This document shows positions 1 to 64,000 of a stretch of DNA of 64,000 nt, in pieces. The notes beneath the pieces are model-generated. The model was not told where the DNA came from, ran no database searches, and worked only from the letters and a program-made list of their open reading frames with translations. Each line of letters begins with the position of its first letter. Position 1 is the first letter of the stretch. The position numbers and the translations under genes are program-made. The stretch is from an uncultured Roseburia sp. (lineage in GTDB: Bacteria > Bacillota > Clostridia > Lachnospirales > Lachnospiraceae). Location of the stretch: contig CAMQVP010000001.1 of the NCBI GenBank assembly GCA_947038265.1, forward strand, positions 60,968 to 124,967, in the 5' to 3' direction.

Positions 1-1176
1 TAAGTTTTCTTTTTCCTGAATTTTCTGATATTTTTCCTGCGAATAGTGTTCCATTAAGGAAAAAGCCCGAAAAATATTTTTCCTTGCTTTTTTCGCCATG
101 CCGTTCATGGCTTTATGGCTCTGGTTAATCGCAATGGCGGGATATGCAAGGAAGCGTTCTTCTAACAGCTCAAAATCCGCAAGTTCTTCCTGTTCTTCTT
201 CGGAATCCTTTACCAGCCAGAACACAAAACGCTCAATCCATTTGATAAACGGCATAAGCACAAGTATCGTCGCTGTACGGAATACCGTATTTAAAAGGGC
301 AATCTGCACAGCTCCCATTTTTATATCCATAAAACTGAAATGGACGGCCGCATGTATGGAATAAAAGGCGACTGACCAGAATATCATGCCGAACAAGTCA
401 TTTAACAGGTAGATAAGGGCAGTGCGTCTGCCATTGTTATTTGTGCCGATGGCGGACAATAGAACCGGACACGCCGCGCCGACGCCGATTCCCATAATGA
501 CAGGAAGGGCAGTGGCAAAACTGATGGTTCCCGTCACAGACAATGCCTGTAAGATTCCTACGGACGCGGATGCGCTTTGAAGGACTGCCGTAATTAAAAT
601 TCCAATTAAGATTCCCATTGCCGGATTGGAAAACATCGTCAGCCCGTTAATAAAACGCGGATTTTCTTTTAATACTGCGACGGAACTGCTCATAGTCTGC
701 ATACCCGTCATTAAAATAGAAAACCCTAACATGATTTCGCCGACATTCCGGTAGGCTGCTTTTTTGATAAACATTTTAAATATAATGCCAATGATTGCGA
801 CGATTGCGGAAATGGTCGCCGTGGATAACAACTGGGCAATGCCTTCTGATCCTTCCACATAGGACAGGCAGAGAATCCAGCCTGTTATGCTTGTGCCGAT
901 GTTTGCGCCCATAATGATTCCGATTGCCTGCGAAACTTTCATCATGCCGGAGTTTACAAATCCTACCACCATCACTGTCGTAGCAGAAGATGACTGGATA
1001 ATTGCCGTAACCCCCGCCCCTAAAAGTATTCCTTTGAGCGGCGTGTTTGTCAGACGGTATAAAACCGGCTCTAATTTATTTCCCGCTACCCGCTTTAGGC
1101 CGTCCCCCATCAGTGACATTCCAAACAAAAACAGCGCTACGCCGCTCAAAAGCAATAAAATCGATGTAATTCCCAT
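1..1176 (-). CDS. Na+/phosphate (Na/Pi) cotransporter family protein. The N-terminal part is in the window and the C-terminus runs past the window start.
   Basis: An open reading frame on the minus strand runs from the ATG at 1176 to beyond position 1. The translation begins MGITSILLLLSGVALFLFGMSLMGDGLKRVAGNKLE and contains ...IIQSSSATTVMVVGFVNSG.... It has many hydrophobic helices and the duplicated SSSATT/SASASV motifs typical of NptA-type Na/Pi cotransporters. The ORF track does not list it because no stop codon falls inside the window. Confidence 0.75.
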   Translation of the reverse strand, partial: MGITSILLLLSGVALFLFGMSLMGDGLKRVAGNKLEPVLYRLTNTPLKGILLGAGVTAIIQSSSATTVMVVGFVNSGMMKVSQAIGIIMGANIGTSITGWILCLSYVEGSEGIAQLLSTATISAIVAIIGIIFKMFIKKAAYRNVGEIMLGFSILMTGMQTMSSSVAVLKENPRFINGLTMFSNPAMGILIGILITAVLQSASASVGILQALSVTGTISFATALPVIMGIGVGAACPVLLSAIGTNNNGRRTALIYLLNDLFGMIFWSVAFYSIHAAVHFSFMDIKMGAVQIALLNTVFRTATILVLMPFIKWIERFVFWLVKDSEEEQEELADFELLEERFLAYPAIAINQSHKAMNGMAKKARKNIFRAFSLMEHYSQEKYQKIQEKENL

Positions 1177-1280
1177 ATTTGTTTTCCTCATCATTGGTAT
1201 TTTTTGGCGTTCCCAAGATACGATTGTTATTATACATAGATGAATGAAGAATTACAAGCATATTTTTCGGAATGAAGCGT

Positions 1281-1568
1281 TTAGAAACGTGGCGTTACTT
1301 TTATATGGACAGTATCGCCTGTCTGTTTTTTGATTTTTGCCCTAATCTCCTTCCGGATTCCAATGATATAACAAATGGAGCCGTCCGGATTTTTCACTCC
1401 CATATTCACCACGCTCCCATCGTAAGGCTCTCCATCAAATTCCACATGGACTTTTACGCGTCCCGCCTGAAATTCTTCCCTCACGTCATAGGGGAATTTT
1501 ACATAGGCGCCGCCTTTTTGGCTTGCTTCATAAATTTCCGAATCATATTCGTAGATTTTTTCCTGCAT
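1281..1568 (-). CDS. DUF1905 domain protein, about 95 aa
   Basis: An internal ATG at 1568 is preceded by AGGGAGG. The product MQEKIYEYDSEIYEASQKGGAYVKFPYDVREEFQAGRVKVHVEFDGEPYDGSVVNMGVKNPDGSICYIIGIRKEIRAKIKKQTGDTVHIKVTPRF matches the DUF1905 pattern GRVKV...FDG.PY.GS...MG. Confidence 0.6.
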   Translation of the reverse strand: MQEKIYEYDSEIYEASQKGGAYVKFPYDVREEFQAGRVKVHVEFDGEPYDGSVVNMGVKNPDGSICYIIGIRKEIRAKIKKQTGDTVHIKVTPRF

Positions 1569-1584
1569 CTTTTTCCTCCCTATC

Positions 1585-2430
1585 CTATTCAGATAATGCC
1601 AGAACCGCCGCCAGGTTGCCGCGTCTGCCACAAGATGCGCGGTGGGAAAACAATAACTTCGGATTACAGCAGGTGCAGACATTCGTCACTGCTAAATGCG
1701 CGGGGAGGATACCGGCTTCTATTAATATTATTTCGTTGGCTTTCCATAAATTAAGCAAATATGCCCCGTTTTCTTTTTTGGTAAAAATTTCACGTTCCCG
1801 CCCGCCAAATCCCTCCAAAAACGCTTCCGCCACATCTTCTCCCACTTCATAGCAATTTGGGCAGATAGAAGGGCCTATGGCGCAAAGGACGTCTTTTGGA
1901 TCTGTATGAAATTCCTCCTGCATTTTTTTAAGCGTTTTTTGCCCGATTTTTGCGGCTGTCCCACGCCACCCGGAATGGCTTAAGCCAATCGCGCGATGAA
2001 CAGGATCGACGAAATAAAGGGGAACGCAGTCCGCATGGTAAGTCAAAAGAGTAACGCCCACATCGTTTGCCACCATTCCGTCCACACCGTGGAACCGTTG
2101 GGGATAGAGGATTCCGGTTCCGGCGTCCGTGTGGCTTATGCGGACTACATTTGCCGTATGCGTCTGGCTTAAACAGACAAAACTTTCATATTCCACCCCT
2201 AACGCCAAAGAGAGCCTTTTAAAATTTTCTTCCACGCGCGCGTTATCATCGCCTCTGGAAAAACTTAAATTCAAGCTTTCAAAAATCCCTTCGCTGACTC
2301 CGCCAAGGCGTGTCGTAAAAGCATGTTTGACAATTCCGCTCTCGGTAAGAAGTGGAAATTGAAACAGAGGAAGCATTTTAGCGTCTTGCATTGGAATATG
2401 GTTTAATTTCGGGATTGTTTCAGGCTGCAT
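1585..2430 (-). CDS. pgeF: PgeF/YfiH family peptidoglycan editing factor (purine-nucleoside phosphorylase / laccase-domain protein)
   Basis: The product carries ...FTTRLGGVSEGIFESLNLS..., HTANVV, TYHADCVPLY and SHSGWRG, which are the conserved YfiH/DUF152 motifs. The first codon of the ORF is TTG at 2481, so the ATG at 2430 (MQPETIPK), preceded by GAAAGGG, was chosen as the start. Confidence 0.75.
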   Translation of the reverse strand: MQPETIPKLNHIPMQDAKMLPLFQFPLLTESGIVKHAFTTRLGGVSEGIFESLNLSFSRGDDNARVEENFKRLSLALGVEYESFVCLSQTHTANVVRISHTDAGTGILYPQRFHGVDGMVANDVGVTLLTYHADCVPLYFVDPVHRAIGLSHSGWRGTAAKIGQKTLKKMQEEFHTDPKDVLCAIGPSICPNCYEVGEDVAEAFLEGFGGREREIFTKKENGAYLLNLWKANEIILIEAGILPAHLAVTNVCTCCNPKLLFSHRASCGRRGNLAAVLALSE

Positions 2431-2546
2431 TGTTAAAAACCCTTTCTTTTTTAATATAGTAGAAAACCGGTTAAATGGCAAAGACTTGAAATTTTCCTTT
2501 GAATAAAAAAAGAAACATAGATTTTTCTATGCTTCTTATCTTAGGA

Positions 2547-2630
2547 TGCCGGCGATGGGACTTGAACCCATACGACGTTGCCGCCAACAGATTTTGAGTC
2601 TGCCTCGTCTGCCAATTCCGACACGCCGGC
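2547..2630 (-). tRNA. tRNA-Leu, anticodon CAA
   Basis: The reverse complement reads GCCGGCGTGTCGGAATTGGCAGACGAGGCAGACTCAAAATCTGTTGGCGGCAACGTCGTATGGGTTCAAGTCCCATCGCCGGCA. It shows a 7-bp acceptor stem, the Leu-type D-loop GGAATTGGCAGAC, the anticodon loop CTCAAAA, a long variable arm and the T-arm GGGTTCAAGTCCC. CCA is not encoded. Confidence 0.85.
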
Positions 2631-2682
2631 TCTTTGTCCATTTTAACCGGACAAGTAGTATACTATCATATTTTTTTTAAAA

Positions 2683-3960
2683 TTACAAGTGTTTTTTGAT
2701 TTTTTCGTAAATATTAAAACAATCAAAGGTCGAAAAGTAATCTTTCGGGGTTTCTGCGCGGCGGATCAGCTCAAAGCTTCCGTCCTGCTTTAAGAGGATT
2801 TCAGCAGATTTAAGTTTCCCATTGTAGTTATAGCCCATTGCAAACCCATGGGCCCCTGTATCATGGATTACTAAAAGATCTCCAATCTCAATTTTAGGAA
2901 GCATCCGGTCCACTGCAAATTTGTCGTTATTTTCACAGAGGGAACCTGTAATATCGTATTTATGGTTACATACGGAATTGTCTTTTCCCATTACAGTAAT
3001 ATGGTGGTATGCGCCATACATTGCCGGCCGCATAAGGTTGACCGCGCAGGCATCTACGCCAATATACTCTTTATAGGTATGTTTTTCATGGATTGCTTTC
3101 GTCACAAGGCATCCATACGGTCCCATCATAAAACGCCCCATTTCTGTATAAATCGCCACATCTCCCATTCCGGCGGGAACTAATGTTTCTTCATAAACTT
3201 TCCTTACGCCTTCTCCGATTACGCGTATGTCATTCGGGGTTTGGTCTGGGGAATAGGGAATGCCCACTCCGCCAGATAAGTTGATAAAACGAATGTCGCA
3301 TCCCGTCTCCCGTTTTAACTCCACTACTGTTTCAAACAGGGTTTTCGCTAAAATCGGATAGTAATCGTTTGTCACGGTGTTGCTCGCTAAAAATGCGTGC
3401 ACGCCGAAATTTTTAACGCCTTTTTGTTTTAGTATTTTAAATCCTTCGATAAGCTGTTGTTTGGTAAATCCATACTTCGCATCTTGCGGGTTGTCCATAA
3501 TGGCATTGCTGATTTTAAACACGCCGCCCGGATTATAGCGGCAGCTTATTGTCTCCGGCAGTTTCCCGATGGTCTGTTCTAAAAAATCAATATGGGTAAA
3601 ATCATCTAAGTTAATGACCGCCCCTAATTGATCCGCAAAAGCAAATTCTTCAGCGGGGGTGTCATTGGAAGAAAACATAATGTCATGGCCTGAGAAGCCA
3701 ATCGCCTCAGAGAGCATAAGCTCTGTCATGGAAGAACAGTCTACGCCGCATCCATATTCCTTAAGGATTTGAATTAAAAATGGGTTTGGGGTTGCCTTTA
3801 CTGCAAAATATTCACGGAAGCCCGCATTCCATGCAAAAGCTTCTTGGACGGCTTTCGCATTTTCACGGATTCCTTTTTCATCATATAAATGGAATGGGGT
3901 CGGATATTCTTTTATGATTTCCTGTAATTTTTCTTGGGTTGCGAATGGTTCTTTTTTCAC
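2683..3960 (-). CDS. PLP-dependent fold-III decarboxylase (Orn/DAP/Arg decarboxylase family; diaminopimelate decarboxylase-like)
   Basis: The ORF is about 425 aa and contains ...TPFHLYDEKGIRENAKAVQEAF...YFAVKATPNP...GCGVDCSS.... The likely start is the GTG at 3960, preceded by AAAAGGAGAAAG at 7 nt spacing. The upstream ATG at 4005 has no ribosome-binding site. Confidence 0.7.
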   Translation of the reverse strand: MKKEPFATQEKLQEIIKEYPTPFHLYDEKGIRENAKAVQEAFAWNAGFREYFAVKATPNPFLIQILKEYGCGVDCSSMTELMLSEAIGFSGHDIMFSSNDTPAEEFAFADQLGAVINLDDFTHIDFLEQTIGKLPETISCRYNPGGVFKISNAIMDNPQDAKYGFTKQQLIEGFKILKQKGVKNFGVHAFLASNTVTNDYYPILAKTLFETVVELKRETGCDIRFINLSGGVGIPYSPDQTPNDIRVIGEGVRKVYEETLVPAGMGDVAIYTEMGRFMMGPYGCLVTKAIHEKHTYKEYIGVDACAVNLMRPAMYGAYHHITVMGKDNSVCNHKYDITGSLCENNDKFAVDRMLPKIEIGDLLVIHDTGAHGFAMGYNYNGKLKSAEILLKQDGSFELIRRAETPKDYFSTFDCFNIYEKIKKHL

Positions 3961-4193
3961 TTTCTTTCTCCTTTTCGTTTGCGGTATCTTGGTTGATTTT
4001 AGCATATGAAAACAGGAAATTCAAGTAGCGATCACAGACACTGGCACGATCGTATAGGCAGACACACATTCATTTTTACGCCTGTCTGCATCTTAGTTTA
4101 TCTTTTTTAGATACTGCATGAAAGTGGTTTGCCGTTTTTTTGCTGAAGGACAATTTCACATCGGACAAGCTCATGCCAACTGTAATTTCTGGT

Positions 4194-4222
4194 TGATTTT
4201 CCTTTTCCCATACGCTATAATG
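4194..4222 (+). promoter_or_regulatory. sigma-A-type promoter for the TetR gene
   Basis: TTGATT, then 17 nt, then TATAAT (TTGATTttccttttcccatacgcTATAAT). It sits about 60 nt upstream of the ATG at 4283, and an AT-rich dyad (ttatataactaatttatattaa) lies just downstream. Confidence 0.5.
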
Positions 4223-4282
4223 CCATTGCATAAACATTTTATATAACTAATTTATATTAAATTTACAGAAAGGACTGTATAT

Positions 4283-4861
4283 ATGCCAAAACAGAGGATT
4301 ACAAAAGAAATGATTGTGGACGCCGCTTTTGAAATAGCAAAAACAGAAGGCATGGAACAGGTTTTAATTAAAAACATCGCAAAGAAAATTGGCTGTTCCG
4401 TCCAGCCGGTTTACACTTATTGCGCAAATATGGAAGGTCTTCGGAAAGAAGTGGAAAAGAAGGCTTGTGAAGTTATACGCGCATTTATCGAAAAGCATAT
4501 TGTAAAAGAAGACTTGTTCCACAGTACGGGACAGGCGTATGTCCGTCTTGCGAAAGAAAATCCGCATTTGTTCCGATTGTTTCTTTTACATAAAAGAGAG
4601 GGAATTTCTTCATTAGATGAGTTGCTCCAGTCTGAGACAAATCCGGCAGTTGCCGGATTTATCGCAGATACGTTTTCCATTTCTTTAGAACAGGCAAAAC
4701 AGCTTCATTTGAATTTACTTATTTACACGATTGGAATTGGGACAATTTTTGCTTCTTCCGAAATTTGCGCGGAGGAAATTTTTTCCCAGCAGGAATATGC
4801 TTTTAAGGCTTTTCTAAAAGCAAGCATGGATCAAAGAAAGGAGAATGGACATGAAACATAA
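4283..4861 (+). CDS. TetR/AcrR family transcriptional regulator
   Basis: N-terminal helix-turn-helix ...IVDAAFEIAKTEGMEQVLIKNIAKKIGCSVQPVYTYCANMEGL..., about 190 aa. Confidence 0.85.
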   Translation: MPKQRITKEMIVDAAFEIAKTEGMEQVLIKNIAKKIGCSVQPVYTYCANMEGLRKEVEKKACEVIRAFIEKHIVKEDLFHSTGQAYVRLAKENPHLFRLFLLHKREGISSLDELLQSETNPAVAGFIADTFSISLEQAKQLHLNLLIYTIGIGTIFASSEICAEEIFSQQEYAFKAFLKASMDQRKENGHET

Positions 4862-5402
4862 AATTTTGATTCTTTATAAAAGCGTTACGGGATTTACAAA
4901 AAAATACGCAGACTTTATCGCAAAAGAAACCGGAGGAACGGCGGTTGATTTTAAAAAAGCGGACCCAAAAACGCTGCATGGATATGACTGCATTATTTTT
5001 GGCAGCCGCGCGCATGCGGGAAGAATAGATGGATTGGGGAAACTTCGGAAACTTTTAGCGGGAAATTTCTCTGGCAGGCTGATTTTATTTGTGACTGGCG
5101 CTACGCCAAATTCTGAAGAAGATTCCATTTTAGAATTTTGGAAACAAAATCTGACGGCTGACGAGCAAAAACATCTTCCCCACTTTTATTTTCAGGGCGG
5201 ATTGTGTTATGAAAAAATGCCTCTGGCGGACAGGCTAATGATGAAAGCGGCGTCTCTTATGCTTCAAAAGAAAAAGAAGAAAAACGCTTCTGACCTTGCT
5301 TTCGAACAGGCAATCCAAAGCTCGTATGACATTTCTTCGGACATTTATGCGAAACCCCTAATCTCCTATCTTGTCCGTTCCGGTTTTTGTGATGCGAAGT
5401 AA
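4851..5402 (+). CDS. flavodoxin-like domain protein
   Basis: MKHKILILYKSVTGFTKKYADFIAKETGG...CIIFGS... is a flavodoxin-fold N-terminus. The ATG at 4851 is preceded by AAAGGAGAA and overlaps the end of the TetR gene, so the two are probably an operon. Confidence 0.6.
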   Translation: MKHKILILYKSVTGFTKKYADFIAKETGGTAVDFKKADPKTLHGYDCIIFGSRAHAGRIDGLGKLRKLLAGNFSGRLILFVTGATPNSEEDSILEFWKQNLTADEQKHLPHFYFQGGLCYEKMPLADRLMMKAASLMLQKKKKKNASDLAFEQAIQSSYDISSDIYAKPLISYLVRSGFCDAK

Positions 5403-5448
5403 AATACCAAAGAAAAACGCAGATGGCGTCGTCAAAAGACCATCTGCG
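5402..5448 (-). terminator. rho-independent terminator after azlD
   Basis: On the minus strand: CGCAGATGGtcttttgacgacgCCATCTGCG followed by TTTTTCTTTGG. The stem is 9 bp and overlaps the last azlD codons. Confidence 0.55.
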
Positions 5449-5764
5449 TCAAAACCATATACAATACTGTTCCCACTCCAATGCTTAACAGATTGTTTCT
5501 TTTCCAGATATGCAAAATGATTACTGTGGCTGTGGAAATCAATTCCGGCGCGGCGTGTGACGCAGACATTAGATTCATGTCTTTCAAACAATAAATCACT
5601 AACATCCCGATGACAGCCGGCGGAAGCGCGGCTCCTAAATACTTTACCAAAGGAGGGATTTCTTTCCCCTTTGGAAAAAGAAGAAACGGAATTGCCCGCG
5701 TTGCAAACGTCGTAACCGAAACAACTGCAATAATCAAAAGGGACCGCATTATGCTTACTGGCAT
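5432..5764 (-). CDS. azlD: AzlD branched-chain amino acid exporter small subunit
   Basis: 110 aa, four hydrophobic helices, begins MPVSIMRSLLIIAVVSVTTFATRAIPFLLF, and lies immediately downstream of azlC. Confidence 0.7.
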   Translation of the reverse strand: MPVSIMRSLLIIAVVSVTTFATRAIPFLLFPKGKEIPPLVKYLGAALPPAVIGMLVIYCLKDMNLMSASHAAPELISTATVIILHIWKRNNLLSIGVGTVLYMVLTQMVF

Positions 5765-5766
5765 TC

Positions 5767-6486
5767 CTATTCCCCCCTTTCACCCTTTTTTTCTATATGG
5801 CTCCTGCCAAAGACCAGACAGGCCATAATGCAAATCATAGACGGAAGGACAAAATTATCCCGCCCAAACGCCAAACGGAACAAAACCGTCGACAAAACCC
5901 CAATCACAGCCGGAATCCGTTTGCCGCCGGAAAGCCACTGCTCCACAAAAATCACAAGGAACAGAGCCGTCATTGCAAATTCAATGCCCTGCGCGTCAAA
6001 CGGAATCAGCGCCCCCGCCATTGCGCCAATCGCAGAGCCTAACACCCAATACCCCTGATCCAGCAACGCGACTGCAAACAAAAATTTATCCTCTGGAACG
6101 TCCTTTGGGATCTTAGCCGCGCAAAGAAGCGAATACGTTTCATCTGTCAGCGAAAAAATCATATAAAGCCTTTTTTTGCCCATGCGGCCAAACTTTTCCA
6201 AGAGGGAAAGGCCATAAAATATATGACGCACATTTACCATAAATGTCATAAAAATCATATCCCAGAAACCAACCTGCGGGGCAAAAAAATTTACGGCAAG
6301 ATACTGCCCGCTCCCAGCGTATACTACCATGCTCATAAAAACCGCCCACAAAAAATTATATCCTTTTTCCTGAAACATTACGCCAAACGCCGTTCCAATG
6401 AACAGATAGCCGGTAAACACCGGAATCGTATACGGAAATGCCGCGCGAAACGCTTTTGCATATCCGCCCGTCCTCTTTTGTTCCAT
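5767..6486 (-). CDS. azlC: AzlC family branched-chain amino acid permease
   Basis: 239-aa membrane protein containing ...GYLFIGTAFGVMFQEKGYNFLWAVFMSMVVYAGSGQYLAVNFF.... Confidence 0.8.
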   Translation of the reverse strand: MEQKRTGGYAKAFRAAFPYTIPVFTGYLFIGTAFGVMFQEKGYNFLWAVFMSMVVYAGSGQYLAVNFFAPQVGFWDMIFMTFMVNVRHIFYGLSLLEKFGRMGKKRLYMIFSLTDETYSLLCAAKIPKDVPEDKFLFAVALLDQGYWVLGSAIGAMAGALIPFDAQGIEFAMTALFLVIFVEQWLSGGKRIPAVIGVLSTVLFRLAFGRDNFVLPSMICIMACLVFGRSHIEKKGERGE

Positions 6487-6687
6487 TTCCTCCCCCTCTT
6501 TCCAGAAAATTCACATGGTAACTCTACACCATATAATAGGAAAATTCAATATTTTTTTTCAAGCGTTTTTTCTTTTCCATATACTGTAAAAATGCCACTG
6601 TCTGACAGGCAAATATGACTTCGTTTCTAAAAAAGAACCGGAAAGTTTCCTGAATCTAAAAAAAACGCTTCATTTTCGCAAAAAATA

Positions 6688-6696
6688 TGGTATACT
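6688..6696 (+). promoter_or_regulatory. extended -10 promoter element (TGGTATACT)
   Basis: TGnTATACT lies about 25-40 nt upstream of the candidate starts of the transglycosylase gene. The first ATG of the track ORF (6687) overlaps this element and so is unlikely to be the true start. Confidence 0.4.
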
Positions 6697-6734
6697 ATAA
6701 AAACACGATGACAGACGAAAGGATGTATGAAACT

Positions 6735-7541
6735 ATGCCAGCTATTTCAGCTTTAGAAGCATTAAACGCTGCGGTGTCCGCTTCCAATCAAATGCAGAGA
6801 AATTCCGCCAGCGAAGCAGATTTCTCCTCTTTTCTGAAAACAGAAAAAACCTTAGAAGACATCTACACGGAAGCGTCCCAGACCTATGGCGTATCCGTTG
6901 ACCTTTTAAAAGCAATGACAAGGCAGGAATCGAATTTTAACCCGAACGCCACCAGCAGAAGCGGCGCGCAGGGCCTTATGCAGCTAATGCCGGCGACCGC
7001 AGCAAGCCTTGGCGTGACAAACGCCTATGACCCTTACCAAAATATTATGGGCGGGGCGCAGTACATACGCAAAATGTTAGATAAATACAACGGAAACGTT
7101 TCCCTTGCATTAGCCGCCTATAATGCAGGCAGCAACAATGTGGACAAATACGGCGGCATCCCGCCTTTTGCGGAAACGCAAAACTATGTCGCGAAAATCA
7201 CGCAGTACCTTGCGGAAGGCGTGGACATACCGGATTCACAGACAGTCTATACGGCAGAAAGCAAGATAAAAGGCGACGCATCCGTTTCCTACCGGGATTT
7301 AAACAACTTAGCGGGAGAAATCCTGACGGAAATTTTTTCCTATGACGATTATATGAACTATCTTTCATCCCTGCTCGGACAAGACAAAACAGGCCTTGCC
7401 CTCTCCTTGTCCATCACTTCCTCATCTAACGAAAAAGATGAGGACAAAACCCAAGCCGAACCGGACAGTTATATCGCCTATGAAACCCTTTCAAACGGCG
7501 TAAAACCCGATTCTTTGACCGAAAAAACTGAACTAATCTAA
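6735..7541 (+). CDS. lytic transglycosylase (SLT domain) protein
   Basis: ...ESNFNPNATSRSGAQGLMQLMPATAASLG...AYNAGSNNVDKYGGIPPFAETQNYV... is the SLT catalytic motif. The start is ambiguous, at 6723 or 6735, and a GAAAGGA box lies at 6717-6723. Confidence 0.7.
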   Translation: MPAISALEALNAAVSASNQMQRNSASEADFSSFLKTEKTLEDIYTEASQTYGVSVDLLKAMTRQESNFNPNATSRSGAQGLMQLMPATAASLGVTNAYDPYQNIMGGAQYIRKMLDKYNGNVSLALAAYNAGSNNVDKYGGIPPFAETQNYVAKITQYLAEGVDIPDSQTVYTAESKIKGDASVSYRDLNNLAGEILTEIFSYDDYMNYLSSLLGQDKTGLALSLSITSSSNEKDEDKTQAEPDSYIAYETLSNGVKPDSLTEKTELI

Positions 7542-7562
7542 GTGAAAGGAGCCCTGACCGAT

Positions 7563-8573
7563 ATGAAAAACCTGATTATTCCAGATAACTATGAATCCAC
7601 GCTCAACCTGCACGATACACAGATTGCCATAAAAACCGTCAAAGATTTTTTCCAAAATCTTTTATCAGAACGGTTAAACCTTGCCCGCGTATCGGCTCCT
7701 CTGTTCGTCGATCCGGACACCGGATTAAACGACAACCTAAACGGCGTGGAACGCCCGGTATCATTTGGCATTAAAGAACAGAACGAAAAACAAGCCGAAG
7801 TCGTGCATTCCCTTGCAAAATGGAAACGCTTTGCGCTTGAGAAATATGGATTTTCCATCGGTGAAGGCCTCTATACTGATATGAACGCGATCCGGCGGGA
7901 CGAAGATACGGACAATATCCATTCTATCTTTGTAGATCAATGGGACTGGGAAAAAGTCATTGCAAAAGAAGACCGGACATTGGATTTCCTAAAAGAAACC
8001 GTGCGCGCCGTATATAAATGCCTGAGAAAAACGGAAAAATATATGTCGATCCGTTATGATTACATTGAAGAAATCCTTCCACATGACATTTTCTTTGCCA
8101 CGACAAGCGAACTGGAAGATTTATATCCCGATTCCACGCCAAAAGAACGGGAATATCAAATCGCCAAAGAAAAAGGCGCCGTCTGCATTATGCAGATTGG
8201 CGATAAATTAAAAAATGGAAAGCCGCACGACGGCCGCGCGCCGGATTACGACGACTGGGCTTTAAATGCTGACATTGTCGTCTACTATCCTGTGCTCGAC
8301 ATTGCGCTGGAACTTTCGTCTATGGGAATCCGCGTGGATAAACGCGCATTGCTTTCCCAGTTGGAAAAATCAGGCTGCATGAATCGCGCAGAACTGCCAT
8401 TCCAAAAAGCCGTAATTGAAGGCAGCCTTCCATTTACGATTGGCGGAGGCATCGGCCAGTCCCGCATTTGTATGTTTTTCCTGCGGAAAGCCCATATCGG
8501 AGAAGTACAATCCTCTCTTTGGCCCAAAGACATTCTTGCAGAATGCAATGCGCATGGAATCCTTTTACTGTAA
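7563..8573 (+). CDS. asnA: aspartate--ammonia ligase (asparagine synthetase A)
   Basis: MKNLIIPDNYESTLNLHDTQIAIKTVKDFFQNLLSERLNLARVSAPLFV...SIFVDQWDWEKVI... shows AsnA-type class II synthetase motifs. GAAAGGAG lies 9 nt upstream of the ATG at 7563. Confidence 0.9.
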   Translation: MKNLIIPDNYESTLNLHDTQIAIKTVKDFFQNLLSERLNLARVSAPLFVDPDTGLNDNLNGVERPVSFGIKEQNEKQAEVVHSLAKWKRFALEKYGFSIGEGLYTDMNAIRRDEDTDNIHSIFVDQWDWEKVIAKEDRTLDFLKETVRAVYKCLRKTEKYMSIRYDYIEEILPHDIFFATTSELEDLYPDSTPKEREYQIAKEKGAVCIMQIGDKLKNGKPHDGRAPDYDDWALNADIVVYYPVLDIALELSSMGIRVDKRALLSQLEKSGCMNRAELPFQKAVIEGSLPFTIGGGIGQSRICMFFLRKAHIGEVQSSLWPKDILAECNAHGILLL

Positions 8574-8651
8574 AACAAATCAGGGTACGAAATTCATAAT
8601 GTTCCGGCGGATTTTCAGCGGCAAGGAGGACAGTTCTGATCTATTTTCTAT

Positions 8652-9347
8652 CTAAAAAACAGCTCCGTCTTCCTCCGCTAAAAATCCCGCCCCTTCTAAA
8701 ACTTTCCTCGTCTTTTTCAGATTTCTCTGCCCAAATACCTGAATATAACCGCCCTTCACACGCGTCTTCTTTCCAAACGCCTCCCGCATCTGCCCGCAGT
8801 CCACAAAAATCCGGTTCCCCTGCTCCTCTAAAATTCCGCCAATTTTAGCTTTCCGTTCCTCCCCGCTTTCATCTGTCACAGTCACTTCAAGCTCCTCAAA
8901 TTTCGCCCTCCATCTATCGGATTGGCTTTTTAACGGTGGATTCCCGTCCTTGTCCGCCAAAGAATCAAAAAACTCCTCTCCGACCAAAAGTATGAGTGTA
9001 TTCCCAAAACAAACCTCTTTCGAAAACGAGGAAAAACGAAACTCCTCTTTTTCCATCTCCACTCCCTCCAAAACTCCTTCCATCGAAAAAGAATCCAAAA
9101 CAACTGTAACCGTAACTGTCCAAACAGGCTCAAATGAACAAAGCCCCGGCAGTTTCTGAAACTCCTCCAAGATCTCCTCTGTCAAATCCCTCTCAGCAAA
9201 CACCCGCATTCCATATATTCTCTCCTCAATCCAATACGCTTCCAACTTCCCCCAAAAAAACCAGACAGCCAATCCGGCCACTCCAGCCCAGACAATGATC
9301 CGATACACATTCTTTTCCTTCATGCCAGCCGCCACTTTCCTTTCCAT
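8652..9347 (-). CDS. hypothetical membrane-anchored protein (one N-terminal transmembrane helix)
   Basis: 231 aa. It has no recognisable motif and is the last gene of the two-component/ABC operon. Confidence 0.45.
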   Translation of the reverse strand: MERKVAAGMKEKNVYRIIVWAGVAGLAVWFFWGKLEAYWIEERIYGMRVFAERDLTEEILEEFQKLPGLCSFEPVWTVTVTVVLDSFSMEGVLEGVEMEKEEFRFSSFSKEVCFGNTLILLVGEEFFDSLADKDGNPPLKSQSDRWRAKFEELEVTVTDESGEERKAKIGGILEEQGNRIFVDCGQMREAFGKKTRVKGGYIQVFGQRNLKKTRKVLEGAGFLAEEDGAVF

Positions 9348-9362
9348 TCTAATCTGTCATTC

Positions 9363-10808
9363 TCACTTCCTTCTCCCCCTTGCTATAAGCCATAAAATCA
9401 CCGCCAAGAGCCCCAAAATCACCAACACAAACACCGTCACCCACCATTGGTTTGTCTCCGGCGCTTCTTCCTGAACCTTCAGTTCCACAACTTCCGGTTT
9501 CTGAACCGCCGTTATGATCTCCTGCCGCTGCTCCGTCACTTCTCCCTGCTCATTTTCAAACGTAAACACTGCCACGCCCAAAGTTTCCCCATACTTTTCC
9601 CCATGCTCTCCTGACTGATCCCCAGACTGTTCCGGCTCATCTTGTATGCCTTCCTCCATATCAAGCGTCCCCACAAAAACCGGAATTTCCCCCTCTTTCG
9701 CCTCGCCCGCTTCCAAATTCCCCAAAAAAATCTCCTTTGCCGCGAACAGCCCCCTGCCTTCAAAACGCACTTTCGCATTATAAATCACGGCAAGCCCTAC
9801 GTTTGTCGCCTGAAACGAGAATGGCTCCGTATCCCCTTCATAAACGCTTTTTGGAAATGATATATTCGTAAGCTCCGCTTTTTGCTTTCTGGCAATCCGA
9901 AGCGTGACCGTTTCCGTCATCTGGCAATTTTCCCCGCCTTCATCTTCATAGTCAAACAAAAACTGCGCGACGGCAGTCTCTTTGGCCGTCTTTGCCCCGA
10001 CCGAAATATTCTGGGACAAATCCATTACTCCGCCTGCCTTCACCTGCGAAAAGTACCATGAAGTATTTGTAAACACAAGATCCGCGTCCTCTGAAATCAA
10101 GGTCACTTTCAAATTCCATATCCCTTGGCTTTCACTGCAATTCTTTGCCATAAGCCGCCAAGCCGCAGATTCGCCCGCCATAAGAAACTCCCCATTTAAA
10201 CTATTCCCTTCTATCCTCACTTTCGGTTTCTGCCTTTTTTTCTCTGTCTCCGCTTCTTTGTCCAAAGAATCCGTTTCCATTTCCCATTGTTCCTCTTTCT
10301 TTAAATCCACTCCTTCCTCCGGCGGCGTGAAATCCCTGCCGTCTGTAATTTCCACATAAACCGTAAACTCCTGTTCCACCGTTTCCCCTGCTGTCTGCGC
10401 AGAAACGATAAGCCGCAGAGGATACTGCCCATTCACCCTGTCTTTTTTTAATTTCACCTTACAGCGGTACAAATAAATGCCCCGTTTTCCACGTTTTACC
10501 TTTTTCCAATAATTTTTAAAGTGAAATGGGCTGTTTTCCTCACGTTCAAACGAAATTTTCACTGACAGGCAATCTTCTTTCAATGGAAGATCCGTTTGAA
10601 ACGGCACGACAAGATCCATCTCCCCTTTTCTTACAGAAGGCGTATATCCTTTTGCAAACGACGCATTCATTCCCTGATACCTCCGGTTTGCGTCAATCGA
10701 AATGACCTCGCCTGCAGACACACGGAGCCTTCCCGCCATTAACCCACAGCAGAAACAAAACAGCGCAAACAAAATGTAAGCGCCGCCCTTTTTTTCTTTC
10801 GCCCTCAT
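9363..10808 (-). CDS. hypothetical cell-surface protein with a signal peptide and a C-terminal transmembrane anchor, possibly CARDB/DUF11-like
   Basis: The N-terminus is YILFALFCFCCGLMAGRLRVSA, the C-terminus is WWVTVFVLVILGLLAVILWLIARGRRK, and the body is beta-rich and acidic. Confidence 0.45.
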   Translation of the reverse strand: MRAKEKKGGAYILFALFCFCCGLMAGRLRVSAGEVISIDANRRYQGMNASFAKGYTPSVRKGEMDLVVPFQTDLPLKEDCLSVKISFEREENSPFHFKNYWKKVKRGKRGIYLYRCKVKLKKDRVNGQYPLRLIVSAQTAGETVEQEFTVYVEITDGRDFTPPEEGVDLKKEEQWEMETDSLDKEAETEKKRQKPKVRIEGNSLNGEFLMAGESAAWRLMAKNCSESQGIWNLKVTLISEDADLVFTNTSWYFSQVKAGGVMDLSQNISVGAKTAKETAVAQFLFDYEDEGGENCQMTETVTLRIARKQKAELTNISFPKSVYEGDTEPFSFQATNVGLAVIYNAKVRFEGRGLFAAKEIFLGNLEAGEAKEGEIPVFVGTLDMEEGIQDEPEQSGDQSGEHGEKYGETLGVAVFTFENEQGEVTEQRQEIITAVQKPEVVELKVQEEAPETNQWWVTVFVLVILGLLAVILWLIARGRRK

Positions 10809-11443
10809 ACCGCCAAAAGCCTCCCTCCGTCCATCTCATACACCCTGTCACATAAAATCCGGATATCCTCACTGTTATGGCTCGCTAACAGAATCGTTTT
10901 TCCCTGCTCCTTTAAGCCTGACAAAATTTTCCTAATGTCCGAAACGCCATGCTTATCCAGACCGTTAAACGGCTCGTCTAAAACCAATAAATCCGGATTT
11001 TCCATAATCGCCTGCGCAATGCCCAGCCGCTGTCGCATACCAAGGGAATACTTTGAAACCGCCTTTTTCAAATTTGGATTTAACCCCGCCCGTTCCATAG
11101 CCGCGCAGATTTCCGTTTTAGAAATTTTCCCCCGCAAACCTGCAAGGATTTCCAAATTTTTTCTTCCAGAAAGGTTTGTCAAAAACCCCGGCGTTTCAAT
11201 AATTACGCCAATACTTTCCGGAAAGTCAATTTCCGCCCCGATTTGTTTTCCCGCCACAAAAACTTTTCCTTCCGTCACTGGCAAAAACCCACAGATACAC
11301 TTCATCAACACCGTTTTCCCTGAACCGTTATTGCCGCAAATCCCATATGCCTTTCCCTGTTCCATATCCAGACAGACGTCATAAAGCGCAGTATCTTTTC
11401 CAAATTTTTTCGACACATGATCCACTTCAATATAAGACTTCAT
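10805..11443 (-). CDS. ABC transporter ATP-binding protein, short LanF/MutF-like (ABC-2 type)
   Basis: Walker A GNNGSGKT, signature YSLGMRQRL, Walker B LLVLDEP. At 212 aa it is typical of lantibiotic-protection ATPases. Confidence 0.85.
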   Translation of the reverse strand: MKSYIEVDHVSKKFGKDTALYDVCLDMEQGKAYGICGNNGSGKTVLMKCICGFLPVTEGKVFVAGKQIGAEIDFPESIGVIIETPGFLTNLSGRKNLEILAGLRGKISKTEICAAMERAGLNPNLKKAVSKYSLGMRQRLGIAQAIMENPDLLVLDEPFNGLDKHGVSDIRKILSGLKEQGKTILLASHNSEDIRILCDRVYEMDGGRLLAV

Positions 11444-12159
11444 ACAATCTCCTTTAACCTAAGATCCAGCAAAAATCCATGCAGGATAAGAGCCAATGCC
11501 GTAAACGCCAGCAAAAAAAGCCAAATCCCATTTCCGCTTTCGCCCCAATTTTCTTCACACAAAATCCACTCTGCCGGATACATCGCGTACATATCCGGCA
11601 AATAGCGGTCTTTTAAAATCACCAAAAAATAAAAGCAGACAAACGGAAGCCCATACGCCATATAATAATTCAAAAAAATGGCCGCAAAAAATCCTGAAAG
11701 TTCCGCTAACATCCCCCCGATCAGGCAAATGCGCATCAATAGCAAAAAAGCTTCCAAGATCTCCTCCCCTTTTATTTCGCCCACAATCTCCAATGGAAAA
11801 AAAAACAGAAAACAAATCAGAAATGCCAAAAGACCGGCAAGAAAAAAAGGGAATGCCCCGCTGACATAAACCTGAAACAGTTTCCGCTTAAGATATTCCA
11901 TACGGTTCATGCGGACGCAATACAGCTTCAAAAAACCGCTCTTGCTTTCCTGCAAAAAAACCGCTCCCGCCGGAAGCGACGCCGCCACTGGCAGAAAAAA
12001 CACCATAATTTGAGACTGTAATGCGGCGCGGTAAAACTTCAAGAAACTTCCTGCTGCAAGCGGAGGCTCTATTTGCCCATAAGGCATTCCCAAAAGCAGC
12101 GCGAGGACGCAGATGAAAGCCGATATCCAGATCCCTCTTTTAAGCATCAATTCTTTCAT
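11440..12159 (-). CDS. ABC-2 type permease
   Basis: 239 aa, six hydrophobic helices, translationally coupled to the ATPase gene by a 4-nt overlap. Confidence 0.6.
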   Translation of the reverse strand: MKELMLKRGIWISAFICVLALLLGMPYGQIEPPLAAGSFLKFYRAALQSQIMVFFLPVAASLPAGAVFLQESKSGFLKLYCVRMNRMEYLKRKLFQVYVSGAFPFFLAGLLAFLICFLFFFPLEIVGEIKGEEILEAFLLLMRICLIGGMLAELSGFFAAIFLNYYMAYGLPFVCFYFLVILKDRYLPDMYAMYPAEWILCEENWGESGNGIWLFLLAFTALALILHGFLLDLRLKEIV

Positions 12160-13046
12160 CCCATATCACCCGTAAATGAAGTAAAATTATATTTTTTTAA
12201 CGCAAAAAACGAAGCGGCCGCTAACAGCGCCAAAATACAAATAAACAGACTACACGACTGCCCAATCGAAGGCAAAAAATCATATCCAAAATCATGCATC
12301 CCGTACGTCGCATGGTTTAAAGGACTAATCCAGCCTGTAATCCTTCTTATCCGGTACATCTCATATTCTTCTTTGTGAAGGAACGCCGCAAGCGTTTCAG
12401 GTTTCAGCAAAAAACCAAACAGGCTGTAACAAAGCCCTGCCGCAATCCCGGCCCGCCGTCCTGCCGCCAACTGGACAAACAGCATCAAAAAACAAAGTGT
12501 CAATGCGTAAAAAAACAAAAGCAGAAGCATTTGGAAACAAACTTCCAAAGGCGCCGCGCTCTCCATCACTTTTACAGTCGATGGAACGGACATTTTCTTC
12601 CCCAGATCCGAATATGCAAGCAGCGCCGCCGTTTTGCTCCAGATATTCCCGATATATGTTTTTTTCATACATAAAATTCCGGTCACGGCAAACACATATC
12701 CCAGATAAATCATAACCCCCAGACACAAATAAAAAAACTGACCCAAAAGCCATTTTCCCTTCGTCATGCGTAATAGCGCATATGGCGTAAACGGACTAAG
12801 TTTCGGCATATCCATAAACATGAAAATCAATAGCAGTGAAGCAAGCAACACCGACGTCGCATCCCCAAACGTCCAGAGAACCGGCTCCGCCGCCTGCATG
12901 GGCGAATCAAAATATTCTGCCACATACATTGCCCTGTCACTTAGAAAAAAGCATAAAATAAAAGCAAACAAAAAAGCGAGTATCATTCTGGGGTTTTTGA
13001 AAAACCCCAGAAAATTCCAACGCGCCGCAATAACCGCCTGCCGCAT
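12156..13046 (-). CDS. ABC-2 type permease (second membrane subunit)
   Basis: 296 aa, polytopic, overlapping its neighbours. Confidence 0.55.
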   Translation of the reverse strand: MRQAVIAARWNFLGFFKNPRMILAFLFAFILCFFLSDRAMYVAEYFDSPMQAAEPVLWTFGDATSVLLASLLLIFMFMDMPKLSPFTPYALLRMTKGKWLLGQFFYLCLGVMIYLGYVFAVTGILCMKKTYIGNIWSKTAALLAYSDLGKKMSVPSTVKVMESAAPLEVCFQMLLLLFFYALTLCFLMLFVQLAAGRRAGIAAGLCYSLFGFLLKPETLAAFLHKEEYEMYRIRRITGWISPLNHATYGMHDFGYDFLPSIGQSCSLFICILALLAAASFFALKKYNFTSFTGDMG

Positions 13047-13048
13047 TC

Positions 13049-14533
13049 TTAATACCCCAATCCACGGTCAATCACTGTGCCGTCAATCGCATTAATCGTC
13101 AAAAAACTCTGTGACGAACGCTCCCCGCTGTTTCTCTCAGAAACTTCTCCATCTAAAGCTACATATTCAAACCCTCCAAAAAAATCCCAGACCGGAACCA
13201 TAAGTCCCGTATCATTGTCTGCCGCAGGGTCATAAATCCTTGAATAACCAAACTTAATCGTCCGGATATGGAACGTCCTCTGCGCCTCATAATTGACAAT
13301 ATCCGCATTTGACACTTCCATCATCTGTTCATAGATGTTTATAATACTGTTAAAATCCAAAAGCTGTACATTCTCCGTGACTACCCCGCCCATCTGATAA
13401 GGGCTCATCAATTCCATAGATTCAATCCCGTCGTCTCCCACAATTATATTACAGATCTCATAACTCCAAGGCTCTAACGTACTATCCATATCAGGAAGCC
13501 CGCCGCCCATCGAAATCGTATACGTCACCGGCACACCGTCCAATTCTCTGGCAAAGCAAAACAAATACCCTGCATCCAACATTCCTTCTTTAGACGCCCC
13601 TGTCTCTCCTTGGTAAAATACGCTGTAATCCCAATCCGCCAGAGAAAGCCCAAGTCCCAGCTTATCCACTTTTTCCTGCGCAGTTTTTTTCGCTTCTTCA
13701 AAAGAAATGCCGATCTTGTCTTTTATCATTTCCTCTGGTATATAATTTTCAGATTCTTCGTCCTCCGAAAGAAATTTTCCCTCAGTCCAATTTGTAGATC
13801 CCATCGGATCTGGCAAGTCATCTCTTATTTTTGTAATCCTAAAAGAAAGATCCGGCTTTAACGCATTCGTAAACACATAATGATAATTTCCATGTTCTGT
13901 TTCCACCACGCCTTCAAAATGACTCTCGTCAATCTCCTTGCCTTTTTCAGTCTCATACTCTAAATTTAAAGCAGGCTTCACTTCCACCTTTTTGGGCTTA
14001 TCAGGAGCCGTCTTTAATTGCTCTTGATAGTTTTCAATCACCTTATCAATATCAAACTGCAGGTTTCCGTTTTCATCAGTCCCATACATGTATGGATCTA
14101 AATTGCCTTGCGCCTTATACTTTTTCAGAAGCGTAATCTTCTCTTGCAAATCCTCTTTTGTCTGGATAGAATACAGATACCCCATGTAAATTTTATCTCC
14201 TTCAAAAAAAGCATTTGTCACCGTGTCAATTAAATCCTGATCCAGCTCCATTGCCGATACCGCATATGTATTCACCTCATTTGCATCCGGCACAATCACA
14301 TTTGCATCTGTATCAATTACAAGCTTGCCGTCTTCATAGGTTTTGAGATTTTTATAGTTCTTTGGCGCCGCAAGACGTTCCCGAAGCGAATTTTTTGATT
14401 CTTCCCCGCTTTTATAATTTTTCACATTACCCGCATTCTTCTCCCTGACAATCGTTTCTTCAGGCGTTTTTTCACAGCCTGCAAGCAAAAAAATAGAAAT
14501 GCAAAAACATGCCGCTAATACTTTTCTTTTCAT
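13049..14533 (-). CDS. lipoprotein, 494 aa, function unknown
   Basis: Lipobox ...LLAGCEKTPE. It is hydrophilic and acidic and sits between the histidine kinase and the permeases. Confidence 0.55.
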   Translation of the reverse strand: MKRKVLAACFCISIFLLAGCEKTPEETIVREKNAGNVKNYKSGEESKNSLRERLAAPKNYKNLKTYEDGKLVIDTDANVIVPDANEVNTYAVSAMELDQDLIDTVTNAFFEGDKIYMGYLYSIQTKEDLQEKITLLKKYKAQGNLDPYMYGTDENGNLQFDIDKVIENYQEQLKTAPDKPKKVEVKPALNLEYETEKGKEIDESHFEGVVETEHGNYHYVFTNALKPDLSFRITKIRDDLPDPMGSTNWTEGKFLSEDEESENYIPEEMIKDKIGISFEEAKKTAQEKVDKLGLGLSLADWDYSVFYQGETGASKEGMLDAGYLFCFARELDGVPVTYTISMGGGLPDMDSTLEPWSYEICNIIVGDDGIESMELMSPYQMGGVVTENVQLLDFNSIINIYEQMMEVSNADIVNYEAQRTFHIRTIKFGYSRIYDPAADNDTGLMVPVWDFFGGFEYVALDGEVSERNSGERSSQSFLTINAIDGTVIDRGLGY

Positions 14534-14668
14534 AATGTCCTCCTTTTGGTTTTATAGTTCCATTTTAACAAAGCGCTTTTTTCAAATATTCATGTAACTG
14601 TAAACATTATGTAAAGAACTGGCTGTTTGACTGCATTCGCCTAGAAAACCCTCTGTAACCCCCATCTA

Positions 14669-15931
14669 TCAAACATCTTCTATCTCAACCCATACTTTTG
14701 TCCCAGCCTTTACTTTGCTTTCCATCTTCATTTGTCCGCCATGCGCCGCCGCAATCTGATCGCATAACGCAAGCCCCAGACCCATATTCCCGCTTTTGCG
14801 TGACCGCGACTGATCCACCCGGTAAAACGCTTTTTTTACCTTTTCTAATTCATCAGGCGCTATCCCGCATCCTGTGTCCCTTACCCACAGGGACTTTGCA
14901 TCCGCCCCCAGAAAAATGCGGCTGCCCGTCTCTGAAGCCATTTTGGCATTATTGATCAAATTAATCAGAAAACTTGTCATTAAATCGGCGTCCATTCGCT
15001 TCTTTTTTCCAAAAAACTCTCCTTCCCGCTCCAAAACAATCTCTTTTTCTTTTAAACTATGGCGAACGCTGTTTGCCACCGCCAAAAACAGATCCTCCAC
15101 CAAAACATCTTCCATTACAATTTTACAATCCGGATCATATAATTCCGTCAATTCCATCATTTTTTCCGACAGCCTTGAAAGCCTTGCGCTCTCCTTGTGA
15201 ATGTAATGGAGCGCCTTATCTTCCTGTTCTTTCGACAATTTTACTGCAAGCAGCGTCTCCGAATACCCCTGTATCGCCGTAAGCGGCGTTTTTAACTCAT
15301 GCGACATACTGCCAATTAGCTGGCGCTGTGTTTCATTTACCGCCTGTAAAGGCTTCGTGATTTTTTTTATCCGGTAAACCAAAAGCGCCGCCATGCCAAC
15401 CGACGCCAGTAACGAAAAAAACGCTTCCTTTATAACAAGCGAAAAACTTTCCAAATAAACGGACGTAATATCCTGTACATAAAAAAAAGAGTATTTTTGC
15501 GTTTGGGCTGAAATCTCCAACATATCCTTTTCCAAATAAAAAACGAGAAGATACCTCCCGTTTATCTGTTCTAACTTTGACCGGCAGGGATATTCCCATT
15601 TCTGCCACCCGGCATCCGGAATTTCAAATACATAACGGCTCCCGTTATACAATTCTTTCCCATCTTTATAAAAAGCCACGTCTTCCGGCATATACTCCCG
15701 GAAAAAATATGTCATCACATATTCCTGTGACTTATCTTCTGAATGGGATTTCTGTATTTCCTCCATACAGCGCCCCGCCGCATCGACAAAATACCTGCCC
15801 TCTTTTTCTTGCAAAAGCTCAATTTTTTCCTGATGGCTGGCAAAAATCACATAACCCGAAATAAACTGCGCCAATAGAAACAACATCATCGCCGCAGTCC
15901 ACGCAATCTTATGTATCATTGTCATTATCAA
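14669..15931 (-). CDS. sensor histidine kinase (HisKA + HATPase_c)
   Basis: Two N-terminal transmembrane segments, the H-box MSHELKTPLTAIQGYSETLL, the N/G boxes ...NLINNAKMASE...DTGCGIAP..., and ...GLGLALCDQIAAAHGG.... Confidence 0.85.
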   Translation of the reverse strand: MIMTMIHKIAWTAAMMLFLLAQFISGYVIFASHQEKIELLQEKEGRYFVDAAGRCMEEIQKSHSEDKSQEYVMTYFFREYMPEDVAFYKDGKELYNGSRYVFEIPDAGWQKWEYPCRSKLEQINGRYLLVFYLEKDMLEISAQTQKYSFFYVQDITSVYLESFSLVIKEAFFSLLASVGMAALLVYRIKKITKPLQAVNETQRQLIGSMSHELKTPLTAIQGYSETLLAVKLSKEQEDKALHYIHKESARLSRLSEKMMELTELYDPDCKIVMEDVLVEDLFLAVANSVRHSLKEKEIVLEREGEFFGKKKRMDADLMTSFLINLINNAKMASETGSRIFLGADAKSLWVRDTGCGIAPDELEKVKKAFYRVDQSRSRKSGNMGLGLALCDQIAAAHGGQMKMESKVKAGTKVWVEIEDV

Positions 15932-16587
15932 ACCTCCATTCGATACCCCACGCGCGGAGCCGTAATAATCACATCAAAAAAATCCAGCTTCTTGCGGATA
16001 TTTGCCACATGCACGTCCACAGTCCGGCTCTCTCCATCGAAATCCACGCCCCAAAGCATATTTAAAATCTGATCTCTCGTCAAAACCCTGCCACGGCGCT
16101 TCCAAAACGCCATCAGGCAGTCAAATTCCATTGGCTGCATCGAAACTTCCTTGCCGCCCTTTGTGACAATCCGTTTTTTCTCGTAGATTACCACGTCTTT
16201 AATATGGATTTCCTCGTCCTCCTTTCCCCCATGCCGTTTTAACACGTTCTCCATACGCGCCAAAAGTTCCAGCATCTCAAACGGTTTTACAAGATAATCC
16301 TCTGCGCCGCTTTTTAACCCCTTCACCTTACTGGACAAATCTCCTTTTGCCGTAAGGTAAATTACAGGGATCTCATGCGACTTTAATTCTTTTAAAAGCG
16401 CAAACCCATCTTTTCCGGGCAGCATAATATCCAAAAGAGCAAGGTCATACTTTGAATCCCGCTCTAAATGACGGCTGACCTTTATCCCGTCAAAAAACGG
16501 AACCGGACAATACCCCGCAATTTCCAAGTTCATACAAATTAAATCATTAATCGCCGCCTCATCTTCAATGACCAGTATTTTTTTCAT
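15928..16587 (-). CDS. OmpR-family response regulator
   Basis: MKKILVIEDEAAINDLICMNLEIAGY...LDIMLPGKDG... followed by a C-terminal winged helix ...RVLTRDQILNMLWG.... It overlaps the kinase gene by 4 nt. Confidence 0.9.
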   Translation of the reverse strand: MKKILVIEDEAAINDLICMNLEIAGYCPVPFFDGIKVSRHLERDSKYDLALLDIMLPGKDGFALLKELKSHEIPVIYLTAKGDLSSKVKGLKSGAEDYLVKPFEMLELLARMENVLKRHGGKEDEEIHIKDVVIYEKKRIVTKGGKEVSMQPMEFDCLMAFWKRRGRVLTRDQILNMLWGVDFDGESRTVDVHVANIRKKLDFFDVIITAPRVGYRMEV

Positions 16588-16692
16588 AGAAATCCCTATC
16601 CTTTATTTTCATTGTCAATCCAGTTTCATTATAATCAATCTTTTCGCCAAACACTACACACTTTTGTAAAGAAATTGTAAATCTTCGCCCCT

Positions 16693-16720
16693 TGACATTT
16701 TTTCAATCCCATGTTAAGGT
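16693..16720 (+). promoter_or_regulatory. putative promoter of the blaI-blaR1 operon
   Basis: TTGACA, 16 nt, TGtTAAGGT (a weak extended -10). An upstream TACA-N6-TGTA dyad at 16655-16668 could be a BlaI-type operator. Confidence 0.3.
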
Positions 16721-16768
16721 TTATATAAATAAACCGGTCTATTAAAATAAACCAAAGGAGGGACTTAC

Positions 16769-17131
16769 ATGAACTATAAATTATGTGACGGAGAATACCA
16801 TCTAATGGAAATTGTATGGGAACTAGAGCCCATTAGCTCTACCGAACTGCACAAAGTATGCCTGCCGCGCCTTGGCTGGAAAAAATCCACGACTTATACC
16901 ATGCTCCGCAAACTTTGCGGACGGGGCCTGCTTTTAAATCAAGATTCCATCGTTACTTCTTCCGTCAAAAAAGAAGAAATTGAACGTTATGACAGCAGAG
17001 AAGTGGTTGAAACACGCTTTAACTGCTCCCTGCCAAAATTTGTAGCCGCTTTCCTAGGAGAGCGGAAACTAAGCCAAAAAGATGCAGACGAACTTCAAAA
17101 GCTAATTGACACTTACCGGAAAAAAGAATAA
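16769..17131 (+). CDS. BlaI/MecI/CopY family transcriptional repressor
   Basis: 120 aa, winged helix ...EYHLMEIVWELEPISSTELHKVC...KKSTTYTMLRKLCGRGLL.... Confidence 0.85.
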   Translation: MNYKLCDGEYHLMEIVWELEPISSTELHKVCLPRLGWKKSTTYTMLRKLCGRGLLLNQDSIVTSSVKKEEIERYDSREVVETRFNCSLPKFVAAFLGERKLSQKDADELQKLIDTYRKKE

Positions 17132-17145
17132 GGAGGCGCATTTTT

Positions 17146-18882
17146 ATGACAAACATAATTATGACTTTAACCAGATTAAGTTTTCTCACTTCTATTATGG
17201 CGCTTATTGTCTTAGGCATACGGTTCTGCTTAAGAAAAGCCCCAAAAACATACACCTATATTTTATGGATATTTGTATTTATCCGCGCAATCATGCCGGC
17301 GTCCTACACGTCTGACTACAGCCTGTGGAACCTAATGCAATCTTTCTTTTCCACACATCAGACAACAGCGCCTGCCACCAATGCAGAAACGCTTAAAGCC
17401 ATTTCAAAACCCTTTGCTTTTCCAAGAGACGCGGCAGCGGCTGTTTCACAAACCAAAGAAGCGGCCTTCACAACGCAAAACCTGTTCAACCCATGGATCA
17501 TAATAGCGGCGGTCTGGGCGCTTGGAATGTCCGTTATGCTGATTTACAGCCTGTATTCCATGCGAAAACTCCGTAAAACAGTAGAATTTTCCACTCTGTC
17601 CAAAACAGCCCATGCATCTGCAAACTGCCGCATTTACGAATCCGGACAGATCAAAACCGCATTTATTTTAGGATTTTTCTCTCCCGTCATCTACCTACCA
17701 AAAGGTCTCGGTTCGTCAAAAAAACAAATGATACTGGAACATGAATCTGTGCATATCCGCCGCCATGACCACCAGATCAAAATGGCCGCATGGATTATTT
17801 TATCCCTGCACTGGTTCAATCCCCTTATGTGGGTCAGCTTTTATTTTTTAAACAAAGATATGGAATTATCCTGCGACGAACAAGTGCTTATCAACCTTGG
17901 TTCCCAAATACGGGCTGACTACAGTTCCCTCCTGTTAGACCTTGCAATGCCAAACCGCATTTCCTCTGGGATGCCGCTTGCGTTCAGCGAAGGGAACACG
18001 AAAATCCGCATCAAAAATATACTGGCTTACCGGCCTGTGAAATTCGGCGCTTCCACAGCCGCAATCCTTTTAATCTGCATTACAATATATGGCTGCATGG
18101 GAAATCCAAAAAACGAGACAAGCGTCCCAGAAACCGAACAAACCAAACAAACTGAGCTGCAAAACGAAGGAACAGAACTTCCTGCCACACCGGAAGACGA
18201 AGAAAAACTTGCCTTCCTAAATACGTTTTTAGATAACTTAGCAAACTGCCGCGCCGAAGAAATTTACGCTGTTCTTTCACCGGAATTAAAAACGGAAGCC
18301 GACACATTTATGAACAACTCATTTAACATCACTCTAAACGAGCCAAAAAAACACAGGCGGATCAACCCATTCACCCCGACAGAAACGCCTGTAATTGAAA
18401 AAACAGATTCCGGATACCATTACAAATTCAAACGGCCAGATAATTATCCGCTCCCAGAATACGATAAATTTCATTCATCTGACGTTTGGGAAGGATTTCT
18501 GACGCTAGAGGAGACGGACAGCGGAATACAGGTTACAGAATGGCAAGACGGAAGTTATAATGAAATTGCCTCGCGCGAAGAATTTGACTGGCAGTTTCAA
18601 TACTATTCTTTTGAAAAAGAAGCAGAAACAGAACTAAACTGGCTGAATGAACACCCAGACGAAGTTGCTAATCTATACTATTACAACCGCGCAAACGAAG
18701 AACCGGAAAAAATCTTAACAGAGCGTTTCCATTTGAAAAATGGGACTGTAACAGACATCAACAAAGATAAAGAAAAAGAAATGCTTATCACATATAGCTG
18801 GGATGATGGCTCTGTGATATTCCGTATGGAACAGCTTTATAATGACATCTGGTATGTAACGGGAGCAGATACGGGGAAATAA
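17146..18882 (+). CDS. BlaR1-like M56 family membrane metalloprotease / signal transducer with a non-PBP C-terminal domain
   Basis: Four transmembrane segments and the zinc motif HESVHIRRHDH with a downstream ...ELSCDE.... The C-terminal region of about 270 aa is acidic and Y/W-rich and lacks the SxxK/KTG motifs of a penicillin-binding domain. Confidence 0.8.
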   Translation: MTNIIMTLTRLSFLTSIMALIVLGIRFCLRKAPKTYTYILWIFVFIRAIMPASYTSDYSLWNLMQSFFSTHQTTAPATNAETLKAISKPFAFPRDAAAAVSQTKEAAFTTQNLFNPWIIIAAVWALGMSVMLIYSLYSMRKLRKTVEFSTLSKTAHASANCRIYESGQIKTAFILGFFSPVIYLPKGLGSSKKQMILEHESVHIRRHDHQIKMAAWIILSLHWFNPLMWVSFYFLNKDMELSCDEQVLINLGSQIRADYSSLLLDLAMPNRISSGMPLAFSEGNTKIRIKNILAYRPVKFGASTAAILLICITIYGCMGNPKNETSVPETEQTKQTELQNEGTELPATPEDEEKLAFLNTFLDNLANCRAEEIYAVLSPELKTEADTFMNNSFNITLNEPKKHRRINPFTPTETPVIEKTDSGYHYKFKRPDNYPLPEYDKFHSSDVWEGFLTLEETDSGIQVTEWQDGSYNEIASREEFDWQFQYYSFEKEAETELNWLNEHPDEVANLYYYNRANEEPEKILTERFHLKNGTVTDINKDKEKEMLITYSWDDGSVIFRMEQLYNDIWYVTGADTGK

Positions 18883-18902
18883 AAGCGGCAAAAATACGTT
18901 TA

Positions 18903-19126
18903 AAGGAGAAGGGGCTTTCTAGCAAGGGCTGTGTTCAGGGATTAAGGGTTACTAAAGCCTTCCATATACACTTTTAAATACGGACGCAACCACCGCAAAC
19001 ACGCCTTCCATGGCGTGGCTGCGGTTTGCCCTGCCTTCCATGGCAGGGCATTGCTGACTGTGTATGGAAAGCTTAAGTAACCCTAAATCCCATCACAATG
19101 CCCTTGCTAGAAAGCCCCTTCTCCTT
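18903..19126. repeat. long nested palindromic element E1 (27-bp perfect terminal inverted repeats flanking 170 bp)
   Basis: Left arm AAGGAGAAGGGGCTTTCTAGCAAGGGC at 18903-18929; right arm GCCCTTGCTAGAAAGCCCCTTCTCCTT at 19100-19126. The interior has further imperfect inverted repeats (tgtgttcagggattaagggttactaaag ... gcttaagtaaccctaaatcccatcacaat) and a central dyad ccttccatggcgtgg/ccttccatggcaggg. Confidence 0.8.
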
Positions 19127-19149
19127 CAAACGGCGTTTCGTCGATCGAT

Positions 19150-19530
19150 AGGAAGTTTTGGGAAGTTTTTTATATGATTGCATCTATAAGGGGGTTGGGG
19201 TTGGGTTGGAATTTTGGAACATAGTTTCTTATGTCTGTGATTTATATGGATGCTGATATAGAGTATTATTTGGGGTGGCGTTGTTCCATTGTATCTATTT
19301 TGGTTCTCTGATAAAATACTATTTTTCTGTATAACTAATGGCTCAATTTACATACAATACATTGATTTTAGTTTGTTTGTAAAGTTACGTCTTATAGCTT
19401 TTTTCATTGTTTGGTTGTGGATTTTCTATATAGTAATGTTTAATTATTCTATCTTACTATATTAGACAAATAGTTTTTGCAGAAATTTTTTGTTGTTGTA
19501 ATCTGAATATTTTGATATTTTTGTTTTTAT
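19150..19530 (+). other. cytosine-depleted T/G-rich low-complexity tract
   Basis: By eye about 50% T, 20% G and under 10% C on the plus strand. It contains the G-run gggggttggggttgggttgg and no credible ORF (the track ORF 19531..19833 is F/L-rich). Confidence 0.7.
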
Positions 19531-19671
19531 ATGTTTTTTACCACTAATGACATACACTTTGCAAACATCTTTGACGCATTCTACGAATCTATTGTTCTTT
19601 TATTCTTCTTTGAATCTCTCTATATTTTAATTTTTCGTTTTGATAATTATTTTCTATATATTTCCTTCCAG

Positions 19672-20092
19672 TTCATTGAAAATTTCAACCATCACGCAAA
19701 CCATATTTTTTTGCTAACGACTTCTCTAAGATTCTTTCTAGGAAATCAAAAAAACATCAGAAATCGCCTATATGATTGCGATCGCTTGCATCTGCGGCAC
19801 ATGTATCGTTTGCTTGTTCTAATCTTTTTTTGAATCAATCATTGCATTGGATCTATCATTTCCTAATACGATTTCTTCCTATTCATTGATACTCTCAACC
19901 ATCACGAAAACCATATTTTTCTGCTAACGACTGCAAAAATTCTTTCTTTGAGATCCAAAAAGAACCTCAAAAATCAGGACACTTATATCTAACGCAATTC
20001 TATCTGGCTCTCTCCATCTATCAGAAAATCTCTATATCTATTCCATCCACTACGCTCCACCTCTATATTCCGCCGTCTGCCAACGCTGTAGT
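19672..20092 (+). repeat. two diverged tandem copies of a repeat of about 200 bp
   Basis: ttcattgaaaatttcaaccatcacgcaaaccatatttttttgctaacgact... at 19672 aligns with ttcattgatactctcaaccatcacgaaaaccatatttttctgctaacgact... at 19873. Identity is about 75-80% over about 110 bp, with a period of about 201 bp. Confidence 0.65.
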
Positions 20093-20334
20093 CATCGGGC
20101 GGATGCAATAGGGCTGTCTTGTTCGTTGCCTTGTGATTGGATTTAGAGTTTCTTAACAATCCCATTCCAGTCACAAGAATCCGCGAACAGGACGTTCGCG
20201 GAAGTCCTAATGCGCCATGGACGGCGCTTTTAGGACGGTTCTGTACGGCGCCAATAAAAAAACGGGATTGTTTAGAAACTCTTAATCCATGAACACAACA
20301 ACGAACAAGACAGCCCTATTGCATCCACCCGATG
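20093..20334. repeat. long nested palindromic element E2 (36-bp terminal inverted repeats with one mismatch, flanking 170 bp), related to E1
   Basis: Left CATCGGGCGGATGCAATAGGGCTGTCTTGTTCGTTG at 20093-20128; right CAACGAACAAGACAGCCCTATTGCATCCACCCGATG at 20299-20334. The inner inverted repeat ggatttagagtttcttaacaatccc / gggattgtttagaaactcttaatcc shares about 24 of 27 nt with the inner repeat of E1 (tgtgttca.ggattaag.gtt.ctaaa). Confidence 0.8.
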
Positions 20335-20418
20335 ACGGACGCCCCCACAGCCCCCTTTGTAACTTTTCTTCTCTTTCATCATAAATTATATAGATAGAAA
20401 AAAAGGAGACTTTTCACT

Positions 20419-22242
20419 ATGGCTATCGGTTATCTAATCCTACAAGCCCGTACCGCGCACGATGCCGTCCCATTAAGCGGCGTCAGGATTAAAATCTTAG
20501 ATCCCCTCGGAAACAATGTCTATGAATTATCAACAGATGAAAACGGAGAAACGCAGAAAATCCCCCTTGAAACTTTAAGCAGAGATTTTTCCCTAAACCC
20601 CTATTTTACAGAACTTCCCTATATCAGTTACAATGTCCGCACCCTCGCGGACGGCTTCCATTCCCTTTTTGTATCGGATATTCCCATCTATGAAGGCGAA
20701 ACCGCTATCCTGCCGCTTACGCTGATTCCCATGGAAACGAACAGACGCAATGCGCTGCAAACGGAAATCTCTGTCGGAAAACCTGCAGTCGCAATGGATA
20801 AACCCCGCCATCAGGAAGGAATGCCACAGGGAAATTATGTGCTCAGGCAAGTCGTAATCCCAAATCCAATTACTGTGCATCTTGGCTCGCCTTCTTCGTC
20901 CGCTTCTAATGTGCGGGTTTCGTTTCCAGACTATATTAAGAACGTTGCAAGCAGTGAAATCTACCCAACATGGCCGGAAGCTTCTCTAAGAGCTAATATT
21001 TACGCCATTATCACGTTTGCCTTAAACCGCGTTTATACGGAATGGTACAGAAGCCGCGGCTATAATTTTGATATTACAAATAATACCGCCTACGACCAGT
21101 ATTTTGTCTATGGAAGGCCGATTTATGATTCCATCAGCAGGATTGTAGATGAAATTTTTAATGAATATGTCCGCAGGAAAGGTCAGAACAACCCATATTT
21201 TACCTCGTTTTGTAATGGAACGACTGCCACTTGCCAAGGGCTTTCGCAGTGGGGTACGGTTTCTTTGGCGGAACAGGGCATGACCCCGATTGGCATTCTC
21301 CGTTCTTATTATCCAAAGGATATTGAAATCGCGCAAACGGATATTATCACGGGTATGCTTTCTTCTTATCCGGAAACGCCGTTAAAGCTTGGAAGCCGCG
21401 GCTTGAATGTGCAGACGATCCAGACTTACTTAAACAGGATACGGAAAAATTATCCGGCTATCCCGAAGATTACTGATGAGACAGGTGTGTTTGGGAAAAG
21501 CACGCAGGACGCAGTGAAAAAATTCCAGTCTGTGTTTCACTTGGCTTCTGATGGGATTGTTGGAAAAAGCACATGGTATAAGATTTCAAGCCTTTATACT
21601 GCCGTTACCAGACTTGCGGAATTAAATGGAGAAGGGGAAACGCTTGGGATCGGGACTGTGCCGCCGGATTCTTTGCTCCGTCAGGGAAGCAGGGGTCAGG
21701 ACGTAATTATTTTACAGTATTTGCTAAATGTGATTTCTGAATATTATGTCGGAGTTCCAGCTCCTGCGCAGGACGGCATCTTTGGAAGCCAGACCGCTCA
21801 GGCTGTTTCGGCTTTTCAAAGGATTATGCGTTTAAATCCGGACGGCATTGTAGGGCCTTTGACTTGGAACGCGCTTTATGAGGCTTATCGGGGAATCGAG
21901 CAGAATATTCCGTCTTTTGGACCGGATCAAGGGACGATTGAATATATCGTTCAGGCAGGTGACACGCTTTGGGCGATTGCCAGAAAATACGGCACGACGG
22001 TTGATGTGTTGAAAAGTTTAAATGGATTAGACAGCGATTTACTGAGGATTGGACAGAAGCTGAAAGTGCCTGTTTCCCAGAGCGCCCCCTCCTATACCGA
22101 ATATACGGTGCAGTCGGGAGATACGCTTTGGTCGCTTGCAAAAAGATACCATACCACGGTAGATGCGATTAAGCAGTTAAATAATCTGTCAAGTGACTTA
22201 CTTAGGATTGGACAGATTTTAAAAATACCTGAAAACAGGTAA
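20419..22242 (+). CDS. SpoIID/LytB-domain cell-wall protein with 2 peptidoglycan-binding (PG_binding_1) and 2 LysM domains
   Basis: SpoIID-type motifs ...EASLRANIYAIITFALNRVY..., ...FDITNNTAYDQYFVYG... and ...CQGLSQWGTVSLAEQGMTPIGILRSYYP.... Two ...GSRG.NV..IQ.YLN...DGIVG..TW... modules and two C-terminal LysM repeats (YIVQAGDTLWAIARKYG... and YTVQSGDTLWSLAKRYH...). GGAG lies 9 nt upstream. Confidence 0.75.
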   Translation: MAIGYLILQARTAHDAVPLSGVRIKILDPLGNNVYELSTDENGETQKIPLETLSRDFSLNPYFTELPYISYNVRTLADGFHSLFVSDIPIYEGETAILPLTLIPMETNRRNALQTEISVGKPAVAMDKPRHQEGMPQGNYVLRQVVIPNPITVHLGSPSSSASNVRVSFPDYIKNVASSEIYPTWPEASLRANIYAIITFALNRVYTEWYRSRGYNFDITNNTAYDQYFVYGRPIYDSISRIVDEIFNEYVRRKGQNNPYFTSFCNGTTATCQGLSQWGTVSLAEQGMTPIGILRSYYPKDIEIAQTDIITGMLSSYPETPLKLGSRGLNVQTIQTYLNRIRKNYPAIPKITDETGVFGKSTQDAVKKFQSVFHLASDGIVGKSTWYKISSLYTAVTRLAELNGEGETLGIGTVPPDSLLRQGSRGQDVIILQYLLNVISEYYVGVPAPAQDGIFGSQTAQAVSAFQRIMRLNPDGIVGPLTWNALYEAYRGIEQNIPSFGPDQGTIEYIVQAGDTLWAIARKYGTTVDVLKSLNGLDSDLLRIGQKLKVPVSQSAPSYTEYTVQSGDTLWSLAKRYHTTVDAIKQLNNLSSDLLRIGQILKIPENR

Positions 22243-22252
22243 TAAGGGGGTA

Positions 22253-22293
22253 TCACAACCCGTTTTGGCTTTGACGCAAACGGGTCGTGACTC
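22253..22293. terminator. convergent-gene hairpin (13-bp stem, no clear T-run)
   Basis: atcacaacccgttt tggctttgacgc aaacgggtcgtgac, lying between the cell-wall gene (+) and the TVP38 gene (-). Confidence 0.35.
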
Positions 22294-22295
22294 TA

Positions 22296-22856
22296 TTATA
22301 TTGCTGCAAAGGCAAGGCTGTACGCTAAAATGCACCATGGCTTGCCGACAATGATAATAGCCGCAAATTTTTTCGCCTGCATTTTCGTTAATCCGGAAAA
22401 GTAGCAGAAGAAATCGTCTGGAAACAGGGGCAGCGCCATTCCTAAAAACAAAAATAGAATGTAGGATTTGCTTTTTTGCGCCCACTGGGAATATTTCTCA
22501 TATTTCTCTTTCGAAAACAGCTTTTCGACTAATTTCACGCCATATTTCCTTGCCAGAAAAAATGCCGCAATCGAACCGGCGGAAATGCCGATATAATTAC
22601 ACCAAAACCCGCCTGCGCTCCCAAATAACACCGCCCCTGCGGCACAGCCTGCAAGCCCCGGAAGCACTGGGAAAATAACCTGAAGCGCCTGCACGACAAC
22701 AAGCGCAAACGGCGCAAGCAGGCCAAATCCTTTGATATATTCTGAAAATGTTTCGACAGACTGAAATCTGCCATCGAAATATGCTTTTAAAATAAAACTG
22801 ATGAAAAGAACAAAAAATACTGTAACTATGACTGTTAAAATCTTTTTCGTCTTCAT
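22296..22856 (-). CDS. TVP38/TMEM64 (DedA/SNARE-associated) family membrane protein
   Basis: 186 aa, polytopic, ...FGLLAPFALVVVQALQVIFPVLPG...AAFFLARKYG.... Confidence 0.7.
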   Translation of the reverse strand: MKTKKILTVIVTVFFVLFISFILKAYFDGRFQSVETFSEYIKGFGLLAPFALVVVQALQVIFPVLPGLAGCAAGAVLFGSAGGFWCNYIGISAGSIAAFFLARKYGVKLVEKLFSKEKYEKYSQWAQKSKSYILFLFLGMALPLFPDDFFCYFSGLTKMQAKKFAAIIIVGKPWCILAYSLAFAAI

Positions 22857-22967
22857 TTCAAATCTCCTTATGCCAGACTTTTACTTTACTGTATCAGTAT
22901 AGCGCAAAGAATCGTTTTCTTTTTTAACAAAACTTAATTTTTTCTTTAAGAAAAGAGGAAAGTTTTC

Positions 22968-23798
22968 TTATCTGTGTAAACTCCTTAAAAGCATAATTTC
23001 TTTTGCCCAGCCGGCGTCATCGTTTGGCGTTTCTAAAATGACCGGAAGACCCTGAAGTTTCGGGTGGTTTAAAACTTCTTCCATAGCTTTTAAGCCAATT
23101 TTCCCCTGCCCGATTTTTTCATGGCGGTCTTTGTGGCTCCCTAATGGGTTCATGCTGTCATTCATATGAATCGCTTTTAAGCGGTCTAACCCGATTGTCT
23201 CATCAAACTTCTTAAGCGTTCCGTCTAAATCGTTTACAATATCGTATCCGCCGTCCCAGACATGGCAGGTGTCCAGACAAACGCCCATTTTGTCCTGTAA
23301 TTCCACTAAATCAAGGATTTTCCGCAATTCTTCAAAGTTTCGCCCTATTTCGCTTCCTTTGCCTGACATTGTTTCTAACAGCACAGTCGTCGTCTGTTCG
23401 GGCTTTAATGTTTCGTTTAATATTTCCGCCGTCAATGCCATCCCCACATCGCTGCCCTGCCCTACATGGGAACCGGGATGAAAATTGTAGTAATTGCCCG
23501 GCGTATATTCCATGCGCCGAAGGTCATCTGCCATGGTTTCCCTTGCGAATCTGCGTATATCCTCTTTTGCCGCGCAGGCATTCATTGTATAGGGCGCGTG
23601 CGCGACCAGTTTTCCAAAAGAATGTTCCTTTGCCAATGCAAGAAAACGTCCCACATCTTCTTCGTCGATTTCTTTTGCCTTACCGCCGCGGGGGTTTCTT
23701 GTAAAAAACGCAAATGTATTTGCGCCCAGTTTTAACGCCTGTTTTCCCATTGCCTCATAGCCTTTTGCGGCTGAGATATGACTTCCAATATAGAGCAT
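22968..23798 (-). CDS. nfo: deoxyribonuclease IV (endonuclease IV)
   Basis: [39 protein letters not shown]...HAPYTMN...ETMSGKGSE...[11 protein letters not shown]...IHMNDS... are the conserved Nfo metal-binding motifs. Confidence 0.9.
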
Positions 23799-23823
23799 AA
23801 CTTCCTCCTAAATGACAATCCAT

Positions 23824-25038
23824 TTATAATTTTGCAATTCTCTCTAACGCGGCAAGCGTATTTTCATAACTTCCAAATGCAGTCAGCCTAAAATAGCCTT
23901 CCCCGCTTGGCCCAAACCCAGACCCCGGCGTTCCGACTACGTTTGCGCGTTCCAAAAGAAAATCAAAAAATTCCCACGAAGTCATTCCTTCCGGCGTTTT
24001 CAGCCAGATATAAGGCGCATTGACGCCTCCAAATACCGTATAGCCGTTTTCTTTTAACCCTTGCTTAATGGCAGATGCATTTTTCATGTAATACGCTACC
24101 TGTTTTTTAATCTGTTCTTTTCCTTCTGGGGAATACACAGCTTCTCCGGCGCGCTGTACAATATACGGGGCGCCGTTAAATTTCGTCCCATGGCGCCTTG
24201 CCCACATATCATGCAGTGATACGCCATTGCATTGTAATGCTTTCGGAACGACGGCATACCCTAACCGCACGCCTGTAAATCCTGCATTCTTAGAAAAACT
24301 TTTTAACTCAATGGCGCAAGTCTGCGCGCCTTTACATTCATAAATAGAATGCGCCACATCTTCTTCCGAAATATACGCTTCATATGCGCCGTCATAGAGA
24401 ATTACCGCCCCTGTTTTATTCGCATAATCCACCCATTCCTGAAGCTGCGCTTTCGTTAATGTCGTGCCTGTCGGGTTATTCGGCAGGCACAAGTAAATCA
24501 AATCTGGCGCTGCTTTTGGAAATTCCGGCGCAAAATTATTTTCTGCCGTACAAGGCATATAAATTACGTCGCTCCAACGCTCTGTGTCCGGATCGTATAC
24601 GCCTGTCCTTCCTGCCATTACATTCGAATCCACATACACCGGATAGACAGGATCGCAGACCGCAATTTTATTTTCCACTGCAAAAATTTCCTGAATATTT
24701 GCAGAATCGCTTTTTGCCCCGTCCGAGACAAAAATTTCATCTTCCGAAATCTCACATCCGCGCGCTTTATAATCATTTTCTACAATCGCTTTCCGCAAAA
24801 AAGCGTAACCAAGATCCGGCGCGTACCCATGAAACGTTTCCGCTTGTCCCATTTCATCTACCGCTTTGTGCATTGCCTCAATAATCGCCGGCGCTATCGG
24901 CTGCGTCACATCGCCGATTCCAAGGCGGATTAAAGGCTTATCCGGATTTTTTTCGGAATAAGCGGCTACTTTTTTCGCGATTGCGCTAAATAAATAACTT
25001 CCCGGTAACTTCTGGTAATTCTCATTAATCTGAAACAT
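23824..25038 (-). CDS. dapL: LL-diaminopimelate aminotransferase
   Basis: [24 protein letters not shown]...[12 protein letters not shown]...[15 protein letters not shown]...; 404 aa. Confidence 0.9.
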
Positions 25039-25058
25039 GTTTAATCTCCTTTTTCTCT

Positions 25059-25901
25059 TTAAATATCTATTTCACCGTCAAATACTGTAACGGCTTTTCC
25101 CGTCATATAAATTTGGTTTTCCTTTTGGTTCCAGCGGACAGTTAAATCTCCGCCCAAAAGCTGCGCCGTCACTTCATCTTCTGTAAGCTGGTTCGCCATC
25201 GCCGCTGCCGCGGCGGCGCAGGCTCCCGTCCCACAGGCAAGCGTTTCGCCCGAACCGCGTTCCCAAACGCGCATCCGGATTGTCTTACGGTCAAGGATAT
25301 TGACAAACTCCGTATTAATCCGCTCTGGAAATTTCTCATGGCGCTCAAACGCCGGGCCAAGGGACGGCAAATCCAAATTTTTGACTTCTTCTTTTAAAAA
25401 CACAACACAATGTGGATTTCCTACGGAAAGACATGTAACGGGATATTGCTTTCCGTTTACCGTCAGGGGGGCGTTTATCATTTCTCTTTCCTCTGTCCTA
25501 ACCGGGATTTCGGACGCCAGAAATTTCGGGCTGCCCATTTCCACTATAACCTGTTCTGTTTTTTCGTCCTGAACCGTTAGTTCTAAATGTTTGATTCCCG
25601 CCAATGTTTCAATATCCAGACTTTTTTTCTTGGTAAGCCCTTTGTCATACACATATTTTCCAACGCATCGGATGCCATTGCCGCACATTTGCGCTCTCGA
25701 CCCGTCGGCATTGTAAATATCCATTTCAAAGTCAGCCAAAGCCGATGGCTTAATCAAAATCAACCCGTCTGATCCTATGCCAAAATGCCTGTCACTAAGC
25801 TTTACCGCCAGTTTAGCAGGGTTCTCCACAGTTTCATGCAGACAGTTGACATAAATATAGTCATTTCCCAATCCATGCATCTTCGTAAAGCGCATTCTCA
25901 T
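25059..25901 (-). CDS. dapF: diaminopimelate epimerase
   Basis: ...[15 protein letters not shown]...MCGNGIRC...GTGACAAAAAA...; 280 aa. Confidence 0.9.
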
Positions 25902-26683
25902 TCCTCCATTCTTTTCAGATAATCCAAAACCATCCGATATTCCATTCCACCGCCAAATAAATCCAGCGCGCTTCCGATTGTCACGTTTAGCCTGCCCATT
26001 CCTTCTTTTTTTAACTGCCGCAAATCTTCAAAGCTTCCCACGCCGCCGGCGTATGTGACCGGAATTTTCGCCCACCGTCCCAGCAGCCTGACAAGCTCCG
26101 TTTCTATGCCGGAAGCTTTTCCCTCTACATCTGCGGCATGTACCAGAAATTCATCTGCATATTCCATAAGGCAGTCTAACAGTTCTTCGGTAATTTTTTC
26201 CTCCGTAAACTTCTGCCAGCGGTCCGTGACAATATAATAAGAATCTTCCCGTTTTCGGCAGCTTAAGTCAAGCGTTAGATGCTCTTTTCCTACAGCATCC
26301 CTCATTTTTTTTAAATTTTCATAATTGACCCGTCCATTTTGAAACACATAGGAGGTCACTATGACATGGCTCGCCCCCGCGTTTAAAAATTCCTCCGCAT
26401 TTCCGGCATGGATTCCGCCGCCTGCCTGAAGCCCGTTTGGATACGCTTGTAACGCGGCAACTGCCTGCCGCTTCGTTTCCCCATAATATGCGCTTGTGGC
26501 AGGATTGAGCAGTATGACATGGCCGCCTTTGATTTGATCTTTTTTATAAAACTCCGCGTAAAAGGCAGCATCCTGAGCGGAAACAAAATTCTCTTTTGCC
26601 TGATTCCCCTCATCTTTTAAACTTCCCCCGACAATTTGTTTTACTTTCCCATTGTGTATATCGATACAAGGCCGAAACTCCAA
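25898..26683 (-). CDS. HisA/HisF-family (beta/alpha)8-barrel protein (ProFAR isomerase-like), TTG start
   Basis: ...RPCIDIHNGKVKQIVGG...HVIVTS...TYAGGVGSFEDL... resembles HIS6/HisA-like isomerases. The first codon is TTG (reverse complement of caa at 26681-26683), preceded by AGGAGAGGAG. It overlaps dapF by 4 nt. Confidence 0.7.
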   Translation of the reverse strand: MEFRPCIDIHNGKVKQIVGGSLKDEGNQAKENFVSAQDAAFYAEFYKKDQIKGGHVILLNPATSAYYGETKRQAVAALQAYPNGLQAGGGIHAGNAEEFLNAGASHVIVTSYVFQNGRVNYENLKKMRDAVGKEHLTLDLSCRKREDSYYIVTDRWQKFTEEKITEELLDCLMEYADEFLVHAADVEGKASGIETELVRLLGRWAKIPVTYAGGVGSFEDLRQLKKEGMGRLNVTIGSALDLFGGGMEYRMVLDYLKRMEE

Positions 26684-26703
26684 TCTCCTCTCCTTTCGTC
26701 TGA

Positions 26704-26739
26704 CAAAACGACGAAGCCCATACCGGAACTCCGTCGTTT
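26704..26739 (-). terminator. hairpin with T-run after the giant surface-protein gene
   Basis: On the minus strand: AAACGACGgagttccggtatgggcttCGTCGTTTTg. Confidence 0.45.
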
Positions 26740-26755
26740 CGCATATTATCCGTGA

Positions 26756-29700
26756 TTATTTTACTTTTACCTTAAATACTACTTTTTTACCTGTGCCATC
26801 TGTCGCAGCCGCCGTAATTTTCACTGTTTTGCCTTTCTTCGCATTTTTTGCAATTTTTACTTTTGCAGAAGCCGCCTGCTTGCCTTTCCCTTTTACAGTG
26901 GCAATCGCAGGATTCGAAGAAGTCCACTTCAATGCCTTATTCACGGGCTTACCGCCTTTTGTCTTTACTTTTGCTTTTAATGTGACTGTTTTATTCCGCG
27001 CCGCCGTTACGTTCTTTTTCCCGCTTGCCGTAACTTTAGACACGCTTCCCTTCATAATCTGAATCGTTGCCGTTGCAGACACTTTGCCATCTGCCGTTGA
27101 CGCCATAACGACAACTTTCTGTTTTGCTCCTTTCGCAGATAGCTTAACGCTGCCGCTTCCACTTAACTGCGCATACTTGTTATTTGAAGTAATTTTCCAT
27201 GTAAGCTTTTCACTTTTTGCGCTTTCTGGCAGAATCGTTAGTTCTTTTAGCAAATTAATTGATTTTCCTTTTGCTATTTGATATTTGGAAGATTGAAACT
27301 TCAAGCTAGTTACTTTCGTTGTTTTCGTTTCTTCTTTCTTTTCTGCTAAAGCTATCCTAGCTTTCGTAAGATTCGCCGTTAAAGTTTCAATACGCTGTTT
27401 TGAATATCCGGCTAATTGTTTATCCGTTATATTTTTCACAGAGTTATAAACATTGACAAACGCATTCCATGTTTTATCCGTATAATTCTTCTTTCCCGCC
27501 TGAATGATTCTTGCTGACGTCTGCCTTTCACTTTTAAATTTAGAAATTGCATTTTTCTTAGCCGTGTCTGTCTGAGTAGAGGAACCGCCATTATTCTGAT
27601 TTTCCTCATCTTTTTCCCAGTCTGCATAAAGCGTTAAGTCTTCCGTTACCGCTTCTTCTGAAAAATCAAAATCTTCTCTAAGCCCTTTATCCCGATACCA
27701 AACGCCGGTAAATGTATAACCGCTTCTTTTTGGAACCGTTTCCGGCGGGGTCACAAAACTTCCCGCTTCCACTTCTTTTGTCTCCGGCTGTGATCCTTCG
27801 TAGTTCCAGTCAAATGTCACCGTACATTTCTGCGCGCCAGACCCATTTTGATTCCATTCTGCATAAAGCGTCAGGTTATCCGTTACTTTTTCTGTCGTAA
27901 AGTCATATTCTTCCGTACATGCCTTATTCAAGTGCCATTTTCCTGTAAACGTATAGCCTTCCCGCTCCGGAGCTTCATCCGGCGGAGCCACACTGCTTCC
28001 GGCATCCACTTCTTTTCGAACTGTGTTTCCACCTTCATAATTCCAGTTAAATGTTACGATATAAGTTTCCGATGCCACTCCGTCTTGCCGCCAGCCTGCA
28101 TACAACGTCAAATTATCCGTTACTTTTTCTGTCGTAAAGTTATATTCTTCCGTACATGCCGCATCACGGTACCATTTTCCTGTAAACGTATAGCCTTCCC
28201 GCTCTGGAGCTTCATCCGGCGAAGCCACACTGCTTCCAGCATCCACTTCTTTCCGAATTGTCGTTGCGCCTTCATAATTCCAGTTAAATGTTACGATATA
28301 AGTTTCCGATGCCACTCCGTCTTGCCGCCAGCCTGCATACAACGTCAAATTATCCGTTACTTTTTCTGTCGTAAAGTTATATTCTTCCGTACATGCCGCA
28401 TCACGGTACCATTTTCCTGTAAACGTATAGCCTTCCCGCTCCGGAGCTTCATCCGGCGAAGCCACACTGCTTCCGGCATCCACTTCTTTCCGAATTGTCG
28501 TTGCGCCTTCATAATTCCAGTTAAATGTCACGATATAGGTTTTTGACGCCACTCCATCTTGCCGCCAGCCTGCATACAATGTGAGGTCGCTTGTTACATT
28601 TTCCGTAAAATCATATTCTTCCGTACATGCCGCATCACGGTACCATTTTCCTGTAAACGTATAACCTTCCCTGTTTGGAGCCGTAAGCGGAGCCACTGCC
28701 GGACTGCCGGATTCCACAGTCTTCGTCTCAACGTCAGCTCCCTCATAATTCCAATTAAATGTCACGTTATGTTCAGGAATTTTATCCTGATTCCAGCCTG
28801 CATAAAGCGTCATATTGCCTGTTACCTTCTCTGTAGCAACGTCAAATTTCTGAGCGCAGTCTGCATCCCGATACCACTCTCCCGTAAAGGTATAGCCTTC
28901 CCTGTTCGGAGCCGTGTCTGGAGCTGTCACTACACTGCCTTTCTCTGCTTCTACTCTTTCAGTTGATGCATTTTCATAATTCCAATGGAATGTAACCGTA
29001 TAAATAGGCACAAGATCATCGATTGCATTTTGCAAATCCGCCGCCACACTGTCTACCCTGCTTTGCGCAACGTACGCGCTGTCTTTTATCTTTTCTGCCG
29101 AAGCTATTTCCGTTCTTAACGCCTCTAAACTGGAAGCGGTATATTTTCCTGAAAGATGAATTGCCGCTTCTTTTAAAAGATCTTCCAATACAGATTTATC
29201 CACGGACGTCCCATCTGTCAAATCCTCTAATGCTGACAACAACGCATTTTTTGCTTCCCTGATTTCATCAAATGTCGCAGAATCTCCTTTTTCTGCCACT
29301 GCTTTCGCCTGATCATACGCCTCAACATATGCTGTCCATTTTACCGGATTATAAAATTCTGCATCGTCTTTTATAAATTCTGCCGCTTCGCAGAGACTAT
29401 CTAAATCAGCCTTTATATCCGATAGTTCAACATCTTTTGTATATGACATCGCCGTTTCCAGCTTACTTTTCACCTGCCGGATCAGATCGGTAGAGTCACA
29501 ATCAGCCGCTATTTCACGGGCTTCTGCAATCGCCGCCTGCAATTTTGTCCAGCTTTCCTCTGAAAAATCCGTTTTTTCCAGATTTTCCGCCTCTTGGATT
29601 AGCCGGTTTATTTCCGTTTTGGCTGTTTCCAACTCCTCTTCATTCTCTGTTTTCCAGCCTGCATAAAGCGTGATCGATTCCGTAACTTTCTCTGTATTAA

Positions 29701-32700
29701 AATCGTATTCCGTCTTACAAACCGCTTCTTTATACCACTTTCCGGTAAATATCTGCCCTTCTCTCTCTGGCGTCTCCTCCGGTTCTGTCGCGGCAAATCC
29801 ACTTGTCACTTTATTCGTGATGTTCGTTGAGCCAGAATAATTCCAATCGAACGTAACCGTATAGACTTCTATCAGCGCAGTCGCTGTCCTGTTTAATTTT
29901 TCTAACGCTTCGTCAATCTCTGATAAAGATGCGTTCCCTTTGTTTAAAACTTCATCGGCTTTTTTACGCGCATGATCAAAAGCTGTAAAGCTTGCGGCAG
30001 TATAGGCATCTGCCTGATATGCTGCGCTCATATACTTCGTGTATAAAGTCTGCAGCTGCTCTTTCTTTGCAGTGATCTCATTCAATGCGCTGTTATTCAA
30101 TGCGCTGTTTAAACTGTCCGTCGCTGCTTTTAAGCTGGAAACTGTAACGCCGTCTTTTAAAATCGCTTTTGCTTTTGTAATTGCTCCTCTTAAAGCGAGC
30201 CATCCTTTCTCTGAATAATCGCTTTCTTCTTTTCCTTCAGCAGTTTTAATTAACGATTCTAAATCCGCTATCCCGTCTACCAGCGTCCGATTCGCCGCCA
30301 TATATCCTTGCTCTACAGGATTGCTGGAATAATCAATATCCAAATGCGCCAGAATTTCCTTTATCGCCGCATAGTTTCCATGTCCACTAAATACTTGAAT
30401 TTGTAAATAATGCCCAAATTTCCCATCTTTGTTTGTAGTTTCCGGCAGCGCCAAAACTTCTTCTGTACCGGTTATATCTGTAACTTTCTCTCCTTCCACT
30501 CTATTAATTCCCGTTTCTGGATTGTTCATTATCTGATAAGTGGATTCATTATAGGCATCGCCTGTAACCAATTTATATGACTGAATATACCCATTGGTTC
30601 CACTCGGCTTTTGTAAGGCTTCTATCGAATCATATTCTGATAAATCCCTTGGAAATTCAACCGTAAACACCGCCGGATTTGTTTCTGAAACTGTAAATCC
30701 GCTATACTGTGAATGCCAGTATGTATTTAATTTTCCATCTACTGCCAAATTTGCGACGCCATCGCCATAAGTATTTCCATTCTTGTTATTCTCTTGGGTA
30801 TTCGCCCACGCTTTTCCACTGAGATCTTCATCTCCCTCATACTGTTCCGGCAGCGTCACAGTAGCGCTCACACGCTCAGACGTCCCATCACTAAAAACAG
30901 CCTCTGCCGTTATTGTAGCCGTGCCAACTCCTACAAAATATACATTTCCATACTTATCGACAAGGGCAACATCCTCATCACTGGAGCTCCAAGAAATACT
31001 TGGATTCTGCCCGTTGCTGTTTCTAAAAACAGCTTTTAATTTGACTGAATCTTTCGCAGTAACCACTTCTACATTTGATGGGCTGATCACAGTTTCTTCT
31101 GTTGCCGGCAGAATATTGCTGACTTTAATTGTCGTCTCCGGTGTGCCTGCAAAGGCAATTTTTCCTGCTGTGTCAGCGCTCACTGAGCCGCCTGCATCTT
31201 CCTGTTCAAAAATCTTTTCCCCATTAATCTCTAAGCTGAATTTCCGATCATTTGTCCATGATATCCGGACTCTTTTCAGATTGTCCGCTCCCGGATTATC
31301 TTCTCTATCTCCTTGATACCATGGGGAGTTGTCTTCTGAATACTTTTGCCAAAACCAGCCATAGTCATCAAATCCGAAAAACATGCCTAATGCTTTGTCA
31401 CTTCCATTCTTATAACCCATATACACGCCCATCCAGTTCTTGCCGGTATATTCCAAATCAAATTCGAAAAATCCCTCATGGGTAAAATCAAATGTCTGTT
31501 TACTTACAAATGTTGTCGGAGAGCTGTAAGAGCTGGATGAACCGCCCGTTAACTCCAATACTCCATTTTGAGACGAAACAACCGCGCCATTCGGGTTCCT
31601 GTCAGCTATCCATTCTCCTTCCAAAATTTCAGGCGGAATTTCTTTCCACTTTGCATATAGGATAAGATTGCTCTTTACAACTGCGTTAAAATCATATTTT
31701 TTCTCAAACTTACTGTCCGCATACCAGTTGACAAACTCATATCCTTCTTTTTCCGGCATTTCGTAAAGCATTTCTTTCGTCGGCTTTACTGCTTTTCCAT
31801 TTAATGCAACCGTCTGGCTTAAAGCATGCACTTCGGCGCCGTCACTCATAAAAGTCACCGTAAATGTCTTTTTCTCCAGATTTATTGCGTCAATTGCCGC
31901 TTTTGCCGCTTTCAGCGCAGCATTTACTCCCGCAATATCCGACGCTTTGTCAATATTCGCTTTGCCTTCCGCGATTGCGCGCTTTAGTTCAATTCTCTGG
32001 TCATATTCATTGATATTCGTATAATTGTCAAGTTTCTGTTTCGCTTCCTCCTTTGCCTGCGCCAATTCTCTTTCTGCCGCCTGCTCTTTTGTTTCAATCG
32101 AATCCAGATTTTCTTTCGCTTCCTGCAATGCGGCGTTCATGCCGGATATATTCATCGCTTTGTCAATCGCCGCTTCTCCTGCCGCAATCGCTTCCGCCCT
32201 TTTCGTCTTGCTTTCAGCGCCATAGTTGTCCGCGTTCGTATATTCGTTCAATTCCGTCTTTTTTGCATTCTTTAAAGTCTGAATCGCTGTAACTATCCCT
32301 GCCAGATTCTCTTTCACAACAACTTTACATGCAAAAGATTGTGACTCCTCATCAGCATAAGCCGCCGTAACTGTTGTTTCACCTGCTCCAACTGCCGTAA
32401 TAATGCCATTTTCGTCCACTGACGCTGCTCCCGGATTCGAAGAAGTCCAGACTGCCTTTCCCCTATCATCCTGCAAAAGGGACAAATTCTCCGCTATCGC
32501 AGCGCGGTCACCCGAAACCAGATAAATATTCTCTTTATTATCCTGATTCCCAAATGCCGCTTCCTTAAATACGGCAGTTGAACCGGACGGGCCTGACGTT
32601 TCAATTTTTAGATTGCGAATCCCTTCAATATCAAGGGATAACGACGTTTCCAAATCTCCTGCTGAAGTGTCAAATTGATACAATGGCTGTGGATTGTCAT

Positions 32701-35700
32701 CCCCATAAATTTTCACCTCAGCCGCATTATTTCCCAAACTTCCTTCTATGACGATCTGAGAAGTAAATTTGTCAAATTCCTTTCCAATTAAATCCGCAGT
32801 AACCGTAGTCCCAGCCGGAATTGAAACTGATTTTAAGGTCTCATCTTTTTGGACAGAGGCATCCCAACTGCCTAATGTCAAATCGCTGAGATAACTGGTT
32901 GTCAAAGCTTTCTCAAACTTCTCATAAAGACAAAATTCTGCCGCCGTAATAAATTTATTTGCCCCGCCCTCTCCTGCGGTAGTCAGCGCGCGGATTCTAA
33001 TTCTTCTTGCATTTTTTGCGTCAAACTCCAAACTCTTTGTATTGGCATTATCCGCCCATGTAATGGACGGTAAAGTGATTTTTTTAAAATCCTCGCCGCT
33101 TTCCGTCTCGCTGTAATATAATTCACAAGAAAGAATCCTTCCGTTATTATTATTACCTTGCCTTGGAACATAATCCAATTTCCCAATGTCTATATTTTCA
33201 GGAAGCGTAATTGTATAATTCCCCGGAACATTAACCTGATCATATTTCGTATGCCAAATCGTCCCTAAATCTTTGTCAAGGGCTTTCTGCGCCCCTTCAT
33301 CTACGCTGTTTTGGCTGTCCGCCACGGCGCTTAACGCGCTTGAGTCTATTTTGTGATAACCATAAATTGTTTGCTCGTGCCCCAGGATACGGCCATAAAC
33401 CGCATCATACGCCGCCTTTTCCTCATCATCTAACAGCTCATATGCCTTTGCAAGCGCAATTTTTGCATTATGGAACTTGCTTTCAGAAGCCAAATCGTCC
33501 ATTGCCATATGCTCCAACAGATAATCGGAATAACTGTTCATCATGGACACAAACACGTCTTTTTGCTTTGCTTCATTCCAGCCTTGCTGCATAAGCCCTC
33601 TGTCTGTCATCACATAGGTCACAGTTTTTATCCCGCTGTTTCCTTCAATATAATACGCCGGAATATCTTTTTTAGTATACTGGCTTGTATAATACATTTT
33701 TCCAATTTCTTCATGATCCAGTTCTATTTTCGTTCCAACCGGAAAGTCAAAATCCTCATTATACGCATCCGCTTTATCTTTTCCAGTTAAAGTCCGGTCA
33801 AACACTTTCGTCCCAGACGAATTATACACACGGACTGCGACATACTTATTCTCAAAATATACATGCGGCTCTACATTATTGATTCTGACGTTAATCTTAT
33901 TTTCCCCTGTTTTTTGCGAAACAACGATAATTTCGCCGCCCATGCCCGTCATACGGATCTGCATATCGTCCGCCAGCAGGTTGCCTGTTACTTTTTTATA
34001 TTCCAAATCCTTCGTAACGGCTCCTTTTGCCGCTACCAGATACTCATTGCCATACTGATAGTTTTTTTCCCGTGGCATTGGAAGCTCTACTTCATAAATG
34101 CCCACTGGGAGAGTCGCCGTAATCTGGGCGTTTTCAACCGGAAGCCGCTTAACAATCTTTGACCCGTTTTTGATAACGACATATTTTCCCTGGATCTTTT
34201 CTAAGTCATCAATCGACACATTCAACGTAACATTGCTTGTGTCATTCCGTTGAAGCTCCGCCAAATCGTCTGTGCTGACAAGGCTGTAAATGCCGTTCAT
34301 TACCTTGCCTTTTTCTGCAAGCGCCTGACGGACTGTTTCCGCTTCTTCATCGTTTGTATAGAGATTTCTCAGATAATAAAGCATCGGCAAATCCTGATCA
34401 TAAATTTTATCTTCTAAAACTTCCGATGCGTGGATATGCCATCCTTCAAAATAAGGGATTACATTATATCCGCCCGTCTGGCTGAAACTCTCTACGATCG
34501 CCTCTGAAGAAGACATATTGCTTCCATGCTCGTAATTATATTTACGGAAAGTCGTATGCATTGCCGCCGTCGTTTTTTCCGGTCCCAGACGGTCGAGCAT
34601 ATTGACAAACATAAACAGACTGTTCTTATACATTTTCCGTCCTGCAGTGATGTCATTAAATACAGGCACTGCATTACGCGTCTGCTCCGATTCCCTTCCG
34701 AGCGCATTATACGCTTCCAGTTTCGTACTTCCATACCCGCCTAAAAGCCATCCAAAATCCTTCTCCGGACGGTAAGTCGGTTCAAAATAATATCCCATAA
34801 TATTATTCGTCGTCTCTACAAAAGAGTTTTCCTGATTTGCAATCGCCCCTTCATACCCATGCCCGAACTCATGCAGGGAAGTCCAGTCTTTATACAAATA
34901 GGAGCCAAGATTATCCCCGTGGAACGCGCTGTGATCTCCGGAATAGTATGCAAGTCCTGCGCCATTTACGTTCGCTTTAATAAAGAATTTTGCCCGAACG
35001 TTTTGATTATAAGGCTTATCCGTATAAAAATCCAATCCGGAATACGCATCATACTGTTCTTCAAATGCCGCCGCCCAGTCTAACATCTCATCAATCGTAT
35101 GAAATTGGTAGACTGGATCGTTTTTCTTATCCGGATGATCTATAATCTCATACCTGTTCTTCCTTGGCGCCAAAAACGTAGCCGCCTGCCCTTCTATAAT
35201 CGCAAACGAATCTTCTGTTTTATCCCAATCAGAAAAGAACGCCGACTCATCATCTCCATACCGGTAATAAGGAATATCACGGTAAGCATCGTTCCATTCC
35301 ACCTCAACCACCGGCTGTACCGTCGTATTCTTTGGCGTATAAATAAACGGCACGCTGTCCACGCTCTTTTTCTTCTCATTTTCTATACACTGGTTTTTTA
35401 CCGTGATCCATTCCCCACCAGCAGGAATGCGGACAGAATCCTTCGGGTCAGACTCTTCCTCTCCCTTCACTTCAACCAGTTTTTCCGTAGTTGCATCAAT
35501 ATTCAAAAGCTTTAAATTCAATTCTTTCGTAAACTCTGTATGATTAACCAGACGGATTTTCATAGTTTCATTTTCCGGCAGCCAAAAACCCAGATTCTGC
35601 CTGTCATGGTTATATCCTCTGTTAAACCCGATATTCGTCAAATGGGACGCGTCCGGAAGCGTATACAAGATCCTCTTGATATTCTTTTTCTCCGTGTCCC

Positions 35701-36094
35701 CACTGTCCTTTGCTAAAACGGATACCGTAAGCGTATGTTCCGCTGTTCTGCCGTCCGAGTCCGTCACCCGGTATGTAACCGTCTGATCGCCTAACTTAGA
35801 CGTATCGATCGATCCTGTCTGGACAATATTCTTCGTTAAATCTCCATCTTCCTGATCATCTGCAAAAACAATATTCCTGCTATTTTCATAGTCGAACTCT
35901 TCCCCCTGATAGATCCAAGTCTTTAAAGTTCCCGATAAAAACGGCGTCCGATACGCATCAAACCCATTTTCCGATTCATTTGCAGTTTTTGCAGTATCCG
36001 GCGCTTCCGCCGCTTTCAAATTCATACCGGGCATTATGCCAAGCGCCATTGCAGATGCAAGAACCACTGCACAACTCTTTTTTAAAAACCCCAT
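26756..36094 (-). CDS. giant secreted M60-like (enhancin-type) zinc metalloprotease/adhesin carrying F5/8-type-C, Big_2, FIVAR and about 8 Listeria-Bacteroides (Flg_new) repeats
   Basis: 3112 aa counted from the ATG at 36094, which has GGAGG 10 nt upstream. Signal peptide MGFLKKSCAVVLASAMALGIMPG. The zinc site is LHEFGHGYEG (HExxH) in an M60-like context. There are two discoidin-like segments (...LGTIWHTKYDQ... and ...LNTYWHSQYSG...), alpha-helical FIVAR-like units (...AKENLDSIETKEQAA...), 79-aa repeats YIVTFNWNYEG...GYTFTGKWYRDAACTEEY...LTLYAGW, Big_2-like C-terminal domains and a lysine-rich tail. No LPXTG motif is visible. Confidence 0.85.
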   Translation of the reverse strand: MGFLKKSCAVVLASAMALGIMPGMNLKAAEAPDTAKTANESENGFDAYRTPFLSGTLKTWIYQGEEFDYENSRNIVFADDQEDGDLTKNIVQTGSIDTSKLGDQTVTYRVTDSDGRTAEHTLTVSVLAKDSGDTEKKNIKRILYTLPDASHLTNIGFNRGYNHDRQNLGFWLPENETMKIRLVNHTEFTKELNLKLLNIDATTEKLVEVKGEEESDPKDSVRIPAGGEWITVKNQCIENEKKKSVDSVPFIYTPKNTTVQPVVEVEWNDAYRDIPYYRYGDDESAFFSDWDKTEDSFAIIEGQAATFLAPRKNRYEIIDHPDKKNDPVYQFHTIDEMLDWAAAFEEQYDAYSGLDFYTDKPYNQNVRAKFFIKANVNGAGLAYYSGDHSAFHGDNLGSYLYKDWTSLHEFGHGYEGAIANQENSFVETTNNIMGYYFEPTYRPEKDFGWLLGGYGSTKLEAYNALGRESEQTRNAVPVFNDITAGRKMYKNSLFMFVNMLDRLGPEKTTAAMHTTFRKYNYEHGSNMSSSEAIVESFSQTGGYNVIPYFEGWHIHASEVLEDKIYDQDLPMLYYLRNLYTNDEEAETVRQALAEKGKVMNGIYSLVSTDDLAELQRNDTSNVTLNVSIDDLEKIQGKYVVIKNGSKIVKRLPVENAQITATLPVGIYEVELPMPREKNYQYGNEYLVAAKGAVTKDLEYKKVTGNLLADDMQIRMTGMGGEIIVVSQKTGENKINVRINNVEPHVYFENKYVAVRVYNSSGTKVFDRTLTGKDKADAYNEDFDFPVGTKIELDHEEIGKMYYTSQYTKKDIPAYYIEGNSGIKTVTYVMTDRGLMQQGWNEAKQKDVFVSMMNSYSDYLLEHMAMDDLASESKFHNAKIALAKAYELLDDEEKAAYDAVYGRILGHEQTIYGYHKIDSSALSAVADSQNSVDEGAQKALDKDLGTIWHTKYDQVNVPGNYTITLPENIDIGKLDYVPRQGNNNNGRILSCELYYSETESGEDFKKITLPSITWADNANTKSLEFDAKNARRIRIRALTTAGEGGANKFITAAEFCLYEKFEKALTTSYLSDLTLGSWDASVQKDETLKSVSIPAGTTVTADLIGKEFDKFTSQIVIEGSLGNNAAEVKIYGDDNPQPLYQFDTSAGDLETSLSLDIEGIRNLKIETSGPSGSTAVFKEAAFGNQDNKENIYLVSGDRAAIAENLSLLQDDRGKAVWTSSNPGAASVDENGIITAVGAGETTVTAAYADEESQSFACKVVVKENLAGIVTAIQTLKNAKKTELNEYTNADNYGAESKTKRAEAIAAGEAAIDKAMNISGMNAALQEAKENLDSIETKEQAAERELAQAKEEAKQKLDNYTNINEYDQRIELKRAIAEGKANIDKASDIAGVNAALKAAKAAIDAINLEKKTFTVTFMSDGAEVHALSQTVALNGKAVKPTKEMLYEMPEKEGYEFVNWYADSKFEKKYDFNAVVKSNLILYAKWKEIPPEILEGEWIADRNPNGAVVSSQNGVLELTGGSSSSYSSPTTFVSKQTFDFTHEGFFEFDLEYTGKNWMGVYMGYKNGSDKALGMFFGFDDYGWFWQKYSEDNSPWYQGDREDNPGADNLKRVRISWTNDRKFSLEINGEKIFEQEDAGGSVSADTAGKIAFAGTPETTIKVSNILPATEETVISPSNVEVVTAKDSVKLKAVFRNSNGQNPSISWSSSDEDVALVDKYGNVYFVGVGTATITAEAVFSDGTSERVSATVTLPEQYEGDEDLSGKAWANTQENNKNGNTYGDGVANLAVDGKLNTYWHSQYSGFTVSETNPAVFTVEFPRDLSEYDSIEALQKPSGTNGYIQSYKLVTGDAYNESTYQIMNNPETGINRVEGEKVTDITGTEEVLALPETTNKDGKFGHYLQIQVFSGHGNYAAIKEILAHLDIDYSSNPVEQGYMAANRTLVDGIADLESLIKTAEGKEESDYSEKGWLALRGAITKAKAILKDGVTVSSLKAATDSLNSALNNSALNEITAKKEQLQTLYTKYMSAAYQADAYTAASFTAFDHARKKADEVLNKGNASLSEIDEALEKLNRTATALIEVYTVTFDWNYSGSTNITNKVTSGFAATEPEETPEREGQIFTGKWYKEAVCKTEYDFNTEKVTESITLYAGWKTENEEELETAKTEINRLIQEAENLEKTDFSEESWTKLQAAIAEAREIAADCDSTDLIRQVKSKLETAMSYTKDVELSDIKADLDSLCEAAEFIKDDAEFYNPVKWTAYVEAYDQAKAVAEKGDSATFDEIREAKNALLSALEDLTDGTSVDKSVLEDLLKEAAIHLSGKYTASSLEALRTEIASAEKIKDSAYVAQSRVDSVAADLQNAIDDLVPIYTVTFHWNYENASTERVEAEKGSVVTAPDTAPNREGYTFTGEWYRDADCAQKFDVATEKVTGNMTLYAGWNQDKIPEHNVTFNWNYEGADVETKTVESGSPAVAPLTAPNREGYTFTGKWYRDAACTEEYDFTENVTSDLTLYAGWRQDGVASKTYIVTFNWNYEGATTIRKEVDAGSSVASPDEAPEREGYTFTGKWYRDAACTEEYNFTTEKVTDNLTLYAGWRQDGVASETYIVTFNWNYEGATTIRKEVDAGSSVASPDEAPEREGYTFTGKWYRDAACTEEYNFTTEKVTDNLTLYAGWRQDGVASETYIVTFNWNYEGGNTVRKEVDAGSSVAPPDEAPEREGYTFTGKWHLNKACTEEYDFTTEKVTDNLTLYAEWNQNGSGAQKCTVTFDWNYEGSQPETKEVEAGSFVTPPETVPKRSGYTFTGVWYRDKGLREDFDFSEEAVTEDLTLYADWEKDEENQNNGGSSTQTDTAKKNAISKFKSERQTSARIIQAGKKNYTDKTWNAFVNVYNSVKNITDKQLAGYSKQRIETLTANLTKARIALAEKKEETKTTKVTSLKFQSSKYQIAKGKSINLLKELTILPESAKSEKLTWKITSNNKYAQLSGSGSVKLSAKGAKQKVVVMASTADGKVSATATIQIMKGSVSKVTASGKKNVTAARNKTVTLKAKVKTKGGKPVNKALKWTSSNPAIATVKGKGKQAASAKVKIAKNAKKGKTVKITAAATDGTGKKVVFKVKVK
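27610..29010 (-). repeat. intragenic tandem repeats of 237 bp (79 aa); two adjacent copies are identical at protein level and flanking copies are near-identical
   Basis: Period-237 DNA repeats, e.g. ccagcctgcatacaacgtcaaattatccgttactttttctgtcgtaaagttatattc recurs at about 28091 and about 28328. The protein copies YIVTFNWNYEGATTIRKEVDAGSSVASPDEAPEREGYTFTGKWYRDAACTEEYNFTTEKVTDNLTLYAGWRQDGVASET occur twice, flanked by close variants. Confidence 0.85.
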
Positions 36095-36358
36095 AACAAA
36101 TAAGACCTCCTTCTGAAAATTGTTCACAAAATGTACAGTTATTCTCATTATAGAATCTTTCCTGCCATTTTACAACCACTTTTTTACATTATTTTTTCAA
36201 AAAAATATAAGCCAAACAGACAGAAAGCAGTCAGCGGATCACATCGAAAATGCAAACAAGCTGAAATCAATTTCATATAGTTTGCACAAAATTCTTATGC
36301 CAAATTTATCAAAAACGCCTATTTACAATCTAAAGAATACCATATATCCTATAAAAAT

Positions 36359-36373
36359 ATGAAACCGATCACA
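36359..36373 (+). promoter_or_regulatory. cre/LacI-family operator-like site (aTGAAACCGATCACa)
   Basis: It fits WTGNAANCGNWNNCW and sits about 25 nt upstream of the scrK ATG, in the promoter region divergent from the giant gene. Confidence 0.4.
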
Positions 36374-36398
36374 CAATACTAAAATGGAGGATCTATCT

Positions 36399-37355
36399 AT
36401 GGCATACTATGACGTAACCGCCCTAGGCGAACTGTTAATCGACTTCACGGAACATGGCTTAAGCGCTCAAGGCAATCCGCTATTAGAAGCCAATCCCGGA
36501 GGCGCCCCCTGCAATGCGCTTGCCATGCTGGCAAAGCTAGGCCGAAAGACCGCGTTTATCGGCAAGGTGGGAACTGACATTTTTGGAACCCAGCTTAAAC
36601 AGACGCTGGAAGAATGCCACATCGGCGCAAACGGACTTGTACGGGATAAAAAAACTCATACTACTTTGGCATTTGTCCATAAAACGCCAGACGGCGACAG
36701 AAAATTTTCTTTTTGCCGCAATCCGGGCGCCGATATGATGTTAAATGAAGATGACCTCGATGAAGATCTAATTAAAAACTGTAAAATATTCCACTATGGC
36801 TCTCTGTCCATGACGCATGAGCCTTGCCGCGCCGCCACAAAAAAAGCAATCAGGCTGGCGGAAGAAAGCGGCGCCCTGCTTTCCTTTGACCCAAACCTAA
36901 GAGAACCCCTGTGGAACTCGCTGGAAGAAGCAAGAAAGCAAATCTCTTTTTGTATGGCGCATTGCCAGATTTTGAAAATATCCGACAATGAACTCCAATG
37001 GTTTACAGGAGAAAGCAACTTTGACCAAGGCATTATTGCCCTGAAAAAAATCTATAATATACCGCTTATCCTGTTATCTATGGGTAAAGACGGAAGCCGC
37101 GCATATACAAAAAACTGCTTTGTGGAATATCCCGCTTATGAACAGCCTTTTGTAAAAGACACTACAGGAGCGGGAGACACGTTCTGCGCCTGCATTTTAC
37201 ACTATATATTAGAACATGGATTTGTGGAATTTACCGCCCAGCAGCTCACTGAAATGCTAAAATTCGCAAATGCCGCCGCCTCTATCGTTACAACAAAAAA
37301 AGGCGCCCTGCGCGTTATGCCAGACAAAACGGAAATTCAAGCGCTAATCCAATAA
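36399..37355 (+). CDS. scrK: PfkB-family carbohydrate kinase (fructokinase)
   Basis: MAYYDVTALGELLIDFT...NPGGAPCNALAMLAKLG...FIGKVGTDIFG... and a C-terminal ...DTTGAGDTFCA.... GGAGG lies 9 nt upstream of the ATG at 36399. Confidence 0.8.
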   Translation: MAYYDVTALGELLIDFTEHGLSAQGNPLLEANPGGAPCNALAMLAKLGRKTAFIGKVGTDIFGTQLKQTLEECHIGANGLVRDKKTHTTLAFVHKTPDGDRKFSFCRNPGADMMLNEDDLDEDLIKNCKIFHYGSLSMTHEPCRAATKKAIRLAEESGALLSFDPNLREPLWNSLEEARKQISFCMAHCQILKISDNELQWFTGESNFDQGIIALKKIYNIPLILLSMGKDGSRAYTKNCFVEYPAYEQPFVKDTTGAGDTFCACILHYILEHGFVEFTAQQLTEMLKFANAAASIVTTKKGALRVMPDKTEIQALIQ

Positions 37356-37385
37356 CCATTAAATCCCCGCCAAGGAGGTGAACCT

Positions 37386-39230
37386 ATGCAAACAAACCAG
37401 ATATTCGAAAAAAGATTATCCTGCCGGCATGATGAACTGCGCTGGCTCTATATGGAACTCTATGGAAACCCTTCCATGTTTGCCGAACTTTGTGACAATA
37501 TGTTTCAATTTTACAAGGAACGCAGGCGCGAATTAAAAGCGCGTGATTCCCTGCGTGAGACGGAACCCGGCTGGTATAAAAAAAACGACCTGTTGGGCAT
37601 GATGTTCTACATCGACAATTTTGCCCAAAACCTGACAGGCGTGGAAAAAAAACTGGATTACATAGAGCAGTGCAGCGTCAACTATATCCACCTTATGCCC
37701 TTTTTAGAAACGCCGGACGGCCGTTCTGACGGCGGCTATGCCGTTTCCGATTTTAGGACTGTAAAAAAAGAACTTGGAACCATGGAAGATTTGGAACGCC
37801 TGACTTTTGCCTGTCACAAAAAAGGAATCCATGTCTGCATGGACTTTGTCATGAACCATACATCGGAAGACCATGAATGGGCAAAAAAAGCGCGGCAGGG
37901 CGACGGGGAATATATGAGCCGCTACTTCTTTTATGACAACTATGAAATACCGTCCCAATACGAGCAGACTGTCCCACAAGTCTTCCCGACAACGGCGCCC
38001 GGAAACTTCACATGGCTAGATGACTGCAGACATTACGTTATGACAAGCTTTTATCCCTACCAATGGGACTTAAATTATAAAAATCCAAGAGTTTTTAACG
38101 AAATGATCTACAACTTCCTGTTTCTGGCAAATAAGGGAATTGACATTATCCGTCTGGACGCCGTCCCTTATATATGGAAGGAATTACACACAAACTGCCG
38201 AAACCTGCCACAAGCGCATACCATCGTGCGTTTAATGCGGATTATCAGTGAAATTGTCTGCCCGAGCGTCTTGCTGCTTGGTGAAGTCGTTATGGAACCG
38301 GAAAAAGTCGTTCCCTATTTTGGGACTGTGGAAAAACCCGAATGCCATATGCTCTACAATGTAACGACAATGGCCGCCACATGGCATACGGTAGCCACAA
38401 GAGACGTCCGCCTGCTGAAACGCCAGCTTGACATTCTCCATTCCCTGCCAAAAGAATATATTTTCTTAAACTACCTAAGATGCCATGATGACATTGGCTG
38501 GGGTCTTGACTATCCTTCCTTAGAAAAAGAGGGATTTGCCGAAATTCCCCACAAACAATACCTAAATGACTATTTCAGAGGATTAGCGGGAAACAGCGTC
38601 AGCCGCGGAGAGCTCTACAATGACGACCCCGTGACGAAAGACGCAAGATTCTGTGGCGCAACCGCGTCTATGTGCGGCATAGAAAAAGCGGGATTTGAAC
38701 AAGATGATAACGCCATGGCAAAGGCTATTCAACTTGATCTCATGCTCCACGCCTGTATGTTTATGCAGTCAGGAATCCCGATGCTTTACAGTGGCGACGA
38801 AATTGGCCAAGTCAATGACTATTCCTACAAAGAGAACCCAAAAAAAGCAGGCGACTCGCGTTATCTGCATCGGGGCGCCATGAACTGGACGCTTGCCAAT
38901 CGCATAACTGATTTAAACACAGTGGAAGGGAAACTTTTTCATGGGCTTGAGCTGTTAGAGCAAATCAGGAAAACGGAACGCGTCTTCTGCGCAGAGGCAG
39001 ACGCAAGAACCGTAGAAACACAAAACAACGCGATCCTTTCTATCGAGAGGTCTTATGGCGGGGAAACGCTTATCGGCGCATTTAATTTCAGCGAAGATGA
39101 AAAAACAGCATGTTTAAACGCGCCGGACGGCATTTATACTGACTTAATTTCAGGCGGGGATAAGACCCCGGATTGTCTCCGGCTTATGCCATATGAATTT
39201 TGCTACCTGAAAAAGAGGAAACTTTCATGA
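37386..39230 (+). CDS. cytoplasmic GH13 alpha-amylase-family enzyme (amylosucrase / sucrose-utilising glucanotransferase-like)
   Basis: 614 aa with no signal peptide. GH13 regions ...VCMDFVMNHTS..., ...GIDIIRLDAVPYIW..., ...LLGEVVME... and ...FLNYLRCHDDIGWG... are present. Its length and N-terminal helical domain resemble amylosucrases. Confidence 0.7.
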   Translation: MQTNQIFEKRLSCRHDELRWLYMELYGNPSMFAELCDNMFQFYKERRRELKARDSLRETEPGWYKKNDLLGMMFYIDNFAQNLTGVEKKLDYIEQCSVNYIHLMPFLETPDGRSDGGYAVSDFRTVKKELGTMEDLERLTFACHKKGIHVCMDFVMNHTSEDHEWAKKARQGDGEYMSRYFFYDNYEIPSQYEQTVPQVFPTTAPGNFTWLDDCRHYVMTSFYPYQWDLNYKNPRVFNEMIYNFLFLANKGIDIIRLDAVPYIWKELHTNCRNLPQAHTIVRLMRIISEIVCPSVLLLGEVVMEPEKVVPYFGTVEKPECHMLYNVTTMAATWHTVATRDVRLLKRQLDILHSLPKEYIFLNYLRCHDDIGWGLDYPSLEKEGFAEIPHKQYLNDYFRGLAGNSVSRGELYNDDPVTKDARFCGATASMCGIEKAGFEQDDNAMAKAIQLDLMLHACMFMQSGIPMLYSGDEIGQVNDYSYKENPKKAGDSRYLHRGAMNWTLANRITDLNTVEGKLFHGLELLEQIRKTERVFCAEADARTVETQNNAILSIERSYGGETLIGAFNFSEDEKTACLNAPDGIYTDLISGGDKTPDCLRLMPYEFCYLKKRKLS

Positions 39231-40225
39231 ATGTATCTGACATTGCAAAATTAGCAGGCGTATCTAATTCCGCTGTTTCCCGCTACTTTAATCACGGATA
39301 CATCTCACAAGAAAAACGGGAAGCTATCCGCAAAGTCGTAGAGGAAACCGGATACCGCCCTTCCGTACAGGCGCAGACCCTTCGGACAAAAAAGACAAAT
39401 ATGATAGGCGTTATCGTCCCGAAAATCGCTTCTGCTTCGATCGGAAAAATTGTAGAAGGAATCCTTTCTGTCCTAAATAAGAGCAACTATCAAATGCTGC
39501 TTGCCGTTACGGAAAACGACCCGAAAAAAGAGTTAGAATATCTGTTATCCTTCAACAGAAAACAGGTAGACGGCCTGATACTGGCAGCGACCGTTTTTTC
39601 GGAAGAACATAAGCGCCTGCTCAAACACTTAACTGTGCCCGCCGTCATCACCGGACAAAAGCTTCACGGGCAGTTTTGCGTTTACCATGACGACTACCAT
39701 GCCGCCTATGACATCACAGAATATGTCTTAGAGAAAGGAAAGAGAAACCTAGCCTACATGAATGCAATCCTTTCTGACGAAGCGGCAGGGGCAAAACGTT
39801 ACCGCGGATACTGCGATGCTGTGCGGGACAGAGGCTTTGAAGCTCTTGCCGGCCAGCATATTACCGCAGACTTTACCGTAATTTCCGGCTATGAAAAAAC
39901 AAGAGAGCTCCTATCGCAGTATCCTGGTTTGGACGCCATTCTCTGCGCCACGGATTCCATGGCGGCAGGAGCTATGCAGTTCCTTGCCGAACATGGAATA
40001 ACCGTACCGGATCAAATACTCGTTACGGGACAAGACGACTCGGATATTGCGAGAGTTACATCTCCGCCGATTATTACAGTACATTATTCCTTTGAGACAT
40101 GCGGCGAAACTGCAGTCCGGATGCTTTTAGAACAAATAAACCAAAAAGACGCCGCTCCAAAAGAAGTAAAGCTCGGCTACTCTATTACTGATTATCAAAC
40201 AAAGGAGAACCCCTATGACAAATAA
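39227..40225 (+). CDS. LacI family transcriptional regulator
   Basis: MNVSDIAKLAGVSNSAVSRYFNHGYISQEKREAIRKVVEETGYRPS... is a helix-turn-helix followed by a periplasmic-binding-protein-like domain. The ATG overlaps the stop codon of the GH13 gene. Confidence 0.85.
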   Translation: MNVSDIAKLAGVSNSAVSRYFNHGYISQEKREAIRKVVEETGYRPSVQAQTLRTKKTNMIGVIVPKIASASIGKIVEGILSVLNKSNYQMLLAVTENDPKKELEYLLSFNRKQVDGLILAATVFSEEHKRLLKHLTVPAVITGQKLHGQFCVYHDDYHAAYDITEYVLEKGKRNLAYMNAILSDEAAGAKRYRGYCDAVRDRGFEALAGQHITADFTVISGYEKTRELLSQYPGLDAILCATDSMAAGAMQFLAEHGITVPDQILVTGQDDSDIARVTSPPIITVHYSFETCGETAVRMLLEQINQKDAAPKEVKLGYSITDYQTKENPYDK

Positions 40226-40853
40226 CGAAAGACGAGACTTAAATCTGCCTTATATCACGGACGATTCCGTTTTAAATGAACAAAAAACAGCCAGAAGGCT
40301 GACGCAGATATTAAACACAACTGACCGTTCGGACTTTGACGCTATAAAAAACATAGTCAAAGAATTATTTGGAAAATCGGAAAACGCTTTTGTCAATCCG
40401 CCCTTCTACTGCGATTATGGAAAAAACATTGAAGTCGGCAAAAACTTCTATGCAAATTACAACTGCACCATTTTAGATGTGGCAAAAGTCATGATCGGCG
40501 ACAACTGTATGCTTGCCCCGAATGTGGCGATTTACACAGCCGGCCACCCTGTACATCCGCTTACCCGCAACACATTATATGAATATGGCATAGAAATCAC
40601 GATTGGCGATAATGTCTGGATTGGTGGAAACACTGTCATCTGTCCCGGCGCGCATATTGGAAGCAATACTGTAATTGGCGCAGGAAGCGTCGTGACGAGA
40701 GATATTCCTGACTATAGCATCGCCGCCGGAAATCCCTGCCGCGTAATCCGAAGCATTACCGATGCAGATAAAAAATTTTATTTCCGGGACTTAGAATTTG
40801 ACGAAGAAACATGGAAGGACGCGCAACAGCGGTTAAAAGAACCGCCTGTTTAA
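40215..40853 (+). CDS. maltose/galactoside O-acetyltransferase (hexapeptide-repeat, Maa/LacA family)
   Basis: ...NPPFYCDYGKNIEVGKNFYANYNCTILD...IGDNVWIGGNTVICPGAHIGSNTVIGAGSVV.... Confidence 0.8.
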   Translation: MTNNERRDLNLPYITDDSVLNEQKTARRLTQILNTTDRSDFDAIKNIVKELFGKSENAFVNPPFYCDYGKNIEVGKNFYANYNCTILDVAKVMIGDNCMLAPNVAIYTAGHPVHPLTRNTLYEYGIEITIGDNVWIGGNTVICPGAHIGSNTVIGAGSVVTRDIPDYSIAAGNPCRVIRSITDADKKFYFRDLEFDEETWKDAQQRLKEPPV

Positions 40854-40880
40854 AAAGCCCCCTTACTAATTTATCATATA

Positions 40881-40926
40881 TAAACCCCCTGAAACGTTAT
40901 ATGTTTCAGGGGGTTTACTTTTTTCC
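40881..40926. terminator. bidirectional rho-independent terminator
   Basis: AAACCCCCTGAAACgttatatGTTTCAGGGGGTTT followed by actTTTTTTcc. It lies between convergent genes. Confidence 0.8.
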
Positions 40927-40928
40927 AA

Positions 40929-41726
40929 TCAAACTTCTAAAAGCTTAGAAACGCTGCTTCTCTTTGCAACATACAAGGGAAAGTCCTCTCCTTTGTAGGG
41001 GCAAAGCCCCATACTGATTTCCAGTTTTACCGTTTCATATGCAAGCTCAGGATAATTATTTTCCTTGCTTAAATGCCCCAGCATAACCGCATGGACGTCA
41101 TCATGGAGGATTTCCGCCAAAAGCTGCCCACACCGCTCATTGGACAAATGTCCCCGTTCTCCGGAAATCCTCTGTTTTAAATAATAGGGGTATGAACCCG
41201 TTTGAAGCATATGTATATCATGATTTGCTTCTAACAGCAAAAGATGAATCCCCCTTAATTTTTCTACAATATAAGAGTTGTAATTTCCAAGATCCGTCAC
41301 AACTCCCGCCGATTTCCCTCTGCTTCTTATCACATACGCAACCGGATCTGCCGCATCGTGGGAAATGGAAAAAGGAGCAATTTCAAGTTCCCCCACCGTA
41401 AACGGTTCGTCCGGCGCAATGACATGGAACAGGCTTTCGTCAATTTTTCCGACAGACTTTGTATTTAAAATTGCCTGTTTCGTATTCTCTGTCGCATATA
41501 TGGGAACGCCGTATCTTCTGGCAATTACGCCAAGGCCGCCTATATGGTCAATATGCTCATGGGTAATTAATACGCCCTTCATTTCAGAAGTTTTATGCCC
41601 ATATTCATTTAAGCCCTGTTCAATTTTCCTTCCGCTGATCCCTGCGTCTATTAAAACGTGGCTGTTGGCGCTTCCCGCCATTATGCAGTTTCCACTGCTC
41701 CCGCTTGCAATGCTAAGTAATTCCAT
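40929..41726 (-). CDS. MBL-fold metallo-hydrolase (YycJ/WalJ-like)
   Basis: ...HVLIDAGISG...LITHEHIDHIGGLGV... is the HxHxDH motif; 265 aa. Confidence 0.8.
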   Translation of the reverse strand: MELLSIASGSSGNCIMAGSANSHVLIDAGISGRKIEQGLNEYGHKTSEMKGVLITHEHIDHIGGLGVIARRYGVPIYATENTKQAILNTKSVGKIDESLFHVIAPDEPFTVGELEIAPFSISHDAADPVAYVIRSRGKSAGVVTDLGNYNSYIVEKLRGIHLLLLEANHDIHMLQTGSYPYYLKQRISGERGHLSNERCGQLLAEILHDDVHAVMLGHLSKENNYPELAYETVKLEISMGLCPYKGEDFPLYVAKRSSVSKLLEV

Positions 41727-41729
41727 TGT

Positions 41730-44504
41730 TTAAGTCTCTTTCCAATAAATTTCCACTTCATCTCCACTGTAAAGCGGCTGCATATAGCCCGCGGAGTCTC
41801 CATTGACAGTCGTGACAATCGCCCGCCCCCTTGAGTCCGCCAGGTCAAAGTTTATAAAATCAAAAATATCGACAAATATATAGTCCATTTTTCCGGTAAG
41901 CGTCACGGGTTCCCCATTTACCGTAATCCGAATTGCGACCCATGGGTTTTGCGGATATCCGGCGTCTTCTTCCGGCTGTCCGCCCTTCTCTTTTGGTTCT
42001 TCTGATTTTTTCTCTAATTCATCAGACGGCTGTGGCGTAGGTAAGAGCTCTGGCTCTGTGTTTTTATCCTCAATCTGCGCTGACGCTTCTGGTTTTACGG
42101 CAATCACGGGCAGCGTTTCTTCATATTGTACGTTTAACACTTCCCAGTCTATTGTAAAATTCTCATAAATTAACGTCTGAAATCCGGCAGGGCGGTTATT
42201 CACAAGTATTTCAAAATCCATGTCGATTTCCACGTCCATAAATTCTGCAAGCTGCGCGATTGTATAGAAATTTCTCGTCTCGATGACGTCCCCTTCATGG
42301 ACTTCATAGGAAGAAAGTTCAATACTGCCGTTGACTTCTACAAATTTTGGACAGCGTATCGTCTTTCCATTGACAATAAACGTCACAGATTCTTCGGTAT
42401 AATCCGTTATATCTGCAAGCGTCACTTTTGCGGCGTCTCCCGCCGTTGACGGCTCAACTGTAATATAACTGTTTGCAATCAAAGGCGCGTTAATGTTCGT
42501 CAGTTTCCCGTTTACTTTGACAACCGCAGATTCCCCGGCTTCCCCTCTTGCAATCCTCGGGCTTCCGTTTACCGTAAAATTAATTTCCCTGCCCCGTTTT
42601 GGGAACAGATATTCATTTGGAAAGCCCGCCTGTAGCGCGGCGTCGACGATTGTCAAACGGTTATTGTCATACAATTTAATCCGTTCACCGTTAAAATGCA
42701 CCATAATAAAGCTATTCCGCTGTTCAAAATAATTTAAGCAAATGCCGACCGGCGTAACGAGCAGAGGATCTTTCTTCACTCCCGGCTGTTCAAATGTGAC
42801 TTGCCGCAGGACTTCTTCCCCGCGCAGCGCCACACGCTCATACGGAAGCTCCAGCTTATCCGCAAGCCTTGTGTCAAATCCATGCGCTTTTCCGCCGCCG
42901 CCGACAATAAACGCCGCCTTGACTGTCTCACCGCCGTTTAATTCGATAATTTTATCTGCAACTTCTGTCGTAATCCGCTCTACAACTTCGTCCGTCAGCT
43001 CCCAGACTTCTTCCGAGCTGATTTTATGGTCTAACATCATAATATCCGTATATTCCACCTCGCCCCCTAACGTAGAGGCCAGTTTCATATATTCCGCCAT
43101 TTGGAAATCGACCAGATACTTCTGGACAATGACTTCCGTTATCTCATCTCCCGCAAGCGGAATCATGCCATATGCGATAATGCTTCCGTCTCTTGTCACG
43201 GAAATATCGGACGTGCCCGCCCCCACGTCAATCAAGGCGATATTAAGCATACGGAAGTTTTCCGGTATGGCAATGTCAATCGCGGCAATCGGCTCTAATG
43301 TCATGTTCGCTACGGACAGACCGGCTATGCCGACTGCCGCATAAAGCCCGTCTATTACGTCTTCCGGCAAAAATGTGACAATAATGTCTTCCGCGATTTT
43401 TTCCGCCTTATGGCTTTCTATGCTTTGGAAAATTTCCCCATTCAAATAATATTTGACAACGGAATACCCGACACAGTAAAATTTGTAGTTCGTATCATTT
43501 TTTTCCTGAAGCTCTTTTTGGGCTTTTTCAATCCCTAACAAATCCAATGTATGAATATCTTCTGCAAGCACGACGCTTTCCACTTCAAAATCGTATTCGA
43601 TATGGGTCGTCACAGTCTTTAAGACACGTCCTGCCGCTGCGACGCAGACAGAAGTAAGCGTCTGGCCGATCTGATCTTCTAATGCTTCTTTTACACGGCG
43701 AATCGTATTTCCAACCCTTCCAATGTGATGAATCTGCCCATCTAACATTGCGCGCGTTTCATGTTCGATTGAATGCTGCGCAAGCACGATAAATTCTTTG
43801 TCAATCCGGTATCCGACTGTTCCGACGACATTACGCGTCCCGATGTCAAGACCGAATACCAAATCTTCTCCTATCTGCCTTTTTTCCATCTCACTGCCTC
43901 CTACCTCACCATGTCTGGCAAATGCTTTTTGAATTTCTTCATAAGCTTCTTCTAACGTACCGTTATTTTCAATCACGACAGCGCAATGCCTGCGGTACTC
44001 TGAATCAGAAAGCTGGCTCCCTAATATATCGTCAATTTTTTCATCAGAGTATCCTCTCGTTTCTTTTAGCCGTTTCCGCCGGATTGGTTCGGCTGCGTCA
44101 ATTAACCAAAGCTCATCACATATTTTATCATATCCTTCTTCAATTAAAAGAGCCGCTTCTAAAATAAAATAAGAATATATTTCCTCTTTTCGCTCTTTCT
44201 CGACAAGACGCAAAATTTCCTGCTTCACTGCGGGGTGGACGATTTTGTTTAGCGTTTCCCGTTTCCCGCTGTCAGAAAAAATGACTGCGGCAAGTTTTGC
44301 GGAGTCAAAGCCGCCTTCCTTAGTATAAATGTCCTCTCCTTCAAATGCGTCTTTGAGTTTCGCAAAACATTCAGAGCCGGACTGCATAAGCTCATGGGCA
44401 AGCTCGTCTGCCAAAACTATTTTTGCGGGATATTCCTGTTCTATATAACGCAGGATTTTCGACTTTCCGGCTCCTGCGCCTCCTGTGATTCCGATAAATT
44501 TCAT
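41730..44504 (-). CDS. coaE: dephospho-CoA kinase (CoaE) fused in frame to an FtsA-like actin-fold ATPase and tandem S4/ThiS-like beta-grasp repeats. These are possibly two genes joined without a stop codon.
   Basis: The N-terminus MKFIGITGGAGAGKSKI (P-loop) and the following region to about residue 200 look like CoaE. A GGAGG box (reverse complement of 43898-43903) lies 8 nt upstream of the internal ATG at 43889 (MEKRQIGEDLVFGLDIGTRNVVGTV). Downstream are the actin-fold phosphate-2 motif ALIDVGAGTSDISV and the adenosine motif FIVGGGGKAHG. The C-terminal 350 aa or so repeat x(V/F)NG...GD(V/E)IE about seven times. Confidence 0.6.
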   Translation of the reverse strand: MKFIGITGGAGAGKSKILRYIEQEYPAKIVLADELAHELMQSGSECFAKLKDAFEGEDIYTKEGGFDSAKLAAVIFSDSGKRETLNKIVHPAVKQEILRLVEKERKEEIYSYFILEAALLIEEGYDKICDELWLIDAAEPIRRKRLKETRGYSDEKIDDILGSQLSDSEYRRHCAVVIENNGTLEEAYEEIQKAFARHGEVGGSEMEKRQIGEDLVFGLDIGTRNVVGTVGYRIDKEFIVLAQHSIEHETRAMLDGQIHHIGRVGNTIRRVKEALEDQIGQTLTSVCVAAAGRVLKTVTTHIEYDFEVESVVLAEDIHTLDLLGIEKAQKELQEKNDTNYKFYCVGYSVVKYYLNGEIFQSIESHKAEKIAEDIIVTFLPEDVIDGLYAAVGIAGLSVANMTLEPIAAIDIAIPENFRMLNIALIDVGAGTSDISVTRDGSIIAYGMIPLAGDEITEVIVQKYLVDFQMAEYMKLASTLGGEVEYTDIMMLDHKISSEEVWELTDEVVERITTEVADKIIELNGGETVKAAFIVGGGGKAHGFDTRLADKLELPYERVALRGEEVLRQVTFEQPGVKKDPLLVTPVGICLNYFEQRNSFIMVHFNGERIKLYDNNRLTIVDAALQAGFPNEYLFPKRGREINFTVNGSPRIARGEAGESAVVKVNGKLTNINAPLIANSYITVEPSTAGDAAKVTLADITDYTEESVTFIVNGKTIRCPKFVEVNGSIELSSYEVHEGDVIETRNFYTIAQLAEFMDVEIDMDFEILVNNRPAGFQTLIYENFTIDWEVLNVQYEETLPVIAVKPEASAQIEDKNTEPELLPTPQPSDELEKKSEEPKEKGGQPEEDAGYPQNPWVAIRITVNGEPVTLTGKMDYIFVDIFDFINFDLADSRGRAIVTTVNGDSAGYMQPLYSGDEVEIYWKET

Positions 44505-44515
44505 ACTGTCTCCTG

Positions 44516-47164
44516 TTATTTGGCTTCGTACCAGTTTTTTCCGGTGTGCATGTCAATCTCTAAATCAACCGACAAATCTGCCGCGCCCTGCATTTCTTCC
44601 ATTAGAATCTGTTTGACTTGCGCAAGCTCATCTTCTCTTGCTTCGATTAACAGTTCATCATGCACCTGTAAAATCAATTTGGATTTCAGCCCGCTCTTTG
44701 CCAGACGGTCATGGACGCGTATCATTGCGATTTTAATAATGTCTGCCGCAGTTCCCTGAATCGGCGCATTCATTGCGACGCGTTCGCCAAACGAACGCTG
44801 CATAAAATTGCCGGACGCCAGCTCCGGCAGGGGCCTTCTTCTTCCAAACATCGTTAAGGAGTATCCGTTTTCTTTTGCCGATGCCACCAGCCCGTCCAGA
44901 AATGTTTTTATCTTCGGATACGATTCAAAATAACGTTCGATATATTCCGCGGCTTCTTTTTTGCTAATGCTTAAATCTTGGCTTAAGCCAAAAGAACTGA
45001 TCCCGTACACAATGCCAAAATTAACCGCTTTTGCGTTTCGCCGCTGTAAATCCGTCACTTCCTCAAACGGCGTATGGAATACCTGCGATGCAGTGATTCT
45101 ATGAATGTCCTCCGCCTGGCGGTAAGCCTGAATCAGCGTTTCATCTTCCGACATATGCGCCAGCACGCGCAGTTCAATCTGGGAATAATCCGCATCGACA
45201 AAGACACAGCCTTTGGCCGGAAGGAACACCTTTCGGATTGATCTGCCAAGTTCCATGCGGATCGGGATATTCTGTAAATTCGGGTCCGCGCTGCTGATCC
45301 TTCCCGTCGCCGTAATCGTCTGATGGAACACGCTGTGAATCCGCCCTGTTTCATCAATGAAGTTTGCCAATCCGTCCGCATATGTGGATTTTAGTTTCGT
45401 AAGCTGGCGGTATTCTAAAATATCCGCCACGATAGGATGCTCTGCGGCAAGTTTCTCCAAAACGTCCGCCGCCGTGGAATAGCCTGTTTTGGTTTTTTTG
45501 CCGTTTGGCATTTTTAACTTTTCAAATAATATCACGCCTAACTGTTTCGGTGAATTAATATTAAACGTCTCTCCCGCCTGCGCGCAAATGCTTTTCTCTA
45601 ACGCTTCTATCTTTCCAGACAAACTCCTCCCATATTCGGCAAGGGCGTCCCTGTCCGCCGCAATGCCTTCACGTTCCATGGAAGACAGCGTATAGACAAG
45701 CGGAAGCTCTATTTCTTCATATAATTTGAGCATATCCGTTTCTTTCAGCCGTTCGGTTAAACGTCCTCTTGCGTTCCACGCTGTATACGCCATATAGCAG
45801 GCAAATGTCAAAAATGCGTCTTGCTGTTCTTCCACAGCCGCTTTTAAGCTTGATTTCCCCAATAAATCTGCCTGCGATAACAGCATCAGGCCGCAGACGT
45901 CTTTTGCAATCTCTACATAGGTATACTCGCTTTGCAGTGGATTTAACAAATAGGCTGCAATCCCGCAATCAAACAAGCGCTTACGGATCGCGCCGTCCGC
46001 TTCGGGAAGCTCTAAAAATTTGATATGCGGCTTTAAATCCAAAAAAGACACGTCTGCCTGCATTGTGATTTCTTTTAGCTTCTCTTTTAAATACGCCTCC
46101 GTTAAAAAACCTCCGACCAAAAGAAACGCCGTCTTATCTTCCGTATAGCAAATGGAAGCCCCAAGAAACTCCCCGTCTTCCACAAAACACGCCATGCCAA
46201 GCGCCCCGTTTTCTTTTGCATTCGCCAGAAATTCTTCCGCCTGCGTAAAATCGCTGATTATTTGGAAATACGTTTCCATCTGGTTTTTCGGCGCGTCTAA
46301 ATCAAAGCGGCCCAGCATCTTTTTAAAATCGAGCTTCTTGCAAAGAAGATACGCTTCTTCCGTATAAAAATCTTTTACTATTGCATCTTCGAATGAAAAA
46401 TCAATCGGGACATTCACGTCAATCGTCGCAAGCGTTTTCGAAAGCTGCGCCATATCATAGTGGTTTTTTAAGTTTTCTTTAGCGCGGTTTGGCTTAATTT
46501 CATCTGCATGGGCATACGCATTTTCTATGCTGCCGTATGCGGCAATCAGATTCGTCGCCGTCTTTTCCCCGATTCCCGCCACGCCCGGAATATTGTCCGA
46601 CGCATCGCCCATCAGCGCCTTTACGTCTATAAATTCTGACGGCGTGACCTGATACCGTTCCTTCACGTCTTTGGCAAAATAGTCTTCAATTTCCGTCCCC
46701 GTTTTCTTCGTTTTCGGGATTCTGATTTTTACGCGGTCCGTGGCAAGCTGAAGCAAATCCCTGTCGCCGGATACGACAGACACAAAAAAACCCTCATTTT
46801 CTGCGCGTTTTGAAAGCGTCCCCAGCAAATCATCTGCTTCAAATCCTGCTAACTCTACGGTTTTTATGCCCATTGCCGCCAGCATTTCTTTCATCAGGGG
46901 CACCTGCTCTTTTAGTTCTTCCGCCATCGGCTTTCTTGTGCCTTTATATTCCGGATACATCGTATGGCGGAACGTCGGCTCATGCACGTCAAAAGCAACC
47001 GTCAAATACTCCGGCTGCTCCTCGTCTAATATTTTAAATAAAATATTTAAAAATCCAAACACTGCATTTGTATGGATTCCCTCGGAATTGGTCAAATCCC
47101 GCACTCCGAAAAACGCGCGGTTTAAAATACTGTGTCCGTCGATTAAAACTATTTTTTTACTCAT
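44516..47164 (-). CDS. polA: DNA polymerase I
   Basis: 882 aa. The 5'-3' exonuclease N-terminus MSKKIVLIDGHSILNRAFFG..., the polymerase motifs ...RRNAKAVNFGIVYGISSFGLS... and ...LQVHDELLIEA.... It lies immediately upstream of coaE, which is the conserved polA-coaE order. Confidence 0.95.
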   Translation of the reverse strand: MSKKIVLIDGHSILNRAFFGVRDLTNSEGIHTNAVFGFLNILFKILDEEQPEYLTVAFDVHEPTFRHTMYPEYKGTRKPMAEELKEQVPLMKEMLAAMGIKTVELAGFEADDLLGTLSKRAENEGFFVSVVSGDRDLLQLATDRVKIRIPKTKKTGTEIEDYFAKDVKERYQVTPSEFIDVKALMGDASDNIPGVAGIGEKTATNLIAAYGSIENAYAHADEIKPNRAKENLKNHYDMAQLSKTLATIDVNVPIDFSFEDAIVKDFYTEEAYLLCKKLDFKKMLGRFDLDAPKNQMETYFQIISDFTQAEEFLANAKENGALGMACFVEDGEFLGASICYTEDKTAFLLVGGFLTEAYLKEKLKEITMQADVSFLDLKPHIKFLELPEADGAIRKRLFDCGIAAYLLNPLQSEYTYVEIAKDVCGLMLLSQADLLGKSSLKAAVEEQQDAFLTFACYMAYTAWNARGRLTERLKETDMLKLYEEIELPLVYTLSSMEREGIAADRDALAEYGRSLSGKIEALEKSICAQAGETFNINSPKQLGVILFEKLKMPNGKKTKTGYSTAADVLEKLAAEHPIVADILEYRQLTKLKSTYADGLANFIDETGRIHSVFHQTITATGRISSADPNLQNIPIRMELGRSIRKVFLPAKGCVFVDADYSQIELRVLAHMSEDETLIQAYRQAEDIHRITASQVFHTPFEEVTDLQRRNAKAVNFGIVYGISSFGLSQDLSISKKEAAEYIERYFESYPKIKTFLDGLVASAKENGYSLTMFGRRRPLPELASGNFMQRSFGERVAMNAPIQGTAADIIKIAMIRVHDRLAKSGLKSKLILQVHDELLIEAREDELAQVKQILMEEMQGAADLSVDLEIDMHTGKNWYEAK

Positions 47165-48957
47165 ATTTTCCTCGTATATTCCTTTAACCAGTGAGTTTCT
47201 TCGGCTGTCAGATACGGTGAAAGCGTCTTATATACGGTTTCGTGGTATTGGTTCAACAGCATCTTTTCTTTTTCCGTCAGGCTTTCTGCATCTACCGCGT
47301 CTAAATCCACAGGCGCGTATGTGATCGTTTCAAAACATAAAAACTGGCCGTATTCATTTTTTTGGGCTTTTTTACAGAGAAGCTCATTTTCAATGCGGAT
47401 TCCATATTCGCCCGCCAAATATACGCCCGGCTCATCTGTTGTAATCATGCCCGCTTTTAACGCGAAATCTTCGTCTTTTCCCTGACGCTTTTTCCAACGG
47501 AACGCATTCGGCCCTTCGTGCACATTTAAAATATGCCCCACTCCATGCCCCGTTCCGCATTTATAGTCCAGACCCAATTCCCAAAGAGGCTCTCTAGCCA
47601 AAATATCCAGATTTTGTCCGGTGCATCCCTCTAAGAACTTTGCGTCCGCCAACGCTAAGTTTGCCCGCAGGACAGCGGTAAAATGCTGACGCATTTGATG
47701 TGTGATTTTTCCCAGAGCGATGGTTCTTGTGACGTCCGTCGTCCCTTCTAGGTAATGCCCGCCGGAATCCACCAAAAGAAAACCTTCCGGCTCTAAGACT
47801 GCGTTTTCATCTGGCGCCGCCTGATAGTGCATCATGGCGGCGTTCCCACGGTAAGCGCAGATAGTGGCAAAACTTGGCCCTAAATAGCTCGGCTGTTCCC
47901 TCCGCCTATCCTCCAGATATTCACCGGCGGAAAGTTCCGTCACCGGCTCCAAACCAATCTTTGTTTTCAGCCAATACATAAATTTCGTAAATGCCACACC
48001 GTCTTTGATGTGCGCCCAAACCGTATTGCGGATTTCCACCGGATTTTTCACTGCTTTTAACAATTCGGAGGGGTTTGGCTGTGTAAGCCTTTGGACGGAA
48101 GCTGACAGACCGGATACAATTCTGTCATTGAGCGTTTCCGGATCATAAAGAACGGATACGCCAGAAAGGCTGTCTGTATAAGCTTCTACTGCTTCATATG
48201 GTCTGGTTTCTATCTGGTTTTCTTTCAGGTACGCCCGCTGATCCTGTGTAATGACGTCTTCCTGCAAAAACCAAATGCAGGTCTCCAGTGATATGATAAG
48301 ATATGACATCACAACTGGAACATGCGCGATGTCGGCGCCACGGATATTTAATGTCCATGCTATGTCCGTTAAGGACGACAGGATATGCGTATCTACACCT
48401 GCGGATTTCATTTCTTTGCGGATCTCTGCTATCTTTTCCTTTACGCTTTTGCCGGAATAGGTTTCGTCTAATATGAAAAACGGGTTCGCGGCTGCAGGCG
48501 GGCGGTCTGCCCAAAATTGATCCAAAAGATCTTGTTTGGGATCTAAGATGGCGCCTGCTTGTTTTAGGATGCTACGGTAATCTTCTCCGTCTGCCGCATT
48601 TATAGTTCTGCCGTCATAGGCAAGCGTCTCGCCTTTTTTTATGGTTTTTTTGATAAATTCTTTGACTGTGGGAACATCATCTTCTCCTATGCGCATAAGC
48701 GTGACTGAACTTCCTTCGAGCTGTTTTTCCGCTTGCAGGAAGTATCTGCCGTCTGTCCAAAGGTATGCCTGCGTCTGCGTGATGACTGCTGTCGCATTGG
48801 AACCGGAAAATCCGGTCAAATGCCGGATTGCCTGAAAATGCTCCCCGATATATTCGGAACCGTGATAATCGGAGTTTGTCATAAGATAATAATTGATGTT
48901 TTGTTTTGCCATTTGCCCTCTGAGCGTTGTCAGGCGTTTCAGAGTGGAGTTACTCAT
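47161..48957 (-). CDS. aminopeptidase P family (M24B Xaa-Pro aminopeptidase)
   Basis: About 598 aa with a creatinase/prolidase N-terminal domain and the M24 core ...HGVGHILNVHEGP.... The likely start is the ATG at 48957, preceded by GAGGAAACAG. The first codon of the track ORF is TTG. Confidence 0.8.
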   Translation of the reverse strand: MSNSTLKRLTTLRGQMAKQNINYYLMTNSDYHGSEYIGEHFQAIRHLTGFSGSNATAVITQTQAYLWTDGRYFLQAEKQLEGSSVTLMRIGEDDVPTVKEFIKKTIKKGETLAYDGRTINAADGEDYRSILKQAGAILDPKQDLLDQFWADRPPAAANPFFILDETYSGKSVKEKIAEIRKEMKSAGVDTHILSSLTDIAWTLNIRGADIAHVPVVMSYLIISLETCIWFLQEDVITQDQRAYLKENQIETRPYEAVEAYTDSLSGVSVLYDPETLNDRIVSGLSASVQRLTQPNPSELLKAVKNPVEIRNTVWAHIKDGVAFTKFMYWLKTKIGLEPVTELSAGEYLEDRRREQPSYLGPSFATICAYRGNAAMMHYQAAPDENAVLEPEGFLLVDSGGHYLEGTTDVTRTIALGKITHQMRQHFTAVLRANLALADAKFLEGCTGQNLDILAREPLWELGLDYKCGTGHGVGHILNVHEGPNAFRWKKRQGKDEDFALKAGMITTDEPGVYLAGEYGIRIENELLCKKAQKNEYGQFLCFETITYAPVDLDAVDAESLTEKEKMLLNQYHETVYKTLSPYLTAEETHWLKEYTRKI

Positions 48958-49423
48958 TTTCTGTTTCCTCATAGTATTCAAAAAATCTGGTGTCCAACTC
49001 TGGATAGGAGCGCTTGAGTGAAATTGGCTTGCCGCTTCGGTTTAAAAAGCAGTGCTCGCTTGTCGCTAGGGTGCGGAGCTCTCCTGTTTTTTTGTCGGTC
49101 ATACGGTATTCTACTTTCATTTTTATTCCGTTATATTCGGAGATTTTCGTTTCGATTATAACGGTATCGTCAAAATGAACCATGCTTTTATATTCACAGG
49201 CTATGGACAGTACGGGGCTGATGATTTCCATCTTTTCCATGCCTTTATAGGATAGGCCGATCTGCTCCATGAGATCCATGCGGGCTTCTTCCATCCAACG
49301 GATATAGTTGGAGTGGTGGATTATGCCCATTTGATCAGTCTCGTAGTATTTTGCATGATGTTCGTATGGTTTGATATGGATTTGGCCTGCTTGTCCATAT
49401 AACTGTAATTCTCTTCCTGCCAT
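48950..49423 (-). CDS. hotdog-fold acyl-CoA thioesterase (YbgC/4HBT-like)
   Basis: 157 aa, ...YYETDQMGIIHHSNYIRWMEEAR.... Confidence 0.65.
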   Translation of the reverse strand: MAGRELQLYGQAGQIHIKPYEHHAKYYETDQMGIIHHSNYIRWMEEARMDLMEQIGLSYKGMEKMEIISPVLSIACEYKSMVHFDDTVIIETKISEYNGIKMKVEYRMTDKKTGELRTLATSEHCFLNRSGKPISLKRSYPELDTRFFEYYEETENE

Positions 49424-49519
49424 AAGTCATTCCTCCTTTTGCAAGTGGGGCTTAATAGTATTATTATGTCACAGAGGGCGGGGAATTTCAAGTTGGAAAT
49501 GATTTTAAAAATGTTGATT

Positions 49520-49549
49520 GGGGTGGGGTGAGGCAGTGAGGCAGTGAGG
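49520..49549 (+). repeat. tandem octamer repeats GAGGCAGT/GAGGCGGC leading into palindrome E3
   Basis: gggtggggtGAGGCAGTGAGGCAGTGAGGCGGcagacgc. Confidence 0.6.
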
Positions 49550-49677
49550 CGGCAGACGCAAAACTATAGTTCATTCAGACACGCTCTCGCTCTTAGAAGC
49601 CAGTAGCGGTTCTAAGTTCGAAAAAACCTCACTAAGAACCGACAGGCTTCTAACGGTCTTCATTGAACTATAGTTTT
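49550..49677. repeat. nested palindromic element E3 (24-bp perfect terminal inverted repeats flanking 80 bp)
   Basis: CGGCAGACGCAAAACTATAGTTCA at 49550-49573 and its exact reverse complement at 49654-49677. Inner imperfect repeats cttagaagcc / ggcttctaa and gttctaagt / actaagaac. Confidence 0.8.
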
Positions 49678-49739
49678 GCGTCTGCCGCGGAACGTCTTTG
49701 GGGATCAATATTTTTAAATTTGCTTGTTAGGGAGTGTGG

Positions 49740-50280
49740 GAAGTTGGACTTTTTTGATTTATTATGGGTTTGTTTCTGGGGGATTTTATATTATTTTTTG
49801 TTGTATCTTTTTGTTTGGGCTGTCTTTTTGACTTCGTAGATGTTTTAGTTATATTTTTTGTTTTTCTTTCTGTCTTTTTGATTCGGAGCAGATTCTTTTT
49901 GTTCATTTTTTTATTGTTGATTTTTGATTTATTTTTGTTATTTATTATTTGAGTTTTTTGTGTCTTGTTTTTTTATTTTATTTTCGTAGTTCGTTTTGTA
50001 GTTTGTTCTTATGATTTGTTTTTTGGTTTTTTTATCTTCTTGGGAGACGCATTGTTTCTGTTAAGTTGTTTAAGGTTTTCTTTCCAATTTATTTTTTGGA
50101 AGGAGGGGGAATGTTTCGTTTTGTTAGTTTATTATTTCCGATTTTTTTAATATTATGGATTAATATGTTGTGTATTCGTTTTTTATTTTCTAGAAATTTT
50201 GTGTGGGAGATTTTTAATGGATTTTTAGTTTTCTTTTTATTTATGAGTGATTAGTTTTATTTGCTGATTTTACTTTTAAT
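49740..50280 (+). other. cytosine-depleted T/G-rich low-complexity tract of about 540 bp
   Basis: By eye about 60% T, about 20% G and under 10% C on the plus strand. Only F/L/V-rich artefact ORFs are present (49764..49952, 49965..50150, 50066..50254). Confidence 0.7.
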
Positions 50281-50713
50281 TAATTCAATGAAGCATTTTC
50301 AATAATATACATTATATCCTGCCTTGACTTTTATGTATGTTAATTTCTTTTTTAACGAAAGCATGTCAAAAATGCGATTCTGTAGCTGTTTTATCTTTCT
50401 AATAGATATTGTCTGCTTTATTATATCTTTATTTAATATGATATAATCTGCCTTTTGTTTCAAAAACTATCGCGTCTTTTCATGATATAATAGTTCTATC
50501 TCTATATAGTGTATAGATCTATTTTAATAAATCTATTTGATGAATTATTGATTTTTTCTTAAATTCAAAATATTTGGCATTTTCTTTGGAAAAGCATTCC
50601 AAACAATATGAAAAGGTGAATGAAGTTTCTATGGACTTATGTTTTTCTATTTGAATTAAGAATGCTTTTTGATAATGTGTTAAAATTTCTATATTTTATT
50701 AAGGTGTGATTCA

Positions 50714-50722
50714 TGTTATAAT
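50714..50722 (+). promoter_or_regulatory. extended -10 element TGtTATAAT upstream of the amidase gene
   Basis: tcaTGtTATAATatcc, about 128 nt upstream of the ATG at 50850. Confidence 0.4.
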
Positions 50723-50849
50723 ATCCACGGAATGAATCCTAGGCTTTGTCTTATGGAGACACATAGATCTGGAAGTATGGGGGATTTTTTAGCGAATAAG
50801 ACTTTTTACTAAAATGTCAAATATTTTAAATTAAGAAAGAGGGCTGATT

Positions 50850-51959
50850 ATGAATTTAAAAAAACGAATATCTCTGTTTTCCATATTGCTGTTTCTTTTT
50901 ACTGTTGGTTTCTTGGGCTGTGGCAAAACTGATCCTGTGAAAAAAACGGTTCCGGAACGGGAGGAGGCAGAAGAAACTAGTTCAGGGCAAATGCTTCCTT
51001 CTGAATATGCTGACAGTGAAATGATTCAGGATAACGAGGAGATTCCTACAGAAACTGAACTTATTTTGGATGCAAATGCGGCGGAACCATTTCCGGAAGC
51101 GGCAGAAAACCCAGACAGTATTTCCACGACGGAAATTATTACAACGGATACTGTGAATATCCGCATTGCTCCGGATTTAAACGCTGACGTTGCCCAAAAA
51201 GCGGCGCGGCGGACTGTGTTAAATAAGGTTTCTGAAGCAGATGGCTGGACTAAAATTTTAATGGAGAATTTTTTTTATTATGTAAAAAGCGATTATGTAA
51301 AAGATATGCCTGCCGCGGGTGAACGCACAGGATTTCTTGTTGCAATCGATGCTGGACATCAGGCTAAGGGAAACAGTGAAACGGAACCCATCGGGCCTGG
51401 CGCATCTGAACAGAAAGCGAAAGTCGCTGGAGGCACAAGAGGCGTTTCAAGCGGGCTTGCCGAATATGAACTTACTCTGCAGGTTTCTCTGAAATTGCGG
51501 GACGAGCTTACGGCCCGCGGATATGAGGTGCTGATGATTCGGGAAAGCAATGATGTCAATATCAGCAATGCAGAACGCGCAGAAATTGCAAATCAGGCGG
51601 GGGCAGACGCGTTTTTGCGTATCCATGCAAATGGTTCGGAAAACAGCGGGGCAAACGGAGCTATGACAATCTGCCAGACGGCGGGCAATCCTTATAATGC
51701 CGCGCTTTACAGTGACAGCAGACGTCTGTCTTCTCATGTATTAGACGCTCTTTCCGCGGCAACGGGATGCCAAAAACAATCTGTTTGGGAAACGGACACT
51801 ATGACCGGGATTAACTGGTGCCAAACGCCGGTTACGATTGTCGAAATGGGCTTTATGACTAATCCCACGGAAGATTCTAATATGGCAAATCCCGATTACC
51901 AGTACAAAATTGCCCAAGGAATTGCAGACGGCGTGGACGCTTATTTTCAGGCAGAATAA
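50850..51959 (+). CDS. N-acetylmuramoyl-L-alanine amidase (Amidase_3) lipoprotein with SH3-like domain
   Basis: Lipobox LFLFTVGFLGCG, the SH3b-like segment ...TDTVNIRIAPDLNADV...DGWTKIL..., and the Amidase_3 segment ...LVAIDAGHQAKGN...LRIHANGS.... AAGAAAGAGGG lies upstream. Confidence 0.85.
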   Translation: MNLKKRISLFSILLFLFTVGFLGCGKTDPVKKTVPEREEAEETSSGQMLPSEYADSEMIQDNEEIPTETELILDANAAEPFPEAAENPDSISTTEIITTDTVNIRIAPDLNADVAQKAARRTVLNKVSEADGWTKILMENFFYYVKSDYVKDMPAAGERTGFLVAIDAGHQAKGNSETEPIGPGASEQKAKVAGGTRGVSSGLAEYELTLQVSLKLRDELTARGYEVLMIRESNDVNISNAERAEIANQAGADAFLRIHANGSENSGANGAMTICQTAGNPYNAALYSDSRRLSSHVLDALSAATGCQKQSVWETDTMTGINWCQTPVTIVEMGFMTNPTEDSNMANPDYQYKIAQGIADGVDAYFQAE

Positions 51960-52033
51960 AGCAATCTGGCGTACAGATGGGATGCTTTGCTGACAATGTT
52001 ATGTATTTTTTCACTTCTTGTTAAATATAATTC

Positions 52034-52095
52034 AGGGGAAGCGAGATGACGGCGGCATTTATATCCTCTTTTTGCTTCCCCTGCTTTTTCTTTTC
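52034..52095 (+). terminator. putative terminator after the amidase gene
   Basis: AGGGGAAGCg...(long loop)...tGCTTCCCCT followed by GCTTTTTCTTTTC. Confidence 0.4.
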
Positions 52096-52252
52096 TGTCT
52101 GGATTCCTTACTTAGTACAAATTCCAAAAAAATTTCTGAAAGCTTTCAACTGTTTGAGACATTTAATTTTGCTCCTTTTCTATGAACTTATCTTTACGCT
52201 CCCATTAATCTACATCTCTATAAACTTTTCTTTACGCTTCCATAAGTCTATG

Positions 52253-54130
52253 TCACTCTTTTGCGGCTGCCATAGCCGATAAGCGGTAGAAGCAGAAAAA
52301 GACGGCAAAAACGACGGCTATACTGGCAAAGTATATGAGACGCAAGTCTGCATACATCATTTTTTCCAAGGCGTGAACGGAAAAATAAGCGGAAACTGCC
52401 ATCACAAGAAACGGTAATCCATATGCGGCTTTCAGTTCATTGGAAACTGACTTTTTTAAGATCTTTCCAGATATGCCAATTTTTCGGAGTGTCTGCATCC
52501 GCTCTTTTTCCTCAAAGGAATCGTTGTACAGTTTCATAAACAGTATGCTTCCGCTTGCTAAGATAAACACCAGAAACATGAAAATGCACATTGTATACAA
52601 AACCTTCACCCACTCAATATCACTGCTGTTTGGGTCTGTTTTTATTACTCCCATTTCTGGGGAAAGTGAATCCAAAGCATCGTTTGCCGCGGCAAAATTG
52701 GAAAGATCCTGAATTTTATAGTTGTACAGATACAGTTCTTCCCCAAGCGGCAAAAGACGCTTATATTCTTTATCATTGACCAGATACAGGCTCATCATTT
52801 CCTGAAGATAGCCCAGATATGGCACTGTTGTCTCTTGGATCTGCTGATACGTTTTTCCGTGAATTGTACAAATGACGTCTGACCGGTTTGTCAGCAGTGA
52901 CAATAGATAGAGACGTGAAATTTTTATAATTTCATCTTGTTTTGGATTTTTTAATGTAAATTCCAGCCCTGCCGCTTTCGCAAGCTGTTTCATCTGTGAA
53001 TAAGAAACTACGGCATAATCTGATGTATGCGTCTCGGTCTTCCATGCTGAATCGTCAATATGCAGCACGGTTATTTCGGTTTCATATTCGATTTGATTGT
53101 TTTTTTCAATTAATGGGCGGATCATGTCAGAAAGTCCGCTTTGGCTTCCAATAATCTGGTAAGTGTAAGTCGTCCGGAAATGCGTCATTGCTTCATAACG
53201 GTATTTCATGGCAAATCCTGTCGCAAGCGCAGTCACGGAACATAGCATAAGCACACAGGTCATTGCATAAGCGCGGTAATTTTTTTTCATGCGGAAAATA
53301 ACATTATTTACCCAAAGCGTCCGCTCTTTTTGATATAAAAATGTCTTTCTTTTTGCTAATTTCTGAAACAGCATGGGCAAAAACCCGCCAAATAAAAGGT
53401 ATACGCCTAAAATGACAAGCGCGACGGCTGCAAGCACATTTCCCATTACTTCCTGCCCGCCTTCTTTTATGGCAAGGAAATAGCCGGAAAAAAGAATGAT
53501 AAGACCGAGAATGGTTTTTACTGTTAAAACGACCGGATTTTGACGGACGTATTCATTCTGCCTTGTTGCTGACACCAGTTCAAGCACGCTGCTCCTTACG
53601 ATTTCCACATATCCTTTGATGGAAAAAATCAGATAAAACAGTAAATATACGATGCTTGGAAGGATTAGGGGCTCTATATGGAACTGAAAGGCGATTTCTA
53701 CTGTAATATCTGAAATTGCCAAGAGTATCATTTGAAATAACTGCGTCGTCAGCATACCGGACGAGATTCCTAAAATCCATGCAAAAATTCCGGTCATTAC
53801 GGTTTCGATGAAATACAGTTTTCCAATTTGCTGATTCGTCAAACCCATAAAAATATAGATCCCGATTTCTTTTTTTTGTTTCGTTAAAAACACATTGGTC
53901 GCGTACCAGAGAAAACAAAACATAAAGCAAATTAAAACAATTGAAATAATCTGAACTAAAATATCGATGTACTCTGCATTTTTTCCGCCCAATCCTTCAA
54001 ATAAATTGGAGTATATAATATTCTGGAAATTGACAAATGCCAAAATCGTAAATGCCATTGACAACACGACGGCAAGATAATTCCTTAAATTGCTTTTAAA
54101 ATTCTGCATTGCAAGCTGTATCATGCTCAT
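52253..54130 (-). CDS. FtsX-like ABC transporter permease (BceB-type, 10 transmembrane segments plus an extracellular domain)
   Basis: 625 aa. Four N-terminal transmembrane segments, a large loop and six C-terminal transmembrane segments. It overlaps the ATPase gene by 4 nt. Confidence 0.85.
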   Translation of the reverse strand: MSMIQLAMQNFKSNLRNYLAVVLSMAFTILAFVNFQNIIYSNLFEGLGGKNAEYIDILVQIISIVLICFMFCFLWYATNVFLTKQKKEIGIYIFMGLTNQQIGKLYFIETVMTGIFAWILGISSGMLTTQLFQMILLAISDITVEIAFQFHIEPLILPSIVYLLFYLIFSIKGYVEIVRSSVLELVSATRQNEYVRQNPVVLTVKTILGLIILFSGYFLAIKEGGQEVMGNVLAAVALVILGVYLLFGGFLPMLFQKLAKRKTFLYQKERTLWVNNVIFRMKKNYRAYAMTCVLMLCSVTALATGFAMKYRYEAMTHFRTTYTYQIIGSQSGLSDMIRPLIEKNNQIEYETEITVLHIDDSAWKTETHTSDYAVVSYSQMKQLAKAAGLEFTLKNPKQDEIIKISRLYLLSLLTNRSDVICTIHGKTYQQIQETTVPYLGYLQEMMSLYLVNDKEYKRLLPLGEELYLYNYKIQDLSNFAAANDALDSLSPEMGVIKTDPNSSDIEWVKVLYTMCIFMFLVFILASGSILFMKLYNDSFEEKERMQTLRKIGISGKILKKSVSNELKAAYGLPFLVMAVSAYFSVHALEKMMYADLRLIYFASIAVVFAVFFCFYRLSAMAAAKE

Positions 54131-54888
54131 GCAAAATCACCTCCCATGGCCGCCTGCATATCTATAATCCGGTCGTAAAATTCTTTCCGGCTCTCGCCGC
54201 GGCTTAACCTGCATTGAATCTGCCCGTCATTTAAAATGTAAACGTCTTTCGCATATGATGCGCTGTATGCATCATGCGTCACCATTAGAATCGCCGCCCT
54301 GCCGCTGTCGTTGACTGTTTTAAAACACTCTAACAATTCTTTACTGGAACGGGAGTCCAAAGCGCCCGTCGGCTCGTCTGCAAAAATAATTTCCGGTTCC
54401 GTAATTAATGCGCGGCACGCCGCCCCTCGCTGTTTTTGTCCGCCGGAAAGCTGGTAGGGATATTTTGTAATATGATCTTTTAAGCCAAACATACGGCTTA
54501 GTTCCATTGTTTTTTCCATGCACACCCTGCTGGACGCGCCGTTTAACGACAATGGAAGCGCAATATTATCCTGAAGGGTCATCGTGTCTAAAAGATTGTA
54601 ATCCTGAAACACGAAACCAATTTTATCCCGCCTGAGTTTGGATAATTCTTTGTTCGTCAATTTTGTAACGTCTTTTCCGTCCAACTGAACGATTCCCTGC
54701 GTCGGCTTGTCAATGGTGGAAAGGATATTAAGCAATGTTGTTTTGCCAGACCCGCTTGGTCCCATCACCGCTATAAAATCGTTTTTGTAAATTTCCAGAT
54801 TGACGCCTTTTAACACCGCAGTCAAAAACCCTCCTGATCCATAGTTTTTTGTCAAGTTTCTAATTTCCACTACTTTTTTTTCATTCAT
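54127..54888 (-). CDS. ABC transporter ATP-binding protein (BceA/MacB-like)
   Basis: GPSGSGKTTLLN, LSGGQKQRGAACRAL, IIFADEPTGALD; 253 aa. Confidence 0.9.
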   Translation of the reverse strand: MNEKKVVEIRNLTKNYGSGGFLTAVLKGVNLEIYKNDFIAVMGPSGSGKTTLLNILSTIDKPTQGIVQLDGKDVTKLTNKELSKLRRDKIGFVFQDYNLLDTMTLQDNIALPLSLNGASSRVCMEKTMELSRMFGLKDHITKYPYQLSGGQKQRGAACRALITEPEIIFADEPTGALDSRSSKELLECFKTVNDSGRAAILMVTHDAYSASYAKDVYILNDGQIQCRLSRGESRKEFYDRIIDMQAAMGGDFA

Positions 54889-55182
54889 GGCTGTTCCCTC
54901 CTATGAATGGCATTATAGAGGATTTTTTGGCAAAAATCCTGACATTTGGATTACAGTTTTGTAAGGTTAGTTTTTACTATACTCTAAAATAATTTACTTT
55001 ACAAAAAATAAGATTGGGAACCTGTTTTTACATTCCCAGTCTGCCGTCCCATTTAGGCTGTTCATTTTGCATTCAATTTTTTCACTTCGTCAAGTGAAAG
55101 TCCTGCATACTCCTCAATTTTTTAAGCGTCAACATTCCATCTGCCAACATTCTTTTGGCAGTAGTTATTGCCCCCTCCTTTT

Positions 55183-58158
55183 TTACTTTGCAGCTCTTAA
55201 TATTTGATAAATTTCAGATGAAAAGATTCCTAATACTTCTTTTTTTATTTCTGGATTCTTCAAAAGCAAAGAGAAGAAGTCCTTATTTTGTTCTAATCCC
55301 TCTATCAATGCATCATCAATATCATCATAATAAGAAAATTCAAAATTTTCTTCGCTGTTATTCTTTGCGCTATTTTTCAGTTTCTCTGATTTCATAAGAA
55401 TATCTTTAATCTGGAGCATAGCTTTTACAGCTACATCGCTATCATAAAATCTTCCAGTCTTGTTGTTAATCTCAACAATAATTTCAGATAGTTTTTGAAT
55501 CTTATCCTCCGTAAGACCAAATGCCTCTGCTGTTGGTAATTTTAAAATAGGATCACTTGTAACTTTTTTTCCTTTAATTTCTTTTCCTTTTTTCTGTACA
55601 AAATCAGAAGCTTGAATTTTTCCATCAAGATTATATCCACCCCCAGAACGCTTAACATCTAAGTAAGCGTTCAGCCCTACAATAAAATGATATTTTTTAT
55701 GCAGCTCTGTATCCTCAAAACAAGATACTTGCAACAAAAATTCATAAAATCTTATGAAGCTTCGAACTAATTGCGCAAATTTAAGCTGATCTTCCAATGA
55801 CATCTTTTCAACATTCTTTTTACACTTCTTAAAATAAAAAGTCAGTTTTACAGTTTCTTTTGAATTTCTATCTTTCTTATTTTTACATAAAAGAATATTA
55901 GCAAGGTCGATGTCACTTGGATCTATTATTGCATAAGCATCTATCTTTGCTTCTAAGTCATAAATAGCTGTTGGCGTAATCGAGTTTGATAGCAAGGTTG
56001 TTGTGTAATATGGAGCAAATGCCTTTTTAATGTCTTCAAACTCATTCACAAAATCTAATATGAATGTCTTTTTATTATAAGGCGGATAGATCCTGTTTAA
56101 TCTGGAAAATGTCTGAACAGCGTTTACTCCTTTTAATTTTTTTAGCACATACATAGCAGCAAGTTTTGACTGATCAAATCCTGTTTGATATTTATTTGCA
56201 ACAAGAAGCACTTGATATTCATCTGTGTCAAATTTCTCAGGAAGTTTATTCTCTGCAAATCCATTCATACTGGCTTCTGTATACTCTGTTTCATCGTCTT
56301 TTAGCTTTACTTTACCAGAAAAAGCAACCAACGCATGAATACCTGTATAACCTTTTCTTTTCACATAATCTTCAAATGCCTGTCGATATTTTACTGCGCT
56401 TTCTCTGGAATCTGTAATTACCATAGCTTTTGCAGCGCCTCCAAGCTCCATCATTACATTATTTTTAAAATGCTCCACAATAATTTCAACTCTTTGAGCA
56501 ATATTTGTTTCGTGCAGTTTTACAAAACGGGCAATCTGCTTTTTAGCTTCATTTGTTTTTACTGAAGGATCTTCAGCAATCTCTTTATTGATTTTGTAAA
56601 ATGTCTTATATGGCGTAAAGTTCTGTAAAACATCAAGAATAAATTCTTCTTCTATCGCCTGCTTCATGGAATAGATATGGAAAGCTTCTTTTTGACCTTT
56701 TATATTCAACTTTCCAAATAGCTCAAGCGTTGTCGGTTTAGGTGTTGCTGTAAAAGCAAACATAGAAACATTGGGTCTTTTACCTGATTTCTTTACCTGC
56801 GCCACAATCACATCTTCCATATCTGCATTATCTGATTCATCAGAGCCTAGAGCCTGCCTAATGGCTTCCATATCTTTTCCCGCCGTCGAGGAATGCGCTT
56901 CATCTATAATTACTGCAAAACGCTTTTTCTCCAGTCCGGATACGCTCTCAATGATATAAGGGAATTTTTGTATTGTGGTTGCAATTATCTTAGTATTTCC
57001 AGTCAGAGCCTTTGCCAAATCTGTAGAATTGCATTTTTCATTCATTACACGAATCATTCCACTTTTATGCTCCAATCCTACAATAGCGGCTTGAAGCTGT
57101 CTGTCTACAACAACCCTATCTGTTACAACAACAATATTATCAAAAATAATTTTGTCATCTTCATCATGTAAAGAAACTAATCTATGAGCAAGCCATGCAA
57201 TAGAATTTGTTTTTCCAGACCCAGCCGAGTGTTGTATTAAATAATTCTGTGATGTACGATTAACAGTAAGATCTGATAAGACTTGCCTTATTACATCAAG
57301 CTGATGGTATCTTGGAAAAATCACATTTTCACTTCTGCTAATTTTCCCTGTTTCTTCATCTTTTTTCTCTATCTGCTCAATAAACATGAAATTAGTAATA
57401 AGCTGTATCACTGTTTCTTTCTTTAGAATATCTTCCCACATATAAGATACACTGTATTTATCTTCATAAATAGGATTTCCTTTTCCTGCATATACCCCTT
57501 CTCCATTGCCCATGTTAAATGGCAAAAAATATGTAGAACCGCCAGAAAGACGTGTTGCCATATACACTTCTTCTAAGTCCATAGCAAAATTTACAAGACA
57601 TCCTGCTTTAAAAAGGAATAACCTTGTTTTTGGATTTCGTTCAGTTCTATATTGATAAATTGCATCTTGATAACTTTGTCCTGCCGGATTGCATTTTAGT
57701 TCAAATGACATAATAGCAAGACCATTTAAAAAGATTACCAAATCAATTCTTTCTTTATCGCTTGCCCACACTTCTTCCATAACAGAAAAGATATTTTGAT
57801 TATACTTTTTGTTCAAAGCAGTATTATAAGAAGTTGAAGGTTTTCCATATAAAAAAACAAGTTTTTTTCCTGATATTTCAATTCCATGCTTTAACACATT
57901 AAGAAGACTTCCTCTATCTTTTGTTGTTTCTGTATTGATAAAATTTACAATCGTTTCTTCTAAATTTGCTTTATATATTTTACGCAAATACTCCATTTCG
58001 TCTGGCTGTGTCTCATTCAAGAACTGGAATAATAATTCTTTATCCATAGCAAAGCGCCTTTCAAAACTCTTTGTATCACGAATCATATAACCATTCTTAT
58101 TTTTTAGTTCATTCATTATATAATGCTGATATTCTTTTTCAGATAATATGTTATTCAC
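55183..58158 (-). CDS. hsdR: type I restriction enzyme R subunit
   Basis: 991 aa, with helicase motifs ...LIQHSAGSGKT... (motif I), ...VIIDEAHSS... (DEAH) and ...TGFD.... Confidence 0.9.
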   Translation of the reverse strand: MNNILSEKEYQHYIMNELKNKNGYMIRDTKSFERRFAMDKELLFQFLNETQPDEMEYLRKIYKANLEETIVNFINTETTKDRGSLLNVLKHGIEISGKKLVFLYGKPSTSYNTALNKKYNQNIFSVMEEVWASDKERIDLVIFLNGLAIMSFELKCNPAGQSYQDAIYQYRTERNPKTRLFLFKAGCLVNFAMDLEEVYMATRLSGGSTYFLPFNMGNGEGVYAGKGNPIYEDKYSVSYMWEDILKKETVIQLITNFMFIEQIEKKDEETGKISRSENVIFPRYHQLDVIRQVLSDLTVNRTSQNYLIQHSAGSGKTNSIAWLAHRLVSLHDEDDKIIFDNIVVVTDRVVVDRQLQAAIVGLEHKSGMIRVMNEKCNSTDLAKALTGNTKIIATTIQKFPYIIESVSGLEKKRFAVIIDEAHSSTAGKDMEAIRQALGSDESDNADMEDVIVAQVKKSGKRPNVSMFAFTATPKPTTLELFGKLNIKGQKEAFHIYSMKQAIEEEFILDVLQNFTPYKTFYKINKEIAEDPSVKTNEAKKQIARFVKLHETNIAQRVEIIVEHFKNNVMMELGGAAKAMVITDSRESAVKYRQAFEDYVKRKGYTGIHALVAFSGKVKLKDDETEYTEASMNGFAENKLPEKFDTDEYQVLLVANKYQTGFDQSKLAAMYVLKKLKGVNAVQTFSRLNRIYPPYNKKTFILDFVNEFEDIKKAFAPYYTTTLLSNSITPTAIYDLEAKIDAYAIIDPSDIDLANILLCKNKKDRNSKETVKLTFYFKKCKKNVEKMSLEDQLKFAQLVRSFIRFYEFLLQVSCFEDTELHKKYHFIVGLNAYLDVKRSGGGYNLDGKIQASDFVQKKGKEIKGKKVTSDPILKLPTAEAFGLTEDKIQKLSEIIVEINNKTGRFYDSDVAVKAMLQIKDILMKSEKLKNSAKNNSEENFEFSYYDDIDDALIEGLEQNKDFFSLLLKNPEIKKEVLGIFSSEIYQILRAAK

Positions 58159-58384
58159 CGTTTCGTTCCTCTCCTTTTGTAAATCAACACGACATACGAT
58201 TATATATTATTTTAATGACATTTTTTCAATAACGCTTATAACAGCATATTTCCATTCATAATTAAATACACATTATCCACTAATTATAAACCACATAAAG
58301 TGATACTCTAATCATCTTTTCGTGGTACACAGTCTATAGCGTATTAATTTATTATTTTCAATGTTTTTTCAAAATCTTAATCAA

Positions 58385-58516
58385 TTATAAAACACATACA
58401 TTATCTTCTTCTGTACTATATATAAAATTCCAATCACAATTCTGATAATTTTTATCACTATAAATTTTTTCAATCTGAGATTGTATGTAGTGAATTACAT
58501 TGAAATCTTTAGACAT
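58385..58516 (-). CDS. small ORF (43 aa) translationally coupled to hsdS
   Basis: The start AACAATGTCTAA overlaps the hsdS stop, and AAAAGGAGG lies 13 nt upstream. The product is MSKDFNVIHYIQSQIEKIYSDKNYQNCDWNFIYSTEEDNVCVL. It is not in the ORF track because it is shorter than 60 aa. Confidence 0.3.
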   Translation of the reverse strand: MSKDFNVIHYIQSQIEKIYSDKNYQNCDWNFIYSTEEDNVCVL

Positions 58517-59786
58517 TGTTTTTTGGAACCTCCTTTTTCCCTGTCACATATTCGTAAATAAAAGATTTTTTATATTGTTCAAGAACTTCTAATTGTTTCT
58601 TTTTATCTTCAATAACAGCATCTATTTCCAAACACTTCTGATCAAGATATTTCACGATTTCTTTTTGTATGTTCCGAATAGGAAATACCACCTTTATTTC
58701 ACCTAATTCTTCTTTGTTTATTTTGGGCATTTTAACTCTGTCTTCTGTCACTAATGCAACTTGGTTTAAAAAATACTGAGATAACATCATGTATAAAATA
58801 AATCTCGTATATTCTTGAGTTTCTATGGGATACATGTCTGCACTACATAGTCCGTCAAAAGGCGCTATTGTTACTTTGTTTAACTTGGGACGAATCTTGG
58901 AATATAATATCTGCCCTTTATAAAACAAATGATTATCGCTAATCACTCCAGCCTCGGCAACTGTATTATATCCTAATAAGACACCTGAATCTTTCGCTAT
59001 ATTATCAGGTGATATTTGTGGATACTCTTGGTATAAATTCACATTCACCAAATTTGATTTTATAATTCCAACATATTTAAATCGAGTTATTTTCCAATCT
59101 TTTGGCACCTTCCCAATACCTCCAATTCCACTATCTTTCATTTCCACATTAAGATGTAATCCTTTTGTTACTGCTTCTGTAATAATAGACTTTTTATAAT
59201 CTTCTAATATATCAATCTGAGATTGAATATCTGATACGAGTGAATCAGTTTCATTGCATTTTATATCAAGATAATTTGCAATTTTTTTCTGCTCATAAAT
59301 TGATGGTAAAGAAATTTTACGTTTAAATATGTCATCAGCAGAAACTCTCAAACGAATTTCCAGAATACCATTTGCATATTTTCTTAATTCCGTTTGAAGC
59401 TCTCTTGTATTAAAAATATAGTTGATAAAACGCAACTCTACATTATCTGTTTCTTTAAAAACATAATAAACAGGGCTAACGCATCCGAAGTAATTCGAAA
59501 TTCCTACAGAACCTATTAGTATATTCATGCTATTCACAATAAGAGTGTTAGGATATGCCAGTTTATAATCAGTAATATTTTCTTTTGCCTTATTTCCAAT
59601 ATTCCCTTTGTCTTCATAAAGCATAACACCTTTATCTTTCACAAGTGATAACACTTGTGATGTCTGTATTGGTAAATTTTTTTCTTTTATTTCTAAAAGA
59701 CAATACTGAATCCTATTAAGCTTCCAATCTGAAGGTATTTCCCCAATCCACTGAATCCCACTATCTTTCATTTCCCTAGCCATCAT
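58509..59786 (-). CDS. hsdS: type I R-M specificity subunit with two target-recognition domains
   Basis: The two halves each begin EMKDSGIQWIGEIPSDWK / EMKDSGIGGIGKVPKDWK, and conserved coiled-coil spacers are present (...LEDYKKSIITEAVTKG... and ...LEQYKKSFIYEYVTGK...). Confidence 0.9.
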   Translation of the reverse strand: MMAREMKDSGIQWIGEIPSDWKLNRIQYCLLEIKEKNLPIQTSQVLSLVKDKGVMLYEDKGNIGNKAKENITDYKLAYPNTLIVNSMNILIGSVGISNYFGCVSPVYYVFKETDNVELRFINYIFNTRELQTELRKYANGILEIRLRVSADDIFKRKISLPSIYEQKKIANYLDIKCNETDSLVSDIQSQIDILEDYKKSIITEAVTKGLHLNVEMKDSGIGGIGKVPKDWKITRFKYVGIIKSNLVNVNLYQEYPQISPDNIAKDSGVLLGYNTVAEAGVISDNHLFYKGQILYSKIRPKLNKVTIAPFDGLCSADMYPIETQEYTRFILYMMLSQYFLNQVALVTEDRVKMPKINKEELGEIKVVFPIRNIQKEIVKYLDQKCLEIDAVIEDKKKQLEVLEQYKKSFIYEYVTGKKEVPKNNV

Positions 59787-61873
59787 CAGTCCTCCTTAAA
59801 AAGCTTTGCAATTCTTTTATTTACAGACTTTTCAAGTTCAAAAAACTTTTGTTCCAAAACTTTACTGCTCTCTGGCTGCTGATATTTATAAAAATATCTA
59901 GTAAATGGAATCTCTGCGCCTGTTTTAATAACTGGATTTTTTGCTCCTAAATTTTCTTCAAAGAACCATTTTGCATCTGGAACATAGGGAAGAACTTCTC
60001 TTGCCATATAATCTTCTATGGATTCCTGATATTTAACAATCTCTGTATCTTTTGTAGTCTTATCATAAATAATATTGCCTTTTTTATCTCTTTGAATATC
60101 TGCTTTTTTATCCAAAACAGATAATCCATCGGCTATTCTTTCAAGGAGTTTTTTATTAGCAAATCCTTCTAAAATCTCTGTAAGTACAGGCATAAAAGAT
60201 TCTGGATTCATATATATGCTATCTGAAATATTCTCCCTTAATGCTTGAATGATCGCATCATAAATAGGCTTCTTCTCATAATAAGTTTCCAGTTTCTTTT
60301 CCTCTTTACCCGTTAAAAATTCTGCATTTTCCAGCGCATATACTTTTGCTTCATCATAAAGAGAATTTAATACGCCAGAAGAAAGCATATTTTGCATTCT
60401 TTCTTCTGTAATGCCATAGCTTCTCTGCAATGGCTGCATCACAGAATATTCTCTATACATAAATTCTTCATTATCATAAATTTTACAAAGATCATTCTCT
60501 TTAAAGTCGGCATAAAGCCTTGTAATTTTCTCTCTATCTTCTGGTGATAATTCATTCTTTTTATTGCTAAGAGCTTTTCGTAATTTATGATAAATGTTTG
60601 AAGCATCTATCAACTGGATTTTTCCTTTTCTTTCTGCCCTTTTATTTTTTGATATTACCCAGATATATGTAGCAATTCCTGTGTTATAAAATAAATCTGT
60701 TGGAAGCGCAATAATCGCTTCTAGTAAATCGTTTTCTAATAGAAAGCGTCTAATCTGGCTTTCTCCCGATGACGTTCCTCCTGTAAATAATGGAGAACCA
60801 TTTTCAATAATTGCAGCGCGTCCACATTCATCATCAAGTTTATCAATGGCTGACTGGATAAATAACAACTGCATATCGCTTCCCGCAGGAAGTCCTACGC
60901 CCCATCTGCTATCTATTTTTATATGTTCAGCTCTTACAGCATCTTCAACTCCATCTGCGGAATCTTTTCCTGCCCATGGCGTTCCAAATGGGGGATTTTC
61001 CAAAACAAAACGCATTTTTATATCAGGGAAACAGTCCTTTTTCATTGTATCTTGGTATCTGACATTTTCTGCATTCTGTCCTTTGATGAGCATTTCCGCC
61101 AAACAAATCGCATAGCTTTCTGGATTTACTTCTTGAGAAAACATTCTAATGTCTGCTGTTGGATTAAACCTATGAATATAATTATAAGCAGTAGAAAGCA
61201 TACCGCCTGTTCCTGCGGCTTGATCTAAAATAGTAATTACTTTATTATCATCGAAGATGTCATCACAGCCTTCTGCCAAAATAATAGATACCATAGTCTT
61301 TATAATGTCTCTGCCTGTGTAGTGATCACCAGCTTCAGCATTTTCAGAAAATCTCCTAATCAAATCTTCAAAGATATATCCCATCTTCACATTATCAATC
61401 GTTTTTGGTGATAAATCTAATTCTGAAAAAGCTTTTACAACACTATAAAGTCTATCGTTTTCTTCCATCTTATCAATTTGTTTATCAAATTCTAAACTTC
61501 TTATAATATCCTGTACATTCGCAGAAAATCCTTTTATGTACTCTCTGAAATTTCCTGCAATATGATCTGGTTCATTAACAAGCTCTGCTAAATCGTACTT
61601 ACTTGTATTGTAAAAGTCATATCCTGATGTACGACAAAAAACTTGCGTCGGCAAATCTGGATCAATATCAAATCTTGCTAATACTTTTTCTTTTGTGTCT
61701 TCCAATGCGCACTCAAGTCTTCTGATGATAACCATTGGAATGATTACATCTTTATATTTATCACTTCTATATGGACCACGGAGCTTATTCGCAATACTCC
61801 AGATGAAATTTACTTCTGATGTCACATTGACTGGCTCATCATCCCACATAAGATCAATGGGTTTATCACTCAT
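59786..61873 (-). CDS. hsdM: type I R-M N6-adenine DNA methyltransferase subunit
   Basis: ...DQAAGTGGML... (AdoMet site) and ...VLENPPFG... (catalytic NPPF) are present. The chosen start, the ATG at 61873 (MSDKPIDL), has GGAG 10 nt upstream. The stop codon overlaps the hsdS ATG. Confidence 0.9.
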   Translation of the reverse strand: MSDKPIDLMWDDEPVNVTSEVNFIWSIANKLRGPYRSDKYKDVIIPMVIIRRLECALEDTKEKVLARFDIDPDLPTQVFCRTSGYDFYNTSKYDLAELVNEPDHIAGNFREYIKGFSANVQDIIRSLEFDKQIDKMEENDRLYSVVKAFSELDLSPKTIDNVKMGYIFEDLIRRFSENAEAGDHYTGRDIIKTMVSIILAEGCDDIFDDNKVITILDQAAGTGGMLSTAYNYIHRFNPTADIRMFSQEVNPESYAICLAEMLIKGQNAENVRYQDTMKKDCFPDIKMRFVLENPPFGTPWAGKDSADGVEDAVRAEHIKIDSRWGVGLPAGSDMQLLFIQSAIDKLDDECGRAAIIENGSPLFTGGTSSGESQIRRFLLENDLLEAIIALPTDLFYNTGIATYIWVISKNKRAERKGKIQLIDASNIYHKLRKALSNKKNELSPEDREKITRLYADFKENDLCKIYDNEEFMYREYSVMQPLQRSYGITEERMQNMLSSGVLNSLYDEAKVYALENAEFLTGKEEKKLETYYEKKPIYDAIIQALRENISDSIYMNPESFMPVLTEILEGFANKKLLERIADGLSVLDKKADIQRDKKGNIIYDKTTKDTEIVKYQESIEDYMAREVLPYVPDAKWFFEENLGAKNPVIKTGAEIPFTRYFYKYQQPESSKVLEQKFFELEKSVNKRIAKLFKED

Positions 61874-62273
61874 ATTCTTTAGTCTCCTTTTATATGATTC
61901 TTTATAAATCTTTATTTCTGTAGATAAAAATACCCAAATGAAAGAAAAAATATAGCTTGCCAATGATAAAAACAAGCTCTTATGTCTTTAAAAAAATGGA
62001 TATAAAAATGAGCAAAAATAAAATCAATAATATCTTTGTCGTCAAGTTATTATCATAAACCTCCTAGTTTTATAAACCGAAAGCCCGAGCATTTCTGATC
62101 CCATACTAGCCCAAATTGCCATAAACTCATTTTTAATTTCCCACATAAATAATAAAGCATTTACAGTATAACACAAAAAGAGCTCAAACAAAATCTCCCT
62201 AAGCCAAAACAAAATAAAAAGCAGATAGAGAACACCCTCTATCCGCTTTCTTTTCTGCACACTAACCCCCGTC

Positions 62274-62966
62274 TCACAAAAGCCCTGCAAACGCTCCCGC
62301 GCCAATTACGGTCAGGATGCCGGAAACGACGATGGACAGGCTGCTCATCGCCCCTTCTACTTCTCCAAGCTCCATCGCTTTTGCCGTCCCTACCGCATGA
62401 GCGGAAGTCCCAAGCGCAATTCCTTTCGCAACCGGATCTTCAATGTGAAATGCCCGAAAGACCCATTCCGCCGCCATGCCTCCAAAAATGCCCGTCACTA
62501 TAATGACCGCAACCGTTATCGCCACATAGCCGCCCAATTCCTCCGAAACGCCCATTCCTATCGCCGTCGTAATCGACTTTGGCAGAAGCGTCACATAGGA
62601 AGCGTGATCCAGACGGAACAATACGGCAAGCAAAAACACACTGACAAAACTTGTTATCACGCCAGAACAAATGCCAATCAGTACGGCTTTATAATTTTTC
62701 TTCAATAGCTCCATCTGTTCATACAGCGGAACCGCAAGGCAAATCGTAGCCGGAGTCAGAAAAAAACTGATATATTTCCCACTTTCATTATATACCTTAT
62801 AATCTACCTGAAAAACCAGTAAAACCAAAACAGTCAAGACGGACGCTATTAAAAGCGGATTACATATCGCAAGCTTAAACTTTCGTTTCATAGAAACGCC
62901 TATTCCATAGGAAAGCAGGGAAAGAAACACACCGAAAAAGACAGAAGTCTCAAAAAAACCGTTCAT
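62274..62966 (-). CDS. lrgB: LrgB family (antiholin-like) membrane protein
   Basis: 230 aa, polytopic, ...GIALGTSAHAVGTAKAMELGEVEGAMSSLSIVVSGILTVI.... Confidence 0.8.
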   Translation of the reverse strand: MNGFFETSVFFGVFLSLLSYGIGVSMKRKFKLAICNPLLIASVLTVLVLLVFQVDYKVYNESGKYISFFLTPATICLAVPLYEQMELLKKNYKAVLIGICSGVITSFVSVFLLAVLFRLDHASYVTLLPKSITTAIGMGVSEELGGYVAITVAVIIVTGIFGGMAAEWVFRAFHIEDPVAKGIALGTSAHAVGTAKAMELGEVEGAMSSLSIVVSGILTVIGAGAFAGLL

Positions 62967-63331
62967 TTTTTATTTCTCCCTTTCCGTTCTTTTCTGCGCA
63001 AAAGCGCCTGCGCTGTTTTCCCCGAAGCCGCCATGACCGCGACTGTCGTCAGCGCTATTATGACAATGTATGAAAACAATTCCGGTTTTAAAATATCCCA
63101 AGAATCCATTAGCCCCACTGCTGCCGGAATAAACATCACCGGCATAAGCTCAATTAAAAACACGCTCACTTCCTTCACGGACGAAACCGGAAGGATCTTC
63201 CATTCCAAACAGAAAAACAACAGCGCAATGCCATAGATGCTTGCCGGAATCGGAAACGGCAGCAGGCTGCGCAGCGCTTCCCCTAAAAACGCCAAGAACA
63301 TAATAATCCCAAATTGTTTTAAAAACTTCAA
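62963..63331 (-). CDS. lrgA: CidA/LrgA family holin-like protein
   Basis: 122 aa, four transmembrane segments, basic C-terminus, overlaps lrgB by 4 nt. Confidence 0.75.
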   Translation of the reverse strand: MKFLKQFGIIMFLAFLGEALRSLLPFPIPASIYGIALLFFCLEWKILPVSSVKEVSVFLIELMPVMFIPAAVGLMDSWDILKPELFSYIVIIALTTVAVMAASGKTAQALLRRKERKGRNKK

Positions 63332-63388
63332 ACTACACCCTCATTTCTCTTTCCCGATATGCCAAATACCAAAAACTCCCATCTTAAT

Positions 63389-64000
63389 TTACGCATGGGG
63401 AATATTTGTAAATTCCGAAATTTCCCTATTTATTGTAACCAAATCGCAGACATTTAAATCATGCACACTGGCATGCCCCGTAATTCGCGCAAATGTTTTC
63501 AATTCTTCTTTCGTCACATTTAGATAATTTGCCACTCTTTTGGCCGCCTGTTCTGTCTTTAACCGCTCTCTTAATTTTGGGTCCTGCGTCGCAATTCCCA
63601 CCGGACAGTTTCCCGTTCCGCAAATGCGGTACTGCTGACACGCGGCGGCAATCAAAGCCGCGCTTGCAACTGCGACTGCATCCGCCCCCATGGCAAGCGC
63701 TTTTGCCACATCTGAAGACACCCTTAAGCCTCCCGTTATAATAAGGGAAATATCCGAGTTTACCGAATCCAGATATTTTCTGGCGCGGCATAATGCGTAA
63801 ATCGTCGGGACGCTTGTCGCTTCACGCAGGAAAAACGGACTTGAACCCGTCGCTCCGCCCCTGCCGTCAACCGTAATAAAATCCGGCTCCGCATATACGC
63901 AGTATTCCAAATCCCGTTCAATCCGCCCAGCGGCAATTTTAATGCCGATTGGCCTTCCGTCAGAACGAGCCCGAAGCATGGAAACCATCTCTTTTAAATC
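63389..64000 (-). CDS. glutamate synthase (GltB FMN-binding domain)-related protein. The C-terminal part is in the window and the N-terminus lies beyond the window end.
   Basis: ...GIKIAAGRIERDLEY...ITVDGRGGATGSS...CRARKYLD...LIITGGLRVSSDVAKALAMGADAVAVASA...CPVGIATQDP.... The reading frame remains open upstream of 63988 through to position 64000. Confidence 0.7.
   Translation of the reverse strand, partial: DLKEMVSMLRARSDGRPIGIKIAAGRIERDLEYCVYAEPDFITVDGRGGATGSSPFFLREATSVPTIYALCRARKYLDSVNSDISLIITGGLRVSSDVAKALAMGADAVAVASAALIAAACQQYRICGTGNCPVGIATQDPKLRERLKTEQAAKRVANYLNVTKEELKTFARITGHASVHDLNVCDLVTINREISEFTNIPHA

What the first reader, a model, noticed from the sequence alone, without database searches (positions are those of the whole stretch)
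26756..36094. Secreted multidomain M60-like metalloprotease of 3112 aa with near-identical 237-bp tandem repeats
The HEFGH zinc site in an enhancin/M60-like context, combined with two F5/8-type-C carbohydrate-binding modules, indicates a glycoprotein-targeting protease and adhesin. Mucin is the most likely substrate, and such proteins are typical of gut commensals and pathogens. Two adjacent copies of the 79-aa Listeria-Bacteroides repeat are identical at protein level and the neighbouring copies are near-identical, which makes this a recombination hotspot. Repeat copy number probably varies between strains and may be collapsed in assemblies. The C-terminus carries no LPXTG or SLH anchor and ends in a lysine-rich tail, so the mode of surface attachment is unclear.
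Basis: partly seen in the sequence, partly recalled or inferred. Interest (0 to 1): 0.5.

Follow-up and report, generated by a model that had tools for sequence, protein, structure and literature searches.

The report
Giant surface mucin-cutting protease gene
This is a real 3112-residue secreted enzyme of a mouse-gut Lachnospiraceae bacterium. It belongs to a known family of proteases that cut sugar-coated proteins such as mucin, so the gene is an ordinary new member; the less ordinary part is its strongly positively charged tail, a widespread candidate cell-surface anchor.

Summary
The gene lies on the minus strand, 26756-36094. It encodes 3112 aa with a signal peptide and a ribosome-binding site, and many gene callers use an upstream ATG giving 3130 aa.

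The HEFGH sits in WTSLHEFGH, the WXXXHEXXH motif of Peptidase_M60. Pfam PF13402 scores 42 bits against a cut-off of 25.8. The closest solved relative is EfmM60 of Enterococcus faecium (E 3e-34; profile 4e-64), a proven mucinase and O-glycopeptidase. The top 24 Foldseek hits of a confident AlphaFold model are all M60 O-glycopeptidases.

After the protease come:
- Mucin_bdg and one firm CBM32, plus one marginal CBM32
- a GH101_N-like domain
- FIVAR helices
- eight Listeria-Bacteroides repeats, six of them in tandem

Only two repeat units are near-identical (3 synonymous differences in 237 nt). Public assemblies of the same species carry 6, 5 or 4 units with hybrid units. All are short-read metagenome assemblies, and the two 4-unit contigs whose names give coverage are low-coverage. 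Real polymorphism is therefore plausible but unproven.

The "lysine-rich tail" is a tandem of two Big_2 domains with pI 10.7, while the rest of the protein has pI 4.7. This module is strictly C-terminal, recurs on many unrelated secreted proteins of Lachnospiraceae, and replaces the dockerin or LPXTG found in related M60 proteins. It is probably a non-covalent wall anchor.

The parts
26756..36094 (-). Coding sequence of the 3112-aa secreted multidomain Peptidase_M60 protein (stop codon 26756-26758)
   Evidence: ORF list and translation. It is 99% identical to P0001, and its 3130-aa extension is identical to P0023.
36106..36175 (-). Expression signals: promoter-like TTGTAA-17-TATAAT (36147-36175) and ribosome-binding site GAAGGAGG (36106-36113)
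   Evidence: These are consensus matches only. They favour ATG 36094 over ATG 36148.
36011..36094 (-). Sec-type signal peptide, aa 1-28 (MGFLKKSCAVVLASAMALGIMPGMNLKA)
   Evidence: This is the only hydrophobic segment in the protein. The n/h/c layout was read from the sequence. Orthologues have the same kind of N-terminus.
35717..35938 (-). Bact_surface_Ig-like domain (PF16403, formerly DUF5011), aa 53-126
   Evidence: 43.2 bits against a cut-off of 27. NCBI names the orthologue only after this domain.
33935..35707 (-). M60 O-glycopeptidase module, aa 130-720: N-terminal beta-sandwich, thermolysin-like helical core and C-terminal beta-sandwich. Pfam PF13402 covers aa 274-552 (34439-35275).
   Evidence: PF13402 at 42.1 bits. 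EfmM60 at E 3.4e-34, and 3.7e-64 with a profile. AlphaFold2 model with pLDDT 88 and pTM 0.84. The top 24 Foldseek hits are all M60 enzymes.
34859..34885 (-). Catalytic motif W404-TSL-H408-E409-FG-H412 (WXXXHEXXH). The probable third zinc ligand is E427 and the conserved pair is N430-N431, both just downstream.
   Evidence: Motif found. W, H, E, H and NN are invariant in 16 homologues. The motif definition comes from PMC13580078. Assigning E427 as the ligand is an inference from my reading of the homologue sequences, in which this position is E or D.
33662..33910 (-). Mucin_bdg module (PF03272), aa 729-811
   Evidence: 52.6 bits against a cut-off of 27. It is also present in M60-clade relatives.
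32963..33319 (-). F5/8 type C (CBM32-like) module 1, aa 926-1044
   Evidence: 50.4 bits against a cut-off of 28.2.
31178..31555 (-). GH101_N-like beta-sandwich, aa 1514-1639
   Evidence: PF17995 at 46.2 bits. It matches the N-terminal domain of the solved pneumococcal endo-alpha-N-acetylgalactosaminidase 3ecq at E 2.7e-7.
30503..30772 (-). F5/8 type C (CBM32-like) module 2, aa 1775-1864 (marginal)
   Evidence: 22.3 bits, below the cut-off of 28.2. It matches the CBM32 modules 2v72, 4a41 and 2j7m at E 1e-4 to 5e-4.
29015..30277 (-). Helical FIVAR repeats (aa ~1940-2074 and ~2150-2360) flanking the isolated Flg_new unit 2 (aa 2078-2145). An earlier isolated Flg_new unit 1 lies at 31649-31864.
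   Evidence: FIVAR at 55.3 and 45.2 bits, Flg_new at 49-57 bits.
27617..29002 (-). Tandem array of six Listeria-Bacteroides (Flg_new) repeats, R3-R8, aa 2365-2826
   Evidence: Adjacent identities are 0.62, 0.71, 1.00, 0.86 and 0.56.
28064..28537 (-). The near-identical pair R5 (28301-28537) and R6 (28064-28300): same protein sequence, 3 synonymous differences in 237 nt
   Evidence: The longest exact run at an offset of 237 is 173 nt.
26759..27319 (-). Polycationic C-terminal tandem Big_2 module, aa 2926-3112 (pI 10.7, 22.5% Lys, net +38), ending ...TDGTGKKVVFKVKVK-COOH. Candidate non-covalent cell-wall anchor.

Best explanation
The gene encodes a Sec-secreted, zinc-dependent O-glycopeptidase ('mucinase') of the Peptidase_M60 superfamily. 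It belongs to the divergent branch that contains Enterococcus faecium EfmM60, which its authors call clade 13.

Proposed mechanism:
- The catalytic module (aa 130-720) binds the alpha-O-GalNAc of an O-glycosylated Ser/Thr. The Trp of WXXXHEXXH and the conserved Asn pair take part in this binding.
- The Mucin_bdg, CBM32-like and GH101_N-like modules that follow hold the enzyme on O-glycan-rich substrate.
- The long C-terminal half (FIVAR helices and eight Listeria-Bacteroides repeats) acts as an extended stalk. Its length is evolutionarily plastic and may vary through unequal recombination among the 237-bp units.
- The last 187 residues, two lysine-rich Big_2 domains, hold the otherwise very acidic protein on the cell surface by electrostatic binding to anionic wall polymers.

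Shown here: family membership, the motif, the fold, the domain order, the charge dichotomy, the recurrence and strict C-terminal position of the tail module, and the length differences between assemblies.

Inferred: enzymatic activity, mucin as the substrate, the stalk role, and the anchoring role.
For: Family and fold:
- PF13402 above its gathering score.
- EfmM60 at E 3.4e-34, and 3.7e-64 with a profile.
- EfmM60 is a metal-dependent mucinase that cleaves only O-glycosylated substrates (PMC13580078).
- The WXXXHEXXH motif is present, and W, H, E, H and NN are invariant in 16 homologues.
- AlphaFold2 model with pLDDT 88. Its top 24 Foldseek hits are all M60 O-glycopeptidases: ZmpA/B/C, IMPa, AM0627, BT4244 and 4fca.

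Accessory modules.

Secretion: signal peptide and no other hydrophobic segment.

Stalk plasticity: orthologues keep the N-terminal half, but their Flg_new count ranges from 0 to 7 and they lack near-identical neighbouring units.

Anchor:
- The C-terminal 187 aa have pI 10.7 and net +38, against pI 4.66 and net -173 for the rest.
- 313 tblastn-confirmed loci were found in species-representative genomes. The 78 loci kept are nearly all Lachnospiraceae, with several per genome.
- In all 78 loci examined the module ends at the stop codon.
- Terminal Big_2 domains carry +27.5 per 100 aa and penultimate ones +18.0, while internal Big_2 domains of the same proteins carry -2.7.
- The cargo proteins are unrelated: GH43, GH13, GH16, GH78, M64, BspA-type LRR, and a BNR-domain (sialidase-type) protein.
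- M60 relatives at 37-41% identity carry a dockerin or an LPKTG sorting signal in the same terminal position.
Against: - No activity, substrate or localisation data exist for this protein or for any close orthologue.
- Identity to EfmM60 is only about 30%.
- The whole-protein Pfam scan missed the M60 domain.
- The authors of the EfmM60 paper stress that the physiological substrates of this clade may not be mucins.
- The second CBM32 is below the Pfam threshold.
- The anchoring role of the basic Big_2 tandem rests on composition, position and distribution only. The single literature statement found is a 'likely mediate cell attachment' remark for a Roseburia mannanase.
- A cationic tail could instead bind sialylated or sulfated mucin.
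- The two 4-unit repeat variants whose contig names give coverage come from contigs at 3.7x and 6x, so they may be artefacts.
Confidence: 0.7

Rival explanations
1. The protein is released rather than cell-bound. In this reading the polycationic Big_2 tail is a substrate-targeting module that binds the negatively charged (sialylated or sulfated) mucin gel or other anionic polymers, not the bacterium's own wall.
For: The charge dichotomy fits binding to any polyanion. No covalent anchor or membrane segment is present. The protein already carries several glycan-binding modules aimed at mucin.
Against: The same tail sits on GH43, GH13 amylase-type, GH16 and GH78 enzymes and on BspA-type LRR proteins, whose substrates are neutral plant or starch glycans. 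In related M60 proteins the equivalent position holds a dockerin or an LPXTG signal, both of which attach to the cell. A Roseburia enzyme with C-terminal Ig-like domains was localised extracellularly by immunofluorescence (PMC6385246). I did not check whether that enzyme's Ig-like domains belong to this basic subfamily.
Confidence: 0.2
2. The enzyme is an O-glycopeptidase whose main substrates are not secreted mucins. Candidates are other O-glycoproteins such as the IgA1 hinge, epithelial glycocalyx proteins, or dietary and microbial glycoproteins. In that case 'mucinase' would be a misnomer.
For: EfmM60 and EfcM60 cleave an IgA1-hinge linker. Their authors argue that substrates in this clade depend on context, because homologues occur in environmental strains. 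Another protein with the same tail carries an IgA peptidase M64 domain.
Against: The module set here (Mucin_bdg, CBM32-like, GH101_N-like) and the mouse-gut origin point to mucin-type O-glycans. A BNR-domain (sialidase-type) giant protein shares the same tail. This rival differs from the main explanation only in the target, not in the mechanism.
Confidence: 0.25
3. The differences in repeat number between assemblies are assembly artefacts: collapse of R5/R6, and chimeric joins at shared 50-51-nt stretches. In this reading the locus is stably six units in nature.
For: All variant sequences come from short-read metagenome assemblies. R5 and R6 share exact runs of 147-173 nt, longer than k=127. 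The two 4-unit hybrid forms whose contig names give coverage come from SPAdes contigs at 3.7x and 6.0x. One database member is a partial protein that ends inside the array. The 6-unit form is the commonest and is reproduced exactly in 67 blocks of the collection.
Against: The 5-unit form is listed in 40 blocks, and it occurs on two different allelic backgrounds. The hybrid junctions lie exactly where homologous recombination would be expected. Related species show large differences in repeat content, so the region does change over evolutionary time.
Confidence: 0.45
4. The M60 domain is catalytically dead, and the protein is purely a fibrillar adhesin.
For: The overall architecture (Ig-like domains, repeats, a stalk) resembles fibrillar adhesins.
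Against: The complete WXXXHEXXH motif, a conserved acidic residue downstream and the Asn pair are all intact and conserved across homologues down to 30% identity. The fold is predicted with high confidence.
Confidence: 0.05

Closest known systems
EfmM60 (Enterococcus faecium MDV4556911 metallopeptidase domain; PDB 35ym) with EfcM60 and Serratia SmE: Peptidase_M60 'clade 13'
   Same: It is the best sequence match among solved structures (E 3.4e-34; profile 3.7e-64), aligned across the N-terminal sandwich, the catalytic core and the C-terminal sandwich. It has the same WXXXHEXXH motif, and the parent protein is multimodular. Its mucinase activity is metal-dependent and it cleaves only O-glycosylated substrates.
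   Different: Identity is only about 30%. The enterococcal parent proteins are 1010-1521 aa, against 3112 aa here. The accessory modules, the Flg_new array and the polycationic Big_2 tail were not compared and are not described for the enterococcal proteins. Nothing has been measured for the window's protein.
Clostridium perfringens ZmpA/ZmpB/ZmpC and other solved M60 O-glycopeptidases (BT4244, IMPa, AM0627, B. anthracis 4fca)
   Same: They share the fold: Foldseek E 1e-16 to 1e-9 with probability 1.00. ZmpB is likewise a large Firmicute enzyme that combines M60 with CBM32 modules (entry titles 7jfs and 7js4).
   Different: Sequence identity is 11-14% and TM-scores are about 0.5. A sequence profile barely reaches these proteins (4fca at E 1e-3, BcM60C at E 0.04). 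They belong to a different clade of the superfamily.
Dockerin- or LPXTG-terminated M60 + Mucin_bdg proteins from metagenomes (P0064, P0065, P0068-P0072)
   Same: They are 37-41% identical over the whole M60 module, have the same M60 then Mucin_bdg order, and have signal peptides.
   Different: They are about 900 aa long with no Flg_new/FIVAR stalk. They end in a dockerin (cellulosome-type attachment) or an LPKTG sorting signal with a membrane segment, not in the basic Big_2 tandem.
Roseburia intestinalis RiGH26 and similar multimodular Lachnospiraceae enzymes with C-terminal Ig-like domains
   Same: They are secreted multidomain enzymes of the same bacterial family. [quoted passage not shown]
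   Different: The catalytic activity is different (mannanase). The attachment statement is a hypothesis in that paper too. I did not check that the RiGH26 domains belong to the same lysine-rich subfamily.
Listeria InlB (own knowledge, not tested here)
   Same: It contains the founding 'B-repeat' of the Listeria-Bacteroides repeat family. It is held on the surface non-covalently by strongly basic C-terminal GW modules that bind lipoteichoic acid, which is an analogy for a cationic, non-covalent C-terminal anchor.
   Different: GW modules are SH3-like, not Big_2. InlB is an LRR invasin, not a protease. The NCBIfam internalin hit here (125 bits against a cut-off of 1050) most likely reflects only the shared repeat.

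Membership tests
Peptidase_M60 (enhancin-like O-glycopeptidases) | Match to Pfam PF13402 at or above the gathering score | tested here: met
   42.1 bits (aa 274-552) and 40.0 bits against a cut-off of 25.8 when N-terminal segments are scanned. It is not listed in the whole-protein scan, but it is among the precomputed hits for orthologue P0001.
Peptidase_M60 (enhancin-like O-glycopeptidases) | WXXXHEXXH motif (zinc ligands, catalytic Glu, GalNAc-contacting Trp) | tested here: met
   W404-TSL-H408-E409-F-G-H412. It is invariant in 16 homologues. The motif is as defined in PMC13580078.
Peptidase_M60 (enhancin-like O-glycopeptidases) | Third zinc ligand (acidic residue) downstream of HEXXH, and the conserved active-site Asn | tested here: inconclusive
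   On my reading of the homologue sequences, E427 (HEXXH+15) is E or D in homologues, and N430/N431 are invariant. They align with EfmM60 '..IIDVLNN..'. Which residue binds zinc was not verified on coordinates.
Peptidase_M60 (enhancin-like O-glycopeptidases) | Fold: thermolysin-like helical core flanked by two Ig-like beta-sandwich domains | tested here: met
   AlphaFold2 model of aa 130-720 with mean pLDDT 88.0 and pTM 0.84, arranged beta / alpha / beta. Foldseek against the PDB: ranks 1-24 are all M60 enzymes, E 1.7e-16 to 1.2e-9.
Peptidase_M60 (enhancin-like O-glycopeptidases) | Metal-dependent cleavage that requires an O-glycan on the substrate | not testable with these tools
   This needs recombinant enzyme with glycosylated and unglycosylated substrates. 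It has been shown for the relative EfmM60 only.
Peptidase_M60 clade 13 (EfmM60/EfcM60/SmE branch) | Closer to clade-13 members than to other characterised M60 enzymes | tested here: met
   EfmM60 at E 3.7e-64, against 1e-3 or weaker for all other solved M60 sequences. No phylogeny was built, so the clade assignment rests on best hits only.
F5/8 type C / CBM32 | Pfam PF00754 above the gathering score | tested here: met
   Module 1 (aa 926-1044) scores 50.4 bits against 28.2, which meets the test. Module 2 (aa 1775-1864) scores 22.3 bits and does not, although it matches solved CBM32 modules at E 1e-4.
Listeria-Bacteroides repeat (Flg_new, PF09479 / TIGR02543) | Repeated matches to the family models | tested here: met
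   335.6 bits with 8 stretches. TIGR02543 at 210 bits with 8 stretches.
Sortase-anchored (LPXTG) surface protein | C-terminal LPXTG-like motif followed by a hydrophobic segment and a basic tail | tested here: not met
   There is no LPxT[GASN] anywhere and no hydrophobic segment outside the signal peptide. A relative, P0065, does have LPKTG with a membrane segment.
SLH, CWB2, LysM, GW or dockerin-attached surface protein | Presence of the corresponding attachment module | tested here: not met
   None of these families appears in the Pfam or NCBIfam scans of the whole protein or of its ten segments.
Lysine-rich C-terminal tandem Big_2 module of Lachnospiraceae (uncurated grouping defined here) | Two Big_2 domains at the extreme C-terminus, strongly basic, ending ...TDGxxKKxx[VI]K[IV]K[IV]K, on an acidic secreted protein | tested here: met
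   Window: pI 10.7 for the tail against 4.66 for the rest. All 78 related loci have the module at the stop codon, with tail pI 10.1-11.6. A wall-binding function was not tested.

The most novel reading that the evidence does not exclude
The polycationic tandem Big_2 C-terminus (…TDGSGKKxxVKIKIK-COOH) may be a dedicated non-covalent cell-wall retention module that has not been characterised experimentally. In that reading it defines much of the surface-displayed enzyme repertoire of Lachnospiraceae (glycoside hydrolases, proteases, LRR adhesins) and plays the role that LPXTG/sortase or dockerin/cohesin plays in relatives. This M60 giant would be one of its largest cargoes, and the length of its Flg_new stalk would be tuned by unequal recombination.
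Probability: 0.45. Interest if true: 0.55.

Novelty: new member of a known kind. Interest (0 to 1): 0.36.

Why it matters
Peptidase_M60 O-glycopeptidases are enzymes that gut bacteria use to cut the mucin barrier, and they are useful tools for glycoproteomics. Almost all characterised examples come from Bacteroides, Akkermansia, Clostridium perfringens, Pseudomonas and now Enterococcus.

This gene shows that an abundant, uncultured mouse-gut Lachnospiraceae lineage carries a very large enzyme of the EfmM60 branch. Public annotation labels its orthologue only as 'DUF5011 domain-containing protein', so mucin-degrading capacity in this family may be under-counted.

The more general point is the tail. 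If the lysine-rich Big_2 tandem is a wall anchor, it gives a simple sequence rule for predicting which Lachnospiraceae enzymes are cell-bound. That matters for models of cross-feeding on mucin and fibre.

The repeat array also shows that short-read assemblies cannot be trusted for the length of such proteins.

Tried and rejected
- **Whole-protein Pfam scan.** It did not report M60. This was resolved by scanning segments.
- **NCBIfam 'neuraminidase' and 'internalin H' hits.** They score 151 and 125 bits against cut-offs of 900 and 1050, and their best stretches lie in the Listeria-Bacteroides repeat region. I rejected them as functional calls.
- **First AlphaFold2 run, 8 sequences.** pLDDT was below 50 over the catalytic core, so the model was discarded. 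The second run used 16 more diverse sequences and was usable.
- **Profile search of the C-terminal module against 1.84 billion representatives.** It returned about 104,000 generic Big_2 proteins, led by long tandem arrays. It says nothing about the basic subfamily.
- **Search with the C-terminal 186 aa in the 90% clusters.** It returned mostly short, contig-truncated fragments. These were useful only for showing the conserved C-terminal ending.
- **Literature searches for a described lysine-rich Big_2 anchor.** They found only the RiGH26 remark.
- **Genome scan.** It did not return the window's own species among the 80 kept loci. Taxonomy therefore rests on 'Eubacterium sp.' for MAG protein MCI9427561.1, on mouse-gut sample names, and on Lachnospiraceae relatives.
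- **Other copies in the window.** I looked for further proteins carrying the tail or the repeat in the 64-kb window and found none.
- **An operon with glycosidases or a sortase.** The neighbours are housekeeping genes: pfkB, alpha-amylase family and LacI on one side, and hisA-like, dapF and an aminotransferase on the other.
Full report
**1. What is in the sequence**

The window has one very long open reading frame on the minus strand, 26756-36148, 3130 aa.

- This ATG is preceded by GAAGGAGG with an 11-nt spacer. The upstream ATG has no such site.
- A promoter-like TTGTAA-17-TATAAT ends at 36147, so a transcript from it would not contain the upstream ATG. This is a consensus match only.
- Gene callers are split between the two starts. 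The 3130-aa translation is identical to database protein P0023, which is listed in 67 blocks of the assembly collection. The 3112-aa form of another strain, P0001, is 99% identical with 21 substitutions.

The N-terminus is the only hydrophobic segment, so the product is a soluble Sec-secreted protein with no membrane anchor.

**2. The protease**

There is a single HExxH, HEFGH at aa 408-412, inside WTSLHEFGH.

- A Pfam scan of the whole protein did not list M60. Scans of the N-terminal region give Peptidase_M60 PF13402 at 42.1 and 40.0 bits against a gathering score of 25.8, covering aa 274-552.
- Against all solved structures the best match by far is chain 35ym_A, 'EfmM60': E 3.4e-34 with the single sequence and 3.7e-64 with a profile of eight orthologues. 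The alignment runs from aa ~140 to ~675.
- The paper describing EfmM60 (Glycobiology 2026, PMC13580078) shows a metal-dependent mucinase that cuts only O-glycosylated linkers (Tn, core 1, sialyl-core 1, core 2). It has a thermolysin-like core flanked by two Ig-like domains and the motif WXXXHEXXH. The authors place it in a divergent 'clade 13' with Serratia SmE, at under ~20% identity to other characterised M60 enzymes.
- The window's protein has that motif. W, H, E and H, and a downstream Asn pair (N430, N431), are invariant in 16 homologues down to 30% identity.
- On my reading of the homologue sequences, E427 is E or D throughout, so it is the likely third zinc ligand. This is an inference.

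A first AlphaFold2 model from eight sequences was poor in the core. A second from 16 more diverse sequences reached mean pLDDT 88.0 and pTM 0.84. In a Foldseek search of the PDB, ranks 1-24 (E 1.7e-16 to 1.2e-9) are all M60 O-glycopeptidases: B. anthracis 4fca/5ev7, C. perfringens ZmpA/B/C, IMPa, AM0627 and BT4244. Nothing unrelated scores better than E 4e-3. The M60 assignment is therefore supported by four independent tests. Enzymatic activity itself is inferred.

**3. The rest of the architecture (aa coordinates)**

| Region (aa) | Module |
|---|---|
| 53-126 | Bact_surface_Ig-like (DUF5011) |
| 130-720 | M60 module |
| 729-811 | Mucin_bdg |
| 926-1044 | F5/8 type C, 50.4 bits |
| ~1092-1170 | weak NPCBM-like stretch, below threshold |
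| 1208-1261 | Big_2 |
| 1411-1482 | Flg_new unit 1 |
| 1514-1639 | GH101_N-like sandwich; matches solved pneumococcal endo-alpha-GalNAc-ase 3ecq at E 2.7e-7 |
| 1667-1748 | Big_2 |
| 1775-1864 | second F5/8C-like stretch, 22.3 bits (below 28.2); matches solved CBM32 modules at E 1e-4 to 5e-4 |
| ~1940-2074, ~2150-2360 | FIVAR helices |
| 2078-2145 | Flg_new unit 2 |
| 2365-2826 | six tandem Flg_new units |
| after the array | a short basic helical linker |
| 2926-3112 | two Big_2 domains |

**4. The repeats**

TRF reports period 237, 3.4 copies and 92% matches at 27859-28671.

- Units R5 (28301-28537) and R6 (28064-28300) encode the same 79 residues and differ at three synonymous sites.
- R7 is 84% nt / 78.5% aa identical to them, R4 is about 71-75% aa identical, and R8 is 61% nt identical.
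- The longest exact stretch at an offset of 237 is 173 nt. R4/R5 share an exact 51-nt run and R5/R7 an exact 50-nt run.

Among members of the same 90%-identity cluster, protein lengths fall into classes that differ by whole units: 3112/3130, 3033/3051 and 2954/2955. Dissecting the arrays gives the following:

- R3-R4-R5-R6-R7-R8. This is the window's form.
- R3-R4-R5/6-R7-R8.
- Three different four-unit forms containing R4|R5 and/or R5|R7 hybrid units, with junctions at the shared 50-51-nt runs.

This is what unequal homologous recombination would produce. Several points weaken that reading:

- Every sequence comes from a short-read metagenome assembly.
- The 5-unit example is a MEGAHIT k127 contig, and the R5/R6 identity run exceeds 127 nt.
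- The two four-unit contigs whose names give coverage are at 6.0x and 3.7x.
- One member is a partial protein that ends inside the array.

In favour of some real variation, the 5-unit form is listed in 40 blocks and occurs on two allelic backgrounds. Over longer evolutionary time the region clearly changes. Orthologues at 43-67% identity keep the N-terminal half but have 0-7 Flg_new units, mostly dispersed. Their adjacent pairs are only 46-61% identical, and the closest orthologues have just two units. The R4-R7 expansion is therefore recent and specific to this lineage.

The window's own six-unit array is not an artefact peculiar to this assembly, because the identical protein recurs in 67 blocks of the collection. 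The examples retrieved for this locus include both MEGAHIT- and SPAdes-named contigs.

**5. The C-terminus**

There is no LPXTG-like motif and no membrane segment. No SLH, CWB, LysM, GW or dockerin family is listed among the Pfam or NCBIfam hits. The 'lysine-rich tail' is a tandem of two Big_2 domains. Its 187 residues have pI 10.7, 22.5% Lys and net charge +38, while the rest of the mature protein has pI 4.66 and net charge -173.

- All M60 orthologues P0001-P0015 end in the same way, as does the 3228-aa BNR-domain (sialidase-type) protein P0019.
- Database fragments with this module all stop at the same point...TDGSGKKxxVKIKIK.
The 78 kept are nearly all Lachnospiraceae (Roseburia, Dorea, Anaerobutyricum, Butyrivibrio, Robinsoniella and many MAGs), with up to five per genome.
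- In all 78 loci examined the module ends at the stop codon. The last 190 residues have pI 10.1-11.6, and the remainder has pI 4.1-5.5 with one exception.
- Within these same proteins, the terminal Big_2 carries +27.5 net charges per 100 aa and the penultimate +18.0, while internal Big_2 domains carry -2.7.
- The cargo is unrelated from protein to protein: GH43, GH13, GH16, GH78, IgA-peptidase M64, BspA-type LRR, DUF6273 and hexosaminidase-associated domains.
- Relatives of the M60 module at 37-41% identity are ~900-aa proteins that end in a dockerin (P0064, P0068, P0069, P0070, P0072, P0077) or in LPKTG plus a membrane segment (P0065).

A portable, strictly terminal, polycationic module on acidic secreted proteins, in the position where relatives carry known attachment devices, is best explained as a non-covalent anchor to anionic wall polymers. 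The only published statement I found is that the C-terminal Ig-like domains of Roseburia RiGH26 'likely mediate cell attachment' (PMC6385246). The function remains untested.

**6. Context**

Neighbouring genes are housekeeping and are conserved in other strains: a divergent pfkB, an alpha-amylase-family gene and LacI on one side, and hisA-like, dapF and an aminotransferase on the other. There is no glycosidase cluster or sortase. Source samples are mouse-gut metagenomes and MAGs. NCBI labels the MAG orthologue 'DUF5011 domain-containing protein [Eubacterium sp.]'.

**7. Verdict**

- The gene is a new member of a known kind, a giant clade-13-type Peptidase_M60 O-glycopeptidase.
- Copy-number polymorphism is plausible but cannot be separated from assembly error with the available data.
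- The most interesting by-product is the basic Big_2 tail as a candidate general surface-retention module of Lachnospiraceae.
- Overall interest is modest.

Noticed in passing
window 26759-27319 (minus); loci L003-L080: The lysine-rich tandem Big_2 C-terminus is a recurrent, strictly C-terminal module on many unrelated secreted proteins of Lachnospiraceae (GH43, GH13, GH16, GH78, M64, LRR_5, BNR/sialidase-type), with several copies per genome. Terminal domains carry about +27 net charges per 100 aa, while internal Big_2 domains in the same proteins carry about -3.
   Followed up: yes
proteins P0064, P0065, P0068-P0072, P0077 (relatives of window aa 130-720): Relatives of the same M60 + Mucin_bdg core, about 900 aa long, end in a dockerin or in an LPKTG sortase signal instead of the basic Big_2 tail. 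The catalytic core has therefore been combined with three different attachment devices.
   Followed up: partly
window 36094 vs 36148 (minus): Many public gene calls start at the upstream ATG (3130 aa), which adds 18 residues before the signal peptide. The ribosome-binding site at 36106-36113 and a promoter-like -10 box ending at 36147 favour ATG 36094.
   Followed up: partly
window 18931-19098 (-) and 20131-20296 (+): There are two full-length TwoAYGGAY RNA motifs (131 and 121 bits) in an AT-rich ~1.5-kb gap. The second lies about 120 nt upstream of a 607-aa PG_binding_1 + LysM protein (20419-22242). The first lies just after a BlaR1-type M56 gene (17146-18882).
   Followed up: partly
window ~55183-61975 (minus): A low-GC block (0.30-0.37, against ~0.44 elsewhere) encodes a type I restriction-modification system: HsdR 991 aa, HsdS 425 aa and HsdM 729 aa. 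It was probably acquired horizontally.
   Followed up: partly
protein P0031 (orthologue), corresponding to window aa ~985-1006 in CBM32 module 1: One database variant lacks 22 residues inside the first F5/8C module (…DYVPRQG|KKITLP…). This could be a real deletion or an assembly error.
   Followed up: no
window 2547-2630 (minus): A single tRNA gene (Rfam, 54 bits). It is unrelated to the finding.
   Followed up: no

Follow-up and report, generated by a model that had tools for sequence, protein, structure and literature searches.

A long non-coding region lies between a thioesterase gene and an amidase gene within the 64-kb stretch of DNA analyzed here (referred to as the window), which belongs to an uncultured mouse-gut Lachnospiraceae species. 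A preliminary description had seen in it the same architecture as at a second locus, at 18.9-20.4 kb of the window, and had proposed that the two arrangements share a cis-regulatory logic. Does the region act as one regulatory module? Our analysis favors a different reading: with a probability of roughly 0.6, the region is a lineage-specific mosaic of promoters, inserted DNA that carries a constrained hairpin, and inert spacer, and not a single regulatory module.

Layout of the locus

The features that we could delimit are collected in Table 1; between-lineage values, here and below, compare two lineages of the same species.

Table 1. Features of the intergenic region and its flanking genes, with positions in the window
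Feature	Position	Strand	Evidence
Thioesterase gene (4HBT-type acyl-CoA)	48950..49423	-	Pfam; heads the thioesterase / M24 peptidase / polA block
Overlapping divergent promoter-like sites	49439..49491	both	Consensus scan
G-run GGGGTGGGGT, then octamer repeat GTGAGGCA x 2.9	49519..49550	+	Tandem Repeats Finder
Rod-like hairpin, candidate new family	49549..49688	+	Folding, between-lineage conservation, model R1 matches, covariation
38-bp polymorphic apex deletion, between TTCTAA direct repeats	49610..49647		Strain comparison
T/G-rich, C-poor, non-coding, indel-prone tract	49720..50260	+	Composition, divergence, no periodicity
AT-rich distal region, unconstrained	50261..50540	+	13.2% divergence between lineages
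Conserved proximal amidase control region	50541..50849	+	5.2% divergence between lineages
N-acetylmuramoyl-L-alanine amidase gene (Amidase_3)	50850..51959	+	Pfam

All the parts named in the preliminary description are present, with small corrections to some. The octamer units map to 49528-49550, the tract put at about 540 bp and 60% T measures 541 bp (58.6% T, 19.8% G, 15.5% A, and 6.1% C), and the extended -10 motif upstream of the amidase gene was read from the sequence as TGTTATAAT, at 50714-50722. The gene described as an SH3-amidase is an amidase (Amidase_3, E = 3e-39 in Pfam), but its SH3_3 match falls below threshold (E = 0.002). Likewise, the inverted repeat is perfect and has nested inner pairing, but its arms are 25 nt and not 24, and they are spaced by 90 nt and not 80.

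The octamer array, at 2.9 units, is trivially short. Its copy number varies among strains (L118 is shorter by one unit, and L110 carries a variant), and the repeat is in part a copy of the sequence at which the hairpin arm ends on its outer side (GNGGCAG). Across 49492-49548, we counted 3 substitutions in 49 positions and 2 indels between lineages, and the G-run/octamer segment looks like a slippage product.

Promoters and the ancestral arrangement

In the nearest syntenic species, L002, the gene order is polA, M24 peptidase, thioesterase, and then amidase, and the intergenic region is only 176 bp long. Its homology with the window stops at about 49491. A consensus scan of the window predicted a promoter for the thioesterase operon, P(-) (TTGAAA-17-TGaCATAAT, 49491..49463), and one directed towards the amidase, P(+) (TTGCAA-17-TATTAT, 49439..49467). 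L002 keeps both hexamer pairs at equal spacing (TTGAAT-17-TATTAT, as read from its sequence), and the segment 49424-49491 shows 0 changes in 68 positions between the two lineages; from these matches we infer promoter activity for both sites. The ancestral state would then have been that of L002, in which the thioesterase operon and the amidase have overlapping promoters, placed back to back in a spacer of 176 bp. In the mouse-gut species, an insertion of about 1.25 kb would have separated the amidase gene from the -35 hexamer of the thioesterase promoter.

At the other end of the region, the conserved 50541-50849 segment has 2 segregating sites in 309 nt and contains the TGTTATAAT motif, a 5' UTR of ~120 nt, and a ribosome-binding site. 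The amidase is probably expressed from these proximal 310 bp, that is, from its own TGTTATAAT promoter. Two further extended -10 motifs (TGATATAAT) lie in the more diverged distal region: the first (50439-50447) is broken in L110, and the second (50483-50491) is retained and resembles TCTTTTCTATGATATA of L002. Rfam yielded no family in the amidase leader, the sole match being a chance-level RAGATH-30 (19 bits, E = 1), so no known cis-regulatory RNA or riboswitch was found there; across 14 homologous loci, there was no RNA family apart from one tRNA gene.

A constrained rod-like hairpin

The palindrome folds into a single rod. Its outer stem, P1, is formed by 49549-49573 and 49664-49688, which are 100% complementary, and it is followed by P2 (AGAC/GTCT), a 5' bulge, CGCTCTCGCT, at 49582-49591, P3 (TTAGAAGCC/GGCTTCTAA), and P4 (GGTTCTAAG/CTAAGAACC), which includes an A·A mismatch and is capped by an apex of 15 nt. 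The predicted stability is -73 to -80 kcal/mol, with fold z-scores of -7.5 on the plus strand and -10.1 on the minus strand. The hairpin was assigned to the plus strand by the orientation of the asymmetric bulge; wobble pairs give one case for that strand and two for the minus strand.

Between the two lineages, the hairpin has changed at 1 of 140 nt, compared with 46 of 507 four-fold sites (9.1%; Fisher p = 1.6e-4). A recombination tract was rejected, since the coding DNA flanking the region on both sides is 2-7% diverged. The palindrome is a constrained, structured element, which lends the preliminary reading partial support, and on these sequence comparisons no other piece of the inserted DNA appears to be constrained. 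The element is nevertheless dispensable in part, because the apex is missing in about half of the strains: the 38-bp deletion is carried by L001, L118, L119, L121, L094, and L102, and the full apex is present in the window, L110, L114-116, and L120. The apex-deleted form still folds into a hairpin (-55 kcal/mol).

Several other interpretations of the palindrome were discarded. An invertible promoter does not fit, since every strain assembly that spans the palindrome has it in the same orientation, the sole difference being the 38-bp apical deletion. The odd palindrome arm of L082 was treated as an assembly artefact, as it lies at a contig end and does not occur in the complete L110 assembly. 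A 45-aa ORF inside the palindrome has a weak RrnaAD match (E = 0.006) that PDB and NCBIfam do not support, and we attribute it to chance.

In an intrinsic terminator, a U-run comes immediately after a G+C-rich stem. The hairpin resembles such terminators, and RNase III stems, in being very stable, and the perfect duplex of 25 bp has a length sufficient for RNase III. Unlike intrinsic terminators, however, it lacks a U-run on both strands (the stem is followed on its 3' side by GGAACGUCUUUGG on the plus strand and by CUCACUGCC on the minus strand), and it lies upstream of the thioesterase promoter and not at the end of a gene. A scan of 49300-51000 for intrinsic terminators returned 0 terminator-like sites, and this role was therefore rejected.

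The hairpin belongs to a family

A search of 49300-51000 against Rfam gave no match to the palindrome, even at E <= 10. We built a covariance model, R1, from the window species alone, and the other copies were realigned to it by Infernal; a model made from a MAFFT alignment of all copies was discarded, as it misaligned P1 and P3 by one column. In 885 kb, R1 found L069 twice (70 and 57 bits) and L072 once (50 bits), with E-values of 4e-14 to 5e-9; L123 gave a weak match (23.7 bits). In addition, nhmmer matched the L072 copy at E = 7e-18. The two L069 copies, which also have no Rfam match at E <= 10, form an inverted pair upstream of an amidase homologue, and the L072 copy lies between unrelated genes.

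All four helices, P1-P4, covary and are kept across copies with differing sequences. P1 is wholly different in sequence between copies, including the two from L069 and those of different species, and the interior is conserved: the CGCTCTCGCT bulge does not vary, and P4 keeps its A·A mismatch. In the covariation count, 94.4% of the cells are paired, compared with 34-45% in slid controls, and 32 of 46 pairs have changed on both sides; the observed values were reached in 0 of 500 shuffles, although the sample is small (five copies on four contigs), the alignment is model-fitted, and it includes reverse-strand rows of the near-palindromic window and L110 copies. Judging from these alignments, the palindrome is a member of a new, previously uncatalogued rod-hairpin family of mouse-gut Lachnospiraceae, which would be characterized by a long closing stem whose sequence is free to vary, three covarying inner helices, the invariant bulge, and the A·A mismatch.

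Our best guess is that the hairpin works as a folded single strand, most probably RNA made from P(+), the putative rightward promoter, which is conserved and lies some 75 nt upstream, and that the 25-bp perfect stem, given its length, may suit a role as RNase III substrate or transcription barrier. In three copies, the 70 bp of P1 include no G·U pair, and a DNA-level palindrome would also fit this.

This last point bears on the alternative that the hairpin is a selfish or foldback palindromic element, MITE-like and without host function, whose conservation reflects youth or self-correction of its arms. Such an origin would account for the perfect complementarity of P1 without wobble pairs, the missing hairpin at the orthologous L002 site, and the inverted rod pair in L069. 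It would also agree with a possible 4-bp TCAA duplication around a 213-bp insert (49492-49704), after which similarity to L002 takes up again at 49705 for 12 nt, a short AT-rich match (E = 0.02), and with a possible copy adjoining an integrase at a viral contig end. REP/BIME, ERIC, RUP, and Correia-type MITEs are imperfect intergenic palindromes of variable presence among related species that can be co-transcribed with neighboring mRNAs, and the rod shares with them the imperfect palindrome, the intergenic position, and the variable presence between related species. It differs from those repeats in being single-copy in the window, in having outer stems that differ between copies, and in lacking conserved terminal repeats.

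Indeed, the arm sequence has no second occurrence in the 64-kb window (0 expected in shuffles), and a metagenome scan found the arms at this locus only; neither many near-identical copies nor conserved terminal inverted repeats, by which MITEs are recognized, turned up in the window and that scan. A differing outer P1 around a conserved interior is the opposite of what transposase-bound termini would show, no transposase lies nearby, and the near-absence of change occurs despite about 10% neutral divergence and between diverged flanks. A search with the region gave no plasmid matches and a single 32-nt chance match in phages, and the L069 rods matched neither plasmids nor phages. Scans of viral contigs with the palindrome arm and with a P4-based pattern found nothing, and one contig matched the core motif, a single match that is near chance expectation for 20 specified bases. 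We consider a purely selfish element unlikely and retain the reading of the hairpin as a constrained piece of a mosaic.

The T-rich tract as a probable neutral spacer

The preliminary description had treated the T/G-rich tract as part of a shared cis-regulatory or structural logic. The comparisons do not support this: the tract is absent upstream of the amidase in L002 and about 80 other Lachnospiraceae and evolves neutrally within the species. Between lineages, it differs by 60 substitutions in 528 positions (11.4%) and by 10 indel events, among them an insert of 102 nt that is itself T/G-rich and a 12-nt tandem duplication; given divergence at the neutral rate and this many indels, the tract is not a conserved cis-regulatory element. 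Codon periodicity is lacking (period-3 signal 1.04, compared with 14 for the amidase gene), which, with divergence near the four-fold rate, points to an unconstrained spacer. Apart from the tract, neither the window nor the homologous loci examined in other species (roughly 0.8 Mb) contain a 300-nt stretch with T >= 50% and C <= 10%. We propose that the tract and the next 280 bp are an unconstrained low-complexity spacer, the size of which would change by slippage and duplication.

Coding capacity is a very improbable explanation for the tract. Small hydrophobic membrane peptides might be encoded there, such as the hydrophobic product of a 47-aa ORF (50111-50254) with a strong Shine-Dalgarno-like site (GGAAGGAGGGGGA), and genes have been called in the tract in the L001, L119, L120, and L121 assemblies. 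Yet in the other lineage the Shine-Dalgarno site becomes GGAATGAAGG, the stop codon is lost, and the changes are mostly non-synonymous. Moreover, the tract has no 3-nt periodicity and no Pfam match, and long hydrophobic ORFs are expected by chance from T-rich, A-poor DNA.

We also weighed a role through composition, either as a 541-nt A/C-rich, unstructured Rho loader on the minus strand that would halt leftward transcription before the thioesterase promoter, or as a curved or AT-rich insulator. The minus strand contains 19.8% C against 6.1% G over its 541 nt, and this unstructured, G-poor strand with an excess of C over hundreds of nucleotides is reminiscent of rut regions, which are stretches with more C than G and serve here as a comparison for the tract only. 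The composition is retained in the diverged lineage, extra 102-nt insert included, but such retention is expected anyway at 11% divergence. As in AT-rich curved spacers, the T-runs are weakly helically phased (11.2-bp periodicity, p = 0.02 in the 9.5-11.5 bp band), but the phasing is not significant over all periods (p = 0.62). Unlike both kinds of element, the tract is without sequence constraint and its phasing is not robust; furthermore, relatives do with a 176-bp spacer, and leftward promoters are represented by weak consensus matches only. A role of composition alone would be compatible with neutral sequence evolution over about 10% divergence, and we regard it as improbable. The 541-bp tract, 59% T, lineage-specific, and neutral, should not be taken as regulatory logic.

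Relation to the 18.9-20.4 kb locus and to cell-wall hydrolase genes

At the 18.9-20.4 kb locus, both palindromes (18931-19098 and 20131-20296) are TwoAYGGAY RNAs (Rfam RF01731), with 131 and 121 bits against a gathering threshold of 43 bits. TwoAYGGAY is an orphan structured motif of ~140-170 nt that occurs in intergenic regions of gut Clostridia, and its closing stem is often very long, with 24 bp cited in the supplement of Weinberg et al. 2010 (PMC2864571). The TwoAYGGAY model found no match in 49300-51000, even at E <= 10. The rod is similar to TwoAYGGAY in its intergenic position and its closing stem, which at 25 perfect base pairs is of the long-P1 kind, and TwoAYGGAY also occurs upstream of a homologue of the same amidase in L013. 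The two differ in that TwoAYGGAY has two inner hairpins with AYGGAY loops, whereas the rod, in its predicted and covariation-supported structure, is a single unbranched hairpin with internal loops, the CGCTCTCGCT bulge, and the A·A mismatch, and has no AYGGAY loop. The T-rich stretch of the other locus (19150-19560) has 47% T and 9% C, short of the thresholds of T >= 50% and C <= 10% over 300 nt, and the T-rich tracts of the two loci share no sequence (z about 0). Hence the "same architecture" does not reflect homology, and the parallel between the loci survives only roughly, in that the 18.9-20.4 kb locus, too, combines large palindromes with a G-run and with a T-rich stretch poor in C.

Could the palindrome and the T/G tract still constitute one cis-regulatory module, common to both loci, that controls hydrolase genes, for example in sporulation or cell separation? 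Both loci are upstream of peptidoglycan-acting genes, at both a large palindrome stands beside a G-run and a C-poor T-rich stretch, and large hairpins also occur upstream of amidase homologues in L013 (TwoAYGGAY) and L069 (rods). However, with palindromes from different families, tracts without shared sequence, a T tract that is missing in other species and evolves neutrally, rod copies with inconsistent flank composition, and the unrelated neighbors of the L072 rod, we find such a module highly doubtful and continue to prefer the mosaic. A G-poor leader before each large hairpin was considered too and rejected; it is true of three TwoAYGGAY copies and inconsistent for rods.

What the L069 rods and the L013 TwoAYGGAY do show is that large hairpins recur upstream of cell-wall hydrolase genes. 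This was so in 2 of 3 independent cases, which are too few for a rule. The TwoAYGGAY in L013, which ends 78 nt before a further amidase homologue, was the only hit of a TwoAYGGAY model (R2) over all amidase loci, and the link, with a rough post hoc p of about 0.03, is suggestive. All four hydrolase-upstream hairpins (the window rod, L069 copy 1, the L013 TwoAYGGAY, and the right-hand TwoAYGGAY of the window) are co-oriented with the gene. Speculatively, and with low confidence, rods and TwoAYGGAY may be interchangeable 5'-leader cis-acting RNA modules of Lachnospiraceae peptidoglycan-hydrolase genes. Such modules, which might be recognized by a protein or cut by RNase III, would couple hydrolase expression to cell-wall state.

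If the rod is functional, the few large structured orphan motifs of gut Clostridia would gain a further family, one supported by covariation. No function has been assigned to TwoAYGGAY since 2010, and a functional rod could allow both motifs to be studied together, in the setting in which they stand upstream of amidase and SpoIID/LysM genes.

A rod-like hairpin upstream of the amidase gene

Every element that the preliminary description had listed for the gap between the thioesterase and amidase genes is present, i.e., the octamers, an inverted repeat, a T-rich, C-poor tract, an AT-rich region with TGTTATAAT, and the amidase gene itself. The inverted repeat is perfect and nested as described, with arms and spacing longer than the 24 and 80 nt first given. 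The thioesterase gene is the first of a block in which an M24 peptidase gene and polA follow.

Features of the amidase-upstream gap and of the locus at 18.9-20.4 kb (window coordinates)
Feature	Position	Strand	Remarks
TwoAYGGAY RNA, left	18931-19098	-	Rfam, 131 bits
TwoAYGGAY RNA, right	20131-20296	+	Rfam, 121 bits
4HBT thioesterase gene	48950-49423	-	left border of gap
Octamer GTGAGGCA	49528-49550		2.9 copies
Perfect inverted repeat	49549-49573 / 49664-49688		25-nt arms, 90 nt between them; nested inner pairing
T tract, 541 bp	49720-50260		T 58.6%, G 19.8%, A 15.5%, C 6.1%
TGTTATAAT	50714-50722		within AT-rich stretch 3' of T tract
Amidase_3 gene	50850-51959	+	right border of gap

The palindrome is much more stably folded than shuffled sequence, with z-scores of -7.5 (plus strand) and -10.1 (minus strand). 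Its arms have no second occurrence within the window, and a metagenome scan found them at the same locus only; within the reach of these searches, the element is single-copy. A 45-aa ORF inside the palindrome (49571-49708, minus strand) gave a weak, below-threshold Pfam match to RrnaAD (rRNA adenine dimethylase; E = 0.006), which found no support in PDB or NCBIfam and is probably due to chance.

The palindrome represents a new family of rod-like hairpins that is supported by covariation. When all fetched loci were scanned for perfect inverted repeats, few were found, two of them upstream of amidase homologues. The homologous locus L069 holds two inverted hairpin copies of 146-160 nt (3807-3952 and 4064-4223), 110 nt apart in a 1052-nt gap upstream of its amidase homologue, and their interiors align with the window palindrome. 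These two interiors are nearly identical to each other and the outer stems unrelated; downstream of both lie a 75-aa ORF (4324-4551), preceded by a good ribosome-binding site, and then the amidase homologue. A further copy, in locus L072, was found by nhmmer (E = 7e-18) 3.4 kb from the amidase; it lies between a minus-strand gene of 209 aa and a plus-strand ORF of 226 aa, the latter putatively SfsA-like from its N-terminal sequence. In addition, a weaker copy lies at the end of the viral contig L123 (IMGVR_UViG_3300045988_033147; 23.7 bits, E = 6.4e-5 in a 3.7-kb locus, fold z = -7.3). At the extreme end (1-273) of this 43-kb contig, a probable full rod copy (118-273) stands in tandem with a partial core motif (42-75). 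Some 1.3 kb away, an ORF at 1616-2770 presumably encodes a tyrosine integrase, judging from its sequence; the element could mark an integration site.

All rod copies share one common architecture.

Elements of the rod hairpin
Element	Form across copies
P1	25, 19, 26, 17 (plus 2 mismatches) or 8 bp in five copies; sequences wholly different
P2	AGAC/GTCT, AGACCC/GGGTCT, GGACCC/GGGTCC or ACAGG/CCTGT
5' bulge	CGCTCTCGCT; CGCTCGCGCT in one copy
P3	7-15 bp; differs in every species
P4	GGTNCTAAR/YTAAGNNCC; A·A mismatch at identical position in all copies
Apex	variable

A covariance model built from the window species alone and the rod structure, searched over 885 kb, picked up the two copies in L069 (70 and 57 bits) and the one in L072 (50 bits), and nothing further at E ≤ 1. 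On the model alignment, which is a small sample fitted to the model and includes reverse-strand rows of the near-palindromic copies from the window and L110 (a diverged lineage of the same species), 94.4% of cells are paired, versus 34-45% when partners are slid; both sides change in 32 of 46 pairs, and 0 of 500 shuffles reach the observed values. The L069 copies matched nothing in Rfam, and blastn against plasmids and phages found nothing.

Constraint on the hairpin within the species

Ten complete intergenic versions (1380-1532 bp), L110 among them, were compared. The amidase protein of L110 falls in the own-species cluster (36 members, 90% identity grouping), and L082 and L083, both partial contigs, are apparently of the L110 lineage, L082 agreeing with L110 at diagnostic sites that include a 102-nt insert. 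Four-fold degenerate sites, of which 46/507 (9.1%) differ between the window and L082, served as the neutral yardstick.

Divergence between the two lineages
Region	Substitutions	Indels
Thioesterase promoter region	0/68	none
G-rich region and octamers	3/49	2 events; octamer copy number variable
Palindrome	1/140 (Fisher p = 1.6e-4)	none
T tract	60/528 (11.4%)	10 events
Distal AT-rich part	13.2%	3 events
Proximal 309 bp	5.2%	2 events

Taken with the covariation above, the divergence shows that the hairpin is a constrained, covarying structure and that the proximal 310 bp are likewise under constraint; no constraint acts on the T tract or on the distal AT-rich DNA. Since the flanking coding DNA on both sides is 2-7% diverged between lineages, the conservation of the palindrome does not stem from a recent recombination patch. 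Among main-lineage strains, 49424-49688 contains 0 segregating sites versus 17 in the T tract. Roughly half of the strains are missing 38 bp of the hairpin apex through a deletion between direct repeats of TTCTAA, and the deleted form still folds into a hairpin. Several short-read contigs stop within the palindrome because the inverted repeat disturbs assembly.

Metagenome contig L102 (OFFR01004512.1), aligned to window 46072-50494, shows 63-80% identity up to ~47800 and about 100% thereafter; the contig is a chimeric assembly or else a recombinant whose breakpoint lies inside the M24 peptidase gene. The diverged lineage has a large indel at ~54900-55200. Window 55000-62000 is a low-GC block (0.29-0.35 vs about 0.44 elsewhere) whose first gene, at 55183-58158, encodes a type I restriction R subunit; the block is probably a horizontally acquired island. 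A single 3130-aa ORF spans 26756-36148 on the minus strand.

The T tract as a lineage-specific spacer

The organism is an uncultured mouse-gut Lachnospiraceae whose MAGs carry the label 'Eubacterium sp.', their source samples including a mouse gut metagenome. Identity among amidase homologues is at least 96% within the own-species cluster and next drops to 74%. The nearest species that keeps the order polA, M24, thioesterase, amidase (L002) has an intergenic region of 176 bp, homologous to the window through the thioesterase 5' region and promoter to ~49491, with short, uncertain matches only beyond. No T-rich tract occurs upstream among about 80 other amidase loci, whose gaps are mostly <500 bp. 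The short gap in L002 and the lack of T-rich gaps at these loci indicate that ~1.25 kb is specific to the window species. A search of the window and of ~0.8 Mb of homologous loci in other species found no second 300-nt stretch with T ≥50% and C ≤10%.

A coding role for the tract was rejected. Its period-3 signal is 1.04, versus 14 for the amidase gene, and Pfam searches of its ORFs gave no matches. In the diverged lineage, the single ORF with a good ribosome-binding site (50111-50254), annotated as a gene in some assemblies, has lost both this site and the stop codon, with mostly non-synonymous changes. T runs are weakly phased, with a period of 11.2 bp (p = 0.02 for the band of 9.5-11.5 bp, 0.62 over all periods). 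Tract indels include the insert in L110, which is T/G-rich, and a 12-nt tandem duplication in main-lineage strains (L114-116). We conclude that the tract is an unconstrained low-complexity spacer that changes through slippage and duplication. It could have a role resting on composition only, e.g., with the minus strand (C 19.8% vs G 6.1%) as a Rho-loading stretch. The module proposed to be shared by the two loci finds no support as regards the T/G tract, which is lineage-specific and neutral in evolution; the palindrome is the real feature of the gap.

Comparison with the locus at 18.9-20.4 kb

The two TwoAYGGAY copies of this locus, within 18886-19143 and 20091-20336, are inverted and outward-facing, with a mutual identity of only 55%. 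The right one ends ~85-120 nt upstream of a SpoIID/LysM/PG_binding gene at 20419. Between them lies ~1 kb of AT-rich non-coding DNA, C-poor in its left half and G-poor in its right, with a skew flip near 19500 and a ~50-nt direct repeat read by eye (ttcattga...caaccatcacg.aaaccatattttt.tgctaacgac; 19673-19722 and 19883-19932, 210 nt apart). The stretch 19150-19560 is 47% T and 9% C.

The amidase-gap palindrome matched no Rfam model, TwoAYGGAY included, even at E ≤ 10, and the T tract showed no detectable sequence similarity to the interior of this locus (z about 0 against block shuffles). The "same architecture" claimed for the two loci therefore reduces to general layout and composition, with palindromes of different families; the rod family and TwoAYGGAY are related in kind but differ in sequence and topology.

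In ~0.8 Mb around amidase homologues of other species, large hairpin motifs occur three times independently (L013, L069, and L072), in two cases in the amidase-upstream gap. The L013 inverted repeat (252-418) is a TwoAYGGAY RNA (122 bits) that ends 78 nt before the start codon of the amidase homologue. It comes from another uncultured Lachnospiraceae and strongly resembles window 20131-20296. The enrichment is roughly p = 0.03, a post hoc estimate from very few cases that assumes ~nine intergenic regions per locus. Since TwoAYGGAY was scored as not cis-regulatory (Weinberg et al., PMC2864571), we treat the association of hairpins with hydrolase genes as a lead, not a finding.

Predicted promoters and a possible role for the hairpin

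Two candidate promoters overlap, TTGAAA-17-TGaCATAAT (49491..49463), predicted to serve the thioesterase gene, and a rightward TTGCAA-17-TATTAT (49439..49467). Both hexamer pairs are present in L002 (4849-4901) with unchanged spacing. The candidate promoters are back-to-back with coinciding -10 boxes, a position conserved in the two species despite differing surroundings. This arrangement suggests that the thioesterase operon and, in the ancestral state, the amidase gene are transcribed divergently and in a mutually exclusive way; in L002 the rightward predicted promoter would serve the amidase gene.

In the window species, the rightward transcript would begin near 49475 and reach the hairpin 75 nt on, and this predicted encounter leads us to favor action of the hairpin as folded RNA. 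A palindrome that acts at the DNA level or is selfish is a serious rival. Two observations speak against RNA: G·U pairs are absent from the 70 bp of P1, and the strand of the hairpin is not decided by wobble pairs. Such a palindrome would, however, hardly explain free P1 sequences around a conserved interior, and the single-copy state fits it poorly. As a folded RNA, the hairpin could form a stable RNA terminus, offer RNase III a target in its perfect 25-bp stem, or block read-through; expression of the amidase would then come from TGTTATAAT and the surrounding conserved region.
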